Assembly (NCBI GenBank): GCA_047638595.1
Contig: JBLIMJ010000002.1
Location: 640-64,639 of the forward strand
Origin: Acidimicrobiales bacterium
GTDB taxonomy: Bacteria; Patescibacteriota; Minisyncoccia; Phycocordibacterales; UBA918
Length of the DNA: 64,000 bases
Reading direction: 5' to 3'
Part shown: positions 1 to 64,000 of the stretch, one piece after another
How positions within the stretch are numbered: the first letter of the stretch is position 1
Layout of the letters: each line of letters starts with the position of its first letter
Notes under the pieces: generated by a model
What the model saw: only the letters and a program-made list of their open reading frames with translations
What the model was told of the DNA's origin: nothing
The model's database searches: none
Program-made: the position numbers and the translations under genes

Positions 1-2
1 AT

Positions 3-329
3 ATGGATGTCGCAACAGCTCGTATCTATAAAGATGCCATTAGCAACGAAGGTCGCGCGTATGGCGCCGGTATAGCGGGATCAATTGCTGAAGTGAAAAA
101 ACAAGTACAGGGTCGACTTGATGGAGAAACAAGGCGTTTTAAAGCAATGTACGGTGTTGACCCTTATCGCACATCAAATTTTGACCTTGTGATTAATACT
201 GCGCGCCATAGTCCTCAGACAGTCGCATTGACTGTGTTTGATACCTACAAAAAATGGTTAAAATCAGATGAATGGACACCGGTGCATTCGGAGGTGCCGA
301 TGGGCTTTTCCTACGACAACCGATATTAA
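3..329 (+). CDS. C-terminal fragment of a cytidylate (CMP) kinase-like protein (5-prime truncated by window edge) with a short extra C-terminal tail
   Basis: IAEVKKQ..RLDGETRR..DLVINTARHS..TV resembles Cmk C-terminus (LAEIKERD..ADALVLDSTTLSIEQV); ORF open to window start. Confidence 0.4.
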   Translation: MDVATARIYKDAISNEGRAYGAGIAGSIAEVKKQVQGRLDGETRRFKAMYGVDPYRTSNFDLVINTARHSPQTVALTVFDTYKKWLKSDEWTPVHSEVPMGFSYDNRY

Positions 330-581
330 TCTTCTGAATATACTCCATCTGCTTCGGCGAGCTTTCAGTTTTCTCGGTCATCGTATAGACATACGCCTCC
401 CTTCCAAACTTCACCTCTTCTCGTATCTCGAGCATCTCAACGCCTCTAACCCCGAGACATCTCAAAACCTAATATCATCTTGAAAGATAGGCTTTTAAAA
501 TCCTAGTTATCCTATACAAATGATAGTATCGCAAAGTCTCATAGCATCTAGAACTACAAAAAAGGTTACGCGACTAAGCTA

Positions 582-1028
582 TTAGGTAGTCTCTATGTTG
601 CTGGAATCAGTATCCTGCTTTACATATATATTGCTTGCAATAAAAAATACCAACACGTTCATTGCTATGGCGATAAGATTTAGAGACATTGCGGTGTCTA
701 TACTATTTCCATCTATAAAGAGATACGCCACAGCCCCAAAGGTAATTAATGGCAATACTAGGGCATACATCAATGACAACTTCACCACTTGAGCTGCATC
801 TTTCAGGGTATACTCCCTTTTTAAGAGATATACTGAACACATGACAGAGAGCCAGATACCCACAAATCCAACAATTCTCAAAAGAATAAGTTGCGATAAG
901 TTTTCAGGGTTATAATCAACAAAGTCCAAAAGAAACTCAATGCCTAAAGCAACAATAAAAGGCAGTGCCAAACCAGCTACAAAATAGTGCTGAACTGCAA
1001 TAAACCATGGAGCTGATTCTTTTTTCAT
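582..1028 (-). CDS. hypothetical polytopic membrane protein (148 aa)
   Basis: ORF with 4 hydrophobic helices; no recognisable family. Confidence 0.45.
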   Translation of the reverse strand: MKKESAPWFIAVQHYFVAGLALPFIVALGIEFLLDFVDYNPENLSQLILLRIVGFVGIWLSVMCSVYLLKREYTLKDAAQVVKLSLMYALVLPLITFGAVAYLFIDGNSIDTAMSLNLIAIAMNVLVFFIASNIYVKQDTDSSNIETT

Positions 1029-1090
1029 ACACGATTGATTACGTACCTAAAATAATACTCAATAATAACACCCTCCCTCAAAAATAAAAA

Positions 1091-1121
1091 CACGACACCT
1101 AAAGGGTGTCGTGTTTTTTCA
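1091..1121. terminator. intrinsic terminator hairpin ACACGACACC-TAAA-GGGTGTCGTGT followed by TTTTTT (A-run on other side, bidirectional)
   Basis: perfect 10-bp stem plus T-run read directly. Confidence 0.6.
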
Positions 1122-1129
1122 ATCTAATC

Positions 1130-1465
1130 CACCTAAGGTTCTAAAATCAATAGATGATTCTAGATACGAGGTGTGCAAGGAAGTGAGTGCGAGCCGTACT
1201 TGAGATACGGTGTGAGAAAGTGTTTAAACACTTTTGCAAGAGGTTGCCTGGTATTTTCTTTAGAAAATAATGACAACCTGTACAGCTTCTGTAAGAAGAG
1301 TTATTTCGCGAAACGTAACGAAGTTAATGAAGTGATGTTCAGAAATAAAAAGTGACTGTGGATACGAGGCGGGCAAGAAAAAAGGTCCAAGGCGTACTGA
1401 GTGGTACGGCGTCGGACCTTTTTTCGTAGCCTAACGAAGTAGACGTAGTGATTTTTTATTTCTGA
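1130..1465 (-). repeat. about 2.5 tandem copies of a terminator-associated structured module downstream of secY (hairpin-in-hairpin with GATACGAGG..GCAAG..CGTAC-loop-GTACGG core)
   Basis: repeated motifs gatacgagg(t/c)g(t/g)gcaag(g)aa and (g/c)cgtac..gtacgg at 1150-1213 and 1358-1420; repeated aacgaagt..agtgat at 1305-1335 and 1431-1458. Confidence 0.6.
1376..1426 (-). terminator. secY terminator: outer stem AAAAAAGGTCC/GGACCTTTTTT enclosing inner hairpin GGCGTAC-TGAGTG-GTACGGCG
   Basis: read from sequence immediately 3-prime of secY stop. Confidence 0.65.
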
Positions 1466-2740
1466 TTAGTACTCTCGTAGACTGACTTGTGCGTCGATCT
1501 TTCGGATTAGGTCAAGCACCACGTTCACCACAATAAGTAACGCAGTACCTCCAATAGCGAGCGAGGTTACTCCAGTGAACACTGTCATTCCTACTGGGAA
1601 TACTGCAATAAATCCAAGGAATCCAGCACCAACAAGTGTCAGACGTGTAATCACGTTACCAAGGTATTGTGCAGTGTGTGCTCCTGGTCGAATACCGGGA
1701 ACAAACGCTCCACTTCGTTGCAGGTTCTTCGAAATCTGTTCAGGATCGAACGTCACTGCTGTGTAGAAGAAGGTAAAGAGGAATACCAGTATAAAGTACG
1801 TAATTCCGTACATTACCTGATTGCTAATAAACCAATTTACTGCATCCAACGCCCCTGGTACCCAAGTAAAATTAAATGCTGAAAGAATATTCAGAATCAT
1901 CTGTGGGAATAGAAGGATTGAAAGTGCAAAAATGATTGGGATTACACCAGCTTGGTTCAAGCGCAATGGGAGGTATGACTGACTTCCGCCGTATGTCTTA
2001 GTCCCACGACTTTGTTTTGCGTAAGTAATCGGTATCGGACGCTCCGCTTCAGTCATCACTACAACGGCATAGATAATAGCGAGTCCTATAAAGACAAATC
2101 CTATATACAATGGAAGTTGTGATGGGTCAGTAAACGCAAATGCCAACTGACTCATGGTCTGAGGGATACTCGCAACAATTCCAGCAAAGATAATAATGGA
2201 TACACCATTACCAATACCAAATTCGGTGACCAATTCACCAACCCACATAAGAAGGAGTGACCCTGCAACAATCAGCATGACATTGACTCCAAATTCAAAT
2301 GAAGAAAGCCCTGAAATCACACCCTGGTTTTGCAAGAGTGAGAGAAATCCAAAACCTTGTAAAATTGCCAACGGTAATGTGAGCATACGCCCGTATTGTT
2401 GGAATTTTGCACGTCCTGATTCTCCGTCTTCTGAGTGCATCGCTTTCAGGCGTGGTGACATCACCGTTGAAAGCTGCATGATAATTGAGGCAGTAATGTA
2501 CGGCCCGACACCAAGCATTACAATCGAAAGGTTAGCCAATCCACCTCCAGAAAACATGTTCATCAAACCAAGGAATTCGTTATTTGAGAAGAACTGTTCC
2601 AAAACAGCTACGTCAACACCAGGAATTGGTATTGCGGCGAGTGCTCGAAAGATTATCAATGCACCGAGTACAAAAAAGATTCGGTTTCGAATTGTTTTCT
2701 CAGTGAAAGCTATCTTGAGCTTATGAATGAATTTCTGCAT
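1466..2740 (-). CDS. secY: preprotein translocase subunit SecY
   Basis: 424 aa, 10 TM helices, strong SecY similarity (GIGNGVSIIIFAGIV, plug and hinge regions). Confidence 0.95.
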   Translation of the reverse strand: MQKFIHKLKIAFTEKTIRNRIFFVLGALIIFRALAAIPIPGVDVAVLEQFFSNNEFLGLMNMFSGGGLANLSIVMLGVGPYITASIIMQLSTVMSPRLKAMHSEDGESGRAKFQQYGRMLTLPLAILQGFGFLSLLQNQGVISGLSSFEFGVNVMLIVAGSLLLMWVGELVTEFGIGNGVSIIIFAGIVASIPQTMSQLAFAFTDPSQLPLYIGFVFIGLAIIYAVVVMTEAERPIPITYAKQSRGTKTYGGSQSYLPLRLNQAGVIPIIFALSILLFPQMILNILSAFNFTWVPGALDAVNWFISNQVMYGITYFILVFLFTFFYTAVTFDPEQISKNLQRSGAFVPGIRPGAHTAQYLGNVITRLTLVGAGFLGFIAVFPVGMTVFTGVTSLAIGGTALLIVVNVVLDLIRKIDAQVSLREY

Positions 2741-2817
2741 TTTATAATTTCCGTATTAACTAATGTTTCGTATTTTAGCATGGAAAGAGCACCAGAGGTG
2801 CTCTTTACTCACTATTC

Positions 2818-3267
2818 TTACGCTACTGTTCCACCTGCTTTCTCAATCTTCGCTTTCGCTGAAGCAGATACTTCACATGCAGTAACAGTCAGTTTAAGAG
2901 AAAGTTCTCCTGTACCGAGTATTTTAACTGCAGGCGCTTTCTTGCGTCGTGATGAGATAAGACCTGAAGCAACAAGTGTTTTTGGATTTACCTCTGCACC
3001 TGCTTTAAATCCAGCTTCAAGTGCACTTACGTTAATCACTGTAGGCATTATCTTTTCAGCATTCACAGTCTTAGCACGGTTGATACCGTGACCTCGAAGC
3101 TTTGGAATCTTCTTGATAATCTCACGCATTTCTGGACGTGTACTGTTACCAGCACGAGCTGCTTGTCCTTTGTGCCCCCTTCCAGAGGTCTTACCACGCT
3201 TACCACCACGACCAATTCGTTTCTCAGTCTTTCGTGCGGTTGTTGGTTTTAATTCGTGTAATTGCAT
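2818..3267 (-). CDS. rplO: 50S ribosomal protein L15
   Basis: KRIGRGGKRGKTSGRGHKGQ motif; operon position before secY. Confidence 0.9.
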   Translation of the reverse strand: MQLHELKPTTARKTEKRIGRGGKRGKTSGRGHKGQAARAGNSTRPEMREIIKKIPKLRGHGINRAKTVNAEKIMPTVINVSALEAGFKAGAEVNPKTLVASGLISSRRKKAPAVKILGTGELSLKLTVTACEVSASAKAKIEKAGGTVA

Positions 3268-3268
3268 A

Positions 3269-3967
3269 TTATGAGCTTTTTAGTTGCTTAAGTGCTTCAA
3301 CAGCAGCCTTCGCGTTATTAAGCTTATTCTTCGACCGAGAAAAAATCTTTGCAGTAACGTCCTTTACTCCTGCGAGCTCAAGTACGGTACGTACTGATGA
3401 CCCCGCTACAAGTCCACGACCTGGTGCGGGCATCATCATCACTTCACTTGACGCATATTTTACATGTACATCATGAGGAATATGTTGATCTTTATTCATC
3501 GGTACGACAATCATATTCTTCTTCGCGTTACGTGCTGCTTTTTCAATAGCAAGTTGTGTATCTCCTGCTTTACCAACACCTACACCAACTTTTCCTTTCT
3601 TGTCACCAATAACCATTGAGACAGAGAATGAGAATCGTCGTCCACCAGCCATAACTCGAGTTACACGGCGGATACTTACAATTTTTTGTTCAAATTCTTG
3701 TCGAGGACGTTCAGTTCGTCGTCCACCACGTCGAGGACGTCGCGGATTACGCTGATTTCGTCGATCACCACTTGCGTGTGAGCTGCCAGAGCTTCGTCCA
3801 GGCGTAGCGCCTTTTGATTCTGTAGCATCAACAGCAGCGGGTGCATCGGTAGAAGCGGGTGTTTCCACAGGAGCAGATGCTTCTGTTTTCGTTTCTGTCG
3901 CTTCAGGTGCTGGGGTAGAGACTGTTGTCTCTTCCGTTGTAGCTTCCTGCTTTGTTTCTTCTGACAT
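3269..3967 (-). CDS. rpsE: 30S ribosomal protein S5 with about 90-aa N-terminal T/E/A/P- and Arg-rich extension
   Basis: C-terminal 150 aa match S5 (VTRVMAGGRRFSFSV..GDKKGKVGVGVGKA); N-terminal low complexity. Confidence 0.9.
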   Translation of the reverse strand: MSEETKQEATTEETTVSTPAPEATETKTEASAPVETPASTDAPAAVDATESKGATPGRSSGSSHASGDRRNQRNPRRPRRGGRRTERPRQEFEQKIVSIRRVTRVMAGGRRFSFSVSMVIGDKKGKVGVGVGKAGDTQLAIEKAARNAKKNMIVVPMNKDQHIPHDVHVKYASSEVMMMPAPGRGLVAGSSVRTVLELAGVKDVTAKIFSRSKNKLNNAKAAVEALKQLKSS

Positions 3968-3985
3968 ATATATTCAGATTAGTGA

Positions 3986-4336
3986 TTAAAATTTGAGACC
4001 AGCTTCACGGGCACCAGTTGCTAATGCAGCCACTGCTCCTTGATACTTGAAACCTCCTCGGTCAAATACTGCTGATTCTATACCTGCCTTCTTTGCTGCT
4101 TGCCCAAGGGTAGTTCCTACCTCTACTGCACGTTCTGAAAGTGTTCCCTTTCCTACCTTTCGTGAATCAGCTGATGCAAGTGTTGCATTAGTTTCATCAT
4201 TAATCAGTTGTGCATAGATGTATCGGTTACTACGAAATACCGCAAGACGAGGTGTAGTAGCAGATCCGATAACACGTGAACGAATGCGAGCATGTCGTCG
4301 TGTGCGTGTTTCTTTTTTGTGAATTGTTTTTTTCAT
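3986..4336 (-). CDS. rplR: 50S ribosomal protein L18
   Basis: RRHARIRSRV..PRLAVFRSNRYIYAQLIND typical L18. Confidence 0.9.
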   Translation of the reverse strand: MKKTIHKKETRTRRHARIRSRVIGSATTPRLAVFRSNRYIYAQLINDETNATLASADSRKVGKGTLSERAVEVGTTLGQAAKKAGIESAVFDRGGFKYQGAVAALATGAREAGLKF

Positions 4337-4371
4337 AATAGATCTTTAGATATGTAATGGTTTAAATTGCT

Positions 4372-4552
4372 TTAGATACGAGACGAGTGATGAAAATAAT
4401 TTGAGTCGTACACATGTTCCTTACAGGAACTGTACAGGTTGTCGATATTTCTAAAGAAATATCTGGCAACCTCTTGCGAAAGCCTCCCAGGCTTTCTCAC
4501 AACTAAAATTATTTTTTGAAACTCAACGACGTAGATGAAGTGATTTAAAGTA
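4372..4552 (-). repeat. structured intergenic module between rplR and rplF, same family as the secY/rpsG downstream modules
   Basis: contains agatacgag, gagtcgtaca..tgtacagg, and aacgacgtagatgaagtgat motifs shared with 1130-1465. Confidence 0.5.
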
Positions 4553-5086
4553 TTACACCGCTTTCTTACCTTGTTTACGGATGACATATTCCCCTTGATA
4601 CCGAATTCCTTTCCCTTTGTATGGTTCAGGTGGTTTAACCTTACGGATGTTTGCAGCAAACTGGCCGACTGCATGCTTATCAATACCTGAAACGGTAATG
4701 ACACTCTTTTCTACTGTTGTAGTCATGCCTTCTGGTACATCCATCAGTACAGGATGTGAGAATCCTACGCTGATAGTAAGTTTCTGTCCTTGTACTTCAG
4801 CACGGTACCCTACTCCTTCAATTTCAAGTACTTTACTGAACCCTTCAGTAACTCCTGTAACTAAGTTTCGTGCAAGTGCTGCGTAGGTACCCCAGAGAGC
4901 TTGTGCTGCCTTGGTTTCCTTTGCTGGTGCAAGAGTAATGACGCCATCTGCGACCACCACTGTTACATCTTCGCGCATATCTTGCGTCAACGTCCCTTTG
5001 GGACCTTTCACTGTAAGTACTCCGTCTGCAAATGTTACGTCAACACCTGCCGGAATAGTTACTGGAATTTTTCCTAATCGACTCAT
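4553..5086 (-). CDS. rplF: 50S ribosomal protein L6 (start taken at MSRLGKIPV; ORF extends 20 codons further upstream)
   Basis: MSRLGKIPVTIPAGVDV..; two repeated L6 domains. Confidence 0.9.
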   Translation of the reverse strand: MSRLGKIPVTIPAGVDVTFADGVLTVKGPKGTLTQDMREDVTVVVADGVITLAPAKETKAAQALWGTYAALARNLVTGVTEGFSKVLEIEGVGYRAEVQGQKLTISVGFSHPVLMDVPEGMTTTVEKSVITVSGIDKHAVGQFAANIRKVKPPEPYKGKGIRYQGEYVIRKQGKKAV

Positions 5087-5087
5087 A

Positions 5088-5483
5088 TTACCAGATGATA
5101 AAGAGTTGCTCTCCTCCAACGTTTGCCTTACGTGCATCTTCTCCATTGAGGATACCTACTGGCGTTGAAAGGATCATTTTCCCTTTACCGAACTTAACTG
5201 GATAAATTTCTGTAGCTTTTGTATAGACTCGACGACCTGGCTTTGAAACTCGTTTTACGCCACTGATTCGGTGTGAACCATTTGCGTCATACTGAAGCTT
5301 CATGTCCAAAGACTTAGCTACGCCTTCTCCTTTTGTTTCTGCTGTTACGAGATATCCTTCCTTTACAAGCTTATCTGCAATTGCATGCTTTAGCTTTGAA
5401 TACGGAAGTGATACTTCTTTGTTCCCTACCATTCCAGCGTTTTTCAACTGGATGATGAAATCTCCTACTGTATCGCCTACCAT
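5088..5483 (-). CDS. rpsH: 30S ribosomal protein S8
   Basis: MVGDTVGDFIIQLKNA..; conserved S8 C-terminus GGEQLFIIW. Confidence 0.9.
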   Translation of the reverse strand: MVGDTVGDFIIQLKNAGMVGNKEVSLPYSKLKHAIADKLVKEGYLVTAETKGEGVAKSLDMKLQYDANGSHRISGVKRVSKPGRRVYTKATEIYPVKFGKGKMILSTPVGILNGEDARKANVGGEQLFIIW

Positions 5484-5662
5484 GATGATTTCTTAATTCC
5501 TGGTATATGTCCTTCGTTTGCTTGCTCTCGGAAGCAGATTCGACAAAGGTCGAAGTCCCGCATGTATCCTCGTTTACGACCACACTGGTTGCAACGACGC
5601 ACTACACGAGATTTGAATTTCGGTACGCGTAGCGACCGAATAATTACTGACTTTCGTGCCAT
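5477..5662 (-). CDS. rpsZ: 30S ribosomal protein S14 type Z (zinc-binding)
   Basis: 61 aa, CNQCGRKRGYMRDFDLCRIC Cys4 motif. Confidence 0.9.
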   Translation of the reverse strand: MARKSVIIRSLRVPKFKSRVVRRCNQCGRKRGYMRDFDLCRICFREQANEGHIPGIKKSSW

Positions 5663-6333
5663 ATATTTATATTTTCTTAGGATAGTTTCATGAAGATGTC
5701 ATGACTTTCCTCTAATAATCCGGCTTGCTCACTTTCGCAAGTTCGCCTTCCACGTATACGTACTGCATGGTCACCCATAGCACAAAACACGCCTTCTGTT
5801 GCAAACTTTGAGAATCTTTCGATTATCCCGTTAGTTTGACTACAACAGAGCGGTCCTTCTTCACCTTCCTATTAAAGAATATGTGAGAGATGCGTATATC
5901 GCTTCGTGCACTAATATAGCAAAATACCCCATGAAGTCAATGGTAAAATCACTATTCTTACCCTTTTCAGGCGGTTGCTTTCTAAAGAAAACAACCGCCT
6001 GAAACACCTAGAAAGAGCTAAACACCCAAAATCAGGGCCATTTTGGGTGTTTATCTAAAATTCATATACAAAAACACGACAGCGAAGCTGTCGTGTTTTT
6101 GTATAGAGTTACCTCTTCGAACCGTTACGTTCTGTATCTGAGTTTTCAGTAATGTTTGACTTTCAACGGTACCGTCAAGTTTCTAAGTAAAATTTGTACT
6201 ACGTACAAATTCTACTAAGAACTTCCTGGCCGGACTCGACCGTTCTTTCTCTATGAAGAGAAAGAACATGTCTCCGACTTTTACCACTGAACGAAAGCAA
6301 AACTGTTTGCTTTCTAAAAACCAGAATCAGAAA
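5663..6333. other. 670-bp hairpin-rich noncoding spacer inside the spc cluster (between rplE and rpsZ); no ORF of 60 aa or more
   Basis: hairpins at 5964-6003, 6019-6051, 6070-6101, 6212-6236 and 6275-6375 (12-bp arms TTTACCACTGAA/TTCAGTGGTAAA enclosing the rplE 3-prime end). Confidence 0.6.
6070..6101. terminator. intrinsic terminator-like hairpin ACACGACAGC-GAAG-GCTGTCGTGT flanked by A-run/T-run, in the middle of the spc cluster
   Basis: perfect 10-bp stem; same ACACGACA stem motif as terminator at 1091. Confidence 0.55.
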
Positions 6334-6891
6334 CTATTTAGTTTCAGTTTCTGCTTTTTTCAGTGGTAAACCGATATGTCGTAAAAGCGCTTCAGCCTCC
6401 GCAGGAGTCTTTGCGGTTGTTACGATAGTTATCGCTAGACCAAACACATCTTTAATATCCTCGTTTACTGTTTCTGGGAAGATCGTATGGTCTTTCAGAC
6501 CAAGTGTGATGTTTCCCATTTCATCGATAGCTGTTGCATTTAACCCACGGAAGTCGCGAGTTTGTGGCAAAGCAACGTCGATAAGCTTATCGAGGAATGT
6601 TCGCATACGTTCGCCACGAAGTGTGACTTGGTATCCAACAATATCCCCTTCTCGTAGCTTGAAAGTCGCAATTGACATTCGAGCTGCTCGAGGTGACGCT
6701 TTCTGACCTGTAATCTGAGCAAGTCGATCTTGAATAAGAGCAATCTTATTTTTATCATCAATCTTACCAGTGCCCGTAGAAACGATAACCTTCTCAATAC
6801 GTGGTGCTTGCATTACGTTTGTGTATGCGAATGTATCCTTAAGAGAATCATACACGGCCGCAAGCTTTGTTTGCATATTTAATGTTGCCAT
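6334..6891 (-). CDS. rplE: 50S ribosomal protein L5
   Basis: 185 aa; KVIVSTGTG..; operon context. Confidence 0.9.
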   Translation of the reverse strand: MATLNMQTKLAAVYDSLKDTFAYTNVMQAPRIEKVIVSTGTGKIDDKNKIALIQDRLAQITGQKASPRAARMSIATFKLREGDIVGYQVTLRGERMRTFLDKLIDVALPQTRDFRGLNATAIDEMGNITLGLKDHTIFPETVNEDIKDVFGLAITIVTTAKTPAEAEALLRHIGLPLKKAETETK

Positions 6892-6893
6892 AA

Positions 6894-7205
6894 TTAGATT
6901 TTCTTACCTGAAGGTCGTGCAACACGAACCTTCGTAGTCTTATCACCATCTGTTTCGACCATGTATCCTACACGTACCGCCTTCTTACCTTCTAAGAGTG
7001 CTACGTTTGAAACATGAATGGGTGTACTTTTTTCAACAATTTGACCTGCTGATCGAGCACGTTTGTTCTTCTGGTGTCGTGTGACTACATTTACACCATC
7101 GATGAGTACTTTTTCAGTCTTTGGAAAAGCCTGTTCAACAATACCTGTCTTCCCTTTGCTTTTACCAGCGATCACGATGACGTTGTCTCCTTTTTTGATT
7201 TTCAT
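6894..7205 (-). CDS. rplX: 50S ribosomal protein L24
   Basis: MKIKKGDNVIVIAGKSKGKTG KOW motif. Confidence 0.9.
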   Translation of the reverse strand: MKIKKGDNVIVIAGKSKGKTGIVEQAFPKTEKVLIDGVNVVTRHQKNKRARSAGQIVEKSTPIHVSNVALLEGKKAVRVGYMVETDGDKTTKVRVARPSGKKI

Positions 7206-7222
7206 ACGAATTTCTATTTAGA

Positions 7223-7594
7223 TTAAACGACTTCGGGAGCCAGAGATACAATCTTCTGGAAACCAGCCTCTGATAATTCACGTGGGATAGGGCCAAACAC
7301 ACGGTTTGCCTTAGGTTCCTTCTTTTCTTTATCAATGAGGACAACAGCGTTGTCATCAAATGACACATACGAACCATCTTTTCGACGGTACGCTTTCCTC
7401 TGACGCACTACTACACCACACACGACGTCTTTCTTTTTAACGCCTTTACGTGGTTCAGCAGATTGTACTGAAAGAATTACCAACTCGCCTAGTTCAGCAT
7501 AACGCTTCTTAGAACCGCCAAGTACCTTAAATACTCGACCAATCTTACCTCCAGAGTTGTCAGTAATCTTTACAATTGTTTGTGGTTGTATCAT
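7223..7594 (-). CDS. rplN: 50S ribosomal protein L14
   Basis: MIQPQTIVKITDNSG typical L14 N-terminus. Confidence 0.92.
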   Translation of the reverse strand: MIQPQTIVKITDNSGGKIGRVFKVLGGSKKRYAELGELVILSVQSAEPRKGVKKKDVVCGVVVRQRKAYRRKDGSYVSFDDNAVVLIDKEKKEPKANRVFGPIPRELSEAGFQKIVSLAPEVV

Positions 7595-7598
7595 ACGC

Positions 7599-7874
7599 TT
7601 ATGCTTTTACGAGTTCAAAGTATTTTCGCTTTGAAACGGGACGAGTCTCCTTGATTTCGACCTTTTGACCTATAGTAGCTGTATTACCAGCATCATGCAC
7701 GAGATACTTCTTTGTACGTCGTTGATACTTCTTGTACTTTGGGTGCTTCACAAATCGTTCAACAGCCACTGTACAGGTATCTTGCATCTTCGCAGCAACA
7801 ACAGTTCCGCGTAGTACGCGTCCTCCTGTCTTTACTTCCGCTGTTGCTTCGGTTGTTTCTTTTTTACCAAACAT
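7599..7874 (-). CDS. rpsQ: 30S ribosomal protein S17
   Basis: GTVVAAKMQDTCTVAVERFVKHPKYKK typical S17. Confidence 0.9.
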   Translation of the reverse strand: MFGKKETTEATAEVKTGGRVLRGTVVAAKMQDTCTVAVERFVKHPKYKKYQRRTKKYLVHDAGNTATIGQKVEIKETRPVSKRKYFELVKA

Positions 7875-7879
7875 ACCAA

Positions 7880-8098
7880 TTATGCGTTTTTGTTAGACTG
7901 TTTTGCATTCCGTGCGTTGAGCTCCGTGAGGCTTCGTGCAACGTTTTTCTTGGCAGTACGAACTACCTTTACGTCACCCGTACCTGCACCAGCTGCACCA
8001 AAGCGAGATGAACGGAGTGCTTCTCGCTGTTCTTGAACAAAAGAAACAATCTCCGCATCACTCTTCTTTTGAATATCTTTATAGTTACTCATAGTCAC
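7880..8098 (-). CDS. rpmC: 50S ribosomal protein L29
   Basis: 72 aa, position between rplP and rpsQ. Confidence 0.85.
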   Translation of the reverse strand: MTMSNYKDIQKKSDAEIVSFVQEQREALRSSRFGAAGAGTGDVKVVRTAKKNVARSLTELNARNAKQSNKNA

Positions 8099-8103
8099 TT
8101 TGA

Positions 8104-8538
8104 TTACACACGAGTCTCTTCACGCTTCACAAACTTTGCTTTTACAGGGAGCTTACAAGCTGCCTTTCGCAATGCTTCTCGCGCGATTTCTTCAGAGACA
8201 CCGTCAATTTCGAATAATATACGACCGGGACGTACTTCAAACATGAAGTATTCAGGATCACCTTTACCTTTACCCATACCCATCTCGGCAGGTTTTTTGG
8301 TTACTGGCCGATCCGGAAAGATACGAATCCAAATCTTACCTGTTTTACCGAGTGTTCGTGAGATAACACGACGTGCAGCTTCAATCTGGTTTGATCGCAC
8401 ACGTGCTTGCGCAGTTGCTTTCAATCCGTATGAACCAAATGCTACGGTGACACCTCGTGTGTCAGGTCGCAATAGTTTTGCTGGACTTCTTCGCATCACT
8501 TGCCACTTACGGTGCTTTACCTTTTTTGGAAATAACAT
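8104..8538 (-). CDS. rplP: 50S ribosomal protein L16
   Basis: MLFPKKVKHRK..; GMGKGKGDPEY motif. Confidence 0.92.
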   Translation of the reverse strand: MLFPKKVKHRKWQVMRRSPAKLLRPDTRGVTVAFGSYGLKATAQARVRSNQIEAARRVISRTLGKTGKIWIRIFPDRPVTKKPAEMGMGKGKGDPEYFMFEVRPGRILFEIDGVSEEIAREALRKAACKLPVKAKFVKREETRV

Positions 8539-8549
8539 AACGTGGTTAC

Positions 8550-9263
8550 TTAAGCAGTACGATTAGTGTGTTGTGTCGCTTTCTTTTCCTCAGTACCTGT
8601 CTTGCGGTCTGCGAACACATCACCTCGATAAATCCAAACCTTAATACCAATCACACCATACGGTAGATTAGCGCGCTCTCGAGCATAGTCGATGTCAGCA
8701 CGAAGTGTTTGAAGCGGAATTCGACCTTTTTTAAGTTGTTCTTGTCGCGCCATGTCAGCACCACCAAGGCGGCCTGAAACACTGATACGAACTCCTTGAA
8801 CATCTCGGTTTGCCATAACTTTCTCAACAGTTTGTTTGAGTACACGTCGGAATGGCATTCGTTTTTCAAAACCTTCAACCACCATTTGAGCAACGATAGC
8901 TGCGCTTGTTTCAACAGAACGCACCTCTTCGATGTCAATTTTGATTTCTGGCTTTTCTGCAAGTTTCAATTTTCGTAAGAGCATATCGACATCATGTCGA
9001 AGTTTTGTTGCTCCTTCACCTGAACGACCGATGATAAGACCGGGACGTGCAGTTTTGATAAGAATACGTAGTGCCTTATCATCTCGCTCAATTTCAACAA
9101 CATCTACAGACATTCCCTTAAGCTTCTTTGCAAGAAGTTTACGGATTGCTGCATCAGTACGAAGATATTCGCGATACTTTGCTGGGTCAGTTGCGAACCA
9201 ACGACTCTTCCAGTCACGGTTGATACCCAGTCGTTGTACATATGGATGTGCTATGTGTGTCAT
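8550..9263 (-). CDS. rpsC: 30S ribosomal protein S3
   Basis: MTHIAHPYVQRLGINRDWKSRWFA; KH domain. Confidence 0.92.
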   Translation of the reverse strand: MTHIAHPYVQRLGINRDWKSRWFATDPAKYREYLRTDAAIRKLLAKKLKGMSVDVVEIERDDKALRILIKTARPGLIIGRSGEGATKLRHDVDMLLRKLKLAEKPEIKIDIEEVRSVETSAAIVAQMVVEGFEKRMPFRRVLKQTVEKVMANRDVQGVRISVSGRLGGADMARQEQLKKGRIPLQTLRADIDYARERANLPYGVIGIKVWIYRGDVFADRKTGTEEKKATQHTNRTA

Positions 9264-9275
9264 AGTATGTTCCTA

Positions 9276-9599
9276 TTACTTAGTACCGAGTTCAACGGCA
9301 ATGTGACTGTTTCGTTTGTTGATACGTGATGCACTTCCACGAGCTCGTGCTCGGAAACGCTTCAGTACAGTACCTTTGTTTACAGCCACCATTTTGATAA
9401 ATAGTGTATCTGCACTTTCGCCTGCTTGAATAGCATTTGCCTGTGCTGATTTGATAACCTTTGCAAATGGCTCTGCCGCTCGCTTTTCAGCAAACTTTAG
9501 TACTGCCAATGCTTCGTTAACTTTCTTCCCTCGAACAAGATCTGCGATAAGTCGAACCTTACGCGGAGACTGTCGGTAGTTTTTTAGAACTGCTTTCAT
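9276..9599 (-). CDS. rplV: 50S ribosomal protein L22
   Basis: MKAVLKNYRQSPRKVRLIADLVRGK. Confidence 0.9.
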   Translation of the reverse strand: MKAVLKNYRQSPRKVRLIADLVRGKKVNEALAVLKFAEKRAAEPFAKVIKSAQANAIQAGESADTLFIKMVAVNKGTVLKRFRARARGSASRINKRNSHIAVELGTK

Positions 9600-9615
9600 A
9601 GTTTCTTACGCAAGG

Positions 9616-9942
9616 TTATGAGGCTTTAGCAGCTTTAGCAGCTGCGATTTCAGCTTCTTTCTTCTTAACATCAAGTTCTTTCTGCATCTTTCCACCATGT
9701 CGGTAGAATTTTTTCGTGGGTGAGAATTCACCTAATCGATGACCTACCATATCTTCAGTTGCAAGAACTTCAATATGATCCTTTCCATTGTGTACTCCAA
9801 ATGTGAAGCCTACCATTTCAGGTGCAATCATCGAATCACGCGCCCATGTCTTGATTACTGCTGTTTCAACGCCTTTTTTACCAGCAATTTTTTTCAACAG
9901 TTTCTCGTCAACATAGGGACCTTTATATAGAGATCGTGACAT
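9616..9942 (-). CDS. rpsS: 30S ribosomal protein S19 (with Lys/Ala-rich C-terminal tail)
   Basis: [22 protein letters not shown].. Confidence 0.9.
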
Positions 9943-10448
9943 TGTATATATCTTAAAGAAGATGTTGCGAATATAGAAAACCGAACGGTTCGCTATATCC
10001 GCATACTTAATAATTATTCTGCCTCCCCTATCACATCGATAGGTTAGTGTAACGGTTTATTGTTAGGGATTGCCCTACCAGAGGCGAATCCAAAACGAGG
10101 TTAGAACGGGGCTATATTACGTGAAATATGTTGTAAAGTCAACACAATAATGGCCCCGGGAGGTCTCCCTGATCCATTGTACCAATTTGGTGTAAAATGC
10201 CGTTATCTCATAAGAAGTTAACAGATACAACTTGTATGAATGACTGATTCGCGGTACAAAGGGGTTAGGAGGTAAGAGATATGCCACAATTGTATGAAGA
10301 GTAGGCGATTTTGCCACCTGAACTACTTAAATCAGCCAAAAATGCGGAGCAGGAATTGAAAAACTTGCTAACTTGCTCTTAAAGGGCGTAACTGGCTTTG
10401 ATTCTGCGATTATAGCGCAATATCAAAGCACACAGGGAGAAACAAACG
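9943..10448. other. 500-bp structured noncoding region where rplB would normally abut rpsS; several nested hairpins
   Basis: hairpins at 9964-10010 (TGCGAATATAG..CTATATCCGCA with inner CGAACGGTTCG), 10030-10047, 10092-10141, 10142-10153. Confidence 0.5.
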
Positions 10449-10652
10449 ATGCCACACATGCTCACTGAACATGACCCGAAGCAAAGCGATGGGCAAGATG
10501 ACGGAAAAGCGATGGTCCTTAAGGTCCCACCGCTTGATTACGTCACAGAAGAAACAGATCCCCTGGGTAAGGCTAAAGGGCCTGCAGCAGAAGCAGTCGA
10601 CGTCGCAACAGAAGCTTTTGGGCCTGGGATTCTGGCTGGACTTAACCCCTAA
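10449..10652 (+). CDS. hypothetical small acidic protein (67 aa) encoded opposite to the ribosomal operon
   Basis: GGGAGA RBS 8 nt upstream; followed by hairpin plus T-run at 10672-10701. Confidence 0.4.
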   Translation: MPHMLTEHDPKQSDGQDDGKAMVLKVPPLDYVTEETDPLGKAKGPAAEAVDVATEAFGPGILAGLNP

Positions 10653-10671
10653 ACACCGCACACACTCAAAC

Positions 10672-10701
10672 TAAAGGCTGGGAAACCCGGCCTTTTCTTT
10701 T
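10672..10701 (+). terminator. hairpin GGCTGGG-AAA-CCCGGCC followed by TTTTCTTTTT
   Basis: read from sequence. Confidence 0.5.
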
Positions 10702-10722
10702 TATGTTATAGTCATTCTACAT

Positions 10723-11043
10723 ATGCCTAAACCCCGAGGAAAAGAACATACGACCCTTACGGAGACTGCTCAGGAGGTGGTTCGCATACTTAAAGGTATC
10801 TCCGGGGTAAAGATGATTGCTCCTGGCGAGATAAAAACTAACAGTCGTAAAGGTACAGGTGCACGCTTTGTGACCGCGGTATACACTACCGCGGGCATGG
10901 AACTCATTATCTCAGGACAAAGCGTACAGAAAGTAGCTATTCATACAGACGGAAATCCTAAAAATATATTTAAGCTACTTAAAGAACACAAGAAGATGAG
11001 AAATTTTGAGTTTAAACAGCGGGAGAGGAAGCCTGGAATTTAA
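10723..11043 (+). CDS. hypothetical protein (106 aa), basic C-terminus
   Basis: ORF; followed by perfect 13-bp-arm palindrome at 11042-11074. Confidence 0.4.
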   Translation: MPKPRGKEHTTLTETAQEVVRILKGISGVKMIAPGEIKTNSRKGTGARFVTAVYTTAGMELIISGQSVQKVAIHTDGNPKNIFKLLKEHKKMRNFEFKQRERKPGI

Positions 11044-11074
11044 ACAATACTACGTTTAACCGTAGTATTGTTTA
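11042..11074. terminator. perfect palindrome AAACAATACTACG-TTTAAAC-CGTAGTATTGTTT
   Basis: read from sequence. Confidence 0.45.
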
Positions 11075-11177
11075 AACTTCGATACAAAAGAATCTAATAT
11101 CTAACGAGCTTAGCTCCTTGCTTTTTTGTTTCTTTTGGGTATATTTCTTTAGGAAATCTTACACAAGGAAAAGAGCA

Positions 11178-11474
11178 ATGGCAAAAATTGGATTTAACGC
11201 TGTAAGTGAAGAACATAGCCACACTATCGATCAAGGCAACAAAATGAGGAAACTTTTTGCTGCCGTTGTACTCGCAGCATTTGATGATGCGATGGCTGAC
11301 GACAGGAAATACGGCAACGGTCCAGGAGTCATCGCACGCTGGGCTCGTTCACACGACGGTCGCGAAGTTCTGTTATGTGCAGGTATTGAACCAAGCGAAC
11401 GCGCTATAAGAGGAATGATGCAGTTTGTTGCTAATGGCGTGCCGACATCAAAAGCTCTGACAAGAAAAGAATAG
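11178..11474 (+). CDS. hypothetical protein (98 aa from MAKIGFNAV; ORF extends to 11118)
   Basis: AGGAAAAGAG RBS before ATG at 11178; convergent with rplB. Confidence 0.45.
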   Translation: MAKIGFNAVSEEHSHTIDQGNKMRKLFAAVVLAAFDDAMADDRKYGNGPGVIARWARSHDGREVLLCAGIEPSERAIRGMMQFVANGVPTSKALTRKE

Positions 11475-11579
11475 GTTGGGGGTATGTGAGTTACATACCC
11501 CTTTTTGTATTGTCTTTTTGACATTTACGGTGTTCGTCGCCAATCACTAAGTATATTTTTTTCGTCTTCGACTCCAAAC

Positions 11580-11734
11580 CTACTAAGTGTTCTCGACCCC
11601 ACCTCAACTGTCGCTAAAGCAACATGTTTCCGGCTTGGCAAGAGATCCGCAACTGCCTCAAGGCAGTTGTTAAAACAAAGAAAAACACTCCCTTTAAAGG
11701 GAGTGTTTTTCTTTGGTTTATCTCTTCCCACCCA
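11580..11734. repeat. tandem copy 1 of a 190-bp unit: degraded rplB 3-prime end (..IIIVSN-LGGKR*) plus three-stem structured bidirectional terminator
   Basis: P1 aagagat/atctctt, P2 caactgcc-tcaa-ggcagttg, P3 aaaacaaagaaaaac[ACTCCC-TTTAAA-GGGAGT]gtttttctttg. Confidence 0.75.
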
Positions 11735-11769
11735 AGTTACTAACTATAATTATTCGCTACCGCTCCAAT

Positions 11770-11925
11770 TCTAGTAAGTACTCGCGACCCCGACTCGTCT
11801 GTTGCTAAAGCAACATGACTCCGTCTTGGGAAGCGGTCACAACTGCCTCAAGGCAGTTGTTAAAACAAAGAAAAACCTCAGGCTTAAGCCTGGGGTTTTT
11901 CTTTGTTTTACCGCTTCCCACCCAT
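11770..11925. repeat. tandem copy 2 of the same unit, overlapping the true rplB stop
   Basis: P1 gaagcggt/accgcttc, identical P2, P3 apical stem CCTCAGGC-TTAA-GCCTGGGG: compensatory changes relative to copy 1. Confidence 0.75.
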
Positions 11926-12771
11926 CAGTGGTCCTGGCTTTCGTCTTGAAACAATCAATTTGTTTGAGTGTTTCTTCGGTGATCGAGTCTTTTGACCCTT
12001 TCCTGTTGGTCGACCTTGCTTTGTGCGAGATCGTTTGTGTCCTCGAGGAGATTTACCTTCACCACCTCCATGTGGGTGGTCAACTGCATTCTTCGCAGTA
12101 CCACGAGTCTTCGGTCGAAGTCCCATGTGTCGTGCGCGTCCTGCTTTACCGATTGATACCAGACGATGTTCTTCGTTTGATACTTCACCGACTGTTGCCC
12201 AACATGTTGAGAGTACCTTACGGATCTCAGTTGATGGCATTTTGAGTGTTGTGTATCCTGCATCGTGAGCGATCACTTCTGCGTGGATACCTGCAGCTCG
12301 AGCAATACGTGCTCCACCTTCAGGCTTCATCTCCACTGCATACACGAATGTACCAAGTGGGATGTTTGCGAGAGGAAGGCGGTTGGCTTTGGTTGGCTTT
12401 GCAGTTTCAGAAACTACAAATGTATCACCTTCCTTCATTCCTTGCTGTGAAAGAATGTACCGCCGTGCGCCGTCTGCATACAGAACTAAAGCAATGAAAC
12501 CAGTTCGGTACGGATCGTACTCGATAGTCTCTACTTTCGCAGGGACATCTTTCTTATCAAACTTAAAATCGATTTGTCGGTATTTTCGTTTATTACCAGC
12601 TCCTCGGTACCAGTTTGTGATACGTCCAGCGCTGTTACGTCCTCCTGTAGACTTCTTACCTTTTGTAAGTGCCTTTAGTGGTTTGCTTGCAGTTGAAGTA
12701 AGATACTTCTTGTACTCAATCACCGAGCCGTCACGACGGCCCGCTGATGTAGGTTTATATTTTTTTACCAT
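11908..12771 (-). CDS. rplB: 50S ribosomal protein L2 (start at MVKKYKPTSAGRR; ORF extends to 12834)
   Basis: KKYKPTSAGRR, VDHPHGGGEG motifs. Confidence 0.93.
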   Translation of the reverse strand: MVKKYKPTSAGRRDGSVIEYKKYLTSTASKPLKALTKGKKSTGGRNSAGRITNWYRGAGNKRKYRQIDFKFDKKDVPAKVETIEYDPYRTGFIALVLYADGARRYILSQQGMKEGDTFVVSETAKPTKANRLPLANIPLGTFVYAVEMKPEGGARIARAAGIHAEVIAHDAGYTTLKMPSTEIRKVLSTCWATVGEVSNEEHRLVSIGKAGRARHMGLRPKTRGTAKNAVDHPHGGGEGKSPRGHKRSRTKQGRPTGKGQKTRSPKKHSNKLIVSRRKPGPLMGGKR

Positions 12772-12840
12772 AATATCTGAGTGGTACCCAATAGTTAATT
12801 TCTGTGCTGTATGCTGCCACTGTATCAGTGACATTCATAC

Positions 12841-13242
12841 TTACACTAGGTTGATTGAATCTCCGTCTTTCAAATAGACGTATGCCTTCTTCACACCTTT
12901 TTCTGTTAATCGGCGTCCTTTTGTTTTCGACTTAAACTGTCGAGGAGTTTTGTTCACGATGTTGATTTTCACCGGCGTCACATTGTAGAGAGATTTAATT
13001 GCGTCGCGCACAAGGTACTTTGTAGCGTCAGGTCGAACGATAAATGTATGCACATTTCGTTCGCCCATACCTACTGCTTTTTCAGTAACGTGTGGCTTTA
13101 CAATTACACCCGCGAGATCGCGGTCAGTGGGAAATGAGTTACTTACTACAGGTTTTGTAGAGACTGTCTTTTCCGCTGTCTTCTCTCCAGTTTTTTTATC
13201 TGCTTTTGCAGATGTTTTTTTTGTTCGACTAAAGAGTGCCAT
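12841..13242 (-). CDS. rplW: 50S ribosomal protein L23 (N-terminal Lys/Thr-rich extension)
   Basis: C-terminal half matches L23; operon position. Confidence 0.85.
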   Translation of the reverse strand: MALFSRTKKTSAKADKKTGEKTAEKTVSTKPVVSNSFPTDRDLAGVIVKPHVTEKAVGMGERNVHTFIVRPDATKYLVRDAIKSLYNVTPVKINIVNKTPRQFKSKTKGRRLTEKGVKKAYVYLKDGDSINLV

Positions 13243-13264
13243 AATAATTTTTTATTGACTGTAA

Positions 13265-13957
13265 TTACGCTGTTGCCTTTTCATTCTTCTTAGCAGCTCG
13301 ATTTGCAAGTGCTTCGATAGAAACAGACGGGTCTGCGACAATCACATATTTGTAAGTAAGAAGATCAACAGTGTTGATGTCCTTAGCTTGTACAACTTCG
13401 ATATTACCGAAGTTTTGGAAACTTTTTTCAGTGTTCTCGTCACGCTTTGAAAGTACTACAAGTGCTGTATTCTTTCGCTTTGTTGCGAGTTCTTCAATAC
13501 CAGTTCCCTTTGCAAGTGCTACTACTGACGCTTTTGCTTCTGATGCTTTTGGAGCTTCAAATGCAAAGTTGTCGACGAAAATCATCTCACCATCAGCAAA
13601 TTTCTTTGAGAGTGTGATTGCGAAAGCTTTCGCTCGCAGATTTTTGTTAATTTTCTTTGAGTAGTCTTTTTCACTTCGAGGTCCGAAGGTAACACCACCA
13701 CCTGACCAGATCGGTGAACGTCGAGAACCGTGTCGCGCACGACCTGTTCCCTTTTGCTTCCATGGCTTTGCACCACCTCCGCGTACTTCACTTCGATCCT
13801 TTGTGTGTGCGGTACCTGCGCGTGCGTTGCTTTTCATTGACACAACAACCTCGTGTACAAGGTCAGCGTTCCAGTTTACACCGAATACTGATTCCGGAAG
13901 TGTTACCTTACCGTTTTCCTTTCCATCTTGAGTAAATATTTTTGTATCCATAAGCAT
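13265..13957 (-). CDS. rplD: 50S ribosomal protein L4
   Basis: KPWKQKGTGRARHGS motif. Confidence 0.9.
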   Translation of the reverse strand: MLMDTKIFTQDGKENGKVTLPESVFGVNWNADLVHEVVVSMKSNARAGTAHTKDRSEVRGGGAKPWKQKGTGRARHGSRRSPIWSGGGVTFGPRSEKDYSKKINKNLRAKAFAITLSKKFADGEMIFVDNFAFEAPKASEAKASVVALAKGTGIEELATKRKNTALVVLSKRDENTEKSFQNFGNIEVVQAKDINTVDLLTYKYVIVADPSVSIEALANRAAKKNEKATA

Positions 13958-14577
13958 TACACATTTCGTACCTCTACTAATGTTCCTTTTCGACCTGGTA
14001 CTGCTCCACTTACAAGAAGTAGATTTTCTGCAGCGTTTACTTGTAGTACGCGGAGATTTTTGACCGTTGTCTGGTCAGATCCCATACGTCCTGCCATTCG
14101 TGTTCCTTTAAATACACGTGCTGGCCCTGTAGCTCCAATTGAACCAGGTGCTCGCAACGTGTGTTTCTGTCCGTGAGTAGCTTTATTACCTTTAAAGTTA
14201 TATCGCTTTACTACACCTTGGAATCCTTTCCCTTTCGAGATTGCTGCAACAACAATGCTGTCTCCTGCTTCAAAAGTTGAAGCTTCAACTATTTGACCTT
14301 TTTCAAGACCATCCACTGATTCGTCGTAGTTTACTCGTGTTCGGAATTCCTTCACATGTCGGAAGTTTCCACCAGTGTGTCCACGTTCGGCCTTAGGCAC
14401 AAGACTCTCTCGTCGAGATCCTGTTGCTACCTGTACCGCACTATATCCGTCTTTCTCTTGCGTCTTCACTTGCGTGATGGTCGCTGGAGATACTCGGAGG
14501 ATAGTTGCTGCGTGACAAGTTCCGTCAGCGTCAAACACCTGCGTCATCCCTTCCTTCGTCCCTAAAATAAATTTCAT
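13957..14577 (-). CDS. rplC: 50S ribosomal protein L3
   Basis: MKFILGTKEGMTQVFD..; GKGFQGVVKR. Confidence 0.92.
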   Translation of the reverse strand: MKFILGTKEGMTQVFDADGTCHAATILRVSPATITQVKTQEKDGYSAVQVATGSRRESLVPKAERGHTGGNFRHVKEFRTRVNYDESVDGLEKGQIVEASTFEAGDSIVVAAISKGKGFQGVVKRYNFKGNKATHGQKHTLRAPGSIGATGPARVFKGTRMAGRMGSDQTTVKNLRVLQVNAAENLLLVSGAVPGRKGTLVEVRNV

Positions 14578-14627
14578 TTATTTAATTGAACTAGTCTAAT
14601 AATAGTAGCTTTGTTAGACCAACAAAT

Positions 14628-14697
14628 GAGAAATCGCACCGTTTTGGCGCGAGCAGAATGCTCACACAAAAACGGTGCGATTTCTGCCCATTGGTTC
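14628..14697. promoter_or_regulatory. 70-nt hairpin with perfect 17-bp outer stem (AGAAATCGCACCGTTTT/AAAACGGTGCGATTTCT) and inner hairpin GAGCA-GAA-TGCTC, upstream of rplC
   Basis: read from sequence; architecture like the other hairpin-in-hairpin modules. Confidence 0.5.
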
Positions 14698-15140
14698 TCA
14701 TGTCTGCAAGCAAACAATCATCGAACATAGGTCTTTTAAAGCTGGGAGTAGTATACGTATTTATACAATAATTGCAAGACATTCATGGTTACTTTTATTG
14801 GTACAAATTAACAAGCGCAGCGTTTAAAAAGGCGTGATGATTGCACATTTCGTAGTAATAACAATAGTGACGGTACCGCGACCACTCCAAAAGGTATAAG
14901 TTTTGCTACCTGCATCATTAATGAAGACAGAACGCCTCTTAAAGGTTACGAGGGTCATATCTGCCTGATGGATCATCCAGAACATTCAGAAGATTCCGAA
15001 CATTCAGGGACGTGGTGGTATCTATAAGAGGAGGAAAGGTAAGCATACCCCATCTCGGCGATATCTCTTCAAGATGTTGCGTTTGGCTAAAAGTGTAGTA
15101 CTGTTGCACTAAATTAGTACATCAACCATGGGAGATACCG

Positions 15141-15572
15141 ATGAGCAATTCAGATGGAAAAATAATAGTTGCAACAGCTGATGTTGGTGCTGTTCTTGCT
15201 CTGTTGAAACAGCTTGAGCTAGACACAAGTCTTATATTCACAACATCAGGTGAACCACTTGATGAAGGGGCGTTCGAGCGCCTCGGAGCAGAAGTCCGAG
15301 AAATATTAGCGACGCGTAACCTTCCTGTAGCAGATGTTTTGAGGCTTATGGAAAAGGTTGTGAGTGAAGAACCTCCAGTCCTTGCATTGCTGGATGAACT
15401 GTTCAGACCGCAGAAAGGACTCGAACTATTTGCTCCAATGGAAGCACATATGTTGTCAGACATTCCCATAATTCATCTGATTGAAGAGAAGCCGCACCGG
15501 GCATTCGACAATGGCGCAGAAATTCGTTCTGCAAAAGGAGCACGGAAAAAACAAACTCGTTTCAACACCTAG
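15141..15572 (+). CDS. hypothetical protein (143 aa) inserted between rpsJ and rplC on the opposite strand
   Basis: GGAGA RBS 6 nt before ATG; own terminator at 15627-15660; antisense ORF 15122-15469 is low complexity. Confidence 0.55.
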   Translation: MSNSDGKIIVATADVGAVLALLKQLELDTSLIFTTSGEPLDEGAFERLGAEVREILATRNLPVADVLRLMEKVVSEEPPVLALLDELFRPQKGLELFAPMEAHMLSDIPIIHLIEEKPHRAFDNGAEIRSAKGARKKQTRFNT

Positions 15573-15626
15573 CGCGGAAAGTACCCGAAGGCCACCTTGG
15601 TCTTCGGGAATTTTTATACATATAAC

Positions 15627-15660
15627 AAAAGACCGACAGCTTAGCTGTCGGTCTTTTGTT
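15627..15660 (+). terminator. AAAAGACCGACAGC-TTAG-GCTGTCGGTCTTTTGTT intrinsic terminator
   Basis: perfect 14-bp stem with T-run. Confidence 0.65.
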
Positions 15661-15795
15661 ATCCTCACGGACTATCAAATTTTCTTAAAATTGATGAGCT
15701 GCAAGGCGAGATGAAGTTTTATCGGGAGCGGTACATAGGTACCGTGACTGATAAAACTGAAATCTCAACGCCGCAGATCGCTCATTTAAGGAAAT

Positions 15796-16149
15796 TTAGA
15801 TCATTTTCACGTCGATGTTCACACCTGAGGGTAGTGACAAGTTCGTGAGTGCTTCAACCACTTTCGCATTCGGTTCCATGATGTCGATTACACGTTTGTG
15901 CATTCGCATTTCGAATTGTTCTCGCGCATCCTTGTGGACAAATGACGAACGGTTGACTGTGTATTTCTTGATTTCCGTTGGAAGCGGGATTGGTCCTACC
16001 ACTTTTGCGTCGAAACGCATTGCAGTATCGATAATCTGCTTTACAGATGCATCAAGAATCTTGTGCTCATATGCACGGACACGGATTCGAAGCTTTGGAG
16101 TTGCGTCCTTTGCTTCTTTCTTTGTGTCTTTTTTAGATGTTGTAGCCAT
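15796..16149 (-). CDS. rpsJ: 30S ribosomal protein S10 (ATG at MATTSK; ORF track start is TTG 7 codons upstream)
   Basis: RIRVRAYEHKILD..GPIPLPT.. Confidence 0.9.
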   Translation of the reverse strand: MATTSKKDTKKEAKDATPKLRIRVRAYEHKILDASVKQIIDTAMRFDAKVVGPIPLPTEIKKYTVNRSSFVHKDAREQFEMRMHKRVIDIMEPNAKVVEALTNLSLPSGVNIDVKMI

Positions 16150-16205
16150 AATAATTAATTGCTTTCGCAAACTTGCTAGATTGCTTTATATGCAAGACGT
16201 GTGAG

Positions 16206-16250
16206 GAATGAAACGCGAGGCGTACGTAAGGTACGATGAGCGTTTCATTA
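16206..16250 (-). terminator. tuf-rpsJ intergenic hairpin-in-hairpin: outer AATGAAACGC/GCGTTTCATT, inner GGCGTAC-GTAAG-GTACGATGA
   Basis: read from sequence; member of CGTAC..GTACG module family. Confidence 0.55.
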
Positions 16251-16290
16251 CCGAAACACAACGCAGCAGATGAAGTAATATGCGAGTTTG

Positions 16291-17481
16291 TTAGGCTACG
16301 ATTTTAGTAACTACGCCGGCTCCTACTGTCTTACCACCCTCACGGATAGCAAAGTTTGTCTGTTCTTCCATAGCTACAGGAGCTACAAGCTTCACTTTGA
16401 AAGTTGCAGTTTGTCCAGGCATAACCATTTCAGTACCTTCAGCAAGTGTTACGTCACCAGTTACGTCCGTTGTTCGGATGTAAAACTGTGGTTTGTAACC
16501 TGAGAAAAATGGAGTGTGACGCCCACCTTCTTCCTTACCAAGTACGTATACTTCAGCTTCGAACTCAGTGTGAGGAGTTACAGACCCCTTAGCAGCAAGC
16601 ACTTGACCTCGGTGTACCTCTTCTTTCTTAGTACCTCGTAGAAGGATACCTGCATTGTCTCCAGCTTGTGCTCGATCCAGTTGCTTGTTGAACATCTCAA
16701 CACCTGTAACAGTAGTTGTTGCAGTGTCTTTCATTCCAACAATTTCAATTTCCTCTCCAACCTTTACAGCTCCTCGTTCTACACGACCAGTTACCACAGT
16801 ACCACGTCCTTCAATTGAGAAAATGTCCTCAACTGGCATAAGGAATGGCTTATCAAGATCTCGTTCTGGAATCGGGAAGAAGTCATCCATTGCTTGCGTA
16901 AGCTCAAGAACTTTCTTACCCCATTCTCCAGCAGGATCTTCAAGAGCCTTAAGTGCTGAACCTTTAATGATAGGTGCGTTTTCGCCATCAAATCCGTTTT
17001 TTGTAAGCATTTCTCGAAGCTCTTCTTCAACGAGCTCAAGCATTTCTTCATCATCAACCATATCGCACTTGTTCATAAATACGATCATGTTTGGTACACC
17101 AACTTGCTTTGCAAGAAGTACGTGCTCACGAGTTTGTGGCATCGCACCATCCGTTGCAGCAACTACAAGTACCGCACCGTCCATCTGCGCTGCACCAGTA
17201 ATCATGTTCTTAATGTAGTCCGCGTGACCTGGCGCATCAATGTGTGCGTAGTGTCGATTTGGAGTCTCATACTCAGAGTGAGAAAGAGAAATAGTGATAC
17301 CTCGCGCCTTTTCCTCTGGCGCTTTGTCAATATCCTCTACAGCTTTAAGGTTTGCTGTGTAACCTTCACCAGCTTGTGCTAGTACGTTTAGAATTGCAGC
17401 TGTAAGTGTAGTCTTACCGTGGTCTACGTGACCAATAGTTCCTACGTTTACGTGCGGCTTAGTTCGATCGAAATCTGCCAT
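16291..17481 (-). CDS. tuf: elongation factor Tu
   Basis: 396 aa; [22 protein letters not shown] motifs. Confidence 0.97.
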
Positions 17482-17717
17482 AATAATAGCTTAACTTTAA
17501 TAAATATATACCGCACACGGCTGCTTCCTAATTTTAATATAAAAATAAAAAGCTTCTCCAGTGCAAATGTAGGGCCGCGAGAACATCGCGCCACATTTCC
17601 ACTGCAGGTATGACAATGAGCAGTATAGTTTCCCCGACACAGTATAAGTCGTATCGGTGCGGCAATAGTACCAGAATCGACCTTTTTTGCAAGCGATATT
17701 CTGGACCAGAATACAAA

Positions 17718-17757
17718 CAAACCGCACAATCTCGCGCATGCGATTTGATTGTGCGGT
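17718..17757 (-). terminator. AACCGCACAATC..ATTGTGCGGTT 12-bp stem with palindromic CGCATGCG loop, 3-prime of hypothetical gene
   Basis: read from sequence. Confidence 0.5.
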
Positions 17758-17764
17758 TATTACT

Positions 17765-18364
17765 TTATGGCGGTTTTCTATTTGAATTTGCTGCCAACGC
17801 CTGGCCCGGGTGAGTCACAATCTGACCATAGGTTTCGGGCACAGAGGCCCACACACTATCATCCGGTTGTGTTAACACTTCAGTCAGCTTGCTTTCAATG
17901 CGTTTCAGAAAAGCATGTTGCGCGTAACAAGCTTTATCAGCTGAAGCTACATATAGTTCATAAGGGCTACAGAGCATGTAGGTATGACCAACCCAAATGT
18001 TACTCACTGAAATCTGGGCTAGTTTATTTTCTTTGAACCAAAACGTTGACATTTTTTTAATCAACGGTTCATCACGAAAAAAATCAACTGAGCATTCCTC
18101 GAGCAAACCAAGCCGACTCAGAATAGTTTCGTCTGAGGCACTAGTTTCTAGTTGTAACACTAGAGACGCAGCTGTAGAGACCCACAAATCATCTGCTTCA
18201 GTCATGCCTCCTCTAACTTCACAACCAAAGGAGCAGTCATCGTACTCTTTCAAAAAGACTAACTTATCATCAGTATGTCCAGCTTCCCAGTCATAAGCTT
18301 CAAATATTGGGTTTAAAGGATCAAACATTTGCGTAACTCCATGGTTGCAAAATTTCTTCTTCAC
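17765..18364 (-). CDS. hypothetical cytoplasmic protein (199 aa) located between tuf and fusA
   Basis: ORF, no recognisable family. Confidence 0.5.
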   Translation of the reverse strand: MKKKFCNHGVTQMFDPLNPIFEAYDWEAGHTDDKLVFLKEYDDCSFGCEVRGGMTEADDLWVSTAASLVLQLETSASDETILSRLGLLEECSVDFFRDEPLIKKMSTFWFKENKLAQISVSNIWVGHTYMLCSPYELYVASADKACYAQHAFLKRIESKLTEVLTQPDDSVWASVPETYGQIVTHPGQALAANSNRKPP

Positions 18365-18585
18365 GGTCGAGTATGCATAATTTTAATGAATATGTAAAGC
18401 AAAAGACCAGCCAGTGCCGGTCCTTTGCTTTATTGGTCTTCAGTCATTAGGGTCAAGTTTCTAATTAGCTAATCGGTATATAGAGAGAGTAAATCATCAA
18501 CTTTTAATCCTTACTTTCACAAACGAATGATATCGTAAAAGTTTACTTTTATGATTCATGAGTGCAGGGAAAGAAAATTTATTTA

Positions 18586-18662
18586 CAGGATCTGTTCAGG
18601 TTATCGCTATTTTTACTAAGGTAAAAATAGCTGGTAACCTTCATTAAGACCTCACGAAGAAT
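18586..18662. repeat. copy A of 77-bp structured element (contains GCTATTTTTAC-TAAG-GTAAAAATAGC hairpin) downstream of fusA
   Basis: identical to 18694-18771. Confidence 0.8.
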
Positions 18663-18693
18663 ACTCCTCTGTTTCTTCGGTCTTTTAATCCTT
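18663..18693 (-). pseudogene. duplicated, frameshifted remnant of the fusA 3-prime end
   Basis: ctcctctgtttcttcggtcttttaatcc versus the true 3-prime end at 18807-18833 (cttctgtttcttcggtcttaatgcc). Confidence 0.6.
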
Positions 18694-18771
18694 ACAGGAT
18701 CTGTTCAGGTTATCGCTATTTTTACTAAGGTAAAAATAGCTGGTAACCTTCATTAAGACCTCACGAAGAAT
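18694..18771. repeat. copy B of the 77-bp element
   Basis: identical to copy A. Confidence 0.8.
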
Positions 18772-18806
18772 AAAAATAAGGCACCCTGCGGGGTGCCTTA
18801 TTTTTA
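18772..18806 (-). terminator. fusA intrinsic terminator AAGGCACCC-TGCG-GGGTGCCTT with flanking A/T runs (bidirectional)
   Basis: abuts fusA stop codon. Confidence 0.7.
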
Positions 18807-20993
18807 TTCTTCTGTTTCTTCGGTCTTAATGCCTCTCGCTGCTTTAATTTCGGCAGCGACATTTGGTGGTACTACTTCGTAGTGGTCAAATTCCATAGTC
18901 ATTGAGGCGCGTCCTTGTGTCATAGATCGTAGTGAGTTTGTGTATCCGAACATTTCAGAGAGTGGTACTTTCGCATTTACGATAGTCTTTCCTCCGAGTT
19001 CTTCAGAACCTTCAACCTGTCCACGCTTAGAAGAAATGTTTCCATTTACGTCTCCTAAGTATTCTTCTGGTGTTCGTACTTCAACCTTCATCACCGGTTC
19101 AAGGAGTACTGCGCTTGCACGCTTGGAAGCTTCTTTAAATGCATTGATTCCTGCAAGTTTGAAGGCGATTTCACTTGAGTCCACGTCATGGTATGAACCA
19201 TCGTAAAGCTCAATTGATACATCTTCCATCTTGTATCCAGCAACCTGCCCTCTCGCCATAGCTTCCTTACACCCTTTCATTACTGGAACAATGTATTCCT
19301 GTGGAATCACACCTCCCTTAATACTATTGATGAATTCGAAATGGTCTTCTCGCGTTACATTCTTTGCAAGCTTCTTTGGTTCACCATCCTCATCTAACTC
19401 TAGTGCTTCAAGCGGCTTGATTCGAATCTTCACGTGACCGTATTGCCCACGTCCACCTGACTGCTTGATGTACTTGTGTTCTGCTTCGGCCTCTCGTTGG
19501 ATTGTTTCTCGGTATGCTACTTGTGGCTTACCAATATCCGCTTCAACACCAAACTCTCGTTTCATTCGGTCAACAAGAATGTCGAGGTGAAGCTCACCCA
19601 TACCAGCAATAATAGTTTCAAGTGTTTCAGGATCAGAAGATACCTTAAATGTAGGGTCTTCATCAGAAAGTCGTTTAAGTGCCATTCCCATTTTTTCCTG
19701 GTCTTGCTTTGTTTTAGGCTCTACACGCACTGCAACCACTGGTTCAGGGAACGTAATAGTTTCAAGGAGCATCGGTGCATCCACATCACAAAGTGTATGT
19801 GAAGTTTTTACTTCTTTAATTCCTACCGCTGCAGCAATCTCTCCTGCGTACACTTCATCCACCTCTTCTCGTTTGTCTGCCATAAGTCGTACGATTCGTC
19901 CTACTCGTTCTTTGTTTCCAGTAGATGAGTTCATGATGTATGTCCCAGACTTCATCGTACCTGAATACACACGGAAGAATGCAAGTTGCCCCACAAACTT
20001 ATCGTCTTGTAGTTTGAACACAAGAGCGCTCAATGGTTCATCATCAGAAGGTTTCCGTGTGATGACAGTTTCTTCATCTTTGATGTCAGTTCCTTGAATA
20101 TCAGGAAGATCAAGTGGAGACGGGAGGTAGTCAACCACAGCATCAAGTACAAGTTGTACACCGATGTTCTGCAATGCAGTACCGGCCATAACAGGGAAGA
20201 TTTCATTTGCGAGCACCGCAACACGAAGTACTCGTTTCAAGTCTTCGTTTGAAGGTTCATTTCCTTCAAGAAAAGCTTCCATAAGCGCATCATCATGCTC
20301 CACAACTCGTTCAACAAGTTCCGCTCGACGTGCTACTGCTTCTGCAACAAACTCTTCAGGAATGTCCGCTTCAGTAACATCTGTTCCCATTTCTCCTGAA
20401 AAAGAGTACGATTTCATAGTGATAAGGTCTACCACTCCACGCATGTCATTTTCTGCCCCCATAGGAATCTGGATTCGGCACGCTTTCTTTGAAAGACGTT
20501 CTTCGATAGATTTAACCGCAGCATCGTAGTCAGCTCCCATTTTGTCCATCTTGTTTACAAAACAGATTCGTGGCACTGCAGCTTCGTCAGCATACCCCCA
20601 GTTTGTTTCAGTCTGTGGCTCTACACCAGCAGCACCATCAAATACCACAACCGCACCATCAAGTACACGCATAGAACGCTTTACCTCTGCAGTAAAGTCG
20701 ATGTGACCTGGAGTATCAATAATGTTAAAGGTGAACTTTTTATCGTTATTGTCTCGATCTGTTTCTAGTGTTTTTGACCAGTTACAAGAAATAGCAGCAG
20801 AAGTAATAGTAATACCACGCTCTCGTTCTTGGTCCATCCAGTCAGTGACTGTTTCACCGTCGTGAACTTCACCAATCTTATGACTCATTCCTGTATAGAA
20901 AAGAATTCGTTCAGATGTAGTTGTTTTACCAGCATCAACGTGCGCAACAATACCGAAGTTACGTAGTCGATCTAGTGGAAATGCTCGTGCCAT
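18804..20993 (-). CDS. fusA: elongation factor G
   Basis: 729 aa; AHVDAGKTTT, DTPGHIDF, NKMD. Confidence 0.97.
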   Translation of the reverse strand: MARAFPLDRLRNFGIVAHVDAGKTTTSERILFYTGMSHKIGEVHDGETVTDWMDQERERGITITSAAISCNWSKTLETDRDNNDKKFTFNIIDTPGHIDFTAEVKRSMRVLDGAVVVFDGAAGVEPQTETNWGYADEAAVPRICFVNKMDKMGADYDAAVKSIEERLSKKACRIQIPMGAENDMRGVVDLITMKSYSFSGEMGTDVTEADIPEEFVAEAVARRAELVERVVEHDDALMEAFLEGNEPSNEDLKRVLRVAVLANEIFPVMAGTALQNIGVQLVLDAVVDYLPSPLDLPDIQGTDIKDEETVITRKPSDDEPLSALVFKLQDDKFVGQLAFFRVYSGTMKSGTYIMNSSTGNKERVGRIVRLMADKREEVDEVYAGEIAAAVGIKEVKTSHTLCDVDAPMLLETITFPEPVVAVRVEPKTKQDQEKMGMALKRLSDEDPTFKVSSDPETLETIIAGMGELHLDILVDRMKREFGVEADIGKPQVAYRETIQREAEAEHKYIKQSGGRGQYGHVKIRIKPLEALELDEDGEPKKLAKNVTREDHFEFINSIKGGVIPQEYIVPVMKGCKEAMARGQVAGYKMEDVSIELYDGSYHDVDSSEIAFKLAGINAFKEASKRASAVLLEPVMKVEVRTPEEYLGDVNGNISSKRGQVEGSEELGGKTIVNAKVPLSEMFGYTNSLRSMTQGRASMTMEFDHYEVVPPNVAAEIKAARGIKTEETEE

Positions 20994-21338
20994 AATAATG
21001 TTAAATATGTGTGTAAATAATAAATCACGTAAAAAATAACTCTTACGCGCCTCCCTTCACCTTTTCATATACATATATATGTATTTCGTCGGAGAAAGTA
21101 ATTGTCCAAGGACAAAGTGCGAGTACTATACGGCATTTATCCCATTTAAGCAACGAAATAATACCCTTAAATGACCACTTAAAGCGAAGCTTTTAAGTGG
21201 TCAATTATGTGCAACATACATCCCAATACCTTTGGTTTAGGATGAATATTGACTTTTATACTAAAATATGATATAATACAAATAGGTTAAGGGAACGAAT
21301 ATTCACTTCGTTTTCACCCCGAGCAACAGGAGATCATC

Positions 21339-21779
21339 ATGATTCGCTCAATTGTACTTTCTATCACTATCTTCCTTGGCCTGTCTGGCCAGACTTACGC
21401 ACAGAGCATATCTGAAGCAGACATGGAAACGTCTTTCAACACCGGAAAGATGGTCGACAGCCGTATCGTCGATCAAGAATTTACTCGCATTGGTGGCACG
21501 GTGCCGCTCATGCTGGTCATGTTCGAAGATCCGAACGTAGCAGAACTCGAAAAGCTTTGTCTCGATGTCTGCATTTTTGAATTCACTGCCGTTGAGGGCG
21601 ATATGATGCTATCAGGCATCAAGGCAAATCCCGACGACATGCTGGATCTTCACATCTACAAAGCGTACATGGCCCTGCGTCACGTCGAGGCTCATGACAC
21701 AGGTAGTTTTTTCCACCAAGTGAGGAAGATTGCGAGGGGAAACCCTAGCATCCTTGTCGTGCGAGAGCCAAACAGCTAA
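21339..21779 (+). CDS. hypothetical secreted protein (signal peptide)
   Basis: MIRSIVLSITIFLGLSGQTYAQ. Confidence 0.5.
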   Translation: MIRSIVLSITIFLGLSGQTYAQSISEADMETSFNTGKMVDSRIVDQEFTRIGGTVPLMLVMFEDPNVAELEKLCLDVCIFEFTAVEGDMMLSGIKANPDDMLDLHIYKAYMALRHVEAHDTGSFFHQVRKIARGNPSILVVREPNS

Positions 21780-21933
21780 ATAATTGACAGGGCGGCCAGC
21801 GGCCGTTCTGTCACAACACGCGCTGTGTTTTCTAAAAAGAAAACCTCTGCGTGTTTTCTTTTAGATATGACATCGCATACCTTGACTTTATATAAAAATA
21901 TGTTATTGTATTCTTCTCAAATAGAGAAACGTT

Positions 21934-22512
21934 ATGAAACACATCATCAATCCCTTCACTTATTTACGTGAGGCATACACAGCTGCCCTCCAATCCTTTG
22001 AGTCAGAAGTTTCTCGAAGTTTTGCAGTGACTGCAACAGTGCTTATCCCTGTTTTTGTCGTACTCTTATTCTCTTCAACACTCACTAGTGCCGCACTCTA
22101 TGTATTCCCTGCGAAAACCGTAGACATCCAAGCGATACAAATTGATGTAAATACAGTTGAAATTACCCTCCAAGGTAATCAAACACTTTTAAATGCTGCA
22201 GAAGTAGAGTTTTATTTTGACCCGACATACGTACATGTATATGACGTGAGGCTATCGGAAAGCCTTTGCGAAGAACAATTTATCATTACAAAAGAAGTCG
22301 ACAACATTACTGGTCGTATCTTCTACCAGTGTGGGACAGTGACTCCATTTGCGGGACAAGATACAACCATTGCAACACTGAAAGTTATTCCGCTAAAAGT
22401 TGGTACTTCACCACTTTCATTTGGAAGCAATACAAACGTACTTGCACATGACGGATATGGCTCAAACGTCACCAAAGATCGTCTTGCAAGCATCTTCCAG
22501 TTCTCTGACTAA
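21934..22512 (+). CDS. hypothetical membrane-anchored protein
   Basis: N-terminal TM helix; ORF. Confidence 0.5.
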   Translation: MKHIINPFTYLREAYTAALQSFESEVSRSFAVTATVLIPVFVVLLFSSTLTSAALYVFPAKTVDIQAIQIDVNTVEITLQGNQTLLNAAEVEFYFDPTYVHVYDVRLSESLCEEQFIITKEVDNITGRIFYQCGTVTPFAGQDTTIATLKVIPLKVGTSPLSFGSNTNVLAHDGYGSNVTKDRLASIFQFSD

Positions 22513-22686
22513 AGAAAGCATGCAAAAACTTAAACACGTAACGGATTGCTCCGTTACGTGTTTTTTGACATCAGAAGCTTTTATTACTAGTCACAGCAAT
22601 CATCCATTCTCTGAAGTAACCAAGGTAAGATATATAAATGAGGAGTTGATGCTCCAATAAGTTCATCAAACCTGGGAGGTTTTATA

Positions 22687-23073
22687 ATGCGACATATACT
22701 TACTGCCCTTTGCTTAATGACATTTTCGTTTAGCCAGGCACACGCTGGCTCTGTGGATGAAGAATACATTTGGCTGCCAAAGGAACATACTGTGTGCATG
22801 ACACTCACTGGTCTTGAAGACACAGTCACGGAAGTGAGTTTTGCTGATTGCGGTACCATACCGTACGAAATGCGATTTAGGGTTGCGAACAAAACTGATG
22901 GGAATAATGGATTCAAACTTCTGAGTCTGGAATATATTTTTGTCGCCATTACCGAAGATGGCACAAGTATCGCATCAACAGAGATTCAAGTTCTGTACAG
23001 CATGGATCCACAACCAACTGATGATACAAGCGTATCAAAAGTATTTGTTGGTACCAAAAATATAAATCCTTAA
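22687..23073 (+). CDS. hypothetical secreted protein
   Basis: signal peptide MRHILTALCLMTFSFSQAHA. Confidence 0.5.
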   Translation: MRHILTALCLMTFSFSQAHAGSVDEEYIWLPKEHTVCMTLTGLEDTVTEVSFADCGTIPYEMRFRVANKTDGNNGFKLLSLEYIFVAITEDGTSIASTEIQVLYSMDPQPTDDTSVSKVFVGTKNINP

Positions 23074-23077
23074 ACAC

Positions 23078-23150
23078 GGAAGTGACCAAAGTAAAAATGA
23101 ATTTTTACTTTGGTCACTTCCCCTCCGCGCTTAAGCGCGGTTTTTGTTTG
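23078..23150 (+). terminator. two consecutive hairpins (21-bp stem GGAAGTGACCAAAGTAAAAAT.., then CGCGCTTAAGCGCG plus T-run)
   Basis: read from sequence. Confidence 0.65.
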
Positions 23151-23206
23151 AAAGAAATATCCCTCTCCTCCCGTATAATGAAAGTAATACTTAGTAACAA
23201 TTCTTT

Positions 23207-25288
23207 ATGAAGCAGAGCTTATACGACATAGTAGTAATCGGCGCAGGCTCAGGAGGTCTTACTACCGCAGTTGGTTTTTCCAAAGTTGGAAAGAAAGTTC
23301 TTCTTGTGGAACGTGAACATATCGGTGGAGAGTGCACTAACTCAGGGTGTATTCCAAGTAAAGCGCTTCTGCATCATGCGAAGAGTTATCATGCTGCCAA
23401 ACAGATTTCAGGACAGAGTAAAGAAGGTGAAACCTACCGTACAGAAGCATTCAACTACGTGCGAGACAAAGTAAATAGTATCCTTGAAGAAGAAACGCCT
23501 GAAACATTTGAAAAACTGGGTATTGATGTAGTCATGGGGGAAGCCGTGTTTCATACAAAGTGTTCAATCAAGGTAAATGGCACAACCTACGGGTATAAAA
23601 AAGCTATCATCGCCACCGGCTCCTCCCCACAAATGATCAAAGTCGAAGGACTTAAGACATCGGATGTCTTAAGTAATCAAAATATCTTTGAGTTGGACGA
23701 TGTGCCGAAGAAACTCCTTATCATCGGTTCAGGACCAATCGGAATGGAGATGGGGCAAGCTTTTGCAATGCTCGGAAGTAAGGTGACTATTGCAAGTATC
23801 GATAGTCGTTTCGCACGACTTGAAGATGATTCTATTTCACCAATCATTCAAGCTGAGTTTGAAAAACTTGGTATAGATATTCATCTTAATGCATTTATTC
23901 AAAAGGTGGAAAGTGACGAGGCTGTTTTCGAGCTGAAAGAGAACGATGAAGTAACTGGTGAAGTTACAGTGCCATTCGATAAAGTACTTATCGCCATCGG
24001 CCGAGTGCCGAACCTCCCAGAAGGCTTGGAGATTGCTGGAATCAAGTCAGAGTCGTACGGTATAGTCGTCGACAAGCAACACCGTACCAGCAATAAACAT
24101 GTCTATGCGGTAGGTGACGTCGCGCAGAAACTGAAATTCACTCACACTGCTGACGACATTGGGAGACAGGTGGTCATGCATGTCCTTAGTAAAGGATGGG
24201 TACGTTTAAATACTAAAAAAGCAGTACCTAAAGTTACCTACACAAAACCCGAGATGGCCCAAGTCGGTCTTTCTCACACAGCAGCGTTAGAAAAATATTC
24301 TGCGCAAGAAATAATGCGTATCGAAGTACCGTACACAGCAAACCATCGCGCAAACACCGACAATGAGACTGATGGTCTAATGATTGTCATCGCACGGCGA
24401 TTGAATGGTGCCGTACTTGGAGCACATATCATCGGCGTATCTTCCGGAGAAATGATTTCTGTTTTTACACTCGCTATCGACCGCAAGATTTCCATGTGGC
24501 AACTACGGCGAATTATCTTCGCCTACCCTACCTACTGCCTTCTGATTAAAAAAGCAGGTGACTATTTCTTTGCACAACAAATTGCATCACTGAAAAATGA
24601 TTTATTATATCAATTCAAAAAACATGCACCAAAAATAATTGCACTCATCTTTTGGGGAACTATCCTCTATACATTCCAACAGTATCGAATCGATAACAAT
24701 CTTTCATATCAAGCCATACTATTGCAAGGGCTTCACTTCTTTACGAGCACCATGTACGGACCGTTGGTATACATGGGACTCTACGCCATTCGTCCAATCA
24801 TCCTCTTCCCTGCAACACTTCTCACCGCACTCTCTGGGGCACTGTTTGGTTTCTGGTGGGGTATCGCGTACACCATCTTGGGAGAAAATGCTTCCGCAAA
24901 CTTCGCATACTGGATTGGTCGTTTCTTCGGCAAAGACTTACGCCTTGAAGACTCACTCATTGGCAACTGGGTAGAAGCACTACGAAAAAATGGTTTTGGG
25001 ACAGTGCTCCTTATGCGTCTTTTTTATGTGCCATTTGATCTGACTAACTATGGTTCTGGTATTGTGAAAGTGAAATGGAGTAAATATGCATTAGCAACTG
25101 TCATCGGCATCATGCCAGGACTCACAACCTTTGTTGCACTTGGTGCTGCTGTCGATATAGAAGAGTTTCAAATGAATGGTCTCACCTTCGATGCCCTTGA
25201 CCCAAAATTCCTCGCTCTTTCAGCAACAATATTCATCGTTTCGTTGCTACTTTCAAAATTCTTAAAGTATTGGAGAGCAAAACTATAA
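23207..25288 (+). CDS. bifunctional protein: N-terminal class-I FAD-dependent pyridine nucleotide-disulfide oxidoreductase (about 450 aa, CTNSGC redox disulfide, dihydrolipoamide dehydrogenase/mercuric-reductase-like) fused to C-terminal DedA/TVP38-TMEM64 membrane domain
   Basis: GAGSGGLT, GGECTNSGCIPSK, NADH-binding GSGPIGME, dimerisation domain; C-terminal 6 TM with DedA-like signature. Confidence 0.8.
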   Translation: MKQSLYDIVVIGAGSGGLTTAVGFSKVGKKVLLVEREHIGGECTNSGCIPSKALLHHAKSYHAAKQISGQSKEGETYRTEAFNYVRDKVNSILEEETPETFEKLGIDVVMGEAVFHTKCSIKVNGTTYGYKKAIIATGSSPQMIKVEGLKTSDVLSNQNIFELDDVPKKLLIIGSGPIGMEMGQAFAMLGSKVTIASIDSRFARLEDDSISPIIQAEFEKLGIDIHLNAFIQKVESDEAVFELKENDEVTGEVTVPFDKVLIAIGRVPNLPEGLEIAGIKSESYGIVVDKQHRTSNKHVYAVGDVAQKLKFTHTADDIGRQVVMHVLSKGWVRLNTKKAVPKVTYTKPEMAQVGLSHTAALEKYSAQEIMRIEVPYTANHRANTDNETDGLMIVIARRLNGAVLGAHIIGVSSGEMISVFTLAIDRKISMWQLRRIIFAYPTYCLLIKKAGDYFFAQQIASLKNDLLYQFKKHAPKIIALIFWGTILYTFQQYRIDNNLSYQAILLQGLHFFTSTMYGPLVYMGLYAIRPIILFPATLLTALSGALFGFWWGIAYTILGENASANFAYWIGRFFGKDLRLEDSLIGNWVEALRKNGFGTVLLMRLFYVPFDLTNYGSGIVKVKWSKYALATVIGIMPGLTTFVALGAAVDIEEFQMNGLTFDALDPKFLALSATIFIVSLLLSKFLKYWRAKL

Positions 25289-25352
25289 ACACAACATATA
25301 CCATAAAGGACGGAGAACACATCTCCGTCCTTTATTTTCAGAAACTGCTCAA

Positions 25353-25715
25353 TTAAGCAACTGGCCAGACTTTCCCTGAAATAACCCAAAAAGTACCTCC
25401 GATAATTCCTAGGATTAATATAAAACCTATAACTGCAAGTGTTATTCCTAAAACACTATGCTTTCTTTTTTTAGGTTCAGACTGTGCACTTTTAATGTCA
25501 CCTCCCTCAACAGTTTTTTCTGCTTCATTTTCTGTCTGTGCAGGTGCAGAGGTATCGGCCTCTACAGCAAAATCGTTACACGCTGTATACACGAGTTTAA
25601 TTTCTTCATCGGAATAGCCGGCTTCATGAAGTTCAGCTTGTATTTTTTCGTACGGGTATCCTATTTCGATACGTTCACGTACAGCATTTAATAATTGTGG
25701 ATCCAAGTCATTCAT
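25353..25715 (-). CDS. hypothetical protein with C-terminal TM anchor
   Basis: ORF. Confidence 0.45.
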   Translation of the reverse strand: MNDLDPQLLNAVRERIEIGYPYEKIQAELHEAGYSDEEIKLVYTACNDFAVEADTSAPAQTENEAEKTVEGGDIKSAQSEPKKRKHSVLGITLAVIGFILILGIIGGTFWVISGKVWPVA

Positions 25716-25784
25716 ATCTAATATTATGCCACACTAATGTACTGAGCTTCTATTTTATAAACAGAAACATAACCATCTAATCCT

Positions 25785-25816
25785 CAATGACAATTCTTTC
25801 TCGTTTTTCATCGACA
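25785..25816 (-). repeat. remote duplicate of the 3-prime end (last 12 codons and stop) of the AbrB-like gene at 26703-26888
   Basis: tcaatgacaattctttCtcgtttttcatcgac versus tcaatgacaattctttTtcgtttttcatcgac at 26719-26750; encodes VDEKRERIVIED*. Confidence 0.75.
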
Positions 25817-25924
25817 CTCTATTATTCTTCATAGCACTCAAGCCTGGGCAGACAGGCTATAATCCTTGACAATATTCATTTTGATTATATATTAGATTTG
25901 GAAGTATCATAGAAAGGAACTCCG

Positions 25925-26524
25925 ATGGGAACAGATCACAGCAACAGACCAAACATTCTCGACAACTTGATGGATCGCAGGACAATTGTGCTTGCCGATA
26001 AGATTACAAGTAAATCAATCGGCGAGATCTGCAATCAAATTCTGACTTTGCAGACAATCTCAAATGATGAAATATTTCTAATCATCCAAAGTGGTGGTGG
26101 TAATACGCACTCAGCACTGACCATGTGCGATATGATGACACATCTCATCACTGCACCGATTACTGGTATTGCACTTGGTGATTGCCACTCGGCTGCAACT
26201 TTCATCATGTTACATTGCGATACACGTATCGCTTTACCGCATGCAAAATTCATTATCCATTCTGGCACAATTAGTGGCGTCTCAACCCGCATGGATGATG
26301 CCGCGGAAGAAGAAGTGAAACATCTTCTTCAAGACATCCAGAGAACCTCAAAGGAGGTTGTGAAGGTTTATATGGATAGGCTTGGCAAAAGTAAGGCCCA
26401 AGTCGAAGCAATCATTGCTCGAGGTGACCAATCCTTCGACAACGCCCTTTCTGCAGAAGATGCCATGAAAATTGGTCTTGTTCAAAAAATCCAGACGGGG
26501 AAACTTCCCATATTTGGTAAATGA
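25925..26524 (+). CDS. ClpP-family serine protease paralog (divergent; Ser/His/Asp positions appear conserved)
   Basis: aligns with canonical ClpP at 60571: GDCHSAATF versus [15 protein letters not shown] versus MIHQPS; RTIVLAD..I..QIL..L. Confidence 0.65.
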   Translation: MGTDHSNRPNILDNLMDRRTIVLADKITSKSIGEICNQILTLQTISNDEIFLIIQSGGGNTHSALTMCDMMTHLITAPITGIALGDCHSAATFIMLHCDTRIALPHAKFIIHSGTISGVSTRMDDAAEEEVKHLLQDIQRTSKEVVKVYMDRLGKSKAQVEAIIARGDQSFDNALSAEDAMKIGLVQKIQTGKLPIFGK

Positions 26525-26544
26525 TTCTACCGAGGATTGAGAAT

Positions 26545-26570
26545 CCCGCGTTAAAGGCGGGGTTTTTTCT
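26545..26570 (+). terminator. CCCGCG-TTAAAG-GCGGGG plus TTTTTTCTTTT
   Basis: read from sequence. Confidence 0.65.
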
Positions 26571-26650
26571 TTTCCCTATCAAAGATACTAAAAGGATTGG
26601 GATTTATGCATACGTTTAGAAAATCATATAAGCACAATACATAATATCTC

Positions 26651-26688
26651 AAATACCTATCATACGATTAATCGTATGATAGGTATTT
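26651..26688. promoter_or_regulatory. perfect 17-bp-arm palindrome AAATACCTATCATACGA-TTAA-TCGTATGATAGGTATTT just 3-prime of the AbrB-like gene
   Basis: read from sequence; terminator or operator. Confidence 0.5.
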
Positions 26689-26702
26689 GTCTTTAAATAT
26701 CT

Positions 26703-26888
26703 TTACCCTACCCAATCTTCAATGACAATTCTTTTTCGTTTTTCATCGACGGTAATCTGCAGCTTTTGTTTTGACTGCCAGCGAAATAGACGCACTGCTT
26801 CTAAGGGGAGTGTGACGCTATAACTTTTTCCATTTGAAATTTTATTTAAAGACCGCACATTCTCTTCCCCTACCTTTCTTCGCGCCAT
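26703..26888 (-). CDS. AbrB/MazE/SpoVT-family swapped-hairpin DNA-binding protein (antitoxin-like, 61 aa)
   Basis: KSYSVTLPLEAVRLF..KLQITVDEKRKRIVIE pattern. Confidence 0.55.
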   Translation of the reverse strand: MARRKVGEENVRSLNKISNGKSYSVTLPLEAVRLFRWQSKQKLQITVDEKRKRIVIEDWVG

Positions 26889-27091
26889 AATAGTTTCATT
26901 ACACTTAATACATACATAGTATACCGTATCTTATAGAGAATCCTTGCTTTTATCCTTGTATTAAAGCAAGGATTCTTCTTAATATGATGACACATGTAGT
27001 TGTAAAAATATCAAGAGTGCTCTTTTGGCTATCACCAGGAGCTTGCTGAATACAAACCAAATACAAGAAACTGACCAACGGACCAGACAAA

Positions 27092-27119
27092 AAGGCGCGC
27101 AAGGAATCTTGCGCGCCTT
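27092..27119 (-). terminator. AAGGCGCGCAAG-GAAT-CTTGCGCGCCTT, T-run on minus strand
   Basis: perfect 12-bp stem. Confidence 0.55.
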
Positions 27120-27716
27120 ATCTATATCTACACCTGTGCCTTCTTGTCTTTCTTCGGTTTTTTTACTTCTTTTTTCCGGTCGTTGCCTTTTGCCATATTT
27201 AATTAATTATTTTTTACTTTGATAAGTATACTGCATCGGTGTTTCCAACAATTTCTCCTAGGAAAGGGAGGAATTGGGAAGAAAATTCACAATATGTCTT
27301 CCAGACATTTGCTCATTTCTCTTTTGTCATAACGTTGTACTTAGTACTAATAATGTATTCCCACTATTCTACTATAAATTTTTACATTATAAAATTAAGT
27401 TGTTTTCAGAAGTTCTTCAGACACCACATCCACTTCTCCAACACAGGTCTGAATCAGATATCCTGTTCTTTATCAAAAGTAATAACCTTCGCACAAAATC
27501 TATATTCTGTGCATTTAAAAACTGTAGTGTACGATAAGCATTACCTGAGTCTCAACCGCTATCCCTATCTCCACGACCGAGATGTGCTATGTATTTTTAT
27601 ATCTTCATTTTCTATAAGATACACATCGTGATTATGACCATGTTTAATAAGCGTTATTTTAAGTTTAAGAAATATCCCGCCTGGGATATAAAAGTATTGA
27701 GTTTATTCTCCGCAAT

Positions 27717-28136
27717 CTATAGCTTACATTCTCCTCGTGTATATGAAACGACACTACCTTGCGCACATGCACTACATGCATTGCCAAAAGTTTTTGGTAT
27801 CGGGTCACAGGGGGTGTTAACACATTGAACCTCCAGAAAACCACACACAGGTGCATACTCCATAGTGCACATCTCTGCACGTTTTTGTTTATCCGTGCAA
27901 ACAACCCCAAAAGTATCTGTCTTTACAGGAGGAATCTTATCATCGGTAACAATATCAATATCCTCAACGAGTGTTGAGGTTGAGTTGGGTGCTGATGCCG
28001 GGGTTGAAGTTGAAATTGGTTCCAGTATGGAATCTGGGGATGGCATCGAGGCTGGAGATGGTGCGAAAAAGATGACTGCCAATAGTGTCAGAAAAATACC
28101 TAACACAACAATTTTCTGTAGATTTTCCATATGCAC
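27717..28136 (-). CDS. secreted/anchored small protein with C-terminal Kazal-type serine protease inhibitor-like domain
   Basis: N-terminal TM; CTMEYAPVCG..C.NTPC....TFGNACSACAQGSVVSYTRGEC cysteine spacing. Confidence 0.55.
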   Translation of the reverse strand: MHMENLQKIVVLGIFLTLLAVIFFAPSPASMPSPDSILEPISTSTPASAPNSTSTLVEDIDIVTDDKIPPVKTDTFGVVCTDKQKRAEMCTMEYAPVCGFLEVQCVNTPCDPIPKTFGNACSACAQGSVVSYTRGECKL

Positions 28137-28544
28137 AAATTATCCTCTTTTATTTTAAAAAAGCAACATGCAAAAAGGCCACAGAAATTCCGTGACCTTC
28201 TACCTAAATCGCAAATTATTAAAATTTAAAATTTAATGTGACGCAAAATAGCATCATTTATCGATAGCCTACCTCAGCTTCAATACAAGCTGTTCTGGTG
28301 AAATACACCATACCGTAACTATCTACATAATATACTTTTTGGTTAATAATCCTTGTGGTCATCTTGACTCCTTATATAGTTTGAATTATAGAAAGCCAAG
28401 GGAATCATTCCCCTATAATGAACTTTCTACTTCCTACATTACCTCTATTATTTATTTTTATCAAGCAAAACTCGTGTCAAGGGGAACCCGTGACACTCTG
28501 ATAGACAACTCAGGATGCTCTCTAGATGGATCTTGTACAGGGTG

Positions 28545-30032
28545 TTACTTCTTATCTAAATCAAGAGTCTCATCAACATGAATCTGATCTACAAAGTCTG
28601 GCACATGGGATACAAGCATCATCGCTCCTTCATAGTCATGAAGTGCTTTTGCGATTACGGGAATATGGCGGAAGTTAATATGGTTGGTTGGCTCATCAAG
28701 AATCAACAGTCCAGGTTTCAGTAGCACTAAACGTGCAAATGCTACCAATCCTTTTTGCCCTTCAGAAAGAAGTCCGATGCGTGTTTTGATAATATCTCGA
28801 TTGATTAAAAAACCAGCAGCAACTGAACGCATGTCTTCTTCAATCTTCTTGTCCATAACCTCCATCAAACAGTCAAACACCGTCTGGTCAAAGTCGAGGT
28901 TTGAGAAGTCTTGACGGTAGTACCCGATAGTAACTCCAGGGGTTACTTCCTCACCAGTTGCATGCCCTGACGCTAGTGACTCAAGTAGTGTTGTTTTTCC
29001 AATACCATTGGGACCGACTATTTGTAAGTGACGCCCGCGCTTAAGCACGAGGTCACAGGGTACATCTTTAGGGTTGTGATTACGGATTACTTTATATGAA
29101 GTAAGTTTGAGTATATCCGTAGGGATATCTGTTTGTACAGGAATAGTAAAAGAACGAATAGTTTTATCTTCTTTTCGGACGTCTACTTTATTCTCTTCAA
29201 AGTCATCAACCTTTTCACGCATACGCTTTGCGACCATACGCATACCTCCCCCCTTGTTTGCAAAGAAGTTTGCCTTGTCTTTGTTTGCCTGAATCTCTTT
29301 TTCAAGTTGTGCATTTTTTCGTTTTTCCTTGTCCACCCGTAGCGCAATCTCTTTGATTACGTCATTGTAGTTTCCATCATACTGTTCAACCGTTCTATTT
29401 TGTGTATTTAAGTACAACACTCCCTGTGTGAAAGCATTAAGGAAAGCGGAATCGTGAGAAATAACAATAACGGTCTTCCTATATTCTCGAAGGAATTCTG
29501 TAAGGTGCTCAATCCCCTCTGTATCAAGGTTGTTGGTCGGCTCATCAAGAAGAAGTACGTCTGGATTTTGAATAAGTGCAGATGCCAGGAGGAGTCGTGC
29601 TTGCTGACCGCCGGAAAAACTTCCGATGATACGCTCCTTAAATGGCGCAACCATTTCAGGGTTCTTTGGAGCAAGATTTACCACCTCAAGAATATCGTCA
29701 ATCTTTGGGTCGATATCGTACACCTTTTCCTCAAAACACTTTTCAAAAAAAGCTCGGAGTGTTAACTCTAACTCGTCACGGGGGATTGTCTGACGTGAGA
29801 TAGCAATACTTGTTCGCGGCATGATGTTGATGTCTCCCAAGTCAGGCTTAAGAACGCCGGTGATAAGCGCAAAGAGTGTACTCTTCCCTGCACCGTTTTG
29901 GCCCATGAGTGTAAATTTCGCTCCTCGGCGAACAGAAAAACTCGACTCGATAAGAATCGGCTTTGTAGCATCGTGTTCATACGATACGTCATTGAATGAT
30001 ATGAGTCCTGCAGCTTTTGACATAGTGGGCAT
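28545..30032 (-). CDS. ABC-F family ATPase (two tandem ABC domains, no TMD)
   Basis: two Walker A (GQNGAGKST, GPNGIGKTT), two LSGGQ-type signatures (FSGGQQ, LSEGQK). Confidence 0.85.
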   Translation of the reverse strand: MPTMSKAAGLISFNDVSYEHDATKPILIESSFSVRRGAKFTLMGQNGAGKSTLFALITGVLKPDLGDINIMPRTSIAISRQTIPRDELELTLRAFFEKCFEEKVYDIDPKIDDILEVVNLAPKNPEMVAPFKERIIGSFSGGQQARLLLASALIQNPDVLLLDEPTNNLDTEGIEHLTEFLREYRKTVIVISHDSAFLNAFTQGVLYLNTQNRTVEQYDGNYNDVIKEIALRVDKEKRKNAQLEKEIQANKDKANFFANKGGGMRMVAKRMREKVDDFEENKVDVRKEDKTIRSFTIPVQTDIPTDILKLTSYKVIRNHNPKDVPCDLVLKRGRHLQIVGPNGIGKTTLLESLASGHATGEEVTPGVTIGYYRQDFSNLDFDQTVFDCLMEVMDKKIEEDMRSVAAGFLINRDIIKTRIGLLSEGQKGLVAFARLVLLKPGLLILDEPTNHINFRHIPVIAKALHDYEGAMMLVSHVPDFVDQIHVDETLDLDKK

Positions 30033-30114
30033 TATCCTACCTTATTCTGATAGAAAAGAAAGGTGGCCCGCCGGAAATGTCCGGACGGGCCACAAATGTG
30101 CATGCACGCAATAA

Positions 30115-30480
30115 TTATAGTTCGGCATACGAATCTTTTTCAAGTCGTATGTAGCTACCTGTCTGATGATCAAAATCAGAAATCTCTTTATCTGAAATCC
30201 TCTCATCGGGACTGAGATCGCGCAATGCACGTATCAACAACCCTTTTGCGACAGCGACATCATCATCACCCCAGACATAGTCGATTGCATGTTGTTGAAC
30301 CTCATTTTTATCCAAGATACGGACTTCAGAGCCAACCAATGCATCGCCAACAACGCTCGAGAGACCTTCTGGTGCGGCCACAATACGGGCGTGTCTGAAA
30401 CAGACATCTACCTGAGATTCTTCAGTAGACCTAACCGCTAAGTCATCATTGGTACTGTTCGGAACTTCGGTAAAATTCAT
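30115..30480 (-). CDS. hypothetical protein
   Basis: ORF only. Confidence 0.4.
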   Translation of the reverse strand: MNFTEVPNSTNDDLAVRSTEESQVDVCFRHARIVAAPEGLSSVVGDALVGSEVRILDKNEVQQHAIDYVWGDDDVAVAKGLLIRALRDLSPDERISDKEISDFDHQTGSYIRLEKDSYAEL

Positions 30481-30542
30481 CTTACTTCCTCCCTGTGCAA
30501 ATCAGTCTGACTATACCACATATATGTCTAAAGAAAAGAGTT

Positions 30543-31010
30543 TTAACCTTCTGAAGTAATCGCGTTGATAATATCAGTAATGGTTCCGTCGGTTGATAAA
30601 TCAACGCCAATACGTTTTGAGGTATTTAGTAAGAGTGTTTCAATGCCTGCTCGAGTCACTGCACCTGCTGCACTGTGAATCAACTTTGTCTCATCGAGTT
30701 TGTGTTCAAGCTGACCTTCGATGACTATATATTCCCCAATACTTGCTTCCACTCCATCAAAGTCAGTTTCGACTAACCCCGGCAATACTTTCAGGAACAT
30801 TGCAGGCTCATACCCTTCAATAGGCATACCGATTTTTTTACGTACCTCATCTTCAAGTGTGAAGCGAAATACATCTACAACATCAGCGTTAATTCTTTCA
30901 GGCGCTTCAGCCTGCTGTTCGGTCTTCACGAGCAAATCTAACCCACCAGAAAATACAAAAATTGCATTAAAAACAATAACAAGCGCTACGACAATGAGAA
31001 CATTCTTCAT
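30543..31010 (-). CDS. hypothetical membrane-anchored/secreted protein
   Basis: N-terminal hydrophobic segment. Confidence 0.45.
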   Translation of the reverse strand: MKNVLIVVALVIVFNAIFVFSGGLDLLVKTEQQAEAPERINADVVDVFRFTLEDEVRKKIGMPIEGYEPAMFLKVLPGLVETDFDGVEASIGEYIVIEGQLEHKLDETKLIHSAAGAVTRAGIETLLLNTSKRIGVDLSTDGTITDIINAITSEG

Positions 31011-31074
31011 GCCAAAAGTATACCACTTTATAAAAAGTCACCACAGAGCGCGCCTGACAGTATATAATGTAGGT

Positions 31075-32079
31075 ATGAAATGGATGTTTTCTATTTTTTT
31101 ATTTGGTGCTTTCATATTACCTGTTTTTGCGCAGGAGTTTAATGCTGGGTTTGTCCAAGGGCTATGGTACTCAGAGGAAAACGTTTTTGCAGATAAGACA
31201 GTCCGTGTGTACGTTGCTATACGAAACAATACTGGAAGTGATCTAACAGGAACTGTTAACTTCTATGATAATGACAAAAAAATTGGGAGTTCTGAAGTAT
31301 CGGCACTTGACGGCCGTATTATTGAAAGTTGGATTGACTGGACACCAACCGCAGGAGAACATACTGTATCAGCCTCTCTTTCTCGAACAAAACTTCATGC
31401 AGTGGGCGAGAGCGCTGAAGTAGTAACGGTCACTGACTCTCTTGCTAAAGATGCGCTTATTGTAGACTTTGATACTGATGACGATGGTGTCGGGAACGAA
31501 GAAGATGTTGACGATGACGGTGACGGCATTAGTGACGCAGTAGAAAAAAGAAACGGCACTGACCCTCTTGAGTTTAATGCACCAGAGCCCGAAGCTGTTT
31601 CCACTACCGAAGAAGCTGGTTCTACTGAAGATACACAAACTAGCACAAGTACCACAGTAGCTGAGGGTATCGAACATTATCTCACCCCTTCACGAGCAGA
31701 CTCAATGCTTGGAGGAATCACCCAGTTTGTAAATACAAAGAAAAAAGACTTAGACGAATACCGTCAGTCACGCGCGGTAGCAAGAGGAACTCAAACAGAA
31801 CCAGTCCCCGAAATAACTGTAAATGAAGATGGTTTTGGTGAAATCGTCCGCTCTACTGAACAGCTTGAAAAAGAACCCCCAAAAGTCGAAAAGCCCGGAG
31901 GATTTCTCGGTGATATCATCACCTTCATCGGCACTATCTTAGGAGGTATCTACACTGGTGTCCTTGCAGCCCTCTCCTTCTACCTCGGCCACCCCGTAAT
32001 CGTCCAACTCTCTCTCCTTTTCCTTATTCTTTTCGCAATGTTCAAAGTGGCCCAAAAACTCAGCGCTCGACCACAGTAA
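31075..32079 (+). CDS. secreted, C-terminally membrane-anchored protein with thrombospondin-type-3-like Asp-rich calcium-binding repeats
   Basis: signal peptide MKWMFSIFLFGAFILPVFAQE; DTDDDGVGNEEDVDDDGDGISD; C-terminal TM. Confidence 0.6.
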   Translation: MKWMFSIFLFGAFILPVFAQEFNAGFVQGLWYSEENVFADKTVRVYVAIRNNTGSDLTGTVNFYDNDKKIGSSEVSALDGRIIESWIDWTPTAGEHTVSASLSRTKLHAVGESAEVVTVTDSLAKDALIVDFDTDDDGVGNEEDVDDDGDGISDAVEKRNGTDPLEFNAPEPEAVSTTEEAGSTEDTQTSTSTTVAEGIEHYLTPSRADSMLGGITQFVNTKKKDLDEYRQSRAVARGTQTEPVPEITVNEDGFGEIVRSTEQLEKEPPKVEKPGGFLGDIITFIGTILGGIYTGVLAALSFYLGHPVIVQLSLLFLILFAMFKVAQKLSARPQ

Positions 32080-32088
32080 TATCTAATT

Positions 32089-32691
32089 ATGAACAAATCA
32101 TTGATACAATTTATTGTAAATTTGCTGATTGTTTTTTCATTAATATTCTCCAGTGAAAATAATCTTGCTTGGATACTATATGCACTGTTTGCTGAATGGC
32201 TAGTCTTAGTTGCGATAAGTCTCCATAAAGTATATTACGTAAATGCAAACAGGCACTCATTCTTATCAGCAGACGACCATGCAAGAGTATTTTGGGCAGC
32301 AGTGGGACTTGTTAACCTATTTAGTCTTTATGCCTTCATGATTCTTTCTGCACAGTTTGCACCGTTTAATATAGGTTATCTAACATATTTGTTACCCATC
32401 AGTATCTATCTGAGACAATACTGGACATACAAAAAATATTTTATAAAGGAAGGAAAGTGGCAAGACATAACCACAGGTAGTCTCATAAAAACATTTTACC
32501 TAAACATGTTTCCATTCTGTCTGCTAGGTGTATATACAATGTTATCAGAAATGACCACGTTACCCATATTAAATATTGAACTACTCTACTTTTTGATATT
32601 TATATACTTACTGAAGTTACTAATTGAGTTACTGGAAATAAACACCACTAGCAAACCAGGACCAGTGATCATGAATAGTAAGTTACATTAA
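32089..32691 (+). CDS. hypothetical polytopic membrane protein
   Basis: 5-6 TM helices. Confidence 0.5.
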   Translation: MNKSLIQFIVNLLIVFSLIFSSENNLAWILYALFAEWLVLVAISLHKVYYVNANRHSFLSADDHARVFWAAVGLVNLFSLYAFMILSAQFAPFNIGYLTYLLPISIYLRQYWTYKKYFIKEGKWQDITTGSLIKTFYLNMFPFCLLGVYTMLSEMTTLPILNIELLYFLIFIYLLKLLIELLEINTTSKPGPVIMNSKLH

Positions 32692-32771
32692 AATAATAGT
32701 GTCGGATTTTAGTACCACAACCGCCCCTTGCAAAAGTTTTATTTCCTAAGAGAGGCTTATATTTCCACCAA

Positions 32772-33302
32772 TTATAGCGGCTGCAGAGCAGCAAATATAG
32801 TAACTGCAAACGTTCCCATAAAAATTGCCAGATATATCCATTTCCAGCTTTTCTTTGAGAACTGCTCAGGTGAGTCTTTCAAGCTTTCGTACTCACCTTC
32901 CACCTGGATACCTTGGGCAATAAGTTTTTTAAGAAATTGCACTGCAAGATAACGCTCGTTTGACACAGTCTTAAGTGCAGAAAACTGATATCTATTGTCG
33001 CTGTATTTAATAGCCAGCAACTTAGGATTAGGGTTCCACGTTGTCATCTTCCGATCAAAATCAATTTTTTTATCATAAAATGCAGAATTTCTTTTAAGAT
33101 TCTTATAGTCTTCATATACTTCAGAAAATTCTGAAGTATTAAGTAGCTTAGTTTGACCACCAATAAAAGCTGCCTTTATCTCATGAGTATCACTGCTATC
33201 AATAATTGATTCAATAGTAGTAAGTGCTGGCTGTACATATTTTTGTGGATCAGGCTTATTGTTCATCATGTCTATTCTTACAGAACTTACACAAATTGTC
33301 AC
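32772..33302 (-). CDS. hypothetical protein with C-terminal TM
   Basis: ORF. Confidence 0.45.
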   Translation of the reverse strand: MTICVSSVRIDMMNNKPDPQKYVQPALTTIESIIDSSDTHEIKAAFIGGQTKLLNTSEFSEVYEDYKNLKRNSAFYDKKIDFDRKMTTWNPNPKLLAIKYSDNRYQFSALKTVSNERYLAVQFLKKLIAQGIQVEGEYESLKDSPEQFSKKSWKWIYLAIFMGTFAVTIFAALQPL

Positions 33303-33438
33303 TATCTACCCAGACTGTCTCACTCCACCCAAACAGCTTCCTCTTAAACCAATACCCTTCAGGTTGTCTTTAAGATACTTTATATAATTAGTGAACCATT
33401 TTTTCATATTTATAGTCTGTCGAAAATTAAAAGTTTTA

Positions 33439-33657
33439 CTGGGAACTGAGATTTTTTAAACGGGACAAGGTGAGCTGGACACAGCTCAAGACCTTTTGAG
33501 GTATTTTGAAGAATGAAAAATATCCAAAATATGTACAGTTTCTGTAAGAAAAAGGCCTAGAAATTTGTGAGTCGTACTTTGGGTACGGTGAACAAATTTT
33601 TGGACCTTTTAACGTCGTCTGGTGCAGAAAATGTCTGTTACCAATGGTAAATTTCAT
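33439..33657 (-). repeat. distal copy of rpsG-downstream module (includes degraded rpsG 3-prime end HW* and hairpin-in-hairpin with GAGTCGTAC..GTACGGTGAAC)
   Basis: aligns with 33763-33900 with a 90-bp insertion. Confidence 0.7.
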
Positions 33658-33762
33658 TTTGAAATGCACCCCAGGAGTATTTCCATTTTTATAGTCACCT
33701 CGTTCCTTAAAAATTGGGCAAATAAGAGGTAGCGAACAAAAAAAACATACAGTCAAATAGTA

Positions 33763-33900
33763 AGAATGCAACCTGGGAACTGAGATTTTCAAAAGCAGAC
33801 AAGGCAAAAGGCCCAAAAATTTGCGAGCCGTACATTGGTACGGTGAACAAATTTTTGGGCCTTTTAACGCCGTCTGGTGCAGAAAATGTCTGTTACCAGG
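33763..33900 (-). repeat. proximal copy of rpsG-downstream module overlapping true rpsG stop; contains perfect 18-bp outer stem AAAAGGCCCAAAAATTTG/CAAATTTTTGGGCCTTTT (33806-33865) with inner CCGTAC-ATTG-GTACGG
   Basis: read from sequence. Confidence 0.7.
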
Positions 33901-34366
33901 CGAAGTGGGCAAATGCTCGGTTAGCCTCTGCCATCTTGTGCGTATCCTCCTTCTTCTTCACTGCAGCTCCTTCTTCTTTAGCTGCAAGCATGAGTTCTGA
34001 AGCGAGTGCCTTGAACATTGGTACGCCCTTCTGACTTCGAGAAGCCTTGATGAGTGCACGTAGTGCAAGTGCGAGTCGTCGTTCGAGACGAACTTCGCGA
34101 GGTACTTGGTAGTTTGCACCACCAACACGTCGTGACCGTACTTCCATCTGCGGACCAGCGTTTCGAACTGCTGTATCAAAGATTTCAATTGGATCACCAC
34201 CACCTTCTTTTGCATCCTTTATTACATCGAATGCTCCATACACGATTTTTCGTGCAGTTTCTTTTTGACCGTTAAGCATCACGTAGTTGATGAGTCGTTC
34301 AACATCTACTGAACCAAACTTCATGTCTGGCTTGACGATTGGTCGTTTCTTTATTGGTCGTCGCAT
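33893..34366 (-). CDS. rpsG: 30S ribosomal protein S7
   Basis: [14 protein letters not shown].. Confidence 0.93.
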
Positions 34367-34552
34367 ATTGTTATTAATTAATGCGAATGAGAAATTGGCA
34401 TAAACCTATTTTCATTCTTCGCATAGTTTGGCTCCGAACCCTTGGGAGGTTGAACCGCGTCTACTATCTGTAGCGAATATAAACTATTTGTAATTGGCCC
34501 CGGGGACACCGTCCCCCTTCTAAATCTGAAAGAAATTGTTTTCTAGCGCGGC

Positions 34553-34632
34553 AGGCAAGAAATTTTTCATGAGTCGTACGTATAGTACGGTGAATGAAAA
34601 ATTATCGAAGCCTAACAAAGCTAGGAAGCAAT
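34553..34632 (-). promoter_or_regulatory. rpsL-rpsG intercistronic structured module (ggcaggcaagaaa plus AATTTTTCAT[GAGTCGTAC-GTATA-GTACGGTGA]ATGAAAAATT)
   Basis: same family as secY/rpsG terminator modules; position matches the known S7 autoregulatory site of str operons. Confidence 0.5.
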
Positions 34633-35046
34633 TTATTCAGATTTAGGCATTTTAGCTCCGTATCGTGACCGCCCTCGTCTCCGCGCATCCACACCTGTAG
34701 CGTCGTACTTTCCTCGTACAACAGTGTAGTTCACACCAATGTCCTTCACACGTCCACCTCGTACAAGTACCACAGAGTGTTCTTGTAGAGTGTGACCAAT
34801 ACCTGGGATGTACGCTGTAATTTCCTGACCGTTTGAAAGTCGTACTCGAGCAATCTTTCGAATCGCAGAGTTCGGCTTACGCGGAGTCTTTGTAGTTACA
34901 CGTGTACACACCCCTCGCTTAAATGGCGAGTTGTATGCGGTTGGTTTGTTCTCAATTGAGTTAAAACCAGACTGAAGAGCACCAGTTTTTGACTTGGTTG
35001 CTTTATCACGTCGTCGCTTTCTTGTTAATTGATTTATTGTTGCCAT
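34633..35046 (-). CDS. rpsL: 30S ribosomal protein S12
   Basis: [10 protein letters not shown]..; PKKPNSA-like region. Confidence 0.95.
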
Positions 35047-35189
35047 ATTAGCCCCGATACAATACTACATATACAATAATTTGCAACGAAAAAACCCGCA
35101 CGCACGCACAGGTTTTCCTTTTCTTGATCGTGATAAGCTTTCTTACTTCAACATTCGCTATAACAACATGTCTTGTTTCCTTATATGTA

Positions 35190-35828
35190 CTAAAAGGCTC
35201 GTACTCCTGTAAAGAGTTCGAGTAACATACCTACTAACGTTGAAAATGGCCCCCAAAGTACTTGAATGAAGATAAAAATGAAGATAAATGTCACAAAAAA
35301 GCCAAATTTTTCAATATAAGCAGTCATTTGACGATATTTCTGTTGAGCGTGAAATGGAAGTACTGCAAGAAGTATTTTTGATCCATCAAGTGGTGGTAAA
35401 GGAAGCATATTGAAACAGGCAAGCAGGAGGTTTATATAGACAATGGTCAGAGATAAATCAATGAACGCTGGGGAGAGTTCAAGGTATCCTGACATGCGTA
35501 TAATTATCGAGAAAATAAAAGCCAGGAGTATGTTCACCGCAGGTCCTGCCGCAGCAACTAGTGCCTCTCCCCACTTTTGATTACTCAGGTTATAAGGATT
35601 ATACGGAACTGGCTTTGCCCATCCAAATAAGATTCCGGCGTTACTAAAAAACAACAATGCGGGGATAATAATTGACCCTAAAGGATCCAAGTGTACCAAC
35701 GGATTACCTGAAAGGCGCCCCTGCAGGCGCGCAGTTGGGTCACCAAGAGCGTTCGCTGCATACGCGTGGGCCATCTCGTGTAAGACAATTGAAAGTATAA
35801 GTGCTGCAATAATTGCTATCTGTTCCAT
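35190..35828 (-). CDS. M50-family (site-2 protease-like) membrane metalloprotease
   Basis: LHEMAHAY HExxH in TM helix; 212 aa polytopic. Confidence 0.75.
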   Translation of the reverse strand: MEQIAIIAALILSIVLHEMAHAYAANALGDPTARLQGRLSGNPLVHLDPLGSIIIPALLFFSNAGILFGWAKPVPYNPYNLSNQKWGEALVAAAGPAVNILLAFIFSIIIRMSGYLELSPAFIDLSLTIVYINLLLACFNMLPLPPLDGSKILLAVLPFHAQQKYRQMTAYIEKFGFFVTFIFIFIFIQVLWGPFSTLVGMLLELFTGVRAF

Positions 35829-35919
35829 ATATATGTAGTTATGTGTGCCTTATACTACGTATTTATGCTTGCAATATCAAGTTGACATGGTAGTATAGCG
35901 CCACTAAACAACGATTTAT

Positions 35920-36162
35920 ATGGCAAAAGTATGCGCAATCACAGGGAAAAAAACCCAAATAGGGGGACGATATAGTAACCGCACTCGTGCGACGCAATTT
36001 AACCCTTGCGGGAAAGTAGCTCGACAACCAAACCTCCAGAAGAAACGAATCTTCGTACCAGAACTTGATACACACGTAGTGGTCAAAGTATCTACCAAAG
36101 CTTTACGAACTATCGCAAAGAACGGAGCGTACGTTACACTCAAGAAAGCAAAGCTTATCTAA
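35920..36162 (+). CDS. rpmB: 50S ribosomal protein L28
   Basis: MAKVCAITGKKTQIGGRYSNRTRATQ. Confidence 0.85.
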   Translation: MAKVCAITGKKTQIGGRYSNRTRATQFNPCGKVARQPNLQKKRIFVPELDTHVVVKVSTKALRTIAKNGAYVTLKKAKLI

Positions 36163-36198
36163 ACCTCTAAAATCAAAGTATCTACTTTGGCACAGAGT

Positions 36199-36240
36199 AA
36201 AAAACTCTCATCTTACCTGCAGGTAAGATGAGAGTTTTTT
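36199..36240 (+). terminator. 19-bp perfect stem AAAAAACTCTCATCTTACC-TGCA-GGTAAGATGAGAGTTTTTT
   Basis: read from sequence. Confidence 0.7.
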
Positions 36241-36274
36241 CATTATGGAATAATTCTGATGTAACATGCTGAAT

Positions 36275-37138
36275 TTATTGCTTCCAAATCTGCGTTCCGT
36301 CACTCTCAAGTGTAACTGTTCCCTCCTCTGCCGTGCTGTATGTCTCAACTCCATGATTAAACAACATGTCAGTAACCTCTACATGTGGATGTCCATAGCG
36401 ACTATCTTTTTCGGCAGAGACTATCGCAAGCTGTGGATCAACGGTTGTGAGGAATAACTCTGATGTAGAGGTGCGAGAGCCATGATGCCCCACTTTCAGA
36501 ACATCACTTTGCAGTGAACTTCCGATACTCTCCACTAAGTATTCTTCAATATTTTTAGGTGAATCACCTGTAAGAAGTACTGCAGTATCTCCGTAGATCA
36601 ATTGTAGAACAATAGACGATGTATTACTCTCCATATTTGACGCATCATTCACCGGAAAAAGAACCTGTAGTGTGACAGAGTCTCCCAATGTGAACATTTG
36701 CCCACTTCTGGCAAAAATAATCTCAGCCCCCTCTTCATCAATTGCAGTTCTATATACCGCAGCGGTTCCGCTATTACCTTCATTTTCAGTAGTCAGAACT
36801 GTGTCTACTTCGTACCTCTCTAATACGTCTATCAAACCGCCAATATGATCGGTGTCTGGATGAGTACCAATAACCATATCTATATTTCTATCGAAAAATG
36901 ACATCCGCTGTGATAATGCGCGCAAAACACTACTATTGGAACCACCATCAATGAGCACCTCTACCCCATCAGGAGTTTGTATAAAAATTGCATCCCCTTG
37001 TCCAACATCCAGAAAGTGAACTTTGAGATTCTGCCCGGTATGAGCTTCGCTCATACCGGGCAGAATCCATACTACCGGTACACACAAACCCAGAATTAAA
37101 AGTACCATTATTCGTATGCGCACAACCGTATCATTCAT
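36275..37138 (-). CDS. metallo-beta-lactamase-fold protein corresponding to the ComEC C-terminal domain, with N-terminal TM/signal
   Basis: HFLDVGQGDAIFI..IDMVIGTHPDTDHIGGL. Confidence 0.75.
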   Translation of the reverse strand: MNDTVVRIRIMVLLILGLCVPVVWILPGMSEAHTGQNLKVHFLDVGQGDAIFIQTPDGVEVLIDGGSNSSVLRALSQRMSFFDRNIDMVIGTHPDTDHIGGLIDVLERYEVDTVLTTENEGNSGTAAVYRTAIDEEGAEIIFARSGQMFTLGDSVTLQVLFPVNDASNMESNTSSIVLQLIYGDTAVLLTGDSPKNIEEYLVESIGSSLQSDVLKVGHHGSRTSTSELFLTTVDPQLAIVSAEKDSRYGHPHVEVTDMLFNHGVETYSTAEEGTVTLESDGTQIWKQ

Positions 37139-37188
37139 TATCTGCCATGATACACTACAAGGTAATTACACATTACAATTTATATATC

Positions 37189-37761
37189 ATGTACGAAGCA
37201 AAAACATTTACCATTCCCGTCATGGACGGGATTTCAGAAAGAACAATCAAAGAGCACCTTGGTCTCTACGCAGGGTACGTGAAACACGTCAATCTTATCC
37301 ATGAAAAAATTGCTGTATACAAGAACGAAGCGGAGGCAAATGGCTATGCAATAGCAGAAATGCAGCGACGCCTTGGATTTGAGTTTGGAGGAATGCGTAA
37401 CCATGAATACTACTTCACACAGTTTGAAGGAGGTGCCCAGGAAATCCCTGAAGGTGATTTTAGAACACTTGTTGAAACTCAATTTGATTCAACTGATGCA
37501 TTCGTTGAACACTTTAGAAATATCGCAATGACACGTGGTGTCGGATGGGCAATGGCATACGTTGACCGTCAAACTAACCAGTTGGTATGTACCTGGGTTG
37601 ATGAGCAGCACCTTGGACAGCTCGCAGACCTCGACATTGTCCTTGCTCTAGATATGTGGGAGCACTCATACATGCTTGACTATGCACCATCAGAAAAGAA
37701 ATCATATGTAGATGCATTCTTTGCAAACCTCAACTGGGAAGTTGTCGCTAATCGAGTTTAA
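37189..37761 (+). CDS. Fe/Mn superoxide dismutase family protein (divergent N-terminal His motif); start at MYEAKTF, ORF opens at 37147
   Basis: NHEYYF, GVGWAMAY, DMWEHSYMLDY match SOD ligand regions; HHxKHH motif degenerate (EHLGLY). Confidence 0.6.
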   Translation: MYEAKTFTIPVMDGISERTIKEHLGLYAGYVKHVNLIHEKIAVYKNEAEANGYAIAEMQRRLGFEFGGMRNHEYYFTQFEGGAQEIPEGDFRTLVETQFDSTDAFVEHFRNIAMTRGVGWAMAYVDRQTNQLVCTWVDEQHLGQLADLDIVLALDMWEHSYMLDYAPSEKKSYVDAFFANLNWEVVANRV

Positions 37762-39398
37762 CGAAAAGATATAGATGTATGATTGGCTGCAGAAGAGCTT
37801 TGCTCTTCTGCAGCCAATCTTTTTTCTACCTCCTGCTCTTCTTCAATCACCCATCCTGAAACTACAGGAGACGAACTAGAAGTTGTTTTTGGCTTCTTCT
37901 GCAATCGATACAACACATACCCTAGAAAAGCATACCCAATTATCACCACCCAAAATGGAAAGGTTGGCACAGCAAACGATGCAAACGGTACCCCTGCAAA
38001 GAAAGTTGCCACAATCAAAATATACGAAAGAGATATATGTGTCACAAACCCTATGAGCACTGCCACTGGTACTGAGACAAGTCCAACGAGTCCGGTGATG
38101 AATGTCAGTAACATAGCAATGGGTACCATCGGTAACACCAATACATTTACAATGACCGACACTATAGATAGTTCACCAATCTGATACAACAAAATAGGCA
38201 TTACGAAAATCTGCGTTGCGAGCGTTGCAGTAAGAAACTCTCGCATGCCTAATAAGGTTGGCATAAATTGCAAACGCTGTTCAATGTGAGTCGCTAGAAA
38301 AATAAGGCCTAAGGTCGCAAGGAATGACAATTGGAACCCGACGTCATACACCAGCAAATACGGATTGATGAGAATCATAATAATCCCTGCAAAGCACAGA
38401 GCACGCATGACTGCATAGGTACGCCCGGTAGATCGCGCAAAGAGTATCAGTGCAGCCATAATACTTGCTCGTACAACAGTCGCCGACAAACCAACAAGTA
38501 CTGCGAAACAGATTATTGAAGCAATACCAAATGGAACCCGAGCTTTATACGGAAGGATGTATGAAAGGACATAGGTAATGAAGATCACCACCAACATCAC
38601 GTTGTACCCCGAGAGCACCACAATATGAATAATGCCTGTCTTACGAAAGACTTCCTCAAGTTCGTCGCCGAGCGCTTGCTTGACTCCAAGAAGTAATCCT
38701 TCAGCAAGTCCTACCTGCGGTTCAGGTAATACTTCTTCAATGCTTTGCATAAACAGTTGTTTCACTTTAAGGATTTTTGATATGAAAATGTTACCTGCAT
38801 CTTTTTCTAAAGTCGCCACCTCTGCAAAAGAGACAACGTAGGAAACACCTCGAGCATGTAAGTAACCAGGATAATTGAACGTACGACTAAGATCAGTTTC
38901 AAACACACCCGGTTTTTTAAGATGTCCTTCAATAATAATTCTGTCTCCGTAAGAGACGTCTGTATAACGGTGTGTGGTAACTAGAAGTAGTTCATCTTCA
39001 ACTCGCACATACAAATGAATGGTCTTTTCACGAATATCGGGCTCACGTACAACCACCCCTTCAAGAATCACTTCTTGGTCAATCTGTGTTTCATATATCT
39101 GACTGATTTCATCAATAGCAGCAAATTCGAAACGAATCATCCCTAACACGCACGTAACAAGAAAAATTGAGACGAACGCAAGATTGCCCGAGCAAGGGGC
39201 TTCGCCCCTTGCTCGGGCAATTAACCCAAACGCCCCCGCAAACATCACCATCCAGGCAACATACGCAAATCCAATGTCAAACAACGATGCGGCAGCAACA
39301 CCTACTGCAAAACCAATGATTCCTATATAAAAACAAAAACTGCTCACTTTTTTAGTGTAGCAGAAACGATGCTGGTGTGATTCCGAAAATGGAAACAC
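37758..39398 (-). CDS. comEC: ComEC/Rec2-family DNA uptake channel protein (DUF4131 plus competence domain), lacking the MBL domain
   Basis: 546 aa polytopic; competence-domain helices; MBL domain encoded separately at 36275-37138. Confidence 0.75.
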   Translation of the reverse strand: MFPFSESHQHRFCYTKKVSSFCFYIGIIGFAVGVAAASLFDIGFAYVAWMVMFAGAFGLIARARGEAPCSGNLAFVSIFLVTCVLGMIRFEFAAIDEISQIYETQIDQEVILEGVVVREPDIREKTIHLYVRVEDELLLVTTHRYTDVSYGDRIIIEGHLKKPGVFETDLSRTFNYPGYLHARGVSYVVSFAEVATLEKDAGNIFISKILKVKQLFMQSIEEVLPEPQVGLAEGLLLGVKQALGDELEEVFRKTGIIHIVVLSGYNVMLVVIFITYVLSYILPYKARVPFGIASIICFAVLVGLSATVVRASIMAALILFARSTGRTYAVMRALCFAGIIMILINPYLLVYDVGFQLSFLATLGLIFLATHIEQRLQFMPTLLGMREFLTATLATQIFVMPILLYQIGELSIVSVIVNVLVLPMVPIAMLLTFITGLVGLVSVPVAVLIGFVTHISLSYILIVATFFAGVPFASFAVPTFPFWVVIIGYAFLGYVLYRLQKKPKTTSSSSPVVSGWVIEEEQEVEKRLAAEEQSSSAANHTSISFR

Positions 39399-39919
39399 AC
39401 CGGATTGAATGAGACTTGTATCACCCCAGTTCCTCCGACGCCTCAGGCTAGACTATAGGGTGACCGTTTTCGACACAAAGAAACAAGGCAATGGAAGCAA
39501 ATGAAATTATTAATCCGAAACCCAAAGTTTTCAGGAGGTTAAAAAACCAAAAAGTTATGGCTATATCCCTATTTTTGTACCGAGTTTTAGGAATTCAGCA
39601 AATCCCCTCGGGAAGAACGTGCTAATCTCAAAATACCCTCAAGGTAGTGAGTGGTCAATCTGTCTAGTGCATAAATAAAAAACCGTCCACAACATTTGTT
39701 GCGACGGTGACAAAGGGTAGTAATCTACCCTTTGTCTTTGAAGTCAGCGACCGCCCTGCGGGGATTTGGTAGATGACGGTTTTGGGGAACCATACTGACC
39801 CATGATAGGACCAAGACCCAGCGGCAAACTATTTTTTGATTTCAATGTTATTACTCCCTTTTCTGTGTCAAATTACAAATTTGTAACACAAGCAAATATA
39901 CTACTTGTCATAAAAATAA
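39399..39919. other. 520-bp noncoding region with several strong hairpins; ncRNA candidate or promoter region
   Basis: GACAAAGGGTAG-TAAT-CTACCCTTTGTC (39707-39736), CCGTCCACAACATTTGTTGCGACGG (39683-39705). Confidence 0.3.
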
Positions 39920-40336
39920 TCAAGCCTGTGCGTCTAGTGCTTCGTTTACCAAACGATCTGCTTCTTTGTTCTCAGCACGTAACACGTGGGTGTAAGATAC
40001 TGAAGCAAATTGGTTTTCTAATGCTTTAATGGCATCAACGTACGTTTTCAGGTTTGTATCCTTTACCTTATACGCTTCATTAAGTTGTCTCTCTACAAGT
40101 TGACTATCAAGTTTAAAATCTACCTGTAGTGCCTTTGAGTCAGGGAAAAATGTCTGCATGTGTTCAAGCGCTCGTTTGACCGCAGTATATTCAGCAACAT
40201 TGTTCGTAGCCTCACCAATATATTCGGAAAGTTCACATAAAACTGCATTTTTTTCGTCAAGTATCTGTACTCCAATACCAGAAGGTCCCGGATTTCCTCG
40301 GGCTCCCCCATCTGTAAATACTGTTACCTTTTTCAT
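39920..40336 (-). CDS. rnhA: ribonuclease HI
   Basis: TDGGARGNPGPSG..; DEDD-type catalytic residues. Confidence 0.85.
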   Translation of the reverse strand: MKKVTVFTDGGARGNPGPSGIGVQILDEKNAVLCELSEYIGEATNNVAEYTAVKRALEHMQTFFPDSKALQVDFKLDSQLVERQLNEAYKVKDTNLKTYVDAIKALENQFASVSYTHVLRAENKEADRLVNEALDAQA

Positions 40337-40485
40337 ATGTCATGTGTATTACTTAAAAAATAAATCTCCTTTTTAAAATCTGAAGCGCCAACTATACCAC
40401 ACCCACGTCACAACAGCGCATTGTATTATAAATACTACGGATAACCGTAGTACATCATACGTAATAAATGTTGATAGTGTGATGG

Positions 40486-42204
40486 TTACTCAACGATATC
40501 AACTATGCGCAGACGGGTTTGAAGGCGACCCATGAAGTATGACTGTTCAAGGTGAGCTAATAGTGTAAGCTCTGCCCCTACCTCGGGAACTACGGTGAAG
40601 TCTTCTGGTTTTTTAAAGAATGCGATCGCTTCACGTGCATACCCTTTAGTATCAAACTGTAACTTCGTATGCTCTTTTGTTTTTCCAAAAATAGCGACTT
40701 CTCTAGCTTTCACGTTTGTAAATTTATACAATGGCTTTGGATTATCCATACCAAACGGTGCTAGAGACTTCTGTTCTTCTATGACTTTGCTTGTAATATC
40801 ATCAAGGGTTAGCTCCGCATCGACCACTAATTGTGTATCAATATCAGCTGCATTTCCGAGCTTCTTGAAGACATCATTCATTGCCTGTGGCAGTGTGTGA
40901 ATATGTTCTTCTTGAACACCGAAACCTCCTGCCATATGGTGCCCTCCAAATTCATGAAGTAAGTCCGAGACACCCTCCATTATAGCAATAACACTACTGG
41001 CTCCATTTGACCGGCATGATCCCTTAATCTTCCCATTACCATCACGTCCCCAGACAAATGCGGGGCAGTTGTATTCTTCAGCAAGTTTATTTGCAGTTAA
41101 CCCTACAAGGGATGGTCTCCAATCTGGATTACCTAACACCAACACATCAGGAATTTCAACCATTGCTTTCATGCGTTTATGGACCTCTTTGGTCATCATC
41201 GATACCTTTCCTTTTCGTTCGTTGTTTAGTTTTTCAAGATGTTCCACAGCCGCTCCCGCTTCACCTTCATCAGTGGTTGCAAGCATACTAAACGCATCTT
41301 CGGGAGTATCCATACGGGACGCTGCATTGATACGCGGACCAATAGTAAATCCAATATCGTCTTCCGTGAGATACCGTTGATCTGCTTTTTGTTTTCTTAG
41401 TAACATTTGCAGACCAGGACGTCGTGACTTACGTAGAACCTGTAAACCATAATGCGCAAGAGCACGATTTTCATCACGCAGTGGCACCATATCGGCAATA
41501 GTGGCGATAGCGACCATATCCAACCACCATTTCTCCCATCCTACAGTTAAATTAAAGTCGCCCTTGGCAATCAATGCTTGCACTACTTTAAAAATCACTC
41601 CCGCCCCGCACAATCCTTTAAACGGATACGTATCACCTAGTTGTGGATTTACTATCGCGACTGCCTCAGGTAATAATTCCTTTGCTTGGTGATGGTCAGT
41701 AATGATGACGTCGACTCCCAACTCATTTGCTCTTGCAACCGACTCTATATCAGTGGTTCCACAGTCGATAGTAATAATCAACTCTGCGCCTTCTGTGGCA
41801 AGCTTTTCTACAGCAGAAACATTTAAACCAAATCCATCATAGTGCCGATGAGGAATGTGATTTTTAAAATTTTTATATGTGATTGCCTTAAAAAAATCGT
41901 GCAGTACGACCGCACCAGGAATACCGTCACAGTCATAATCACTATAAATAACAATCTGTTCATTGTTTGTCACTGCTTTCAAGATACGTTCCACTGCCAC
42001 ATCCATATCATGCAGGAGAAACGGGTCATGCAAGTCATCAACATATGAGGGGTTGAGAAAAGATTGTGCTGCTGCCTGTGTTTTTATACCTCGAGTATAA
42101 AGAAGCTGTTGTAAAAAGGGAGAATAGGACTGTAATTCTTTCTTTACAGTATCATCGTGTGTATCTGCCATACGGTAGGAAGTCATAATTCCGTATGATA
42201 CCAT
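40486..42204 (-). CDS. recJ: single-stranded-DNA-specific exonuclease RecJ
   Basis: DHH (DYDCDG, DHH) and DHHA1 motifs; 572 aa. Confidence 0.85.
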   Translation of the reverse strand: MVSYGIMTSYRMADTHDDTVKKELQSYSPFLQQLLYTRGIKTQAAAQSFLNPSYVDDLHDPFLLHDMDVAVERILKAVTNNEQIVIYSDYDCDGIPGAVVLHDFFKAITYKNFKNHIPHRHYDGFGLNVSAVEKLATEGAELIITIDCGTTDIESVARANELGVDVIITDHHQAKELLPEAVAIVNPQLGDTYPFKGLCGAGVIFKVVQALIAKGDFNLTVGWEKWWLDMVAIATIADMVPLRDENRALAHYGLQVLRKSRRPGLQMLLRKQKADQRYLTEDDIGFTIGPRINAASRMDTPEDAFSMLATTDEGEAGAAVEHLEKLNNERKGKVSMMTKEVHKRMKAMVEIPDVLVLGNPDWRPSLVGLTANKLAEEYNCPAFVWGRDGNGKIKGSCRSNGASSVIAIMEGVSDLLHEFGGHHMAGGFGVQEEHIHTLPQAMNDVFKKLGNAADIDTQLVVDAELTLDDITSKVIEEQKSLAPFGMDNPKPLYKFTNVKAREVAIFGKTKEHTKLQFDTKGYAREAIAFFKKPEDFTVVPEVGAELTLLAHLEQSYFMGRLQTRLRIVDIVE

Positions 42205-42233
42205 TACCCGGAAGATAATAATATTTCCGAACT

Positions 42234-42650
42234 ATGTCGACATCAATTTTCACCAAAATAATTAATCGAGAAATTCCGGCACACTTTATATACGAAGATG
42301 AACACTGTGTGGTAATTCTAGATAAATTCCCTGCAGTAAGGGGACAATCCTTGGTAATTCCAAAGAAACACGTCGACTACGCATTTGACTTAGACGATGA
42401 CACTTACATTCATTTATTCAAAGCAGCAAAGATGATTGCCAAAGCTTCGGACAAAGCACTTGCAGCTGAGCGTACCTGTTTAGTAGTGGAAGGATTTGAT
42501 GTGCCACATGTGCATATTAAAATTTACCCAATGCAGAGTACAAAGAAAGCACTTGGGTCTATTATGCCTGAAGGAAATGAAGCTACTGAAGAAGACTTGG
42601 CAATAGTTGCTACACAACTTATTGCAGCAATAGACCAGAAGATTGAATAA
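42234..42650 (+). CDS. HIT-family (histidine triad) hydrolase
   Basis: HVHIKIYP His-triad motif. Confidence 0.8.
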   Translation: MSTSIFTKIINREIPAHFIYEDEHCVVILDKFPAVRGQSLVIPKKHVDYAFDLDDDTYIHLFKAAKMIAKASDKALAAERTCLVVEGFDVPHVHIKIYPMQSTKKALGSIMPEGNEATEEDLAIVATQLIAAIDQKIE

Positions 42651-42655
42651 AACTT

Positions 42656-42690
42656 GGCCGGTAACAATATAATTGTTACCGGCCTTTTTT
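42656..42690 (+). terminator. GGCCGGTAACAAT-ATA-ATTGTTACCGGCC plus TTTTTT
   Basis: read from sequence. Confidence 0.7.
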
Positions 42691-42920
42691 CTATTTTGGT
42701 TGTAGGCGTCTAAGCACTGTTCCATGTATAGGACCACATGCCAGACTGCCTATAAGCCGAACGAAATTAGCTTTTGCGACACCTTGGGAATCTGACGGTT
42801 CACCAATTGGATTCCTGCGCCTAGGTTTTTCTTGAAACCGTTTCAGTGTGTTGGATTTTGGTTTTTTTAACATTCTGCACCTCCTTTATTACGGTACCAT
42901 ACAGAGTATCTGATGCAACT

Positions 42921-42964
42921 AGAAAGAATCACTGCTTTAATAACGTTATTAAAGCAGTGATTCT
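42921..42964. terminator. perfect 20-bp-arm palindrome AAAGAATCACTGCTTTAATAACG/CGTTATTAAAGCAGTGATTCTTT downstream of ybaK
   Basis: read from sequence. Confidence 0.5.
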
Positions 42965-43141
42965 TTATTGAATGATCTCAACTATATTTGGCTCTACTGC
43001 TCTTACATAATCTGACGACAACATAGCGATGCAATACTCGCTGTCGCCAGCACTGAAAATTAAATGAAGAAAGGAACGTAGTGTCTATTCTGAATTTACG
43101 TCTCAATTCCTTCCTTCCCTAGAAGGAATTGCTAGACGCAA

Positions 43142-43645
43142 TTACACGATGGATACGACGTTTGGTTTTACTACTTTAAGATAGTCTTCCGACTTCATCG
43201 CTATGGAACAACTCCGATCACCTGCATTAAATATTATCTCCTGATTTTCTAGAAGAGTTTTATCAACATATACTTCCAAACCAAATATATTTCCAAAAGG
43301 TGGAACACCTCCTGGTTGCACACCATCTGTAACTCTTTCAACTTCCTCAGGTAATGCGAAACGAATATCTGTAGCATGAAGAGCATGTCGTGCCTTTTTT
43401 GGGTCAAACTTTGCATCCCCTGGGACCACAATCTGAACAAATTGTTTTTGTTCTTCTTTGGGAACCTCCTTCTTTTTTATGCGTAAAATGAGTGCTTTGG
43501 CTCCTTGTGAGATAGAGTACTCAGGGCGTAGTGAGGCCGCCTCTTCACTAGTACGCACTGGGTCATGCTCAAAGCACTTATACTCCAGACTTGACTGGGT
43601 AAGTAGATCCTTGATTTGTTGTACTACGGGATGATAGCTAGACAT
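43142..43645 (-). CDS. YbaK/ProX-type aminoacyl-tRNA deacylase (trans-editing domain protein)
   Basis: FEHDPVRTSEEAA..GAKALIL pattern. Confidence 0.65.
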   Translation of the reverse strand: MSSYHPVVQQIKDLLTQSSLEYKCFEHDPVRTSEEAASLRPEYSISQGAKALILRIKKKEVPKEEQKQFVQIVVPGDAKFDPKKARHALHATDIRFALPEEVERVTDGVQPGGVPPFGNIFGLEVYVDKTLLENQEIIFNAGDRSCSIAMKSEDYLKVVKPNVVSIV

Positions 43646-43895
43646 ACAGGTGCTTTTGCTTCTTACAGTAGCTGTTCAGGTTATCAATATTTCTTTTCGG
43701 TACCTCAAGAAATATCTGGTCACCTCTTGTGACAGTCCCCCGGACTGTCTCACCTTGTGCGAGGGAGTATTCGGAACGTAATGCTGCTGCTTCCTCACTG
43801 ATACGGACTGCTTCATGTTCAAAGCATTGATAGTGACAATTCGCACTATCTAAAAGTTGCTTAATTTTCTGTACTGTTTGATTATACTCAGACAT
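43638..43895 (-). pseudogene. truncated/frameshifted tandem paralog of the YbaK-like gene (first 45 aa conserved, then frameshift)
   Basis: MSEYNQTVQKIKQLLDSANCHYQCFEHEAVRISEEAAALRSEYSLAQG versus MSSYHPVVQQIKDLLTQSSLEYKCFEHDPVRTSEEAASLRPEYSISQG; alternative frame gives RYFLRYRKE versus LILRIKKKE. Confidence 0.55.
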
Positions 43896-43899
43896 ACAT

Positions 43900-45051
43900 T
43901 TATTTCTTCAACGCTGGTGATTTTTGCAATGCATCAATTGCAGGTAATGTGCCATGTTCAAGAAACGTTAACATTGCGCCACCAGCAGTTGAAAGGAAAT
44001 TATATTTCTCCTGACAACACAATGCTTCTATAGATGCAACTGTATCTCCACCTCCAATAACTGAATACCCTTTCGCATCAGCAATAAACTTTGCTGTAGC
44101 AACAGTCTGTTCATCAAATCCATTTTCGTAATCTCCAAAAGGACCATTCCAGAGAACCATTTGTGCGTTTTTAATGTATTCTTTAAGCATGGCAGATGTG
44201 TCCGGACCCGCATCCATAATACGTTCGTCCTTGCGTACATCTTCAGGGATAGTGATACGTGTAACACCATCTTTTTGAACAATCACATCTATCGGGAGTA
44301 AAATTTTTGTATGGGTGAGCAATGGGCTGTCTACAAGACTTGCATCTGAAACAAGTGACGCACCCGTTTCAAAACCCTTAGCTTTAAAAAAATCATTTGC
44401 CAATGCGCCACCAATAAACAGATGATCATACACATCTAAAAACTTTTCAACTAACGGCATCTTTGTATCAAACTTGGCACCACCAATTAAAAAAAGTGAG
44501 GGTGATTTAGGTTGTAGTGCCTTAGAGAGTTCTTGGTACTCATGTACGAAGTTCAAGCCAGCGAACGAAGGGAGGAACTGTGTGATTGCTGAAAGTGATG
44601 CATGTTCTCTATGTGAAGCTGAAAATGCATCGTTTACATATATATCAACTAAGTCCGCGAGTTCTTTTGCATACTCAATATCATTTTCCTTTTCTCTTTC
44701 ATCACTACGAAGATTCTCGAGCATCAACACCTCTCCATCTTTCATTTCATCACGTAATTGTGTAGTAGTGTCACCTATAACTTCTTTAGAGAAAGAAACA
44801 GGAATGTAATGGGAAAGCACCTTTGCAATCGGTGCTACCGAAACGGTAGCATCGCGTCCTAAGTGACCTGCCATAATCACACGTGCACCACGCGAGGAGA
44901 GATACTGGATGGTTGCAATGCCACGAGTAATTCGAAATTGATTTTTCACTTCCCCGTCAACAATCGGTACGTTAATAGAGGCACGTAAAAAAACATACTT
45001 CCCCTGTAAGTTAGTACAGGTGGTAATACTTTTAAACAACTTTTTTTGCAT
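43900..45051 (-). CDS. pgk: phosphoglycerate kinase
   Basis: GKYVFLRASINVP; hinge and nucleotide-binding motifs. Confidence 0.9.
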   Translation of the reverse strand: MQKKLFKSITTCTNLQGKYVFLRASINVPIVDGEVKNQFRITRGIATIQYLSSRGARVIMAGHLGRDATVSVAPIAKVLSHYIPVSFSKEVIGDTTTQLRDEMKDGEVLMLENLRSDEREKENDIEYAKELADLVDIYVNDAFSASHREHASLSAITQFLPSFAGLNFVHEYQELSKALQPKSPSLFLIGGAKFDTKMPLVEKFLDVYDHLFIGGALANDFFKAKGFETGASLVSDASLVDSPLLTHTKILLPIDVIVQKDGVTRITIPEDVRKDERIMDAGPDTSAMLKEYIKNAQMVLWNGPFGDYENGFDEQTVATAKFIADAKGYSVIGGGDTVASIEALCCQEKYNFLSTAGGAMLTFLEHGTLPAIDALQKSPALKK

Positions 45052-45814
45052 ATGTTTCGGCAATATGTATAATCTCTGCGAATTCTTTTGGCTTTAAACT
45101 TGCTCCTCCAATCAAAAATCCGTCAACTTGTCCCACCTCGAATAATTCCTGTGCATTTTTACTCTTCACTGAACCACCATACAGTACCCGTACTTTTTTA
45201 ATTGCTTTACGTCCAAATTGGTCCGCAATAATTTTTTGAATAAAGAGTTTCATTTCATGCACATCTTCTGGTGTTGCGTGATTACCAGTGCCAATAGCCC
45301 ATACCGGTTCATATGCAATAACTAATTGTGCAAGTTTTGTTTTTGGGACATCGCGTAATGCTGAACGCATCTGCGCTTCAACAATACCAAAGTAATTTCC
45401 ATGTTCATCACGTGCTTTTTCACCCACACATACAATTGCGGTGATACCACTTTTGAAAACAGCCTGTACATCTTTATAGATTTCTTCATCAGTCTCTCCG
45501 GCAGCACGGCGCTCGGAATGTCCAATGATGACTGAGGTAACCCCAACACTTTTAAGCATTGGTAATGATACCTCTCCAGTATGTGCGCCGATACTTTCAA
45601 AAAAGACATCTTGTGCTGAAAGACCAATACGCTGTGAAGGTGAAAGTCGTTCCATCTCTGAAAGAAATGGAAAAGGGGGAGCAACTGCCACTAGACTCAC
45701 CAATTTCTTCCGACCAATAGCCTTACGAGTATCTAAAAATAACTTCCGTGCGTTACCAAGTGTCGCTGGATTCATTTTCCAGTTACCTATAATCAGTGGT
45801 GTATGTACTTTCAT
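45032..45814 (-). CDS. tpiA: triosephosphate isomerase (start at MKVHTPLIIGNWKMN)
   Basis: IGNWKMN, IGHSERR, AYEPVWAIGTG. Confidence 0.92.
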   Translation of the reverse strand: MKVHTPLIIGNWKMNPATLGNARKLFLDTRKAIGRKKLVSLVAVAPPFPFLSEMERLSPSQRIGLSAQDVFFESIGAHTGEVSLPMLKSVGVTSVIIGHSERRAAGETDEEIYKDVQAVFKSGITAIVCVGEKARDEHGNYFGIVEAQMRSALRDVPKTKLAQLVIAYEPVWAIGTGNHATPEDVHEMKLFIQKIIADQFGRKAIKKVRVLYGGSVKSKNAQELFEVGQVDGFLIGGASLKPKEFAEIIHIAETYAKKVV

Positions 45815-45948
45815 AATAAGGAAATTGTAGCACATGAAAATGTGTTTATTAGTCCAGGGAAATTTTAAGAGCACTGGAGTTCGTCCCACCTATTGTCTGG
45901 TAAACATCGGCCATTCCCTATGGTGCAAGAACCGGAGGGAAGTGGGCA

Positions 45949-47367
45949 TTAGTCCTCTTCCCTCCACTCTACAAACTTAAAGTCATCTGAAGTTTCAGGG
46001 GCGAGCGGCGGAGGATTATTTACCAAATCTCTATCATACGAATTATATCGAGTTTCAAACCCAGAACAATATGACCCGCCACAGCTCCATTTAGTACCAA
46101 CACGTCCATTAGAAACAATGGTGCCATTTATGGTTAATGAATTTCTTTTTGTGTATGAATCATGTATAGAAAATACACCTGATGTACTGTAATAGTTCCT
46201 TCCAAAATGGCCATTTTGAGCTACAAAAATACCGTTGAGTTCCATATCGTCAGGAACTACCAGCCCTACAAGCACTTCCTCTTCTGCAACAGCAAGTAAC
46301 CCAGAAGAAGCATTCGCATAGGTGATGTTATCATTAATGATTATAGAAGGGTCCACGCCGGGTGAGTCAGTATCAGCAGCTGCAAGAGTCACCTTAGTAT
46401 CGACAACACCTTCAAGCCACACTTTATCTTCTACAAAAATAAGGGGGCATTCTTCATTAATGGTATAGGTCGCATATGGATCATCATTATAAATTACATG
46501 TCGCTCAGTCTGCCAACCATTTTGGCTTGAGTACCCCCAATAATTATAGGTACTATCAACTACACGTACTTGCACATCCCCATTCCCCAAGAAAGTCACT
46601 CTATACCCATAATCGCCTGACGGTGGTATGTAGATACCTCCACTGTTCTCAGCTTTATCACGCATAATTGCTAAGTCAACAGTCAGGCCAGTAAAGTTAA
46701 TAGGCGTTGAGGGGAACGTCCATAAATCACCATTAGGGCCATCGCCATACACTGCATCTAAAGTAGTCCCGTTAGAATCTGGTGCACAAGATAGTGAACC
46801 GTCACATACCCAGTCTTCTTGACCACTTGTTACCGTAGAGTTATTTGTCCCATCCATACGAATAATACCATTGGAGTGATAGGGACCAATGATAGTTCGG
46901 TCACTGCCTGCCCATACGTTTGAATTAATAATATATGCGAACTCGGCAACTGTCGGACGAGCATAGCGAGCATAGACAGTTCGTTGTAAGGTAGGTTCTT
47001 CATAGGTTGAACCTGTAGAAGTAATATCTATTGATGAAACATCCCCACAAAAAGTATTACTGGCAATTTCAAGTGAATACTCTCCAATAGTTCCCAATTC
47101 TGGGTCATCGTACGTAAATACATATGGCCCTGGAAGCCCTGTTCCGTTAGTGACATCATCTGGGTTGTGCGCAAGATACCATTTATAATAATTGATTCCC
47201 GCTTCAGCAATTTGTCGTGCTTGTTCTTGTTGGTATTTAGATTCTTGAACACGTACTTGAGTGACTACAAACCCCATAAAACTTGCCATCATCGTAAAAA
47301 ATATTGCACCGAAGACAAGTACTAAGACAAGTAACGCACCCTTTTGCTGTAATGATGTGTGTTTCAT
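45949..47367 (-). CDS. pilus-associated protein with PilX-like N-terminal hydrophobic domain (472 aa)
   Basis: QQKGALLVLVLVFGAIFF N-terminus; cluster context. Confidence 0.5.
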   Translation of the reverse strand: MKHTSLQQKGALLVLVLVFGAIFFTMMASFMGFVVTQVRVQESKYQQEQARQIAEAGINYYKWYLAHNPDDVTNGTGLPGPYVFTYDDPELGTIGEYSLEIASNTFCGDVSSIDITSTGSTYEEPTLQRTVYARYARPTVAEFAYIINSNVWAGSDRTIIGPYHSNGIIRMDGTNNSTVTSGQEDWVCDGSLSCAPDSNGTTLDAVYGDGPNGDLWTFPSTPINFTGLTVDLAIMRDKAENSGGIYIPPSGDYGYRVTFLGNGDVQVRVVDSTYNYWGYSSQNGWQTERHVIYNDDPYATYTINEECPLIFVEDKVWLEGVVDTKVTLAAADTDSPGVDPSIIINDNITYANASSGLLAVAEEEVLVGLVVPDDMELNGIFVAQNGHFGRNYYSTSGVFSIHDSYTKRNSLTINGTIVSNGRVGTKWSCGGSYCSGFETRYNSYDRDLVNNPPPLAPETSDDFKFVEWREED

Positions 47368-47972
47368 ATGTTATCAATGACGTTACGTAATGCGGCGCTG
47401 GACCGTAACATAAACTGACCAGGTTCACGCACAGGGTCAATGTTCACAATGGACTTCATTTGTACGTACCGTATGTCTGTAACAGAACTCGTTGCAGTTG
47501 CAAGGACACCATTAGTATCGAAGTATGAAAATGTTGATGTCCCTTGAATAAGGTTCTGTACATATTCTGAAAGGATGTGCGTTTCGTCAGGTAACGAGGT
47601 GTCATATATCGGACTAGTAGCATTTGCATTATATATTCGTTTTGTGAGGACTGTTGAAGTCGCCAGTTCATACTCGACATACTCGACACTATCATCTCTA
47701 TCGATATCACTATAGAAACCAATGATATGATCTTCCATACGTGCAAGGGGAAAAGTACCATCATCCGCAAACGTCATTTCTCGCACATCTTGTGTCAGCT
47801 GTTGTACACCTATACGTGCATTATACACTTGATACGATTGTGCAATCGTATATGCATTAACTTTATAAAAAGAAGCAATGCTATTACTCACTGCTAACAT
47901 CAATATCGTATACAAAGAAACTACCACTATCATTTCTACAAACGTCATTCCTTTTTTGGTATGAGTATACAT
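47364..47972 (-). CDS. type IV pilin-like protein (prepilin N-terminal methylation motif)
   Basis: KKGMTFVEMIVVVSL. Confidence 0.65.
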   Translation of the reverse strand: MYTHTKKGMTFVEMIVVVSLYTILMLAVSNSIASFYKVNAYTIAQSYQVYNARIGVQQLTQDVREMTFADDGTFPLARMEDHIIGFYSDIDRDDSVEYVEYELATSTVLTKRIYNANATSPIYDTSLPDETHILSEYVQNLIQGTSTFSYFDTNGVLATATSSVTDIRYVQMKSIVNIDPVREPGQFMLRSSAALRNVIDNI

Positions 47973-47973
47973 A

Positions 47974-49764
47974 TTAATTAAGAATCACTGTCACTGTACT
48001 ACTACTGTTTATCGTAGTGCTTGCAGTTACTTCTGTAGTGTAACCAGTAGCATCAACGGTTAGAGTGTAGTCGTCAGCGTCATACAAGCCACTACTAAAG
48101 TACGTTTGGCCACATAACGAAGTGGTATCTGTTTGATCAACACTAGTATTTTCTAACCGCACGGTTGCATCTGGGATAGGTGTCCCATCTATTTCCTGTA
48201 CTAAAACACGTAATAATTGTGGAGTCGCTGCGCTGAGTGTGAACTGTACCGTCTCTGATGTATCAGGATTGAGATATAATGGCGAAGGAGCGCATACCTC
48301 CAGTACGTTATATCCTTCAGTAAGTACCTCAATATCATAGATGTCCCATTCAATATCAGAAACATTCCATTCTCCATCACCATCAGTTACACCTGTATTT
48401 TGATATTTTAAAATAGGTTTTGCAGTAGCATCAGTTCCGATAATTTTATCTCCAGCAATACTCAGTTGTATGTCACTGATTGAAGACTGTGCTTGCACAT
48501 ACGACAATGCCCACTGATGAAGCTGGGGTGTGTATGCAGTATCTGTTGTACTCAAAGTAGTCTGTAATGCAAGCGTATTGTAGGTCGCTACTGAAAGACC
48601 AGTCAGGTCCACAGGCGAATATGTGAAACCAATACTATTACCTGGCAAGTCCACATCAGGAACAAATGCTAAGCCACCTCCATTGTCATACAGGAGTGAT
48701 ACAGTTGCTGTAGTGGATGCTGAAGTGCTTGCTTGGAATGTGGCTGCGTACCATGATGTAATAGCGCCGGGAGCTGTACTGGTGCTCACTGCAGTCCCTG
48801 GTGTCCGATAGACACCTACATCATCACTCAATACTAATGAACCTCCAGAGACGGTGGTGCTTGGTACACTTGTTAAAAGTGAGGCGTCAGTAAAAATATC
48901 AATAAACGAACCATATGTAGGGAGCCCTACGGTCGTCACCAGTATGTCACTCAACTCATCAATCTGAAAGTTCATCGTTGATATCTGACTTTCAAGTACT
49001 GCAACAGGTAATGTGACAGGATTTGGGTTTGATGTTGTCGCTACATAAGTTCCATCTGTTGAATACCCACTATCAGTAACGGTGATTTGGTAGTTTGCAG
49101 CGGCAGGTGCTCCTGATAAATATGTGATGCCATTCAGATCCGTATAACGAAGCGTATCTATGGTAGACGTAGTAGTATCATTAAAAAATCGAACTTCCGC
49201 TCCTGACAGTGGCAATACGTTTGCATTAAACACATTCACACGAATGGTTCCTCCACCTGCAGTGGTCTCAATACTGGGAGGAACAATATTTGACACTAAT
49301 GCAGCAGTATCATTTTTCCCACGAAGGTCCCATGAATATTCAACTTTAATTTGTTTATAGTCAGCTAAAATACCGTTGCTATCAGCACCACCTATACCAT
49401 CAGCAACATCGTCAACATATTGAATCAAGATACGTTCGTTATACACGATACCATTGAGTGTTGTGGTGCTCGTTTGTGCAATATTCCCATTTGGCACCCC
49501 AGCAATGGTCCCGACATTGTTGTACGGCAAAGAACGAATATATTCCATCTTTTCAGACATAAGTGCCAATGCCCCAGCCTGCGCCTTCGACTTCCCAATC
49601 AGCTGCAGCATAAGTTGAAAACCTCCAAACAGCCCTCCAAACACAAGGGTAAAGATTGCAATAGTGACCAGTATTTCTACAAATGTGAAGCCTCTGTGTT
49701 GTGCACGTCCATAAAGAGAAAAATATCCCTTTTTTTCCTTACTAAAATACCCAACATTTTTCAT
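47974..49764 (-). CDS. large (596 aa) Thr/Ser-rich pilin-like protein with prepilin-type N-terminus
   Basis: RGFTFVEILVTIAIF; long T/S-rich repetitive body. Confidence 0.65.
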   Translation of the reverse strand: MKNVGYFSKEKKGYFSLYGRAQHRGFTFVEILVTIAIFTLVFGGLFGGFQLMLQLIGKSKAQAGALALMSEKMEYIRSLPYNNVGTIAGVPNGNIAQTSTTTLNGIVYNERILIQYVDDVADGIGGADSNGILADYKQIKVEYSWDLRGKNDTAALVSNIVPPSIETTAGGGTIRVNVFNANVLPLSGAEVRFFNDTTTSTIDTLRYTDLNGITYLSGAPAAANYQITVTDSGYSTDGTYVATTSNPNPVTLPVAVLESQISTMNFQIDELSDILVTTVGLPTYGSFIDIFTDASLLTSVPSTTVSGGSLVLSDDVGVYRTPGTAVSTSTAPGAITSWYAATFQASTSASTTATVSLLYDNGGGLAFVPDVDLPGNSIGFTYSPVDLTGLSVATYNTLALQTTLSTTDTAYTPQLHQWALSYVQAQSSISDIQLSIAGDKIIGTDATAKPILKYQNTGVTDGDGEWNVSDIEWDIYDIEVLTEGYNVLEVCAPSPLYLNPDTSETVQFTLSAATPQLLRVLVQEIDGTPIPDATVRLENTSVDQTDTTSLCGQTYFSSGLYDADDYTLTVDATGYTTEVTASTTINSSSTVTVILN

Positions 49765-49768
49765 GATG

Positions 49769-50995
49769 TTAAATACTGTCTCCTATTGAATAAATTGGTG
49801 CAATCATCGCCAATGCAAAGAAACCAACTGAGGCTCCAATAAACACCATTAGGACTGGTTCAATAATAGTTGAGAGATCTTTTGTTTTTTGTTCGACCTC
49901 TGTCTCATAAAAAATCGCAAGTTCCTTGAGCATTTTTGAAATACCTCCCGTTTCTTCTCCAACTAAAATCATCTCGCCCATAAGTACCGGGTATAAATCA
50001 TCTCGTTCGATAAACACTTCCGAAAGTGCGGTACCTTTTTCAACTCGCTTCGCAGCTTCAGCGATAATCTGTTTGTAAAAATGATTCTGTACGACTTCTT
50101 GCGTAATAGTTAACGCTCGAATTACATCAACCCCTGCGGATAAAAGTGAGGAGAGTGTACGCGCAGTACGTGCAGCATTTGTTTCTTTTGCCATAGTCCC
50201 AATAATCGGCAAACGCGGTATTATCCACGAGGTAGTAATCCTCCCGTAGCGAGTTCGTAGTGCATATATAAAGCCAACAATAAACGACACCATACCCACG
50301 AGTACAAGTACTGTATGGGCCACCATAAATTTACTTATAGCCATCAACGCCTGAGTAGTCGCCGGTAAATCCGTCTCTAGACTTTCGAAGGTTCCCGTAA
50401 TTGAAGGCATAACATAAATCATCATCAGGATTCCAATGATAACCAGAATGGTAATCACTATAATTGGATAAATCATTGCCCCTTTGATTCTTTTCCGTAA
50501 AGAGGATGATCGTTCCATTTGCACACTCAATGTCTGCAATGCTTCTGACATACCGCCACTCTCTTCACCTGCGCGAATCATCGCAACATATAGGTTATTA
50601 AATATTTTCGGATGTCGTGCGAGCGCAGCGTTAAACTGTTCCCCCTTATTGATCTGAGCAGACACATCTTTCATAACACCTTTCAAACGAGGGTTCTTAC
50701 TTTGTCGTTCTATCACAGATAACGATCGCGACAGGGGGAGACCTGCCACGAGCATCGAACCGAGATTACGTGTCACCATAACCAGTTCATCATCTTTTAC
50801 TCGACTGATTGCGTACTCAATTTTCTCGATATTAAGTAACGTCTTAATATCGAATTTTTTTGTTTCACCAATAGATGCAACGGTATGTCCCGCGACACGT
50901 GCTACCTCGTACACTGAAAACCTATCTGCCGCGTCAACAGTCTTGGTGACTTTTGTTCCATCTTTATCTTCTGCTGTGTAAGTAAACTTTGGCAT
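49769..50995 (-). CDS. pilC: type IV pilus assembly platform protein PilC/GspF family (start at MPKFTYTAEDKDG)
   Basis: two GspF domains, 3 TM. Confidence 0.85.
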   Translation of the reverse strand: MPKFTYTAEDKDGTKVTKTVDAADRFSVYEVARVAGHTVASIGETKKFDIKTLLNIEKIEYAISRVKDDELVMVTRNLGSMLVAGLPLSRSLSVIERQSKNPRLKGVMKDVSAQINKGEQFNAALARHPKIFNNLYVAMIRAGEESGGMSEALQTLSVQMERSSSLRKRIKGAMIYPIIVITILVIIGILMMIYVMPSITGTFESLETDLPATTQALMAISKFMVAHTVLVLVGMVSFIVGFIYALRTRYGRITTSWIIPRLPIIGTMAKETNAARTARTLSSLLSAGVDVIRALTITQEVVQNHFYKQIIAEAAKRVEKGTALSEVFIERDDLYPVLMGEMILVGEETGGISKMLKELAIFYETEVEQKTKDLSTIIEPVLMVFIGASVGFFALAMIAPIYSIGDSI

Positions 50996-50996
50996 A

Positions 50997-52751
50997 TTAT
51001 TCATTAATGACACGTAAGACTTCCTCGATGGTTGTGATACCCAAAGCTGCTTTATAGATACCATCTTCCAACATCGTCAACATTCCCTCTTTCTTTGCTT
51101 GTTCCTCGATTTGATCAGAGGTTCCTTTTGCCATAACAAGCTCTTTTATAGTTGGGGTAAAGGGAAGTATTTCATGAATACCCACACGCCCTTTATATCC
51201 TTCCTCCGCACCTACACTTTCCCCTGCATGATAAAATGGCACACTGTTCCAAGTCGAACGTGATTTAATAATCTTTTCTTCTTTCAATACATCTAAAATT
51301 TTATCGAGATCTACATGTTTGGATAGTTCAGCTTTTTCATTGGAGGAAAGGGTATAAGGTTCCTTGAGATTATCATTTACCTTTCGTACAAGTCGTTGTC
51401 CTACTGCAACACGAAGTGTGGAAACCATAAGAAATGATTCCACCCCCATATCCACTAAGCGAGCGACTGTTCCTGAAGCGGAGTTCGTATGCACTGTTGC
51501 TAAAACCAAGTGTCCTGTGAGTGCAGCGTTAATCGCAAGACTCGCGGTTTCTTGATCACGAATTTCCCCCACCATAATAATGTCGGGGTCTTGCCGCATC
51601 AGCGATCGTAAACCAGAAGAGAAGGTAAATCCTATTTCAGACTTTACCTGTGTTTGGTTAATTCGCGGCATCTGATACTCAATCGGGTCCTCAATAGTTG
51701 AAATATTTACCTCAGGAGTATTAAGGAGATCAAGAACGGTATACAAAGTAGTAGTCTTACCTGACCCTGTTGGTCCGGTAACCAGAATAATTCCTGTGGT
51801 TTGTCGCATTGTGTCTTGCAGTCGCTCTAGTGTCGAACCGTGAAAACCAACACCTTCAAGTGAGTACCCCGAACGATTCTCTCGCAACAGACGAGTCACA
51901 ATCTTTTCTCCATAGAAAATAGGAAGTACCGAAACTCGGAATGATACTTTCTGACCATCCATTTCCATTTTAAAACGTCCATCTTGCGGAAGACGTTTCT
52001 CGTCAAGCTTCAAGTTTGAAAGTACTTTGATACGTGCAGCAATCGTCGGCGCTGCATGCTTTGGTAATGTCATTGCATCGTGCAAAATACCATCGATACG
52101 ATACCGGACCAGCACTTGTTCCTCCATCGGCTCAATATGGATATCCGATGCTCCTTGAATTATGGCATGTCGTAAAAGTGTATCCACAATACGCACTACA
52201 GGAAGATCTTCTGCCATCTTTTTGAGATCCTCCTCACTGACGTCATCACCTCCTTCATCAGCAATGACCTTCAATGATGAAGACTCTTTGGCAATAATAT
52301 CGCCAAATTCATCTTTGAGTGTTTTCTGGTACTGGAGCAACGCATGACGCATTGAGTCTGTGTCAGTCAGACGAGGAAGAATTTTTAATCCTACTTTTTT
52401 CTTTATAAAATCAATAGCAGGGAGATCGGCAGTATCAAGCATTGCGACCTCAAGAGAAGTCTCGCTTTTCTTAAAAGCAATGATGTTGTGGTTGCGGGCA
52501 ACAGGTTCAGGGATAAGCGAAAGAATATCAAAGTTAATTTTTGTGTCTTTAAGAGACACAAAAGGTATACCAAGTACATACGACTCGACTCGACGTAGGT
52601 CGTCTTCAGTCATGTATCCTCCAGCAATAAGAGCCTCAGCAAGAGTTCGTTTTTCTTCAACCGCAATCTTTGAAGCTGCCACAAGGTCCTTTTTAGGCAC
52701 CAAGCCAGCATCAGTCACGAATCGTTTTAATTGATCATCTTGTATGCGCAT
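50997..52751 (-). CDS. pilB: type IV pilus assembly ATPase PilB/GspE family
   Basis: GPTGSGKTTTLY Walker A, Asp box, His box; N-terminal GSPII domain. Confidence 0.9.
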   Translation of the reverse strand: MRIQDDQLKRFVTDAGLVPKKDLVAASKIAVEEKRTLAEALIAGGYMTEDDLRRVESYVLGIPFVSLKDTKINFDILSLIPEPVARNHNIIAFKKSETSLEVAMLDTADLPAIDFIKKKVGLKILPRLTDTDSMRHALLQYQKTLKDEFGDIIAKESSSLKVIADEGGDDVSEEDLKKMAEDLPVVRIVDTLLRHAIIQGASDIHIEPMEEQVLVRYRIDGILHDAMTLPKHAAPTIAARIKVLSNLKLDEKRLPQDGRFKMEMDGQKVSFRVSVLPIFYGEKIVTRLLRENRSGYSLEGVGFHGSTLERLQDTMRQTTGIILVTGPTGSGKTTTLYTVLDLLNTPEVNISTIEDPIEYQMPRINQTQVKSEIGFTFSSGLRSLMRQDPDIIMVGEIRDQETASLAINAALTGHLVLATVHTNSASGTVARLVDMGVESFLMVSTLRVAVGQRLVRKVNDNLKEPYTLSSNEKAELSKHVDLDKILDVLKEEKIIKSRSTWNSVPFYHAGESVGAEEGYKGRVGIHEILPFTPTIKELVMAKGTSDQIEEQAKKEGMLTMLEDGIYKAALGITTIEEVLRVINE

Positions 52752-53022
52752 ATCTAGACGTGATTACATAAAACACACTGATAAAAAGAAGAATACCCAT
52801 CCCGACCCGTCGATAACCAAAATCCATCAAAAAAACTGCTAAAATTCTTTACCATACTAATGTACAGATCATAATTTATATCAGTTTTTTTACTCATATT
52901 TTGCATATCTTTATGTGTCGGGTTTTTGTAACCACATCTAAAAAGAACCTCCAAACATATCCCGTTCTTGCTATTTATTATACCGCACGCCCCTCGAGAA
53001 ATACCTCTCACCAATACACATA

Positions 53023-53052
53023 ATAAAACCCCCGGGAATAGTTCCGGGGGTT
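53023..53052 (-). terminator. AAAACCCCCGG-GAATAGTT-CCGGGGGTTTTT
   Basis: read from sequence. Confidence 0.65.
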
Positions 53053-53069
53053 TTTGCGCATACGGCGCT

Positions 53070-53963
53070 TTATTGTTCGGCGACGGCTTGTGCAACAAGC
53101 CGATCAATCTGCTGTTCAACCTGCTCGGTGAGAACAATAGATTGTCTGAAGTGTGCAGGTCGTGCCCGTGGGCGAGGTGACTGCTTTAGTGCAGATTCTG
53201 TACCTCTTGAAGGACGAGCCTTCGGACGAGGTGAAACATACACCGCAGTCATGTTTTTGGTTGATACAACAACACGTTGTGCATGATGATCACCATAGAA
53301 TACATGGTTGCCAATTTTCCCAATTTGTGTCAAACGTCCAAAATATCCTTTTTGACGTTCGCATGCTTCGGGAACACAGTATGAATGAGCGCCTCGTGCT
53401 TCTTTAGGAGCACGGAAGATACCCATCTGGTACTGCGCGTACCACCACGTAGTGCGCCACAGAATTGCTTGACCTCCTTCTGTTGAGAGGTCTTCAACAT
53501 ACTCATCCCCCATTGCGTTGTATTGGAACAACTTTGGGTTTTTAGGGTATGGCTGCCATGCAACTGCATGAATGGTCGAAGGAAAGCGCTTGTCTGCAAT
53601 TCTCTGCAAGAGCGTTGCAAACACTGCTTTTTGTCCCTGTACCGATTCACCTCGTGACTCGCCATCGATAAGCTTTGCAACAGAGTATACGTTGTGCACA
53701 TGTGGCATAACCATATACATAGTCGCAAGCGCAATGGCGATTGTTGCGAACACCGCAAACGTCCATGCCCGAATATCAACACTCCACTTCGCCAAATTGA
53801 CAAAGAGTCGAACGATTTCATGACCAAGCGGGATAAGAATCCCTTTGATTATAAATCGTCCAAGACGATATCCAGCAATTCCGATACCGCGGAGCGATAT
53901 ATGATTTGCCGTAGTTTGAAGTGTGTGACGGCTCACCGTCATCATTTTTTGAACCAATTTCAT
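53070..53963 (-). CDS. membrane-anchored cell-wall hydrolase (SleB/CwlJ Hydrolase_2-like domain) with C-terminal SPRPxARP repeats
   Basis: GESRGESVQGQKAVFATLLQRIADKRFPSTIHAVAWQPYP..QYNAM. Confidence 0.55.
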   Translation of the reverse strand: MKLVQKMMTVSRHTLQTTANHISLRGIGIAGYRLGRFIIKGILIPLGHEIVRLFVNLAKWSVDIRAWTFAVFATIAIALATMYMVMPHVHNVYSVAKLIDGESRGESVQGQKAVFATLLQRIADKRFPSTIHAVAWQPYPKNPKLFQYNAMGDEYVEDLSTEGGQAILWRTTWWYAQYQMGIFRAPKEARGAHSYCVPEACERQKGYFGRLTQIGKIGNHVFYGDHHAQRVVVSTKNMTAVYVSPRPKARPSRGTESALKQSPRPRARPAHFRQSIVLTEQVEQQIDRLVAQAVAEQ

Positions 53964-54222
53964 CGGTTTCTTCCTTTTTCTGCCTCAGGTTTAATTTTCT
54001 TAGAACATTACCTCTTTGGGTAACTCTTTATATAATAGCATAAATATACACTTTTGTCAATGTATTTACACCAAAATACGGCTTATTTACTGTGTTTAGT
54101 GCTTAAAATATCTATTAATTTACTGGAATTCTCCACATTACATTATTCGATGATAGCTAATAGTGTGCGTCTGGTATCCTACTTCATACAGTTCATTTCA
54201 GAAAAAATAATCTATACACTCT

Positions 54223-54293
54223 TTGACATCGCCTATATATAGGTATAAAGTAAGAGCATTGACTGATACGCGTGGTTCGAAAGAACCGCGCGT
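54223..54293 (+). promoter_or_regulatory. candidate promoter (TTGACA, 15 nt, TATAAA) and leader hairpin upstream of nusA
   Basis: read from sequence; spacing short. Confidence 0.35.
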
Positions 54294-54351
54294 TCTCCGT
54301 CTACATTAAAAATAACAGGGCTTGTCCTGTTCATAAATACAATTAAATAAT

Positions 54352-55848
54352 ATGTTTGACCTTAAAGTAATCCACTCCGTGTTAGGAGAGATGGAAGAAG
54401 AGCGTGGTGTTTCACGCGAAAAGATGATGGAGGCCATTGAACAGGCGCTTGCAACTGCATACAAGAAAGAATACGGAAAACGTGGACAAATCATCCGCGC
54501 TGCATTTGACCTAGATTCTGGTACAACAAATTTTGAACAATTGAAAACAGTGCTAGACGAGAGCATGTTGAAGCCTGATCTGGAAGATGGTGAAGAACCT
54601 GATCCAGAAGAAGAAGAGGCCCCTTCATTAGAGGATGGCGAGGTGCGTAAAGTACGATTTGACGCGGAAAAACACATCATGATCGACAATGCACGACTTA
54701 TTAAAAAAGATGTGGAACTTGCTGAGGAACTTATCTTCCCCCTAGAAGGAAAGGATGATTTCGGACGAATTGCAGCTCAAACTGCAAAGCAGGTAATCAT
54801 CCAGAAAATTCGTGAAGCTGAAAAGGAATCAGCAATGACTGAATTTGGACAAAAGGAGGGAGAAATCATCATGGGCCACACACAGCGATTCGAACGAGGT
54901 AATCTCTATGTTGATCTTGGTCGAGTAACTGCTGTAATGCCGTACGACGAACAAATTCCTGGAGAACGATTTCGACCAGGAGAACGAGTGCGTGCGACAC
55001 TTTTAAAAGTAGACGAAACTTCACGTGGTATTTTCCTTAAACTCTCACGAGCACATCCTGACTTTCTTGAAGGACTCTTTGCAGTAGAGACGCCTGAACT
55101 CCAAACGGGGGTAGTGGAAATCAAGGCAATTGCACGAGAAGCCGGAGCACGATCTAAGGTTGCAGTATACGCACATGATGACCACATTGATCCCGTTGGA
55201 TCACTTGTAGGACAGCGTGGTGTTCGTGTTTCAACTGTTATGAGTGAACTCGGGGGTGAAAAAATTGACATCATCGAATGGTCAGAGGACCCTATTTCAT
55301 TTATTGAAGATGCACTCTCACCAGCACAAGTACTTTCAGTAACTATTGAAAAAGAACCAACTGATGATGCTGACTTAGAGGATAATCGAGGGCACGCTAT
55401 TGTAGAAGTACAGCCTGACCAGCAATCTCTTGCTATCGGACGCGGCGGACAAAACGTACGTCTTGCAGCAAAACTTACTGGATGGAAGCTCGACATCATC
55501 TCTAACGCAGGTGAAGAACTAGCTGAAGCTGATGCTAGTGGAAAGGTGGATATTAAAGCTCCAGTGACTACAGAAGTCGGGGCCGACATCGATGCACTGG
55601 AAAGTGAAGACGCGACGACGACAAAACCAGAACTTCCGGAAGAAGATGAGGCTACAAACGACCGAGACCTTACCGATGAGAATCAAACAGAAGAAATCAA
55701 CGAAATTGATACTCCAGAGGAAGCTGAGGAACTAGTGGCGGAAGAAGCTAAAGCTGCTGAAGAAGAAATTGAGGCTGAAGTAGAGACAGGTGAAAAGAAA
55801 GAAGACGAAGAAGCTTCTGACGAAACTGTAGAAGAGACGAAGGAATAA
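54352..55848 (+). CDS. nusA: transcription termination/antitermination factor NusA with acidic insertion and long acidic C-terminal tail
   Basis: N-terminal domain, S1, two KH (GRGGQNVRLAAKLTGWKLDI). Confidence 0.9.
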   Translation: MFDLKVIHSVLGEMEEERGVSREKMMEAIEQALATAYKKEYGKRGQIIRAAFDLDSGTTNFEQLKTVLDESMLKPDLEDGEEPDPEEEEAPSLEDGEVRKVRFDAEKHIMIDNARLIKKDVELAEELIFPLEGKDDFGRIAAQTAKQVIIQKIREAEKESAMTEFGQKEGEIIMGHTQRFERGNLYVDLGRVTAVMPYDEQIPGERFRPGERVRATLLKVDETSRGIFLKLSRAHPDFLEGLFAVETPELQTGVVEIKAIAREAGARSKVAVYAHDDHIDPVGSLVGQRGVRVSTVMSELGGEKIDIIEWSEDPISFIEDALSPAQVLSVTIEKEPTDDADLEDNRGHAIVEVQPDQQSLAIGRGGQNVRLAAKLTGWKLDIISNAGEELAEADASGKVDIKAPVTTEVGADIDALESEDATTTKPELPEEDEATNDRDLTDENQTEEINEIDTPEEAEELVAEEAKAAEEEIEAEVETGEKKEDEEASDETVEETKE

Positions 55849-55913
55849 TACTTATCATCCTAATGCATAAAACACGTCATCCTTTAGGTGCCGTGTTTTA
55901 TGTCATGTGAATT

Positions 55914-55960
55914 AAACAGGTATATACCATAGTATATACTATGGTATATACCTGTTTTTA
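55914..55960 (+). terminator. perfect 21-bp-arm palindrome AAACAGGTATATACCATAGTATA/TACTATGGTATATACCTGTTT plus TTTT
   Basis: read from sequence. Confidence 0.7.
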
Positions 55961-56077
55961 AACTCTGTAATACAGAAAAGGCGCTCTATACTATCGCACA
56001 CAGTGCCTTTATTATGCGACTTCACGCACACGCGAAAATACGTTACGATATGCTCACTATAAGTATATACATTCACT

Positions 56078-56998
56078 ATGACTAAAGTTTTTGGACATCT
56101 ATCACCTGATACTGACGCAACATGCTCTGCGATTATTTGGACATGGTACTTAAACGAACACACCTCACAAGATGCAACAGCATATGTGCTGGGTGAACTC
56201 AATACTGAGACAGCATTTGTGCTCAATCACTGGAACGTAGCCGCTCCAGGAATCCTTGAAGATCTGACTGAAGGTGACGAAGTGGTAGTGGTAGATACAA
56301 ACAATCCGCAAGAACTTCCTGAAAATATTGCAGATGCTCAGATTGTGCAGATTATCGATCACCACAAACTCGTCGGGGGTCTTGCCACTTCCGGACCAGT
56401 AGATATTACGATGCGACCACTAGCATGTACCGCAACTGTCATGTACGACCTTATGGGAGAACATGCACAAACTATGCCAAAAGAAATTGTTGGTCTGATG
56501 CTCTCATGTATTCTTTCTGACACACTTGAATTCCGATCACCGACAACCACCCCTCATGATAAAGACGTGGCAGAAAAACTTGCAACAACTCTTGAAATAG
56601 ACCTTAGCTCATACGCAAGTGAGATGTTTGCAGCAAAATCTGATGTGTCTGAATTCTCTGATATTGGATTGGTTAAAATGGACAGCAAGAAATACGACGT
56701 CGGTGACAAAAATTTCCGAGTATCAGTGCTTGAAACAACAACTCCTGAAACTATCCTTACTCGAAAAGAAGGACTCATTGCTGCAATACAAGAATGTATC
56801 GCCACTGAAAACGATGTAGATGAAGTACTTCTCTTTGTAATTGACATCCTTAAAGAAGAAGCAACGGTGCTTACATACAATGATGTAACCAAGCAGGTCA
56901 TCGAAGCATCTTTCGGAGTTACCGTTGAAGGCGATACTGAGGTACTGCCAGGTATCATGTCTCGAAAGAAACAGATTCTCCCTTCTTTGAAAATGTAA
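56078..56998 (+). CDS. ppaC: manganese-dependent inorganic pyrophosphatase (family II, DHH-DHHA2)
   Basis: SPDTDATCSAI, DTNN, IIDHHK motifs; 306 aa. Confidence 0.8.
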   Translation: MTKVFGHLSPDTDATCSAIIWTWYLNEHTSQDATAYVLGELNTETAFVLNHWNVAAPGILEDLTEGDEVVVVDTNNPQELPENIADAQIVQIIDHHKLVGGLATSGPVDITMRPLACTATVMYDLMGEHAQTMPKEIVGLMLSCILSDTLEFRSPTTTPHDKDVAEKLATTLEIDLSSYASEMFAAKSDVSEFSDIGLVKMDSKKYDVGDKNFRVSVLETTTPETILTRKEGLIAAIQECIATENDVDEVLLFVIDILKEEATVLTYNDVTKQVIEASFGVTVEGDTEVLPGIMSRKKQILPSLKM

Positions 56999-57101
56999 TC
57001 TATCAACCTGCTGTGTATAGCCCGTCTTCCCCGAGGGAGGACGGGCTATACTATATATATGTAGGCGATGCCTCCACAATAAAATTTTTAACTAAAAAAG
57101 T

Positions 57102-57878
57102 ATGAATAATATAGGTACATCATTTTCAATTGTCAGTCTTGCTCTTTTGCTCACTTTCACAGGCTTTATCTTTGTTGCGCAAGCGCAAGAGACAGATACT
57201 GGCACAACACCGCAACAGCGTTACCAAGAACTCCGCGGTGGTGCAGAAGAAAAAAAAGCTAGTTTTGAAGCAAAACAAGTGGAACGAAAAGAAGAATTCC
57301 AAGCGAAAAAAGAGGAGAAACGCGCTGAGTTTGCCTCAAGCAGTGAGGATCGTAAAGAAGAAATGAAAGCTAAGAAAGAGGAGCGAAGAGCTGCCCTGAA
57401 TGAACGAGCTCAAGAACGAATTACAAAACTAGCAGCGAATGTTTCAAATAGAATGGAGGCTGCAGTGGCACGGATTCGTCAAATTATCACCAGGTTTGAA
57501 TCACGGGTTGATTCACTTTCTGAAAAGGGCATTGATACTGCCGCAGCACAAGCGGAGATAGACTCAGCTTCTGCATACCTAAATGCCGCAGAAGCTGCGC
57601 TTGCGGATATTGATAGTATGGTAGCTGAAGTTACTTCTTCAGAATCACCACGTGAAGCATGGGGAACTGCTCGAGAAACATACAAAGCAATCAAAGAAGA
57701 CTTAAAGGCAGCTCACCAAGCATTACGAAACTCAGTTACTCTACTGAAAGAAGCGGTGAGAGCAGCAGGTCTAGAACGAGGGTCAGGTGGTGCAGTACGA
57801 AACGAACGTAGTGACCGAAATGACAGTACGGAAGATTCAGACATCGATACTGTAGACGATGACACAACCACAGAATAA
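57102..57878 (+). CDS. secreted coiled-coil protein with KEE/RAE repeats
   Basis: signal peptide; repeated K(K/E)EE(K/R)RA motifs. Confidence 0.5.
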   Translation: MNNIGTSFSIVSLALLLTFTGFIFVAQAQETDTGTTPQQRYQELRGGAEEKKASFEAKQVERKEEFQAKKEEKRAEFASSSEDRKEEMKAKKEERRAALNERAQERITKLAANVSNRMEAAVARIRQIITRFESRVDSLSEKGIDTAAAQAEIDSASAYLNAAEAALADIDSMVAEVTSSESPREAWGTARETYKAIKEDLKAAHQALRNSVTLLKEAVRAAGLERGSGGAVRNERSDRNDSTEDSDIDTVDDDTTTE

Positions 57879-57904
57879 TTAATTAAAAATATAATAATAT
57901 AATT

Positions 57905-58330
57905 ATGGAACAAGAAAACCAAAACTCACAAGAACCAGTTGTAACTCCTAATGAGATGAAGATGCCGGAGGAGGCATTTGGAGGTTCATCTATCACTACA
58001 GAAGAGCCGACGACGCATCTTGGTATTATATTGGGAGTGCTCATTGTATTGCTTATCCTTATTCTGAGTGGTCTGTACCTCTGGACGACAACACTCACTT
58101 CAGAAGCCCCCATTGTGAATACTCCTGTAGTTGAACGACCAACTGCGGAAGAAAACAACGAACCAGAGAGCACTAAAGCTGAAGCTGAGGTGGAAACACT
58201 CCAAGCAGTCAGTACTTCAGACGAAATCGATGCAATAGAAGCTGACATTGAAAGCACCAACTTTGATGAGCTTGATGCTGAAATGGAAGCGATTACCGCT
58301 GAGCTTGATGCAGCACTTGAAGAATTTTAA
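57905..58330 (+). CDS. hypothetical single-pass membrane protein with acidic C-terminus
   Basis: ORF plus TM helix. Confidence 0.5.
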   Translation: MEQENQNSQEPVVTPNEMKMPEEAFGGSSITTEEPTTHLGIILGVLIVLLILILSGLYLWTTTLTSEAPIVNTPVVERPTAEENNEPESTKAEAEVETLQAVSTSDEIDAIEADIESTNFDELDAEMEAITAELDAALEEF

Positions 58331-58335
58331 TTGAC

Positions 58336-58387
58336 AACAAGGAACTAAAAAACGGCAGCTATAGCTGCCGTTTTTTAGTTCCTTGTT
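58336..58387 (+). terminator. perfect 24-bp-arm palindrome AACAAGGAACTAAAAAACGGCAGC-TATA-GCTGCCGTTTTTTAGTTCCTTGTT
   Basis: read from sequence. Confidence 0.7.
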
Positions 58388-58524
58388 ACTATACAATGTG
58401 AAACCTCGAATCTTCTCTGCACATTTAGTGGAAAAAAGTATCTCAATATGGTTTAATGCCCGAACTTTGAAGTGAGACGTTTATAAGAACTTTCTCTCCT
58501 CATTATTAATTTTGTATTTATATT

Positions 58525-59772
58525 ATGGATTTTGTTAAAGATTTTACAGTCACCAAAGAAGAGAATTCCCAAGTTAAAATTGAAGGAGAAATTCCTTTTG
58601 ACGTACTTGAAAAGCACCGAGCGAAGGCTATTAAAAACTACGGGAAGGACATGGAGATCGATGGTTTTAGAAAGGGTCACGTACCTGAAGCTGAAGTGGT
58701 AAAAAGAGTAGGAGAAATGGGTATTCTTACAGAAATGGCTGAACGAGCAATCGCCGAAGCATATCCTGAGGCATGTAAGCATCACGAAATAGATGCTATT
58801 GGGTACCCACAATTACAAATCACAAAAATTGCAGAAGGTAACCCACTTGGGTTCACTGCAACGGTTGCAGTTATGCCTGAAATTACTCTTCCGGACTATA
58901 AAGAAATTGCTGCAGAGGTAAATAAAGAAAAAGCTTCTATTGAAGTAACTGACGAAGAAATTGAAACACAAGTAAAAGACATCCTCCGGCAAAAAACTGC
59001 ATACGAGCGAATGCAGTCAGCCGCAGCAAAGAAAGATGAGTCTGAAACAACAACTGAAGATATGGGAGACACAACTGAGCTCCCTACCCCAGAGACTGTC
59101 GAGGCAGATACACATACCCATGATGATGGTACTGTTCATGAAGGTGCTGAACATGATGAAACACAGACACACACGCATGAAGACGGTACTGTGCACGAAG
59201 GTCCAGCACACGACGATGAAGAATTAAAAGCGGTGACTGATGATGAACTTCCAGAGCTTACCGATGAGTATGTAAAAACTCTTGGAGAGCCAGGACAGTT
59301 TGAAACAGTCAAAGGTTTCAAAGATAAAATAAAGGAGCATCTTGCTATTGAAAAAGAGAAAGAGGTGCACGCGGCACATCGTGCAAAAATCACTGATAAA
59401 ATTGTCGATGAAACAGTCATGAACCTTCCGCGTATACTCATTGACTCAGAGATTGAACAAATGTTTGCTCAAATGAATGAAGACCTCAAACGAGCAAATC
59501 TTGAAATGGACGACTACCTTGGACATATCAAGAAAACCAAAGAGGACCTCATCACCGAATGGGAGCCTGCTGCAGAAAAACGAGCAAAGCTTCAATTGGT
59601 ACTAAATGAAGTTGCTAAGAAAGAAGAAACAAAGCCTGACCAAGCACAAGTTGACACACAAGTTGACCAACTTCTCGAACAGTATAAAGACGCAGACGAA
59701 ACACGCGTGCGTGTATATGTTGCGTCTGTCATGACTAACGAAGCAGTCATGAAGATGCTTGAGGAAGCGTAA
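58525..59772 (+). CDS. tig: trigger factor with inserted His/Thr/Asp-rich tandem repeat
   Basis: N-terminal ribosome-binding GFRKGHVP motif; repeat THTHDDGTVHEG(A/P)xHD(E/D) x2 at about 59095-59215. Confidence 0.85.
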   Translation: MDFVKDFTVTKEENSQVKIEGEIPFDVLEKHRAKAIKNYGKDMEIDGFRKGHVPEAEVVKRVGEMGILTEMAERAIAEAYPEACKHHEIDAIGYPQLQITKIAEGNPLGFTATVAVMPEITLPDYKEIAAEVNKEKASIEVTDEEIETQVKDILRQKTAYERMQSAAAKKDESETTTEDMGDTTELPTPETVEADTHTHDDGTVHEGAEHDETQTHTHEDGTVHEGPAHDDEELKAVTDDELPELTDEYVKTLGEPGQFETVKGFKDKIKEHLAIEKEKEVHAAHRAKITDKIVDETVMNLPRILIDSEIEQMFAQMNEDLKRANLEMDDYLGHIKKTKEDLITEWEPAAEKRAKLQLVLNEVAKKEETKPDQAQVDTQVDQLLEQYKDADETRVRVYVASVMTNEAVMKMLEEA

Positions 59773-59795
59773 GCCTTCTCGCAGAGAGACAATCA

Positions 59796-59865
59796 AAACC
59801 CACTATCACATATGTTAGTGGGTTTTGTTTATGTATCAAAAAAGCCCGGCGTGCAGCCGGGCTTT
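59796..59865 (+). terminator. two consecutive hairpins after tig (AAAACCCACTA..TAGTGGGTTTT; AGCCCGGC-GTGCA-GCCGGGCT)
   Basis: read from sequence. Confidence 0.65.
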
Positions 59866-60183
59866 CCGTATTATTATGTGGCTTGAAGAGCACTATTAAC
59901 TGCAAATGAAAGAGATAAAACAAGACCGACAATAGACCTCCTCAACCGTCCATCATCCTTTACCAACATCCACAAGCGTTTCGTGATAGTTGCATGTAAA
60001 TACTGAAGTGGCGGATGTTGCATTACTTTTTCATGATGAGTAACCACTCGTAAGTATACAAGCACTGCCGCAAACACGCTTAGGATTGTAAAATTCCACA
60101 TTTGCCTATCCTCCAAAATGTATATATCCAAAAGCACTGTACACTTCATGAGTACGTAAGTAAAGATGACTTCCTTTTTTTAA

Positions 60184-60219
60184 TCTATCTTCATATCATT
60201 AATGATATGAAGATAGATA
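60184..60219. promoter_or_regulatory. perfect 16-bp-arm palindrome ATCTATCTTCATATCA-TTAA-TGATATGAAGATAGAT, 70 bp upstream of a small ORF (operator candidate)
   Basis: read from sequence. Confidence 0.45.
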
Positions 60220-60290
60220 CGTTTGTCGGTTGACAGAAAATTAATATATATATCATAAAAATATCCAAAATATTTCTGAAAGGAAAATGA

Positions 60291-60440
60291 TATGTTTAGG
60301 ATTAACCTGCAGAAACCTATCTGCATCGAAGGTGACGGTGGTACTGCAATAATTTCCAGAACCGGTTGCATCACTGACGGAGCGCCGGTGCATAAACCTG
60401 AAGGTGACGGCATCAACAATTTGGTCGACACCACAATTTA
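60291..60440 (+). CDS. small ORF, 49 aa (MFRINLQKPICIEGDGGTAIISRTGCITDGAPVHKPEGDGINNLVDTTI), below ORF-track cutoff
   Basis: AGGAAA RBS 7 nt upstream; own terminator at 60463-60492. Confidence 0.35.
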
Positions 60441-60462
60441 GGATCATCATCCTGATCCGACC

Positions 60463-60492
60463 ACGACGCTTCTTACTTGAAGCGTCGTTTTT
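60463..60492 (+). terminator. ACGACGCTTC-TTACTT-GAAGCGTCGT plus TTTTTC
   Basis: read from sequence. Confidence 0.65.
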
Positions 60493-60570
60493 CATTTCCA
60501 ACCCGCCCACTTTCTGGTACAGTACCACCATACTGATACGAAATATTAATTGAAATTATTGAAACCTTAT

Positions 60571-61170
60571 ATGAATGAACATACACAAGAAACGGGACAG
60601 TTGGTCCCAATGGTGATTGAAAAAACTCCTGGTGGAGAACGGGCGTTTGATATTTACTCACGGCTTTTAAAAGAAAGGATTATCTTTATTACTGGTGGTA
60701 TAGAAGACCATATGGCCAATCTAGTAGTAGCACAACTTCTATTCCTCGAAGCAGAAGATCCTAAGAAAGACATCTTCATATATGTAAACTCTCCTGGAGG
60801 AAGTGTGACTGCTGGACTGTCTATTATAGACACAATGAACCACATTAAGCCTGACATCGCCACTGTGTGTGTAGGGATGGCAGCGTCAATGGGATCACTC
60901 ATTCTTTCACAGGGAACCAAAGGTAAACGGGCAGTACTGCCAAACGCAGAAGTAATGATTCATCAGCCCAGTGGTGGTGCATACGGACAAGCTTCCGATA
61001 TCGATATAACTGCAAAGCACATCCTAAAGACTCGAGACCGTCTGAATAAAATGCTTGCAAAAGCGACAGGAAAACCACTTGCTCAGGTTGAAAAAGACGT
61101 AGACCGAGATTTCTTCATGGATGCACAAGAAGCAAAAAAATATGGCATCATTGATTCAATTTATAAATAA
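60571..61170 (+). CDS. clpP: ATP-dependent Clp protease proteolytic subunit (ATG at MNEHT; ORF track start is TTG)
   Basis: [11 protein letters not shown] Ser, MIHQPSGG His; 199 aa. Confidence 0.92.
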
Positions 61171-61284
61171 ATTAATCAATGATGAGCCGGAGCGTGAAAA
61201 GTGACTCAATGTCACTTTGCAAGACTCATTGAGACCTTAGTCCAATGAGTGGACAGTTCCTGTAAGGAATTAGAAACCTGACGC
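61171..61284. mobile_element. 115-bp insert-like structured segment between the clpP stop and a duplicated copy of the clpP 3-prime end
   Basis: flanked by catcattgattcaatttataaataa (clpP end, 61144-61170) and gctcattgattcaatttataaatag (61285-61309); internal CAATGA/TCATTG inverted repeats and GTGAC-TCAAT-GTCAC hairpin. Confidence 0.45.
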
Positions 61285-61311
61285 TCATTGATTCAATTTA
61301 TAAATAGAGTT

Positions 61312-61338
61312 AAAAGCGCACCCGTAGGGTGCGCTTTT
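61312..61338 (+). terminator. AAAAGCGCACCC-GTA-GGGTGCGCTTTT
   Basis: read from sequence. Confidence 0.7.
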
Positions 61339-61430
61339 ATCGACAATACCTACTAATTCTGCTATGTTTTGTAGTATCGGTAAACTACAGAGATGTCAGA
61401 AACGACTGATTATTAATTTATACATACCCT

Positions 61431-62960
61431 ATGCCCCCAGTAATACTACTGTCTGCAGTTGCTGCAGCACTCGCATTCGGCATAGCTTCTGGATACTATC
61501 TTCGACACCTGCACGCATTGTCAAAGAAATCTTCATTTGAACTCAATCTAAAAGAGAGAGAGCTTAATGCTGAAGAGAAAGCACTCAAAGTTCTTGAAAG
61601 AGCTGAGGAGAAAGCTGGAAAGATAGAAGCTGAAGCTAAAGCCGAAATTAAAGAAAAGGAAGAAGCAATCAAACATAAAGAAACCCGCCTTGAAAAAAAA
61701 GAGGAGCTTCTTGATGATAGACAAATAACTCTCGACTCTGAAAAAGAAGCAGTCCGTGCAAAAATTGATGAAGTAAAGGAAATCAAAGGACGTCTCGACG
61801 ACCGTAAAGGCGAGCTCGACACAAAGCTTGAAGAAGTTGCAAGTCTTACCCAAGAAGATGCATTTGAACAAGTGGTAACGCGAATGGAGAAAGAACGTGC
61901 TGAAGACCTCAGCGGACGAATAGTAAAACTTGAACGTGCCGGTGACGAGGCGTACGAAACTCAAGCACAAAACCTACTTCTGGCAGCTATTCATCGCATG
62001 GGTAACAACATGCATACCAGTGTAATGACTTCTAACGTGGAAATCCCAAGTGATGACATGAAGGGTAAGGTCATTGGAAGAGAAGGTCGGAATGTCCGCA
62101 CCTTTGAACGCCTCACTGGAGTTGATGTTCTTATCGATGATACTCCTGGCTACATTACACTCTCTTCATTCGATCCTATTCGAAGAGAAATTGCCCGAGT
62201 AGCACTTGAGGCACTTATGAAAGATGGTCGCATTCAACCTGCAAAAATTGAAGAAATAGTAGACGTATCACGAAAGGAGGTAGCTACAATGGTCCGAAAA
62301 ATGGGTGACAAAGCTGCATTTGAAGCAGGTGTGCCAAATCTTCATCCTGATCTGCTTACTATTCTCGGTCGTCTCCACTTCCGTACCAGTTACGGGCAAA
62401 ATGTACTCTGGCACTCCGTAGAAATGGCACAGATGGCCGGTGTCATTGCTGAAGAAATCGGAGCAGATGTTGCAGTTGCCCAAGCAGGTGCACTCTTACA
62501 CGATATCGGTAAGACCGTCAGTCATGAAGTGCAAGGAACACATGTCGAGATTGGTATTCGTATACTCCAGAAGTATGAAGTGGACGAGAAAGTAATTCTC
62601 GCAATGCGCGCGCACCATGAAGAATATCCATACGAAACACCTGAATCTATTATCGTACAAGTGGTTGATTCTCTTTCAGGAGCACGCCCTGGTGCACGTC
62701 GTGATTCTATTGAGAACTACATTAAGCGCTTAACCGAACTCGAAGCAATTGCTACTGAACTCGAAGGAGTAGATAAAGCATTTGCCATCTCTGCAGGGCG
62801 AGAGATACGCGTTATTGTAAACCCTGAAAAACTTTCTGACCTTGAGAGTAATACGCTTGCTCGCACTATCGCTACAACTATTGAAGCACAACTTCGATAC
62901 CCTGGTGAGATTAAGGTGCATGTTATACGTGAGACTCGCGTCATCTCCTACGCTCGTTAG
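61431..62960 (+). CDS. rny: ribonuclease Y (N-terminal TM, coiled-coil, KH, HD domains)
   Basis: GKVIGREGRNVRTFERLTGVDVLIDDTPG KH; LLHDIGK HD. Confidence 0.88.
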   Translation: MPPVILLSAVAAALAFGIASGYYLRHLHALSKKSSFELNLKERELNAEEKALKVLERAEEKAGKIEAEAKAEIKEKEEAIKHKETRLEKKEELLDDRQITLDSEKEAVRAKIDEVKEIKGRLDDRKGELDTKLEEVASLTQEDAFEQVVTRMEKERAEDLSGRIVKLERAGDEAYETQAQNLLLAAIHRMGNNMHTSVMTSNVEIPSDDMKGKVIGREGRNVRTFERLTGVDVLIDDTPGYITLSSFDPIRREIARVALEALMKDGRIQPAKIEEIVDVSRKEVATMVRKMGDKAAFEAGVPNLHPDLLTILGRLHFRTSYGQNVLWHSVEMAQMAGVIAEEIGADVAVAQAGALLHDIGKTVSHEVQGTHVEIGIRILQKYEVDEKVILAMRAHHEEYPYETPESIIVQVVDSLSGARPGARRDSIENYIKRLTELEAIATELEGVDKAFAISAGREIRVIVNPEKLSDLESNTLARTIATTIEAQLRYPGEIKVHVIRETRVISYAR

Positions 62961-63097
62961 TATTATTTTAATACCTAGCTTTGTTGAGCTTCAAAAAATA
63001 TTATTCACCGTATGTTCATACGACTCATGATATTTTTATCACTCGCCTCGCTATGTATTAAAAATAATACTAACGACATACAGATACGTAATAAAAC

Positions 63098-63132
63098 AAA
63101 ACACCGCGGACCATTTGAGTCCGCGGTGTTTT
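63098..63132. terminator. AAAACACCGCGGAC-CATTTGA-GTCCGCGGTGTTTT bidirectional terminator between rny and the PDT gene
   Basis: read from sequence. Confidence 0.7.
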
Positions 63133-63139
63133 ATGTTCC

Positions 63140-63706
63140 TTACTCCTCAAGCTTCACTGCAACCACAAACGCCGTATAGTTAAACTTTAAATCTTGAATT
63201 GATTCTTCCAATATCTCTAAGTCATAGAGTTCGGCACAACGTCGTGGAGCGATAACTGCAGTCGTGTCAGCCAATGTACCGTTACCTAAATCTTCTGCCG
63301 CTTTAGCAGTATCAGCATACTGAGAAATCTCCGCGTCAGGCCATACGCGTTGCAAATACATACGACACTGTTTGATTGCTTGATCATGTGAAGTAACGGC
63401 AGTAATGTGTGAAGAAGTCATGCCTGGCTTCACTAAAAGCATGTGGTGTACATCAATCTCAAACATCCGTTCTACGGAAAAGCGATGTTTCGCCATGGCA
63501 TGTACTGCTTCTATTACGATGCCACCATTACTATTTTCAATCGGGAAAATTCCTCGATCAATTTCACCTGCTTCAAGTGCTGTCAGTACTGTTTCAGCAC
63601 TAATAAGTGGGAGTATTACTGCGTTTTTTATAAAATGCTGTGCGACATAATCTTCACCTGCTTTTTCAGAGAAACTCCCTTTGGCTCCCATAATTCCAAT
63701 TTTCAT
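63140..63706 (-). CDS. prephenate dehydratase domain protein (no ACT domain; start at MKIGIMGAKGSF)
   Basis: PDT-domain N-terminus KIGIMGAKGSFSE, TAVIAP.. Confidence 0.65.
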   Translation of the reverse strand: MKIGIMGAKGSFSEKAGEDYVAQHFIKNAVILPLISAETVLTALEAGEIDRGIFPIENSNGGIVIEAVHAMAKHRFSVERMFEIDVHHMLLVKPGMTSSHITAVTSHDQAIKQCRMYLQRVWPDAEISQYADTAKAAEDLGNGTLADTTAVIAPRRCAELYDLEILEESIQDLKFNYTAFVVAVKLEE

Positions 63707-63887
63707 CACGACAGAATACCACAGTGTAAAAATGTGGAAAACATTACAACACACAAAATGCTCATTACTAGACGTTGCAGGGAAATAACCTTGCTATATA
63801 ATGTTTTACAAGCCATTAGGGCACCGTGTCAGGGTTATAAGCCGACACACAAATGTTTTACTCGCCATTAGTTAATATTCAGACAAT

Positions 63888-64000
63888 ATGAATAAGGCAG
63901 ACATCATTAATAGAGTACACGAAGAGCTTGGTATCACTAAAGCTGATGCAGAACGAGCAATCGAGACAGTAATGTCTAGCATCGTGGAAACATTAGCAGC
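63888..64000 (+). CDS. HU/IHF-family DNA-binding protein, 3-prime truncated by window edge
   Basis: MNKADIINRVHEELGITKADAERAIETVMSSIVETLA. Confidence 0.7.
   Translation, partial: MNKADIINRVHEELGITKADAERAIETVMSSIVETLA

Follow-up and report, generated by a model that had tools for sequence, protein, structure and literature searches.

Two kinds of described systems come closest to the locus analyzed here. In the published case of dispersing translation gene clusters, unrelated genes were inserted between operons over evolutionary time, order and orientation were kept, and each piece keeps or gains its own promoter. Classical genomic islands and integrative elements are multi-kilobase blocks of variable content, rich in secreted, membrane and hypothetical proteins. 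In the 64,000-nucleotide stretch of DNA that we analyzed (the window), the str operon is interrupted in a way that shares the features of the dispersing clusters, but the insertions lie inside the str operon (rpsG-fusA and fusA-tuf) and inside S10/spc, and the organism is a streamlined Patescibacterium whose gaps show rapid gene turnover. The gap resembles a genomic island in its size, the kind of proteins encoded and its variable content; unlike an island, it lacks an integrase, a tRNA target, att repeats and any GC or tetranucleotide anomaly, and its gene backbone is vertically shared within a clade.

The source of the window is a Nomurabacteria-like member of the Paceibacteria (Patescibacteria). 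The gene order on the minus strand is rpsL, rpsG, 12.9 kb of other sequence, fusA, one small gene, tuf and rpsJ (Table 1), with a distance of 12,899 bp between fusA and rpsG. A preliminary description of this DNA had reported that rpsL-rpsG is separated from fusA, and PFAM searches upheld its coordinates and gene identities. Most of its other gene calls were correct as well according to Pfam and NCBIfam, including the oxidoreductase-DedA fusion, the ClpP-like gene, the ABC-F ATPase and the TSP3 surface protein; the labels AbrB-like and Kazal-like are tentative, as the matches are sub-threshold (E 0.002 and E 0.015, respectively). The identity of rpsJ is supported by counterparts that are 56-87% identical and located directly downstream of tuf in relatives. 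The rpsL-rpsG spacer contains a hairpin (34566-34598) plus a block kept in L001, L008 and L012 (L numbers denote loci of relatives); spacers of relatives are 77-82% identical to it (blastn), and in distant relatives the spacer is merely about 10-50 nt long. The S10/spc cluster in the window is also broken, at rpsJ-rplC (1.2 kb), rplB-rpsS (2 kb, where the opposite strand carries DUF2103 and DUF6280 genes) and rplE-rpsN (0.67 kb), indicating that erosion is widespread in this genome rather than tied to one hotspot.

Table 1. Features of the split str operon and its junctions, in the order of transcription of the operon (positions in the window).
Feature	Position	Strand	Basis or occurrence
rpsL (S12)	34633-35046	-	Pfam Ribosom_S12_S23, E 9e-31
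Enlarged rpsL-rpsG spacer, 266 nt	34367-34632	-	blastn, alignment
rpsG (S7)	33893-34366	-	Pfam Ribosomal_S7, E 8e-54
Terminator-like hairpin and T-run right after rpsG	33806-33860	-	inverted repeat I2, terminator scan
Duplicate of rpsG 3' end (last two codons, TGG and stop), downstream sequence and hairpin	33549-33643	-	direct repeat
Element E copy, three hairpins	33470-33552	+	covariance model R1, 39.8 bits, E 3.5e-10
Frameshifted remnant of small membrane-protein gene (cluster C13)	33303-33407	-	blastn, reading frames
Hypothetical protein, 176 aa, C-terminal transmembrane segment	32772-33302	-	genome-specific
Hypothetical polytopic membrane protein, 200 aa	32089-32691	+	genome-specific
Secreted TSP3-repeat/Ig-like surface protein	31075-32079	+	Pfam TSP3_bac, Big_3_5
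Small secreted or anchored protein, 155 aa	30543-31010	-	tblastn 38-47% identity, ORF clustering
Hypothetical acidic protein, 121 aa	30115-30480	-	genome-specific
ABC-F ATPase, operon strand	28545-30032	-	Pfam ABC_tran (two), NCBIfam NF000355
Secreted Cys-rich protein, Kazal-like C-terminal domain	27717-28136	-	Kazal_1 sub-threshold, E 0.015
Conserved 22-codon ORF, Lys-rich peptide MAKGNDRKKEVKKPKKDKKAQV	27128-27196	-	alignment A2
SpoVT/AbrB-like ORF, 61 aa	26703-26888	-	MazE_antitoxin/SpoVT-AbrB sub-threshold, E 0.002
Divergent ClpP paralogue	25925-26524	+	Pfam CLP_protease, E 3e-26
Hypothetical protein, 120 aa, C-terminal transmembrane segment	25353-25715	-	genome-specific
Pyridine-nucleotide-disulfide oxidoreductase fused to DedA/VTT membrane domain	23207-25288	+	Pfam Pyr_redox_2/Pyr_redox_dim and VTT; NCBIfam
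Three small secreted/membrane protein genes (146, 192, 128 aa)	21339-23073	+	genome-specific
Predicted fusA promoter, TTGCTT-17 nt-TATAGT	21125-21153	-	alignment A1
fusA 5'-UTR hairpin	21102-21115	-	alignment A1
fusA (EF-G)	18804-20993	-	Pfam, five EF-G domains
Perfect terminator hairpin and T-run right after fusA	18766-18803	-	inverted repeat I4, terminator scan
Two tandem element E copies, variant without hairpin P1	18578-18764	-	81 nt identical
187-aa cytosolic protein, rare family	17765-18328	-	cluster search, predicted structure
Predicted tuf promoter, TTGCAA-N17 (TG-extended)-TACTAT	17665-17692	-	alignment A8
Predicted tuf promoter and roughly 180-nt conserved leader	17482-17692	-	alignment A8
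tuf	16291-17481	-	Pfam
rpsJ, opening the S10 cluster	15796-16170	-	ORF translation, relatives' counterparts

Among the 70 loci that show both genes, the gap between rpsG and fusA measures 395 bp at the median; it exceeds 1 kb in 15 and 5 kb in five of them. Among relatives with an EF-G at least 74% identical to that of the window, the measured gaps are 2.2, 6.0, 7.4, 8.3, 8.4 and 9.0 kb and the remaining ones amount to at least 5.4-10 kb, the sole exception being L005, whose locus is cut 217 bp upstream of fusA; for L002, L004 (the nearest relative) and L007 the 10-kb flank ends short of rpsG and the gap sizes are lower bounds. A neighbour-joining tree of EF-G from 28 loci places every gap larger than 0.8 kb in one clade that includes the window. 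L013 and L014 (gaps of about 1 kb) fall inside the sister subclade, so that losses or independent gains must be assumed. In L004 (EF-G 93% identical), translations revealed gdhA-, prs- and purA-like housekeeping-type genes upstream of fusA, indicating that the region is ordinary chromosome there.

The ABC-F ATPase, the Kazal-like secreted protein, the Lys-rich 22-aa peptide gene, the oxidoreductase-DedA fusion and the TSP3/Ig protein form a backbone common to relatives with EF-G 74-93% identical, with relative order and orientation preserved. Tblastn and ORF clustering show the ABC-F gene to be shared with five relatives, the Kazal-like domain with six, and the oxidoreductase-DedA and TSP3 genes with three each; by alignment, the peptide gene is shared with four. 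Gene order in the gap varies among relatives; in the window, for example, the position of the 155-aa gene relative to the ABC-F gene is reversed. The ABC-F gene is kept between rpsG and fusA in L001, L002, L007, L008 and L012 (69-74% identity, tblastn) and is not found by tblastn in the gap of L009-L011, L013 and L014. Its best NCBIfam match is the ribosomal-protection-like ABC-F model, with 309 bits under a cut-off of 380. ABC-F proteins are ribosome-binding translation factors, so this conserved gap gene does not represent an accessory surface function. The Kazal-like domain (residues 78-139) is present in the gap of L001, L002, L004, L006, L007 and L012 (44-66% identity, tblastn), and in L001, L002 and L007 the N-terminal portion of the Kazal-like-domain protein shows homology to the 155-aa protein. 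Directly 3' of the 22-codon ORF the terminator scan found a strong terminator (27092-27119), and alignment of the ORF with L001, L002, L004 and L007 shows synonymous changes and differing terminator stems; the peptide has no family match. The oxidoreductase-DedA fusion, on the strand opposite to fusA and separated from it by three small genes (2.2 kb), adjoins fusA in L002 and L008 and is one to two genes off in L004 (53-74% identity over the full length in the three relatives, tblastn). The TSP3/Ig gene is shared with L009, L010 and L011 (40-42% identity over the full length, tblastn), which likewise carry it in the rpsG-fusA gap, on the opposite strand. At least five gap proteins have N-terminal signal or anchor sequences, as read from their translations.

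For nine of the roughly sixteen gap genes no homologue was detected in the corresponding region of 14 close relatives, so a substantial part of the gap genes could be comparatively recent acquisitions. The 176-aa protein gave no match in Pfam, NCBIfam, PHROG or PADLOC and none by tblastn in the 14 close loci; the three small genes next to fusA likewise lack family matches and tblastn matches in those loci. One of them (21339-21779) is an ORFan with a GC3 of 0.57 against a background of 0.33, and a search of 5.8 billion clusters returned only itself. The AbrB-like ORF has a single tblastn match among relatives, in L074. The ClpP paralogue, distinct from the canonical clpP identified by translation at 60550-61170, lies between the two copies of a 37-nt direct repeat (26714-26750 and 25779-25815) and is specific to this genome at the rpsG-fusA site. 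It has 30 further homologues (40-53% identity) plus an identical protein from the source contig; contigs were looked up for two of these homologues, and each sits in an unrelated context that includes restriction-modification or nuclease genes. The C13 remnant is 73-85% identical (blastn) to the 5' ends of C13 ORFs, and the gene is intact within the gap of L001, L002, L004 and L008.

Each piece of the operon appears to have its own transcription signals, predicted from their conservation. The hairpin region after rpsG is kept in L009. The -10 box of fusA and the 5'-UTR hairpin, which shows compensatory changes, are conserved in the window, L004, L001, L002, L012 and L008; the -35 box can be seen in five of the six genomes, the stretch fetched for L001 not including it. 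L003, L004, L084, L001 and L005 have conserved the tuf promoter and leader of the window. Conservation of the fusA and tuf promoters across species suggests that the separation of the units is long-standing.

The gene between fusA and tuf is real, and its start is the ATG at 18328 (187 aa), giving a shorter gene than the 17765-18364 first proposed. It had been listed as part of the operon split; a gene at this position is the rule in the group (median gap 1302 bp in 49 loci, below 400 bp in seven), and the position is shared with L084, where a homologue (41% identical) lies between fusA (88%) and tuf (93%). Only three homologues were found among 1.8 billion cluster representatives. The AlphaFold model (pLDDT 84, pTM 0.80) gave Foldseek matches to 4h5b and 3cxj (probability 0.96-0.99) and 1xkp_C (0.80), with weak E-values and TM scores of 0.4-0.5; the predicted fold resembles T3SS-chaperone/YbjN-like proteins.

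Both junctions contain local duplications. A 62-nt direct repeat (33582-33643 and 33837-33898, 97% identical) marks the duplicated segment downstream of rpsG. A copy of a repeat that we call element E sits inside the second copy of this segment (insert mapped to 33471-33549), the first copy representing the empty site. Between the tandem copies of element E at fusA lies a degenerate duplicate of the fusA 3' end, and the element is also found just 3' of fusA in L004, L007, L009, L010 and L011. Element E is a family of roughly 90-nt, three-hairpin repeats with seven copies in the window. Its members (85-100 nt) are mostly intergenic, occur in both orientations, are often clustered, and have conserved linkers (GTGAGA..., CGCAAGAGGTTGCC and CAACCTGNACAG, with a CTGTAAG loop). 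No Rfam family and no description in the literature for Patescibacteria were found. The element lacks its own terminal inverted repeats and a constant target duplication, and no associated transposase was seen. Small structured intergenic repeat families include REP/REPIN, MITE-like, BIME, RUP, Correia and RPE elements. Element E is likewise short, multi-copy, mostly intergenic and hairpin-forming, but differs from them in having three hairpins joined by conserved linkers.

The preliminary description interpreted the gap as an island that this genome or a very recent ancestor gained horizontally between rpsG and fusA. The lack of a counterpart in the relatives' gaps for about half of the gap genes, the ORFan with its high GC3, and the repeat-bounded ClpP paralogue with homologues in unrelated neighbourhoods are in line with such an origin, as is a codon-usage fit slightly poorer in the gap genes than elsewhere in the window (p = 0.006, with a comparison set rich in ribosomal genes). 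Genomic islands are also reportedly common in Patescibacteria (PMC12455944). However, relatives share the arrangement, the split and the five-gene backbone being clade-wide, and different species have conserved the predicted separate promoters of fusA and tuf. Composition is native: the GC content is 0.40-0.42, the tetranucleotide correlation is 0.91-0.93 within the gap vs. 0.85-0.93 elsewhere, and GC skew shows no shift across the gap. No integrase, transposase or tRNA was found in the gap, phage or defence matches were limited to ClpP and generic ATPase similarity, and the boundaries at 21000 and 33892 are not bracketed by repeats. We therefore consider an island origin unlikely, and for the 12.9 kb as one unit largely refuted; recent acquisition is limited at most to small sub-cassettes (the ClpP segment and 21339-23073). 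The term hotspot is fair for gene turnover, since the locus varies between relatives.

It is also improbable, to a marked degree, that the gap is a selected functional extension in which the ABC-F protein and the Lys-rich peptide were recruited and co-regulated with rpsG and fusA, the other genes being passengers. Recruitment is favored by the ABC-F gene, which in six genomes follows the operon strand and is located between rpsG and fusA, by the small ORF with its own terminator conserved in five, and by the ribosome binding established for the ABC-F family. Against this, secreted or membrane proteins are the products of most gap genes, half of the gap genes run opposite to the operon, the ABC-F gene is missing from the gap of five relatives, and the peptide belongs to no matched family; moreover, the terminator after rpsG and the fusA promoter make co-transcription unlikely. 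The Acidimicrobiales label of the source contig at NCBI indicates that the contig is mis-binned and could suggest a chimera joining rpsL-rpsG to an unrelated region. Such an artefact is hardly conceivable given that independent MAGs have the same arrangement, an independent Logan assembly contains an exact match to 22.7-26.5 kb, composition is uniform and both flanks match the same Paceibacteria relatives.

We conclude, with a probability of roughly 80%, that the 12.9-kb gap shows what an old break of the str operon, common to the whole clade, looks like today, and that it is not a mobile island. The ancestral rpsL-rpsG-fusA-tuf unit of the Nomurabacteria-like clade would have become three transcription units: rpsL-rpsG, closed by a hairpin terminator; fusA, with its own putative sigma-70-type promoter, 5'-UTR hairpin and terminator; and tuf, with its own putative promoter and long leader, running on into the S10 cluster. 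Transcriptional independence of the pieces may have turned both junctions into permissive intergenic space in a tightly packed genome, which then would have gained and lost genes piecemeal while the backbone was inherited. The remaining half would reflect lineage-specific turnover and local duplication, the turnover probably comprising the three small secreted proteins beside fusA, the ClpP cassette with its repeat, the AbrB-like ORF, three hypothetical proteins and the decayed C13 gene. We infer both this order of gain and loss events and the selective neutrality of the gap. As we read the locus, operon erosion with gene turnover accounts for the split of the str operon.

The str operon of the window keeps its canonical gene order (rpsL, rpsG, fusA and tuf, all four on the same strand), and its genes are not contiguous. 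Between rpsG and fusA, which encodes EF-G, lie 12.9 kb with about 16 genes, and between fusA and tuf lie 1.3 kb with one gene. The preliminary description had given the rpsG-fusA separation as about 12.9 kb, which was confirmed, and had taken this stretch (the gap) as an inserted accessory island. Of the genes it listed there, the oxidoreductase-DedA fusion, the ClpP-like protein, the ABC-F ATPase and the TSP3/Ig protein were recovered with Pfam and NCBIfam models, and the 'AbrB-like' and 'Kazal-like' assignments rest on sub-threshold matches (E 0.002 and 0.015, respectively). The rpsL-rpsG spacer (34367-34632) is 266 nt long; it measures 180-420 nt across the close clade and ~10-50 nt in distant relatives. 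It holds a block conserved in three of the related loci (L001, L008 and L012), and no consensus structure was found for it with RNAalifold. Coordinates are collected in the table.

Table. Positions of str operon genes, translation-operon breaks, gene-end duplications and copies of the repeat element E. Positions are those of the window, except for loci of relatives (L numbers).
Feature	Position	Strand	Remark
M50 peptidase	35190-35828	-	Pfam
rpsL	34633-35046	-	Pfam
rpsG	33893-34366	-	Pfam
fusA	18804-20993	-	Pfam
tuf	16291-17481	-	Pfam
rpsJ	15796-16170	-	translation and conserved counterparts adjoining tuf in relatives
rpsJ/rplC break	14578-15795		1.2 kb, holds plus-strand ORF
rplB/rpsS break	9943-11907		2 kb, DUF2103 and DUF6280 genes on plus strand
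rplE/rpsN break	5663-6333		0.67 kb
rplF/rplR break	4337-4552		216 nt, holds element E copy
rpsG 3' end duplication	33582-33643 / 33837-33898
fusA 3' end duplication	18662-18684 / 18805-18827
clpP 3' end duplication	61148-61169 / 61285-61306
rplB 3' end duplication	11572-11734 / 11763-11924
AbrB-like 3' part duplication	25779-25815 / 26714-26750
YbaK-like 5' part duplication	43750-43895 / 43500-43645
rpsG start-like sequence	about 34412-34425
Element E	4416-4500	-	covariance model
Element E	43658-43753	-	covariance model
Element E	18687-18764	-	covariance model
Element E	18578-18655	-	covariance model
Element E	1212-1299	+	covariance model
Element E	61194-61270	+	covariance model
Element E	33470-33552	+	covariance model
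Element E, L004	12196-12451
Element E, L007	12155-12267
Element E, L009	12219-12306
Element E, L010	12250-12347
Element E, L011	12200-12304
Element E, L003	13654-13738

Every one of the 80 species-representative loci found with the window EF-G is patescibacterial (types Paceibacteria, Nomurabacteria and Kaiserbacteria), the top matches being 93, 91 and 88% identical; an exact-sequence look-up of this EF-G returned no record. The loci were taken with 10 kb of flank and given the orientation of fusA, every window protein was mapped onto them, and the ORFs of the relatives were clustered. Among the 70 loci in which both genes are visible, the median rpsG-fusA gap is 395 bp; it exceeds 1 kb in 15 and 5 kb in five, and all five belong to relatives whose EF-G is at least 74% identical to that of the window. 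At this level of identity the gaps measure 2.2 kb (L009), 6.0 kb (L010), 7.4 kb (L011), 8.3 kb (L001), 8.4 kb (L012) and 9.0 kb (L008), and for L002, L003, L004, L006 and L007 the values of 5.4-10 kb are lower bounds. L005 breaks off 217 bp upstream of fusA and is uninformative on gap size; in every other of these relatives the site is occupied. The contigs of the close relatives L002, L004 and L007 are JACKGG010000003.1, JBLHQB010000009.1 and JBBTYP010000026.1, respectively. In a neighbour-joining tree of EF-G from 28 selected loci, every gap larger than 0.8 kb falls in a single clade that includes the window, and the outgroups have gaps of 0.01-0.8 kb.

Part of the gene content of the gap is shared as well. 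The ABC-F gene lies within the gap of L001, L002, L007, L008 and L012, on the operon strand and with 69-74% identity, and the Kazal-like Cys-rich domain is found within the gap of six loci. The oxidoreductase-DedA fusion is present in the gap of L002, L004 and L008 on the strand opposite to the operon; it adjoins fusA in L002 and L008, and in L004 and the window it is set apart from fusA by other genes. L009-L011 have the TSP3/Ig protein in the gap. Four families of small ORFs (C13, C14, C15 and C22) were found in the gaps of relatives, and the window retains only a frameshifted C13 remnant (33303-33407). Nine gap genes of the window have no counterpart in the gaps of relatives; roughly half of the gene content is unique to the window. 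In the closest relative, L004, housekeeping-type genes (gdhA-, prs- and purA-like, judged from their translations) are instead found upstream of fusA. In the NCBI record, the source contig is attributed to an Acidimicrobiales MAG; this must be due to erroneous binning. The public labels of L004, L009-L011, L017 and L068 (Patiriisocius, Saccharibacteria, Bacillota, Gammaproteobacteria) are also wrong; these loci and the window are all Paceibacteria-like by EF-G and synteny.

The preliminary description had named a gene order shared by relatives as the observation that would make the arrangement ancestral. This is what was found for the split and for the backbone, the gap genes shared among relatives, and not for every gene. 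Composition did not single out the region: GC is 0.40-0.42, GC skew runs through without a step, and the tetranucleotides of the gap region correlate with those of the whole window at 0.91-0.93, versus 0.85-0.93 outside. Codon usage of the gap genes fits slightly lower (p = 0.006), measured against a reference set that consists mostly of ribosomal genes. The sole composition outlier is 21339-21779 (+), whose GC3 is 0.57 (background 0.33 ± 0.04); it encodes a signal-peptide protein and is an ORFan that matches only itself among 5.8 billion clusters. The boundary repeats looked for were absent: none joins 21.0 kb to 33.9 kb, and only local duplications were seen. No integrase, recombinase, transposase or other mobility gene was detected among the gap ORFs (Pfam, NCBIfam, PHROGs, PADLOC), no integrase or transposase among the larger ORFs in the rest of the 64 kb (Pfam), and no tRNA or tmRNA in a scan of the 64-kb window. 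A phage remnant or a defence island was also considered for the genome-specific genes; PHROGs and PADLOC returned only ClpP/head-protease and generic ABC-ATPase similarity, and both readings were therefore dropped. Mobility genes, tRNA or att repeats, foreign composition and absence from relatives, the marks of a mobile genomic island, are thus all missing. The inserted-island reading is largely refuted, and the gap is better read as a break of the operon that is ancestral and common to the clade, accompanied by turnover of genes.

Several gap genes could be characterized further. The product of 28545-30032 has two ABC_tran domains, no transmembrane domain and a linker weakly matched by ABC_tran_Xtn; its top NCBIfam models are all ABC-F (NF000355, 309 bits with a cut-off of 380). 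The two ABC domains and linker that define the ABC-F translation-factor family are present. The window contains two ClpP genes, a canonical clpP (60550-61170) adjoining trigger factor and RNase Y, and a divergent paralogue in the gap (25925-26524). The latter matches Pfam CLP_protease with E 3e-26 and stays far below the cut-offs of all NCBIfam ClpP models; the catalytic Ser and His can be placed by visual alignment, with the Asp uncertain. The paralogue family is ~200-225 aa long with 40-53% identity between the window protein and its relatives, and the gene is bracketed by 37-nt direct repeats. Two contigs carrying homologues were looked up, and both show unrelated neighbourhoods with restriction-modification or nuclease genes. 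A 22-codon ORF at 27128-27196 (-) encodes the Lys-rich peptide MAKGNDRKKEVKKPKKDKKAQV, has its own terminator (27092-27119) and is conserved in L001, L002, L004 and L007 with synonymous changes; the peptide gave no family match.

Directly 3' of rpsG lies a long hairpin with a T-run (33806-33860), and directly 3' of fusA a perfect 13-bp hairpin with a T-run (18766-18803). For fusA, the predicted promoter TTGCTT-17 nt-TATAGT (21125-21153, -) was recognized; its -10 box is common to six genomes, and its -35 box is visible in five, being outside the stretch fetched for L001. The fusA leader (21102-21153 region) begins with a 5'-UTR hairpin, in which genomes differ by compensatory changes. The tuf promoter (TTGCAA-17 nt-extended -10; 17665-17692, -) is common to six genomes, and the tuf leader of ~180 nt (17482-17692 region), with several invariant blocks, may be a structured regulatory RNA. 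Both promoters were missed by a simple promoter scan, which returned 38 sites versus a mean of 43 in shuffled sequences, and were revealed only by alignments. From the conserved promoters of fusA and tuf and the terminator hairpins of rpsG and fusA we infer that the str operon forms three transcription units, and that it was probably so divided prior to the divergence of these species.

The gene between fusA and tuf (17765-18328, -, with its start at 18328) encodes a protein of 187 aa with three homologues only among 1.8 billion representatives. One of these, with 41% identity, lies in the related locus L084, flanked by fusA (88%) and tuf (93%); a family profile had no match among the 80 species-representative loci. 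The AlphaFold model has a pLDDT of 84, and Foldseek returned matches with a probability of 0.96-0.99 (3cxj, 4h5b) and 0.80 (1xkp_C), at E ~0.002-0.1 and TM 0.4-0.5. The predicted fold weakly resembles T3SS-chaperone or YbjN-like proteins. A fusA-tuf gap is the norm in the group, with a median of 1302 bp and fewer than 400 bp in just seven of 49 loci.

A tandem repeat downstream of fusA led to the recognition of a repeat family, element E, of ~90 nt. It is laid out as GTGAGAAAG, hairpin P1, CGCAAGAGGTTGCC, hairpin P2, CAACCTGNACAG and hairpin P3 with the loop CTGTAAG; the linkers GTGAGA.., CGCAAGAGGTTGCC and CAACCTGNACAG are conserved. A covariance model found seven copies in the window; in six members of the clade (the window, L004, L007, L009, L010 and L011) it places a copy immediately 3' of fusA. 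In L004 Tandem Repeats Finder detected nothing in the array downstream of fusA because the copies are too diverged. With the same model, 110 copies were found in 80 metagenome contigs, taken from at least 120 that match the exact motif; the motif had no match in viral contigs. In an alignment fitted to the model, which favours structure, 93.8% of cells are paired (shuffled sequences, 72.5%; slid controls, 37-53%), with compensatory changes in 28 of 29 pairs. The copies are mostly intergenic, in both orientations and often clustered, and are located at gene 3' ends and terminators. Rfam 15 at gathering score gave no match anywhere in the window, including element E and the non-coding stretches, and relaxing to E 1-10 over 26.5-28.6 kb and 4.33-4.56 kb gave chance-level matches only.

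As a multi-copy, dispersed short element with conserved structure, E resembles REP/REPIN and MITE elements. In contrast to MITEs, it is without terminal inverted repeats of its own and without a constant target-site duplication, direct matches of at least 10 nt flanking just 13% of copies. In contrast to REPs, no RAYT transposase was seen with it in five stretches between paired copies; these hold ordinary genes, with no transposase recognizable from translation. Integron attC sites, riboswitches, self-cleaving ribozymes, a DGR TR/VR pair and group II intron ends were set aside by inspection only. We found no description of such repeats for Patescibacteria in the literature searched. Short gene-end duplications recur in the window, often parted by element E or a hairpin. 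Several E copies come with 20-140 nt duplications of the neighbouring gene end (clpP, fusA, YbaK-like), and this is not general. Ahead of the YbaK/ProX-like gene stands a diverged, partial duplicate of its initial ~50 codons that continues into an E copy; the two ORFs (43638-43895 and 43142-43645, -) overlap. At rpsG, a downstream segment is duplicated; an E copy (33471-33549) lies inside its second copy, and the first is uninterrupted, so that one genome shows both a filled and an empty site of E. That a process linked to this previously undescribed structured repeat opens and enlarges the translation-operon junctions of the clade, we consider unlikely, with a chance of roughly one in five.

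The str-S10-spc block serves as the most stable marker of synteny among bacteria, with a central place in CPR phylogenomics and binning. The S10/spc cluster of the window is itself broken at four places (Table). With the enlarged rpsL-rpsG spacer, these breaks make the rpsG-fusA gap the largest case of an erosion that affects translation operons generally in the lineage. The gap is comparable to multigene insertions that have been described between these translation operons in Gammaproteobacteria (PMC6735719).

New targets for annotation are the fusA and tuf promoters and leaders, the 22-codon gene and a Patescibacteria repeat family so far unannotated. Caution is needed in synteny-based annotation and with island predictors, which would be liable to mark such stretches as islands. 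Should E be a non-autonomous mobile element of a new kind, or a hairpin that induces template switching, it would provide a mechanism creating intergenic space in streamlined CPR genomes. In a whole clade within the Paceibacteria, the str-S10-spc block has been dismantled into pieces, probably independently promoted, with a fast turnover of junction genes, and the clade offers a natural system for operon decay in very small genomes.

What the first reader, a model, noticed from the sequence alone, without database searches (positions are those of the whole stretch)
23207..25288. FAD-dependent disulfide oxidoreductase fused to a DedA/TVP38 membrane domain
A single 693-aa ORF combines a complete class-I pyridine nucleotide-disulfide oxidoreductase with a C-terminal six-helix DedA/TVP38-TMEM64 domain. 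The oxidoreductase has FAD and NAD(P)H Rossmann motifs, a CTNSGC redox-active disulfide and a dimerisation domain.

DedA proteins are implicated in lipid flipping and membrane homeostasis. Tethering a cytoplasmic disulfide reductase to one suggests membrane-localised redox chemistry, for example reduction of a lipid-linked or periplasm-facing substrate.

I believe a bifunctional TVP38/TMEM64-FAD-oxidoreductase annotation exists in databases, but its function is uncharacterised.
Basis: partly seen in the sequence, partly recalled or inferred. Interest (0 to 1): 0.5.

Follow-up and report, generated by a model that had tools for sequence, protein, structure and literature searches.

The report
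Membrane-tethered flavoprotein reductase fused to DedA domain
One real 693-residue gene in a Patescibacteria genome joins a cytoplasmic flavin disulfide reductase to a DedA/VTT lipid-transporter-like membrane domain; the fusion type is already recorded in the literature and widespread, but nobody knows what it does.

Summary
ORF 23207-25288 (+) encodes Pyr_redox_2, Pyr_redox_dim and VTT_dom, all above Pfam cut-offs.

It is not an assembly artefact. At least 120 protein clusters and about 36 of 42 Patescibacteria loci carry the same uninterrupted fusion.

The fusion class is already published: Todor et al. 2023 name PF07992/PF02852 as the commonest fusion partners of COG0398 DedA proteins. Function is unknown.

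New details found here:
- The reductase is neither E3 nor MerA. It fails every curated NCBIfam cut-off and belongs to a clade with GG[D/E]C[T/L]NxGC[V/I]PSK and Tyr in place of the catalytic His ([P/A]YPT), without MerA's C-terminal Cys pair.
- The membrane half is COG0398-type (YdjX/YdjZ-like), not a UndP flippase. It has four predicted TM helices plus two re-entrant hairpins, N-in/C-in, so the reductase is cytoplasmic.
- The same two modules occur fused in the opposite order and as adjacent genes in several phyla. Neighbours there are often a PIP-synthase-like CDP-alcohol phosphatidyltransferase, a histidine kinase or MsrA/MsrB/AhpD-like genes. None of these is linked in Patescibacteria.

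Best model: an NAD(P)H-driven dithiol reductase held at the cytoplasmic face of a lipid-transporter-like domain, acting on a membrane-associated substrate. The substrate is unknown.

Verdict: a new member of a known, uncharacterised kind; moderate interest.

The parts
23207..25288 (+). Complete 693-aa ORF (incl. stop): FDR-VTT fusion protein; identical to NCBI MFT7506968.1
23222..24157 (+). Pyr_redox_2 (FAD + NAD(P)H binding domains), residues 6-317
   Evidence: E 1e-61; model pLDDT mostly >90; TMt 0.86-0.91 to LipDH/MerA structures
23240..23257 (+). FAD-binding GxGxxG (GAGSGG, residues 12-17)
   Evidence: sequence; G12/G14/G17 invariant
23324..23362 (+). Redox-active disulfide motif GGECTNSGCIPSK (residues 40-52; C43, C48; acidic E42 before Cys1)
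   Evidence: (C43, C48 in 43/44; residue 42 = D 24/E 19)
23726..23743 (+). NAD(P)H-binding GxGxxG (GSGPIG, residues 174-179)
   Evidence: sequence; G174/G176/G179 invariant
24224..24535 (+). Pyr_redox_dim interface/dimerisation domain, residues 340-443
   Evidence: E 3e-23
24524..24532 (+). Y440-P441-T442: Tyr at the position of the catalytic His of LipDH/GR; aligns with Tyr of MerA 'PYLT'
   Evidence: alignments; invariant; Y 43/44, P 43/44, T 40/44
24539..24622 (+). Basic linker helix, residues 445-472 (K/R-rich through residue 476), predicted cytoplasmic, joining the active-site C-terminal segment to TM1
   Evidence: KR 6 / DE 2 over residues 445-476; corresponds to the basic ~33-aa tail of unfused clade members
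24626..24694 (+). TM1 (residues 474-496), in to out
24758..24847 (+). Re-entrant hairpin 1 (residues 518-547; Y526, R529, FPATLLT, G544, G548), no acidic residue
24851..24928 (+). TM2 (residues 549-574), out to in
24992..25063 (+). Re-entrant hairpin 2 (residues 596-619; invariant R604, P609, D611, G618)
   Evidence: (R604 44/44)
25076..25147 (+). TM3 (residues 624-647), in to out
25202..25282 (+). TM4 and basic C-terminal tail (residues 666-692), out to in
23125..23140 (+). Terminator-like GC hairpin + T-run ending the upstream unit
23174..23179 (+). TATAAT -10-like hexamer 28 nt before the ATG (possible own promoter)
   Evidence: sequence; not scored as a full promoter
25303..25335 (-). 14-bp-stem hairpin 15 nt after the stop codon, between the convergent genes. 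The scan scored it on the - strand; the stem is palindromic, so it probably also ends the + strand gene (inference)

Best explanation
The protein is a homodimeric, inner-membrane-anchored NAD(P)H-dependent dithiol reductase.

Proposed electron path and geometry:
- Electrons run NAD(P)H to FAD to the C43/C48 dithiol in the cytoplasmic N-terminal half.
- The active-site C-terminal segment is Y440-P-T, supplied by the partner subunit as in all class-I FDRs.
- That segment runs straight into a basic linker helix and TM1. This holds the catalytic pocket at the cytoplasmic membrane face of a COG0398-type DedA/VTT domain.
- The VTT domain has four TM helices and two facing re-entrant hairpins, like the TMEM41B/VMP1 and YdjX/YdjZ group.

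The two halves work on the same membrane-associated molecule. The VTT domain binds or translocates a lipid or amphipathic compound. The reductase reduces a thiol-reactive group on it or on something delivered through it: a disulfide, an oxidised sulfur/selenium centre, or a soft metal(loid).

Tyr replaces the acid/base His and an acidic residue precedes Cys1. This argues against classical lipoamide or glutathione disulfide exchange.

Shown: domain identities, conserved residues, topology prediction, recurrent fusion and adjacency. Inferred: dimer geometry, coupling of the two activities, nature of the substrate.
For: Domains and fold:
- Domains and motifs.
- Confident full-length model: pLDDT 91.4, pTM 0.81.
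- The FDR half superposes on LipDH and MerA at TMt 0.86-0.91.

Topology:
- N-in/C-in by the positive-inside rule. Predicted cytoplasmic segments have K+R of 6, 4 and 3; outside loops have 0 and 0. Family means agree.
- This matches the experimentally verified TMEM41B topology.

VTT subfamily and conservation:
- A profile of the fusions' VTT domains scores YdjX 88 and YdjZ 73.5 bits, against YghB 21.8 bits.
- UptA model: 21 bits against a cut-off of 250.
- R604 is present in 44/44, D611 and P609 in 43/44, R529 in 41/44. The membrane half is under functional selection and is not a mere anchor.

Rosetta-stone evidence for coupling:
- The same clade of FDR (GG[DE]C[TL]NxGC[VI]PSK plus [PA]YPT) is fused to VTT in both orders.
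- It is also encoded next to a TVP38 gene in Metabacillus, Sinorhizobium, Pseudanabaena, an Oscillospiraceae MAG and P0191.

Lipid link:
- A PIP-synthase-like CDP-alcohol phosphatidyltransferase lies 2-5 bp downstream or inside the operon in 4 of 14 non-Paceibacteria contexts, spanning Bacillota (Bacilli, Clostridia), Pseudomonadota (Gammaproteobacteria) and Chlamydiota.
- DedA fusions to lipid enzymes are taken in the literature as marking the flipped lipid (PMC10193950).

Redox-stress link:
- MsrA/MsrB/CMD beside the pair in Tatlockia and Metabacillus.
- Thioredoxin plus CcdA-like-DUF3179 directly upstream in 8 Paceibacteria loci.
Against: - No biochemical datum exists for any member.
- In the window the gene is monocistronic with no informative neighbour.
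- The CDP-alcohol transferase is absent from all 42 Patescibacteria loci and from the 64-kb window. The lipid-synthesis link may therefore not apply in this lineage, which is generally thought to lack de novo lipid synthesis (own knowledge).
- Neighbourhood partners are heterogeneous: transferase in 4 of 14 contexts, histidine kinase in 5, none in about 5.
- No known lipid is an obvious substrate for a dithiol reductase.
- I could not inspect model coordinates or PAE, so the claim that the active site faces the VTT cavity is inference from chain connectivity only.
- Amphipathicity of the linker or tail is not statistically established; the one tail z-score printed for the query is 1.34 and sampled members were mostly below 2.
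Confidence: 0.45

Rival explanations
1. Metal(loid) or chalcogen detoxification or assimilation module. The FDR is a MerA-like reductase for a soft electrophile such as Hg(II), As(V)/methyl-As(V), selenite, tellurite or U(VI). The VTT domain is the channel or carrier that brings the ion or organometalloid to or from it.
For: - Tyr at the His position, exactly as in MerA.
- In Pseudanabaena the pair sits in an arsenosugar cluster: TVP38, 'mercuric reductase', arsM, TVP38, arsS, with ArsR nearby.
- ArsR-family regulators stand upstream in 3 Paceibacteria loci.
- A cyanobacterial MerA-like enzyme, Slr1849, reduces Hg(II) and U(VI) with NADPH (PMC4307280). Whether it belongs to this clade was not verified.
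- A DedA protein was linked to selenite uptake in Cupriavidus (own knowledge, not checked).
Against: - No C-terminal Cys pair and no NmerA/HMA domain.
- No conserved Cys in the VTT half to relay a thiophilic metal.
- TIGR02053 MerA scores 316.6 against a cut-off of 454.
- No mer, ars or ter genes next to the gene in the window or in most loci.
- The CDP-alcohol transferase, Msr and histidine-kinase partners are not metal-specific.
Confidence: 0.2
2. The VTT half is only a membrane anchor and dimerisation device. The FDR is a general membrane-proximal NAD(P)H oxidoreductase, for example a thiol/disulfide, quinone or HOSCN/RclA-like oxidant reductase. It would protect the membrane surface or feed reducing power to extracytoplasmic thiol pathways (CcdA/DsbD-Trx-Msr).
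For: - Unfused clade members carry a ~33-aa basic tail (median net charge +5) that could bind membranes by itself.
- Thioredoxin plus CcdA-like genes lie directly upstream in 8 Paceibacteria loci.
- MsrA/MsrB/AhpD-like genes are nearby in two phyla.
- NAD(P)H-producing enzymes are adjacent: GDH in 7-8 loci and next to P0131, G6PD/6PGD in L035/L036, NAD kinase after P0177.
Against: - VTT signature residues are nearly invariant across 27-73% identity.
- Even unfused FDRs keep a separate VTT gene next door. A simple anchor would not need this.
- RclA and Har models score far below their cut-offs: 207 against 740, and 221 against 650.
Confidence: 0.17
3. Redox-regulated lipid scramblase. The FDR half acts as an NAD(P)H or thiol-redox sensor that gates lipid movement through the VTT domain. 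It does not turn over a substrate.
For: - COG0398 proteins are the closest bacterial relatives of the TMEM41B/VMP1 scramblases (PMC10127716).
- Histidine kinases frequently follow the pair, which suggests a signalling context.
Against: The full catalytic apparatus is conserved: both dinucleotide folds and both Cys at about 98%. Sensors derived from enzymes usually lose such residues. There is no precedent in the FDR family (own knowledge).
Confidence: 0.1
4. It is simply the E3 dihydrolipoyl dehydrogenase of a 2-oxoacid dehydrogenase or glycine-cleavage system that happens to be membrane-anchored, as the JGI and NCBI names say.
For: - Source names.
- The best PDB sequence hit is LipDH 1ebd, E 4e-60.
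- TIGR01350 gives 355 bits.
Against: - Below the TIGR01350 cut-off of 408.8.
- The catalytic His-Glu dyad is replaced by Tyr...Leu in 43 of 44 family members.
- MerA scores almost equally well.
- No E1, E2 or GcvH gene was recognised beside it in the recurring neighbour families of the 45 loci.
- Patescibacteria generally lack these complexes (own knowledge).
Confidence: 0.03
5. Artefact: two adjacent genes joined by a frameshift, assembly or gene-calling error.
For: A few loci do show the ORF broken (L018, L034, L038) or only the VTT part (L039).
Against: - An uninterrupted ORF in about 36 of 42 independent MAG loci, and at least 120 clusters from NCBI, JGI, ENA, Logan and Tara.
- Conserved junction residues.
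- A continuous, confident helix across the junction.
Confidence: 0.01

Closest known systems
COG0398 DedA proteins fused to PF07992/PF02852 (noted by Todor, Herrera & Gross 2023, mBio, PMC10127716)
   Same: Exactly this domain combination. The VTT half is COG0398-type by profile score and by the diagnostic residues.
   Different: The paper only records that the fusion exists and speculates on a link to aerobic metabolism. It did not cover Patescibacteria, the domain order, the His-to-Tyr clade signature or the partner genes. In the sampled representatives, opposite-order (VTT then FDR) proteins also exist.
Mercuric reductase MerA (TIGR02053; PDB 5x1y, 1zk7, 4ywo)
   Same: Class-I FDR fold (TMt 0.90-0.91), CxxxxC, and Tyr at the position of the LipDH/GR catalytic His.
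   Different: No C-terminal Cys pair, no NmerA/HMA domain, no mer operon, 316.6 bits against a cut-off of 454. An acidic residue stands before Cys1 where MerA has Thr.
Dihydrolipoyl dehydrogenase E3 (TIGR01350; PDB 1ebd, 6uzi)
   Same: Best overall sequence and fold match, about 30% identity, same three-domain FDR architecture.
   Different: The His-Glu dyad is absent, the score is below the curated cut-off, the protein is membrane-anchored, and no E2 or H-protein context was found.
TMEM41B / VMP1 / TVP38 and E. coli YdjX, YdjZ (VTT/DedA domain, COG0398 branch)
   Same: Same predicted architecture: 4 TMH plus 2 facing re-entrant loops, N and C termini cytosolic. No acidic residues in re-entrant loop 1, and only one Arg in loop 2.
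   Different: Those proteins are stand-alone. The eukaryotic ones scramble phospholipids in vitro, while YdjX/YdjZ have no assigned function. Here the domain carries a 445-residue flavoenzyme on its cytoplasmic N-terminus.
DedA fusions to lipid-metabolising enzymes (PAP2, MprF synthase domain, CDP-OH phosphatidyltransferase, phospholipase D; Roney & Rudner 2023, PMC10193950) and MprF itself
   Same: The same design logic: a cytoplasmic-face enzyme covalently joined to a lipid-translocating domain. A CDP-OH transferase is the commonest operon partner of the FDR-VTT pair outside Patescibacteria.
   Different: In those cases the enzyme's lipid substrate is obvious. A flavoprotein dithiol reductase has no known lipid substrate.
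E. coli ydjX-ydjY-ydjZ-ynjA-ynjBCD-ynjE locus
   Same: COG0398 DedA genes with redox proteins (4Fe-4S YdjY, AhpD-like YnjA). Its ABC transporter's binding protein is 34-39% identical to the one in the Firmicutes FDR-VTT clusters.
   Different: No FDR and no CDP-OH transferase. Function is also unknown.

Membership tests
Class-I pyridine nucleotide-disulfide oxidoreductase (FDR) superfamily | Pyr_redox_2 + Pyr_redox_dim domains above Pfam gathering scores | tested here: met
   209.3 bits against 26.1, and 82.6 bits against 25.3
Class-I pyridine nucleotide-disulfide oxidoreductase (FDR) superfamily | Two GxGxxG dinucleotide folds and a CxxxxC redox-active disulfide in the FAD domain | tested here: met
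   GAGSGG 12-17, GSGPIG 174-179, C43-TNSG-C48; conserved
Class-I pyridine nucleotide-disulfide oxidoreductase (FDR) superfamily | C-terminal His-Glu acid/base dyad (HPT..E) of group-1 enzymes (LipDH, GR, TryR) | tested here: not met
   Y440-P-T-Y-C-L445. Tyr in 43/44 family members; no Glu at +5
Dihydrolipoyl dehydrogenase (E3) | Score at or above the TIGR01350 equivalog cut-off | tested here: not met
   355.4 against 408.8
Dihydrolipoyl dehydrogenase (E3) | Genomic association with E1/E2 or glycine-cleavage H protein | tested here: inconclusive
   None among the recurring neighbour families of the 45 loci, nor among the 20 window ORFs scanned. Whole genomes were not available.
Mercuric reductase MerA | Score at or above the TIGR02053 equivalog cut-off | tested here: not met
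   316.6 against 454.45
Mercuric reductase MerA | C-terminal vicinal Cys pair that hands Hg(II) to the active site | tested here: not met
   After YPT the chain continues into the linker and TM1. C444 is not conserved (Ser/Ala in most). There are only 4 Cys in the protein.
Mercuric reductase MerA | Tyr in place of the catalytic His | tested here: met
   Y440 aligns with the Tyr of 5x1y 'PYLT'
Mercuric reductase MerA | mer operon context (MerR/MerT/MerP) or an NmerA domain | tested here: not met
   No HMA hit. Neighbours are hypotheticals, EF-G and ClpP-like.
RclA / Har (HOSCN, reactive-chlorine reductases) | Score at or above the NF040477 / NF041853 cut-offs | tested here: not met
   207 against 740, and 221 against 650
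DedA superfamily (VTT domain, PF09335) | Pfam gathering score | tested here: met
   79.6 against 33.9
DedA superfamily (VTT domain, PF09335) | Two re-entrant loops, each followed by a TMH, plus flanking TMHs; N and C termini cytoplasmic | tested here: met
   Prediction only. Helices from the pLDDT-91 model, K/R distribution, agreement with SCAM-verified TMEM41B topology.
COG0398 DedA subfamily (YdjX/YdjZ/TVP38-like) | Closer to COG0398 than to COG0586 reference proteins | tested here: met
   Family profile: YdjX 88.1 and YdjZ 73.5 bits, against YghB 21.8 bits. COG1238 (YqaA) was not compared.
COG0398 DedA subfamily (YdjX/YdjZ/TVP38-like) | [quoted passage not shown] | tested here: met
   RL1 has 0 D/E in the query and a family mean of 0.0. 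YghB D51 aligns to T537, and E39 has no acidic counterpart. R130 = R604 is kept. R136 aligns to F/Y610.
COG0586 UndP flippases (UptA, YghB, YqjA) | UptA equivalog score; E39/D51 and R130/R136 quartet | tested here: not met
   NF052604 gives 21.4 against 250. Only the R130 equivalent is present.
FDR + VTT + CDP-alcohol phosphatidyltransferase triad (defined here) | A ~200-aa PIP-synthase-like CDP-OH_P_transf gene adjacent to the pair or fusion | tested here: not met
   The motif DG..AR..G...D...D is absent from the 64-kb window and from all 42 Patescibacteria loci. It is present in L043, L050, L055/56 and L058/59.

The most novel reading that the evidence does not exclude
The YPT-clade reductase and its COG0398 DedA partner form the core of an undescribed membrane redox-lipid system. 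Outside Patescibacteria, a PIP-synthase-like CDP-alcohol phosphatidyltransferase and a YnjBCD-type importer would also belong to it. The system would make, repair or translocate a thiol-reactive or redox-active lipid head group or amphipathic metabolite. In lipid-scavenging Patescibacteria, the fused form would condition host-derived lipids or protect the membrane. If so, this would be the first assigned substrate class for bacterial COG0398 DedA proteins and the first lipid-directed flavoprotein disulfide reductase.
Probability: 0.2. Interest if true: 0.75.

Novelty: new member of a known kind. Interest (0 to 1): 0.38.

Why it matters
DedA/VTT proteins are found across life (TMEM41B and VMP1 in humans). 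Only the COG0586 branch has a firm bacterial function, UndP recycling. The COG0398 branch, the closest bacterial kin of the eukaryotic scramblases, has none.

A covalent fusion to an enzyme is one of the few handles on what such a transporter carries. This work shows three things:
- The fused enzyme is a distinct reductase clade that is neither E3 nor MerA.
- It is paired with VTT genes in both fusion orders and as operons in several phyla.
- It often travels with a head-group transferase and oxidative-stress genes.

That turns a vague annotation into testable experiments in tractable organisms (S. meliloti SMc01718/merA1, Metabacillus, Legionellaceae).

For Patescibacteria, the result also corrects a systematic mis-annotation as 'pyruvate/2-oxoglutarate dehydrogenase E3'. 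That label could distort metabolic reconstructions of these reduced genomes.

Tried and rejected
- The first AlphaFold run used 18 close homologues and gave an unusable VTT half (pLDDT 40-60). It was replaced by the 44-sequence run.
- The afdb50 fold library was unavailable. The PDB Foldseek search returned only FDR structures, so nothing was learnt about the VTT fold from solved structures.
- Literature searches found nothing for 'bifunctional TVP38', for Patescibacteria with dihydrolipoamide dehydrogenase (irrelevant hits), or for arsenosugar with TVP38. They found no function for ydjXYZ-ynjABCD.
- Marteyn 2013 on Slr1849 is not held and PMC6741143 gives no sequence features. I could not verify that the characterised cyanobacterial MerA-like enzyme belongs to this clade.
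- I tested whether the post-YPT tail or linker is a significantly amphipathic helix. It is basic (net +4 to +5), but the hydrophobic moment is only modestly above shuffles, so this stays a suggestion.
- I looked in the window for the thioredoxin/CcdA-DUF3179, GDH, G6PD and ArsR neighbours seen in related loci. There were no hits.
- I looked for the CDP-alcohol transferase in the Patescibacteria loci and the window. It is absent.
- I first logged L043 as a same-order fusion outside CPR. On inspection it is three separate, overlapping genes. L044 was not resolved.
- NADH versus NADPH preference could not be decided from the beta2-loop residues (ASIDSRFAR).
- I had no access to model coordinates or PAE, so the inter-domain geometry is untested.


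Full report
**1. Observation**

The window holds an ATG-initiated ORF of 693 codons at exactly 23207..25288 on the + strand. Pfam places three domains, each far above its gathering score:
- Pyr_redox_2 on residues 6-317 (E 1e-61).
- Pyr_redox_dim on residues 340-443 (E 3e-23).
- VTT_dom, the current name of SNARE_assoc/DedA, on residues 534-647 (E 3.6e-22).

The protein is identical to NCBI MFT7506968.1, a MAG protein named as a pyruvate/2-oxoglutarate dehydrogenase E3 component.

**2. Is the fusion real?**

Yes.
- A word-indexed search of 5.8 billion proteins returned at least 120 clusters with 63-100% identity, lengths of 685-749 aa and all three Pfam domains. They come from NCBI, JGI, ENA, Logan and Tara.
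- A pattern scan of one genome per GTDB species found it in 42 Patescibacteria MAG loci, variously labelled Paceibacteria, Nomurabacteria, Kaiserbacteria and Parcubacteria. About 36 carry an uninterrupted ORF. Three are broken (L018, L034, L038), one holds only the VTT part (L039), and the rest are cut by contig ends.
- Residues across the junction are conserved, and the junction is a continuous helix in a confident model.

The rest of the window is a typical Patescibacteria core region: SecY, EF-Tu, EF-G, ComEC, RecJ, type-IV pilus genes, NusA, trigger factor and RNase Y.

Compared with the EF-G gene next door in the same 28 loci, the fusion is conserved at an ordinary enzyme level: mean identity 62% against 82%.

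**3. The reductase half**

- It matches LipDH and MerA about equally well by sequence (1ebd 4e-60, 5x1y 1e-59) and by fold (TMt 0.86-0.91).
- It fails every curated NCBIfam cut-off: LipDH 355 against 409, MerA 317 against 454, GR 250 against 480, Har 221 against 650, RclA 207 against 740, STH 217 against 465. The best model is the uninformative 'FAD-containing oxidoreductase' NF004991, at 383 against 620.
- In the HMMER alignments the catalytic His of LipDH (HPT..E) is Tyr440, which aligns with the Tyr of MerA's PYLT. The Glu position is Leu445.
- In 44 same-order fusions of 27-73% identity, Y440 occurs in 43, P441 in 43, T442 in 40, and C43 and C48 in 43 each. The residue before Cys1 is always acidic but for one (D 24, E 19), where LipDH, GR and MerA have Thr.
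- C444 and C119 are not conserved. There is no C-terminal Cys pair and no HMA domain.
- The same signature, GG[DE]C[TL]NxGC[VI]PSK plus [PA]YPT, marks the opposite-order fusions and the nearest unfused 460-520-aa proteins. The unfused ones end in a ~33-aa basic tail with median net charge +5.

So this is a distinct FDR clade, neither E3 nor MerA.

**4. The membrane half**

With a 44-sequence alignment AlphaFold2 gives mean pLDDT 91.4 and pTM 0.81. The predicted elements are:

| Element | Residues |
|---|---|
| Linker helix | 445-472 |
| TM1 | 474-496 |
| Re-entrant hairpin 1 | 518-547 |
| TM2 | 549-574 |
| Re-entrant hairpin 2 | 596-619 |
| TM3 | 624-647 |
| TM4 | 666-692 |

K+R counts are 6, 4 and 3 in the segments predicted cytoplasmic and 0 and 0 in those predicted outside. 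Family means agree. This is the N-in/C-in, 4-TMH plus 2-re-entrant-loop topology verified experimentally for TMEM41B. The reductase, which has no signal peptide, is therefore cytoplasmic.

A profile of the fusions' VTT domains scores E. coli YdjX at 88 bits and YdjZ at 73.5 (both COG0398), but YghB (COG0586) at only 21.8. The UptA equivalog model gives 21 bits against a cut-off of 250.

The diagnostic residues of Todor et al. fit COG0398. There is no acidic residue in re-entrant loop 1. The YghB R130 equivalent is kept (R604, 44/44). The R136 equivalent is aromatic and is followed by D611, present in 43/44.

**5. What is already known**

Todor, Herrera & Gross (mBio 2023, PMC10127716) state that the most common domain fusions of COG0398 DedAs are with PF07992 and PF02852. 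They relate this loosely to aerobic metabolism. Roney & Rudner (PNAS 2023, PMC10193950) use DedA-enzyme fusions as evidence that DedA domains flip the lipid made or modified by the fused enzyme, but they do not mention the reductase fusion. No paper in the library assigns a function to the fusion.

**6. Evidence that the two halves work together**

- An exhaustive HMMER search of 1.84 billion representatives shows many colinear FDR-then-VTT proteins, down to about 28% identity. It also shows a second architecture with VTT first and FDR second, e.g. P0167, P0177, P0229 and P0258.
- Carriers include other Parcubacteria, a Simkaniaceae (Chlamydiota) MAG and Tatlockia (Legionellaceae).
- Separate but adjacent TVP38 and FDR genes occur in Metabacillus, Bacillus sp., Sinorhizobium (SMc01718-merA1), Pseudanabaena, an Oscillospiraceae MAG and next to the randomly chosen unfused member P0191. 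All of these FDRs carry the clade signature except the Oscillospiraceae one, which has YPI in place of YPT.

**7. Context clues to function**

In the window the gene is monocistronic. A terminator-like hairpin (23125-23140) and a TATAAT (23174-23179) lie upstream. A 14-bp-stem hairpin lies at 25303-25335. The neighbours are uninformative.

In related Patescibacteria loci:
- EF-G (34 of 45 loci) and an ABC-F protein (23 of 45) reflect synteny.
- Eight loci have a same-strand block directly upstream: membrane-anchored thioredoxin (WCPSC), then a CcdA-like TM domain fused to DUF3179. Three of these also have an ArsR regulator.
- Glutamate dehydrogenase or G6PD/6PGD is adjacent in about 10 loci.

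In 14 contexts outside this family:
- A ~200-aa CDP-alcohol phosphatidyltransferase is in the operon or 2-5 bp downstream in four (Oscillospiraceae, Metabacillus, Tatlockia, Simkaniaceae). It is closest to inositol-phosphate-type synthases but below their cut-offs (75-103 bits against 170-180).
- A sensor histidine kinase is adjacent in five.
- MsrA, MsrB and an AhpD-like CMD protein are adjacent in two.
- The Firmicutes clusters include an ABC transporter whose binding protein is 34-39% identical to E. coli YnjB. YnjB is encoded with the COG0398 genes ydjX/ydjZ, a ferredoxin-like protein and an AhpD-like protein.
- In Pseudanabaena the pair lies within an arsenosugar (arsM/arsS) cluster.

The transferase motif is absent from all Patescibacteria loci and from the window.

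**8. Mechanism**

I commit to the following model, at about 0.45 confidence. The protein is a homodimer. Both the FDR fold, and the DedA domain according to the literature, dimerise. NAD(P)H reduces FAD and then the C43/C48 disulfide in the cytoplasm.

Because the YPT segment that completes the partner subunit's active site is only about 5 residues from the linker helix and about 30 from TM1, the catalytic pocket is held at the membrane surface. There it sits next to the cytoplasm-facing re-entrant loop 2 (R604/D611) of the VTT domain. The substrate is a membrane-associated, thiol-reactive species handled by the VTT domain.

The domain identities, conserved residues, topology prediction and repeated genetic coupling are shown. 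The dimer geometry, the coupling of activities and the substrate are inferred.

Rivals, detailed in their own section:
- A MerA-like metal(loid) or chalcogen reductase with VTT as conduit (0.2).
- A generic membrane-proximal reductase with VTT as anchor (0.17).
- A redox-gated scramblase (0.1).
- A plain E3 (0.03).
- An artefact (0.01).

**9. Verdict**

The gene is a new, Patescibacteria-lineage member of a known but uncharacterised fusion class. Its current public annotation as an E3 component is very probably wrong.

Interest is moderate. The finding does not overturn anything. The clade signature, the two fusion orders and the recurrent transferase, kinase and Msr partners give concrete experimental entry points into the unknown function of COG0398 DedA proteins.

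Noticed in passing
L006, L008, L009, L012, L019, L020, L035, L040 (e.g. L006:3066-5848, L019:2374-2955): Directly upstream of the fusion, on the same strand, lie a membrane-anchored thioredoxin (WCPSC, PF00085) and a ~555-aa protein. That protein has a CcdA/DsbD_2-like N-terminal TM domain (APCILPLLP; below the Pfam cut-off) fused to DUF3179 (E 2e-72). An ArsR regulator and a small DUF6442-like membrane protein are sometimes present. This looks like an extracytoplasmic thiol-reducing pathway of unknown purpose. It is not present in the window.
   Followed up: partly
L052:5848-11365 (Pseudanabaena galeata plasmid pPg_02): The arsenosugar cluster reads TVP38, YPT-clade 'mercuric reductase', arsM, a second TVP38, then arsS, with HK/RR and ArsR upstream. 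This suggests a role for the FDR/VTT pair in organoarsenical or arsenolipid metabolism in cyanobacteria. No paper in the library mentions it.
   Followed up: partly
L053:7402-14001 (E. coli K-12 ydjX-ydjY-ydjZ-ynjA-ynjBCD-ynjE): The E. coli COG0398 DedA genes sit with a 4Fe-4S protein, an AhpD-like protein, an ABC transporter and a rhodanese. YnjB is 34-39% identical to the binding proteins in the Firmicutes FDR-VTT-CDP-OH clusters, so these may be variants of one unknown system.
   Followed up: partly
L001, L002, L003, L007, L014, L028, L040, L062 (GDH); L035/L036 (G6PD, 6PGD, 6PGL); L057:9073-9816 (NAD kinase): NAD(P)H- or NADP-generating enzymes are repeatedly the immediate neighbours of the fusion in unrelated contigs. 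This is a weak hint that NADPH is the electron donor.
   Followed up: no
L006 (462-aa ORF on the minus strand upstream of the fusion); L039:6001-6714; L034, L018, L038: One Patescibacteria locus carries an additional unfused FDR paralogue. One locus has only a 275-aa VTT-plus-linker ORF next to EF-G. Three loci show the fusion ORF broken into pieces, which could be real splits or MAG frameshifts.
   Followed up: no
window 27717-28136 (-): A small secreted protein has a Cys-rich C-terminus (CTDKQKRAEMCTMEYAPVCG...CDPIPKTFGNACSACAQG...GECKL) that looks Kazal-like to me (own knowledge; no Pfam hit at E 1e-3). The same C-terminal module ends the 400-510-aa membrane proteins of family 33 in L001, L002, L013, L016 and L018.
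   Followed up: no
window 23083-23119: A long perfect hairpin (GTGACCAAAGTAAAAATGAATTTTTACTTTGGTCAC) lies immediately after the upstream ORF and before the GC-rich terminator-like hairpin at 23125-23140. These are two stacked stem-loops in a 133-nt spacer.
   Followed up: no
window 21339-23073 (+): Three small ORFs (146, 192 and 128 aa) with N-terminal hydrophobic segments and no Pfam match precede the gene. The 192-aa one (family 58) recurs upstream of the fusion in only two other loci (L005, L011).
   Followed up: partly
whole window: ARAGORN found no tRNA or tmRNA gene in 64 kb. GC skew is negative over most of the window and turns positive from about 54 kb.
   Followed up: no
L001 and L010 record titles: Two loci with 67-74% identical fusions and Patescibacteria-type neighbours are deposited as 'Patiriisocius sp.' and 'Candidatus Azotimanducaceae'. 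Many others are labelled 'uncultured Candidatus Saccharibacteria'. These are probably taxonomic mislabels of Paceibacteria-like MAGs.
   Followed up: no

Follow-up and report, generated by a model that had tools for sequence, protein, structure and literature searches.

A clpP-like gene lies between an intact AbrB-like gene and a displaced piece of its 3' end at a recurrent cargo-capture site in Patescibacteria

In the stretch of DNA analysed here, 64 kb of the metagenome-assembled genome of an ultra-small CPR/Patescibacteria bacterium (hereafter, the window), a clpP-like gene is inserted at the tail of a small conserved AbrB-like gene whose 3' part is present twice, and the same architecture recurs in related bacteria. 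The interpretation that we consider modestly probable is that a self-contained single-gene cassette was acquired horizontally and recombined into the 3' end of the AbrB/SpoVT-like gene, which would serve as a hot spot without a dedicated integrase. Within the group, the tail of this gene acts as a hot spot that has captured cargo repeatedly; it is regarded as a recurrent gene-capture site because related bacteria hold other cargo at the same spot.

The genomes of CPR/Patescibacteria are very small and streamlined, and little is understood of the ways in which these bacteria gain accessory genes. The locus described here is a hot spot that is defined by its sequence, i.e., the tail of one conserved gene of 61 codons, with no visible integrase, where single genes as well as toxin/defence pairs enter and are swapped. 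Such a hot spot could help to tell homology-driven uptake from site-specific recombination in CPR bacteria, and it flags a small, uncharacterised family of ClpP-fold proteases as accessory cargo beside the normal ClpP.

Structure of the insertion locus

The target gene (26703-26888, - strand) is 186 bp long and encodes 61 aa. It is highly conserved in Patescibacteria, with orthologs 60-97% identical across Paceibacteria, Kaiserbacteria, Ryanbacteria, and others. Its assignment to an AbrB/SpoVT-like fold is a weak one, suggested by a match to Pfam MazE_antitoxin under the cut-off (E 0.002, 18.3 bits against 24.7), by precomputed PF04014 matches of three orthologs, by PDB profile matches that are weak (E about 0.6) and include AbrB-family regulators only, and by a fold search with a monomer model of pLDDT 71, in which MazE and AbrB came out on top at a non-significant E of 0.5-0.8. 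An imperfect palindrome upstream of the gene (26928-26985) is conserved in this position in most related loci and belongs to the conserved locus, not to the cassette; judged by its sequence and place, it is presumably an operator or promoter element. A related palindrome sits at 42918-42966.

The 32-nt repeat on which an earlier, sequence-only reading of this DNA had been built is real: a pattern search gave exactly two matches in the 64 kb, where 100 shuffles led to an expectation of 0 by chance, so that the repeat is confined to two copies in the window rather than scattered over many loci. One copy was correctly placed at 26719-26750, while the other lies at 25784-25815, one nucleotide off the 25785-25816 that had been given. 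The repeat extends ungapped to 37 nt with two mismatches (25779-25815 versus 26714-26750, both on the - strand), with 16 nt as the longest exact run common to both copies and a spacing of 935 nt between them. No homology past these 37 nt was found between the two neighbourhoods, and no further duplicated gene ends flanking cargo were found elsewhere in the window.

The copy at 26714-26750 lies within the intact AbrB-like gene, where it covers codons 47-58 plus one base, and not the last 12 codons as had been proposed; the three final codons and the stop fall outside it. Likewise, the peptide VDEKRERIVIED*, formerly taken for the end of the gene, is encoded by the isolated fragment, and the product of the intact gene terminates in VDEKRKRIVIEDWVG*. 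In that fragment (25779-25815), VDEKRERIVIED is followed by TAG at the place of the codon for Trp59, a residue that is invariant across 34 orthologs, and nhmmer with a profile of 85 orthologous genes aligned 25777-25816 to gene positions 138-177. The fragment thus reads as the displaced old end of the gene, now dead, and it is called decaying because its Trp codon has become TAG. Directly downstream of it, on the side that used to follow the target gene, lies a 120-aa ORF (25353-25715, - strand) with a C-terminal hydrophobic segment; this is an ORFan whose sole database match was itself and that matched no family in Pfam, NCBIfam, PHROG, or PADLOC.

The cassette body between the repeats (25816-26713; 898 bp) comprises a putative promoter, the clpP-like gene, a predicted terminator, and a palindrome, as well as the 11 last bases of the regenerated AbrB-like gene, namely, the rest of the Trp59 codon, Val60, Gly61, and the stop. 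The candidate promoter of the clpP-like gene (25866-25893, + strand) is proposed from its consensus match (TTGACA-16-TATATT, 11 of 12 positions). The gene itself (25925-26524, + strand) is followed by a hairpin with a T-run (26539-26567, + strand), a predicted intrinsic terminator that agrees with the earlier claim that the gene has one of its own. The palindrome starts 13 nt past the stop of the AbrB-like gene and is indeed perfect, with 100% complementarity and no spacer, but its arms are 20 nt long instead of 17 (26650-26689; 40 bp). As RNA it folds into a hairpin of -27.4 kcal/mol (z = -8.9); it is probably a hairpin or a bidirectional terminator between two convergent genes, and a role in protein binding may be an alternative. 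In a structured RNA search, no Rfam family reached its gathering score anywhere in the window. The GC content is 0.404 for the cassette body and 0.419 for the window; a compositional signature of foreign DNA was considered and dropped, as both GC and GC3 of the cassette are inside the range of the window's genes.

The ClpP-like cargo and its Kazal-like neighbour

The clpP-like gene encodes a divergent ClpP-family serine protease of 199 aa. Its identification, already made from the sequence, was upheld by Pfam CLP_protease (PF00574, MEROPS S14), which was matched at 92.9 bits (E 2.8e-26; cut-off 20.2) over positions 8-180 of 182, i.e., over its full length. Measured against the NCBIfam equivalogs that served as the reference set for housekeeping ClpP (TIGR00493, PRK00277, and others), the protein scores far under the cut-offs (at best 92.6 bits versus 228; 53 versus 308.6 for TIGR00493). 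Ser89 and His112 are invariant and Asp168 (in an RGDQ motif) is nearly invariant in 21 family members, and both Ser89 and His112 align with housekeeping ClpP. An AlphaFold monomer model (pLDDT 80.4) was matched by Foldseek to the solved ClpP structures of Thermus and Neisseria with TM 0.80-0.90, an rmsd of about 2.1 A, and E 5e-16, which agrees with the protein having been described as a ClpP-fold protease with a Ser-His-Asp triad. Conserved features of the family include cysteines and a C-terminal GKL(D/P)IF tail. Its members are few, with 16 clusters among 1.84 billion representatives at E <= 1e-30, and the nearest homolog shares only 53% identity.

Because the window also carries a housekeeping tig-clpP cluster (58525-61170), with clpP at 60550-61170 beside the gene for trigger factor (Pfam 275.5 bits), the clpP-like gene is an extra paralog; the two proteins are 28% identical. 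Sequence and model together suggest that the paralog is an accessory ClpP-fold Ser-His-Asp peptidase acting beside the housekeeping ClpP. No Clp ATPase gene adjoins it, no phage genes are nearby, and its homologs sit in unrelated neighbourhoods with no conserved partner. A phage head-maturation protease was considered and rejected: NF045542 gave 47 bits, under its cut-off of 120, PHROG matches were weaker than those to ClpP, and the neighbours are cellular genes. Among the other members of the ClpP-like family, flanking repeats were seen only at locus L107, where 78-nt intergenic repeats surround a three-gene block and look like repeated promoter regions. PADLOC returned no match for the ClpP-like protein, its homologs, the AbrB-like protein, or the Kazal-like protein discussed below.

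The nearby gene at 27717-28136 had been called a Kazal-type inhibitor gene and linked with the protease gene into a protease/inhibitor module. The label itself stays tentative, all matches being sub-threshold: Pfam Kazal_1 was hit at 15.7 bits (E 0.015; cut-off 21) over 18 of 49 profile positions, the weak PDB matches (E >= 0.1) are all ovomucoid Kazal domains and fall on CTMEYxPxCG and KTxGNxC, and the six-cysteine Kazal spacing fits only when an insert of 12 residues is allowed. The module, on the other hand, found no support and was rejected: an N-terminal hydrophobic segment, missing from the ClpP-like protein, makes the Kazal-like protein look secreted, and a homolog of the Kazal-like region is present in relative L002 although the clpP-like gene is absent there.

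Recurrence of the insertion in related bacteria

Syntenic relatives were defined by flanking genes for an ABC ATPase, the AbrB-like protein, a Pyr_redox-VTT fusion, and EF-G. The sequence-only reading had proposed a search for relatives without the insert, and these do exist: the clpP-like gene is missing in L002/L027, L003/L026, L029/L031/L032, and L028. In L002/L027, 111 bp separate the AbrB-like gene from the oxidoreductase gene, and an HD-domain gene stands at the position of the insert in L003/L026 and L029/L031/L032. Among the syntenic relatives, those closest to the window have just one AbrB-like copy. A relic of the HD-domain gene behind the fragment was sought in the window and rejected, as 25778-25690 aligned to L003, L031, and L002 with scores that were also reached by 598, 1016, and 1581, respectively, of 2000 shuffled sequences. 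The exact empty site for the window would have the 120-aa ORF directly after the AbrB-like gene, and no relative has it, because that ORF is an ORFan. As a result, more than one order of events is possible: the gene and its old tail may have been parted by the clpP cassette, or the fragment and the ORFan may have arrived later.

An intact gene, cargo, and a duplicated 3' fragment were also found together in L044, L052, L055, and L103, which are CPR metagenome contigs from independent assemblies of different samples. They amount to at least three further events, with, according to Pfam, a response-regulator cassette (on two contigs), a GDSL hydrolase, and a DarT-NADAR pair as cargo; a HigBA-like pair, HD-domain genes, and restriction-modification genes were further cargoes at the locus. 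The repeats are 97% identical over 86 nt in L044, 94% over 67 nt in L052, and 88% over 88 nt in L055, and about 72 nt long in L103. For the DarT-NADAR pair, L103 and L102 form an occupied/empty pair, in which the sequence that follows the fragment in L103 (4378-5600) matches 319-1416 of L102 at 82% and lies, in L102, directly behind the intact gene. Furthermore, L044 and L055 differ in their flanks but have their cassette in common (87% over 547 nt), and L052 and L055 have common flanks (83% and 90%) around different cassettes.

Across the loci, the copies are always direct and the target gene is always regenerated, and what is left in four of the five fragment cases is a 3' end, situated downstream of the intact gene. 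The spacing of the repeats is 0.6-2.7 kb, often that of a single-gene unit. The repeats are 37-215 nt long, their left boundaries lying at gene positions of about 98, 110, 120, 139, and 139, and codon 47 (Val; GTCGA) is where the high-identity core begins in the window, L103, and L055. Other arrangements were encountered as well: in L092, two full AbrB-like copies (215 nt, 92%) stand 1.9 kb apart and enclose cargo, in L068 the 5' region of the gene occurs three times, and in L081 a truncated first copy precedes an intact second copy, i.e., the fragment is upstream of the gene. When the flanks of 85 loci were compared, 61 pairs shared the upstream side only and 35 the downstream side only; in this coarse test both sides vary, so that it is only mildly supportive of greater variability downstream. 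A breakpoint test of the 5' versus the 3' part of the gene in L044, L052, and L055 was limited to segments of 48-96 nt, which are too short.

Origin of the duplicated gene end

The mechanism that we favour, held with a little less conviction than doubt, is homology-driven exchange by the recombination machinery of the host, without a dedicated integrase. The insertion event would duplicate the last part of the AbrB-like gene, with the upstream copy completing a working gene. As the cargo would then lie between the intact gene and a duplicated 3' piece, both of its flanks would be homologous to one conserved gene, and DNA uptake followed by host homologous recombination could copy the unit into any relative with a single gene copy, the left crossover falling within the 5' two-thirds of the gene and the right one within its 3' third. 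The founding event would require one illegitimate or Campbell-type join. The varied lengths and boundaries of the repeats, the whole-gene copy in L092, and the duplicated 5' region in L068 count for this homology-driven exchange, and the direct copies, the regenerated gene, and the shared GTCGA start of the core count against it, as they fit a recombinase acting in trans. The window contains genes of the competence type, namely, those for ComEC, a type IV pilus ATPase and platform protein, and RecJ. In model bacteria, patches of 40-90 nt are poor substrates for homologous recombination when the genomes have diverged.

Integrase-mediated att recombination, the strongest rival, is unproven and in our estimate possible but rather improbable. 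The 3' end of the AbrB-like gene would here be an attB, and the cassette an att-flanked, CIME-like element without recombination genes of its own, moved by a tyrosine or serine recombinase encoded elsewhere. This explanation accounts well for repeats that are direct copies of the target 3' end next to a regenerated gene, for a displaced copy that is the original end in the L103/L102 pair, for identical cassettes in different flanks and different cassettes in identical flanks, and for a core that starts at one codon in the window, L103, and L055; it also has precedents in CIMEs, the H47 island, and the partial tRNA repeats of Prochlorococcus (see below). It is opposed by the outcome of the integrase searches. 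The sequence-only reading had suggested looking elsewhere in the genome for one that recognises the att-like site; none was found among about 55 ORFs checked in the window, or among the individually scanned cargo ORFs of the variable segments, or among the 25 of 157 families listed for a pooled scan of 137 representative downstream ORFs, most comparison contigs being so short that an integrase a few kb away would fall outside them. Neither an attP-like copy, sought with a degenerate gene-end pattern that matched 39 fetched loci as a positive control, nor a relative of the AbrB-like gene was found in 2.9 million viral contigs. In addition, repeats of 37-215 nt with left boundaries at about 98, 110, 120, and 139, the 5' duplicates of L068, the whole-gene duplicates of L092, and the upstream fragment of L081 misfit a single att core. 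Of the original proposal of an integrated element, then, the insertion and the regeneration of the gene end stand; its attL/attR-like part implies a site-specific recombinase, none was found, and the boundaries vary, so that part is unproven.

A bolder proposal, which we regard as speculative and doubtful, is that Patescibacteria possess a dedicated, undescribed cassette-capture system, in which the last ~48 nt of the AbrB-like gene (from GTCGA, codon 47) would be a recombination site, used by a recombinase in trans or by machinery of the AbrB-like locus to insert and exchange promoter-bearing single-gene cassettes while the gene end is regenerated. If true, this would be an integron-like gene-shuffling device in genomes that are thought to be poor in mobile elements. 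An integron cassette as such was rejected, given that the window has no integrase, that the sole inverted repeat of the cassette is the perfect 40-bp palindrome, and that the unit has its own promoter.

It is unlikely that the fragment is the relic of a tandem duplication of the AbrB-like gene, in which the second copy would have been cut short at its 5' side and an unrelated event would have brought the clpP-like gene in between. L092, with its two full copies and cargo between them, L081, with a truncated and an intact copy, and L068, with three copies of the 5' region, would suit such a history. Random decay should, however, leave other remnants too, and four of five fragments are 3' ends on the downstream side; L103 is a simple insertion relative to the empty site of L102, and the window's closest syntenic relatives have one copy. 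We consider it very improbable that the repeat is a chance similarity or an assembly artefact, e.g., a chimera of strain variants joined via k-mers that they share or at the palindrome. The window does come from a metagenome-assembled genome, and L001, a Logan contig of the same organism, ends inside the 40-bp palindrome; but that contig independently carries the oxidoreductase gene, the ORFan, the fragment, and the clpP-like gene (100% over 6075 nt), 0 matches are expected by chance, the copies differ at 2 of 37 positions with a 16-nt exact run too short for a k-mer join, and the same architecture is seen in four other contigs from different samples. Least credible is a vertically inherited second housekeeping ClpP of the ClpP2 type with a conserved neighbourhood and an incidental repeat, as the full-length ClpP fold, the retained triad, and best PDB sequence matches that include Listeria ClpP1 and mycobacterial ClpP2 are outweighed by the absence of the gene from syntenic relatives, the rarity of the family, a nearest homolog at 53%, and homolog neighbourhoods that are unrelated, in a window that has its own housekeeping clpP.

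Comparison with known systems

Second clpP genes are known from the ClpP1/ClpP2 systems of Listeria, Mycobacterium, and others, the products of which have the ClpP fold and the Ser-His-Asp triad in common with the paralog described here. The latter differs from these, and from phage head proteases, in its identity of ~28% to the resident ClpP, its GKL(D/P)IF tail, and its small family. As for the route of acquisition, it is established that variable loci are exchanged by homologous recombination in conserved flanks, and that homology-facilitated illegitimate recombination occurs after natural transformation. In both processes, as in the exchange favoured here, conserved sequence anchors foreign DNA with no enzyme encoded by the element; unlike in variable-locus exchange, both anchors would be inside one gene of 186 bp, the end of which is duplicated. 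With integron cassettes, the units share that they are single genes at one fixed chromosomal site that are swapped between lineages. They differ from them in that there is no IntI and no attI/attC-type site, that the cassettes come with a promoter and terminator of their own, that the cargo is usually convergent with the target gene, and that the flanking repeat is a gene end.

Three systems described in other bacteria come close to the present locus. The H47 island of E. coli, 13 kb in size, is bounded by imperfect repeats and moves with host functions, and its excision and integration have been shown experimentally (PMC3191183; PMC5426353). It resembles the cassette in being a small island with imperfect direct repeats and no recombinase of its own that is mobilised by the host (a 'parasitic strategy'), and differs in that its repeats do not correspond to a target-gene end and in that the cassette is known from sequence alone. 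In streamlined Prochlorococcus, partial tRNA repeats mark old integrations (bioRxiv 10.1101/2020.12.28.424599). The tycheposons of these genomes have in common with our locus a streamlined host with few conserved targets, partial target copies as footprints, and adaptive/defensive cargo; unlike the present units, they bring their own tyrosine/serine recombinases and use tRNA/tmRNA targets, whereas here the target is protein-coding and no recombinase was seen. CIMEs, finally, are cis-mobilizable elements, i.e., att-flanked remnants of ICEs/IMEs in streptococci, which measure 1.2-13 kb and occupy the 3' ends of rpmG, rpsI, and fda (PMC7563491). Like these, the patescibacterial units hold accessory cargo between direct repeats of the 3' end of a conserved protein-coding gene that is kept intact and reused repeatedly as a target, and they have no recombination genes of their own. 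They differ from CIMEs in that no parent ICE/IME or cognate integrase is known or seen, in their smaller size (0.6-2.7 kb spacing), and in the variable length and boundary of the repeat, and Patescibacteria as host group and the AbrB-like gene as target are both new.

The duplicated end of the AbrB-like gene

The 32-nt repeat described in the sequence-only reading is real: a pattern search of the 64-kb window recovered exactly two copies (25784-25815 and 26719-26750), with an expectation of zero in shuffled sequence. Ungapped extension lengthens the match to 37 nt with two mismatches (25779-25815 versus 26714-26750, spacing 935 nt), and no similarity was found beyond it on either side of the copies. 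One copy lies within an intact ORF of 61 codons on the minus strand (26703-26888), which ends in VDEKRKRIVIEDWVG and a stop codon; the other is an isolated 3' fragment (25779-25815) encoding VDEKRERIVIED, followed by TAG. Since TAG replaces Trp59, to which 34 orthologs show no exception, the fragment is a dead copy. The repeat does match the 3' part of the AbrB-like gene, as had been claimed, but it comprises codons 47-58 and not the very end, and the peptide quoted for it is that of the fragment, as the two C-terminal sequences make clear. With these small corrections, the original observation is confirmed.

Between the copies are a promoter-like site (TTGACA-16-TATATT, 25866-25893), the clpP-like ORF of 199 codons on the plus strand (25925-26524), a hairpin with a T-run (26539-26567), and a perfect 40-bp palindrome (26650-26689) located 13 nt past the AbrB-like stop. 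At the RNA level, the palindrome gives an 18-bp hairpin (-27 kcal/mol, z -8.9). The cassette has nothing equivalent at its other end, and a related locus with a different cassette (L052) carries a comparable perfect hairpin at the corresponding end; we read the palindrome as a putative hairpin between two convergent genes. An independent assembly of the same sequence, the Logan contig L001 (window 20605-26679), ends exactly within it, probably because the palindrome disrupts the assembly graph.

Host and identity of the target gene

All relatives of the AbrB-like protein belong to the Patescibacteria, with orthologs at 60-97% identity in Paceibacteria, Kaiserbacteria, Ryanbacteria, Moraniibacteria, and other members. 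The ribosomal genes at 2818-3967 run from uS5 directly to uL15 with no uL30 gene in between, and lack of uL30 is known to characterise the Patescibacteria radiation. The NCBI record is named 'Acidimicrobiales bacterium' despite these relatives and this gene order, and is probably a mislabelled bin. Assignment of the small gene to AbrB/SpoVT is plausible and sub-threshold by every test, i.e., Pfam MazE_antitoxin (E 0.002), a PDB profile search in which AbrB-family regulators were the only matches, and a fold search that ranked MazE and AbrB top at non-significant scores. Most relatives share the imperfect palindrome that precedes the gene at 26928-26985. A second palindrome of the same type (AAAGAATCACTGCTTTAATAAC / GTTATTAAAGCAGTGATTCTTT) occurs at 42918-42966, about 40 nt upstream of a minus-strand ORF of about 60 codons; the pair may point to a common operator and hence to a small regulon.

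Insertion in the lineage of the window

Relatives sharing the flanks (ABC ATPase, AbrB-like gene, oxidoreductase-VTT fusion, and EF-G) were compared. In two of these (L002 and L027, AbrB-like protein 93% identical), 111 bp and a terminator separate the gene from the convergent oxidoreductase gene, and in five others (L003 and L026 at 97%; L029, L031, and L032 at 77%) a gene for a 215-aa HD-domain protein occupies the gap before the oxidoreductase. Neither the clpP-like gene nor the 120-aa ORF beside the fragment (25353-25715), which is an ORFan, was present in any of the recovered flank-sharing relatives, so the stretch separating the AbrB-like gene from the oxidoreductase was remodelled in the lineage of the window, which gained the clpP-like gene. 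The exact pre-insertion state was not found among the recovered relatives; the clpP cassette may have entered between the gene and its former tail, or the fragment and the ORFan may be the later arrivals. The oxidoreductase gene itself is a single ORF of 693 aa (23207-25288), in which a pyridine-nucleotide-disulphide oxidoreductase with dimerisation domain is fused to a C-terminal VTT/DedA-type membrane domain; L002 has the same fusion.

The ClpP-like cargo protein

Pfam CLP_protease covers the full length of the 199-aa cargo protein (92.9 bits), which scores far under every NCBIfam ClpP cut-off and also under that for the ClpP-related head-maturation protease. The housekeeping cluster lies at 58525-62960 and contains trigger factor (58525-59772), clpP (60550-61170, 275.5 bits), and RNase Y, with no clpX following clpP in the window; the two ClpP proteins share 28% identity. 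In an alignment of 21 relatives of the cargo protein, Ser89 and His112 are invariant and Asp168 is nearly so. Conserved in the family are a C-terminal GKL(D/P)IF tail and three cysteines that are absent from the housekeeping ClpP; an insertion of 12-13 residues in the handle region occurs in most members and is missing from the window's protein. The AlphaFold model (pLDDT 80) aligns with solved ClpP structures at TM 0.80-0.90. Because of the family match, the conserved Ser-His-Asp, and the modelled fold, the cargo is predicted to be a genuine and probably active accessory ClpP-fold protease. The family is small, with 16 clusters at E <= 1e-30 and 190 at E <= 1e-10 in an exhaustive search of 1.84 billion representatives, and the closest relative is 53% identical. 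The neighbourhoods of four homologs were unrelated, with neither a shared gene context nor an adjacent Clp ATPase, and PADLOC gave no match for the protein. At one homolog (P0008, on contig L107, 5155-7566), direct repeats of 78 nt (88% identity) enclose the gene together with a methyltransferase gene and a 183-aa ORF, and partial copies of the repeat also separate the three genes; the repeats resemble promoter regions present in several copies.

Weak matches make a Kazal-like identity plausible for the 139-aa protein encoded at 27717-28136. However, this protein has an N-terminal hydrophobic segment, and L002 has a homolog of the Kazal-like region and no protease. No evidence was found for the suggested protease/inhibitor module.

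Recurrence at related loci

A profile of the AbrB-like gene was searched against 105 related loci, and all further partial copies were in direct orientation. In L044, the intact gene (3609-3794) is followed 636 nt downstream by an 86-nt 3' piece (97%), and the cargo, identified with Pfam here and in the next three loci, is a 120-aa response-regulator receiver on the opposite strand. The same receiver gene is found in L055 (gene 2091-2276, piece 88 nt at 88%), a GDSL hydrolase on the opposite strand in L052 (gene 227-412, piece 67 nt at 94%), and a DarT-NADAR pair with small membrane ORFs in L103 (gene 1453-1650, piece about 72 nt). L044 and L055 share a cassette (87% over 547 nt) in different flanks, whereas L052 and L055 have both flanks in common (83% and 90%) and differ in cassette and fragment boundary. 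The sequence just past the L103 fragment (4378-5600) corresponds to L102 319-1416 at 82%, where it directly follows the intact gene, which makes L102 an empty site and identifies the L103 fragment as the original end of the gene. At its regenerated end, the L103 gene has a 29-nt insertion that alters the C-terminus. A local artefact is excluded, because these contigs stem from different samples and assemblies.

Other configurations occur as well: in L092, two whole AbrB-like copies enclose DUF3800 and methyltransferase genes; in L081, the resident gene has a 3' fragment of foreign type upstream of it; and L068 has three copies of the 5' region, before a P-type ATPase, a GDSL hydrolase, and the AbrB-like gene itself. 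A HigB/HigA-like pair lies just after the gene in L051, L053, and L054, and HD-domain genes in other loci; among 137 representative downstream ORFs scanned as a pool, DNA methylases, ResIII helicases, and a restriction enzyme were most frequent. In one clade (L033, L042, L053, L040, L006, and L046), a tmRNA gene lies 0.65-3.5 kb from the AbrB-like gene in convergent orientation, and the interval between their 3' ends holds all the variable cargo. In L046, part of the tmRNA-flank sequence is repeated 110 nt past the AbrB-like gene, with the complete copy at a distance of 3.2 kb, which suggests that insertions may also occur from the tmRNA side. Together, the AbrB-like gene in Patescibacteria is supported as a recurrent cargo hot spot.

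Other repeats in the window

In the S10 ribosomal-protein operon, about 2 kb of non-ribosomal DNA (9943-11908) directly follows rplB, with plus-strand ORFs for DUF2103 (10723-11043) and DUF6280 (11118-11474) and a ~190-nt element present twice in tandem (11529-11720, 11739-11910), with hairpins at the end of each copy. Portions of it (~82% identity) are found in other CPR loci beside variable cargo, e.g., next to the tmRNA 3' end in L053 (5946-6049) and between a ClpP-like gene and a tRNA in L110 (7158-7229), and the window has one more piece at 6266-6315. The EF-G gene is closely followed downstream by a perfect 81-nt repeat (18583-18663 and 18692-18772, 109 nt apart) with relatives at intergenic 4411-4500 and 43653-43753 and in L002 (12055-12140), which may represent a REP-like intergenic family. 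A 158-codon ORF just downstream of rpsG (33436-33912) has no Pfam match and contains an internal 62-nt repeat at 97% (33582-33643 and 33837-33898, 255 nt apart).

Mechanism and comparison with known systems

Insertion with regeneration of the gene end, as first proposed, is supported by flank-sharing relatives that lack the clpP-like gene and by the same layout in other loci; the integrase/att mechanism attached to it is unproven. A recombinase acting in trans on the repeats is a serious alternative: in every case the AbrB-like gene is regenerated and the copies are direct, and the high-identity core begins at the Val47 codon in three lineages. Against it, no integrase or transposase family was detected in the ~55 window ORFs, in the individually scanned cargo segments, or among the families listed for the 137 pooled downstream ORFs, and one att core fits less well with the scattered left boundaries (gene positions about 98, 110, 120, 139, and 139) and the layouts of L092, L081, and L068. 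The degenerate gene-end pattern matches 39 of the fetched loci; neither this pattern nor a relative of the AbrB-like gene had a match in 2.9 million viral contigs.

The variety of boundaries, copy configurations, and repeat lengths (37, 67, about 72, 86-88, and 215 nt) fits better with recombination that uses any part of the conserved locus as a homology patch, and homology-driven exchange is the preferred model. A founding illegitimate or Campbell-type join would duplicate the gene end, leaving the cassette flanked on both sides by homology to one conserved gene, and the cassette could then be copied into relatives via DNA uptake and RecA double crossover. Genes for ComEC, RecJ, and the ATPase and platform protein of a type IV pilus are present in the window. 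Precedents for a recombinase in trans are the CIMEs (PMC7563491) and the H47 island (PMC3191183). Among described systems, the nearest are repeat-bounded islets of the CIME type that have no integrase and, in other streamlined genomes, the footprints left by integrations at tRNA genes (bioRxiv 10.1101/2020.12.28.424599).
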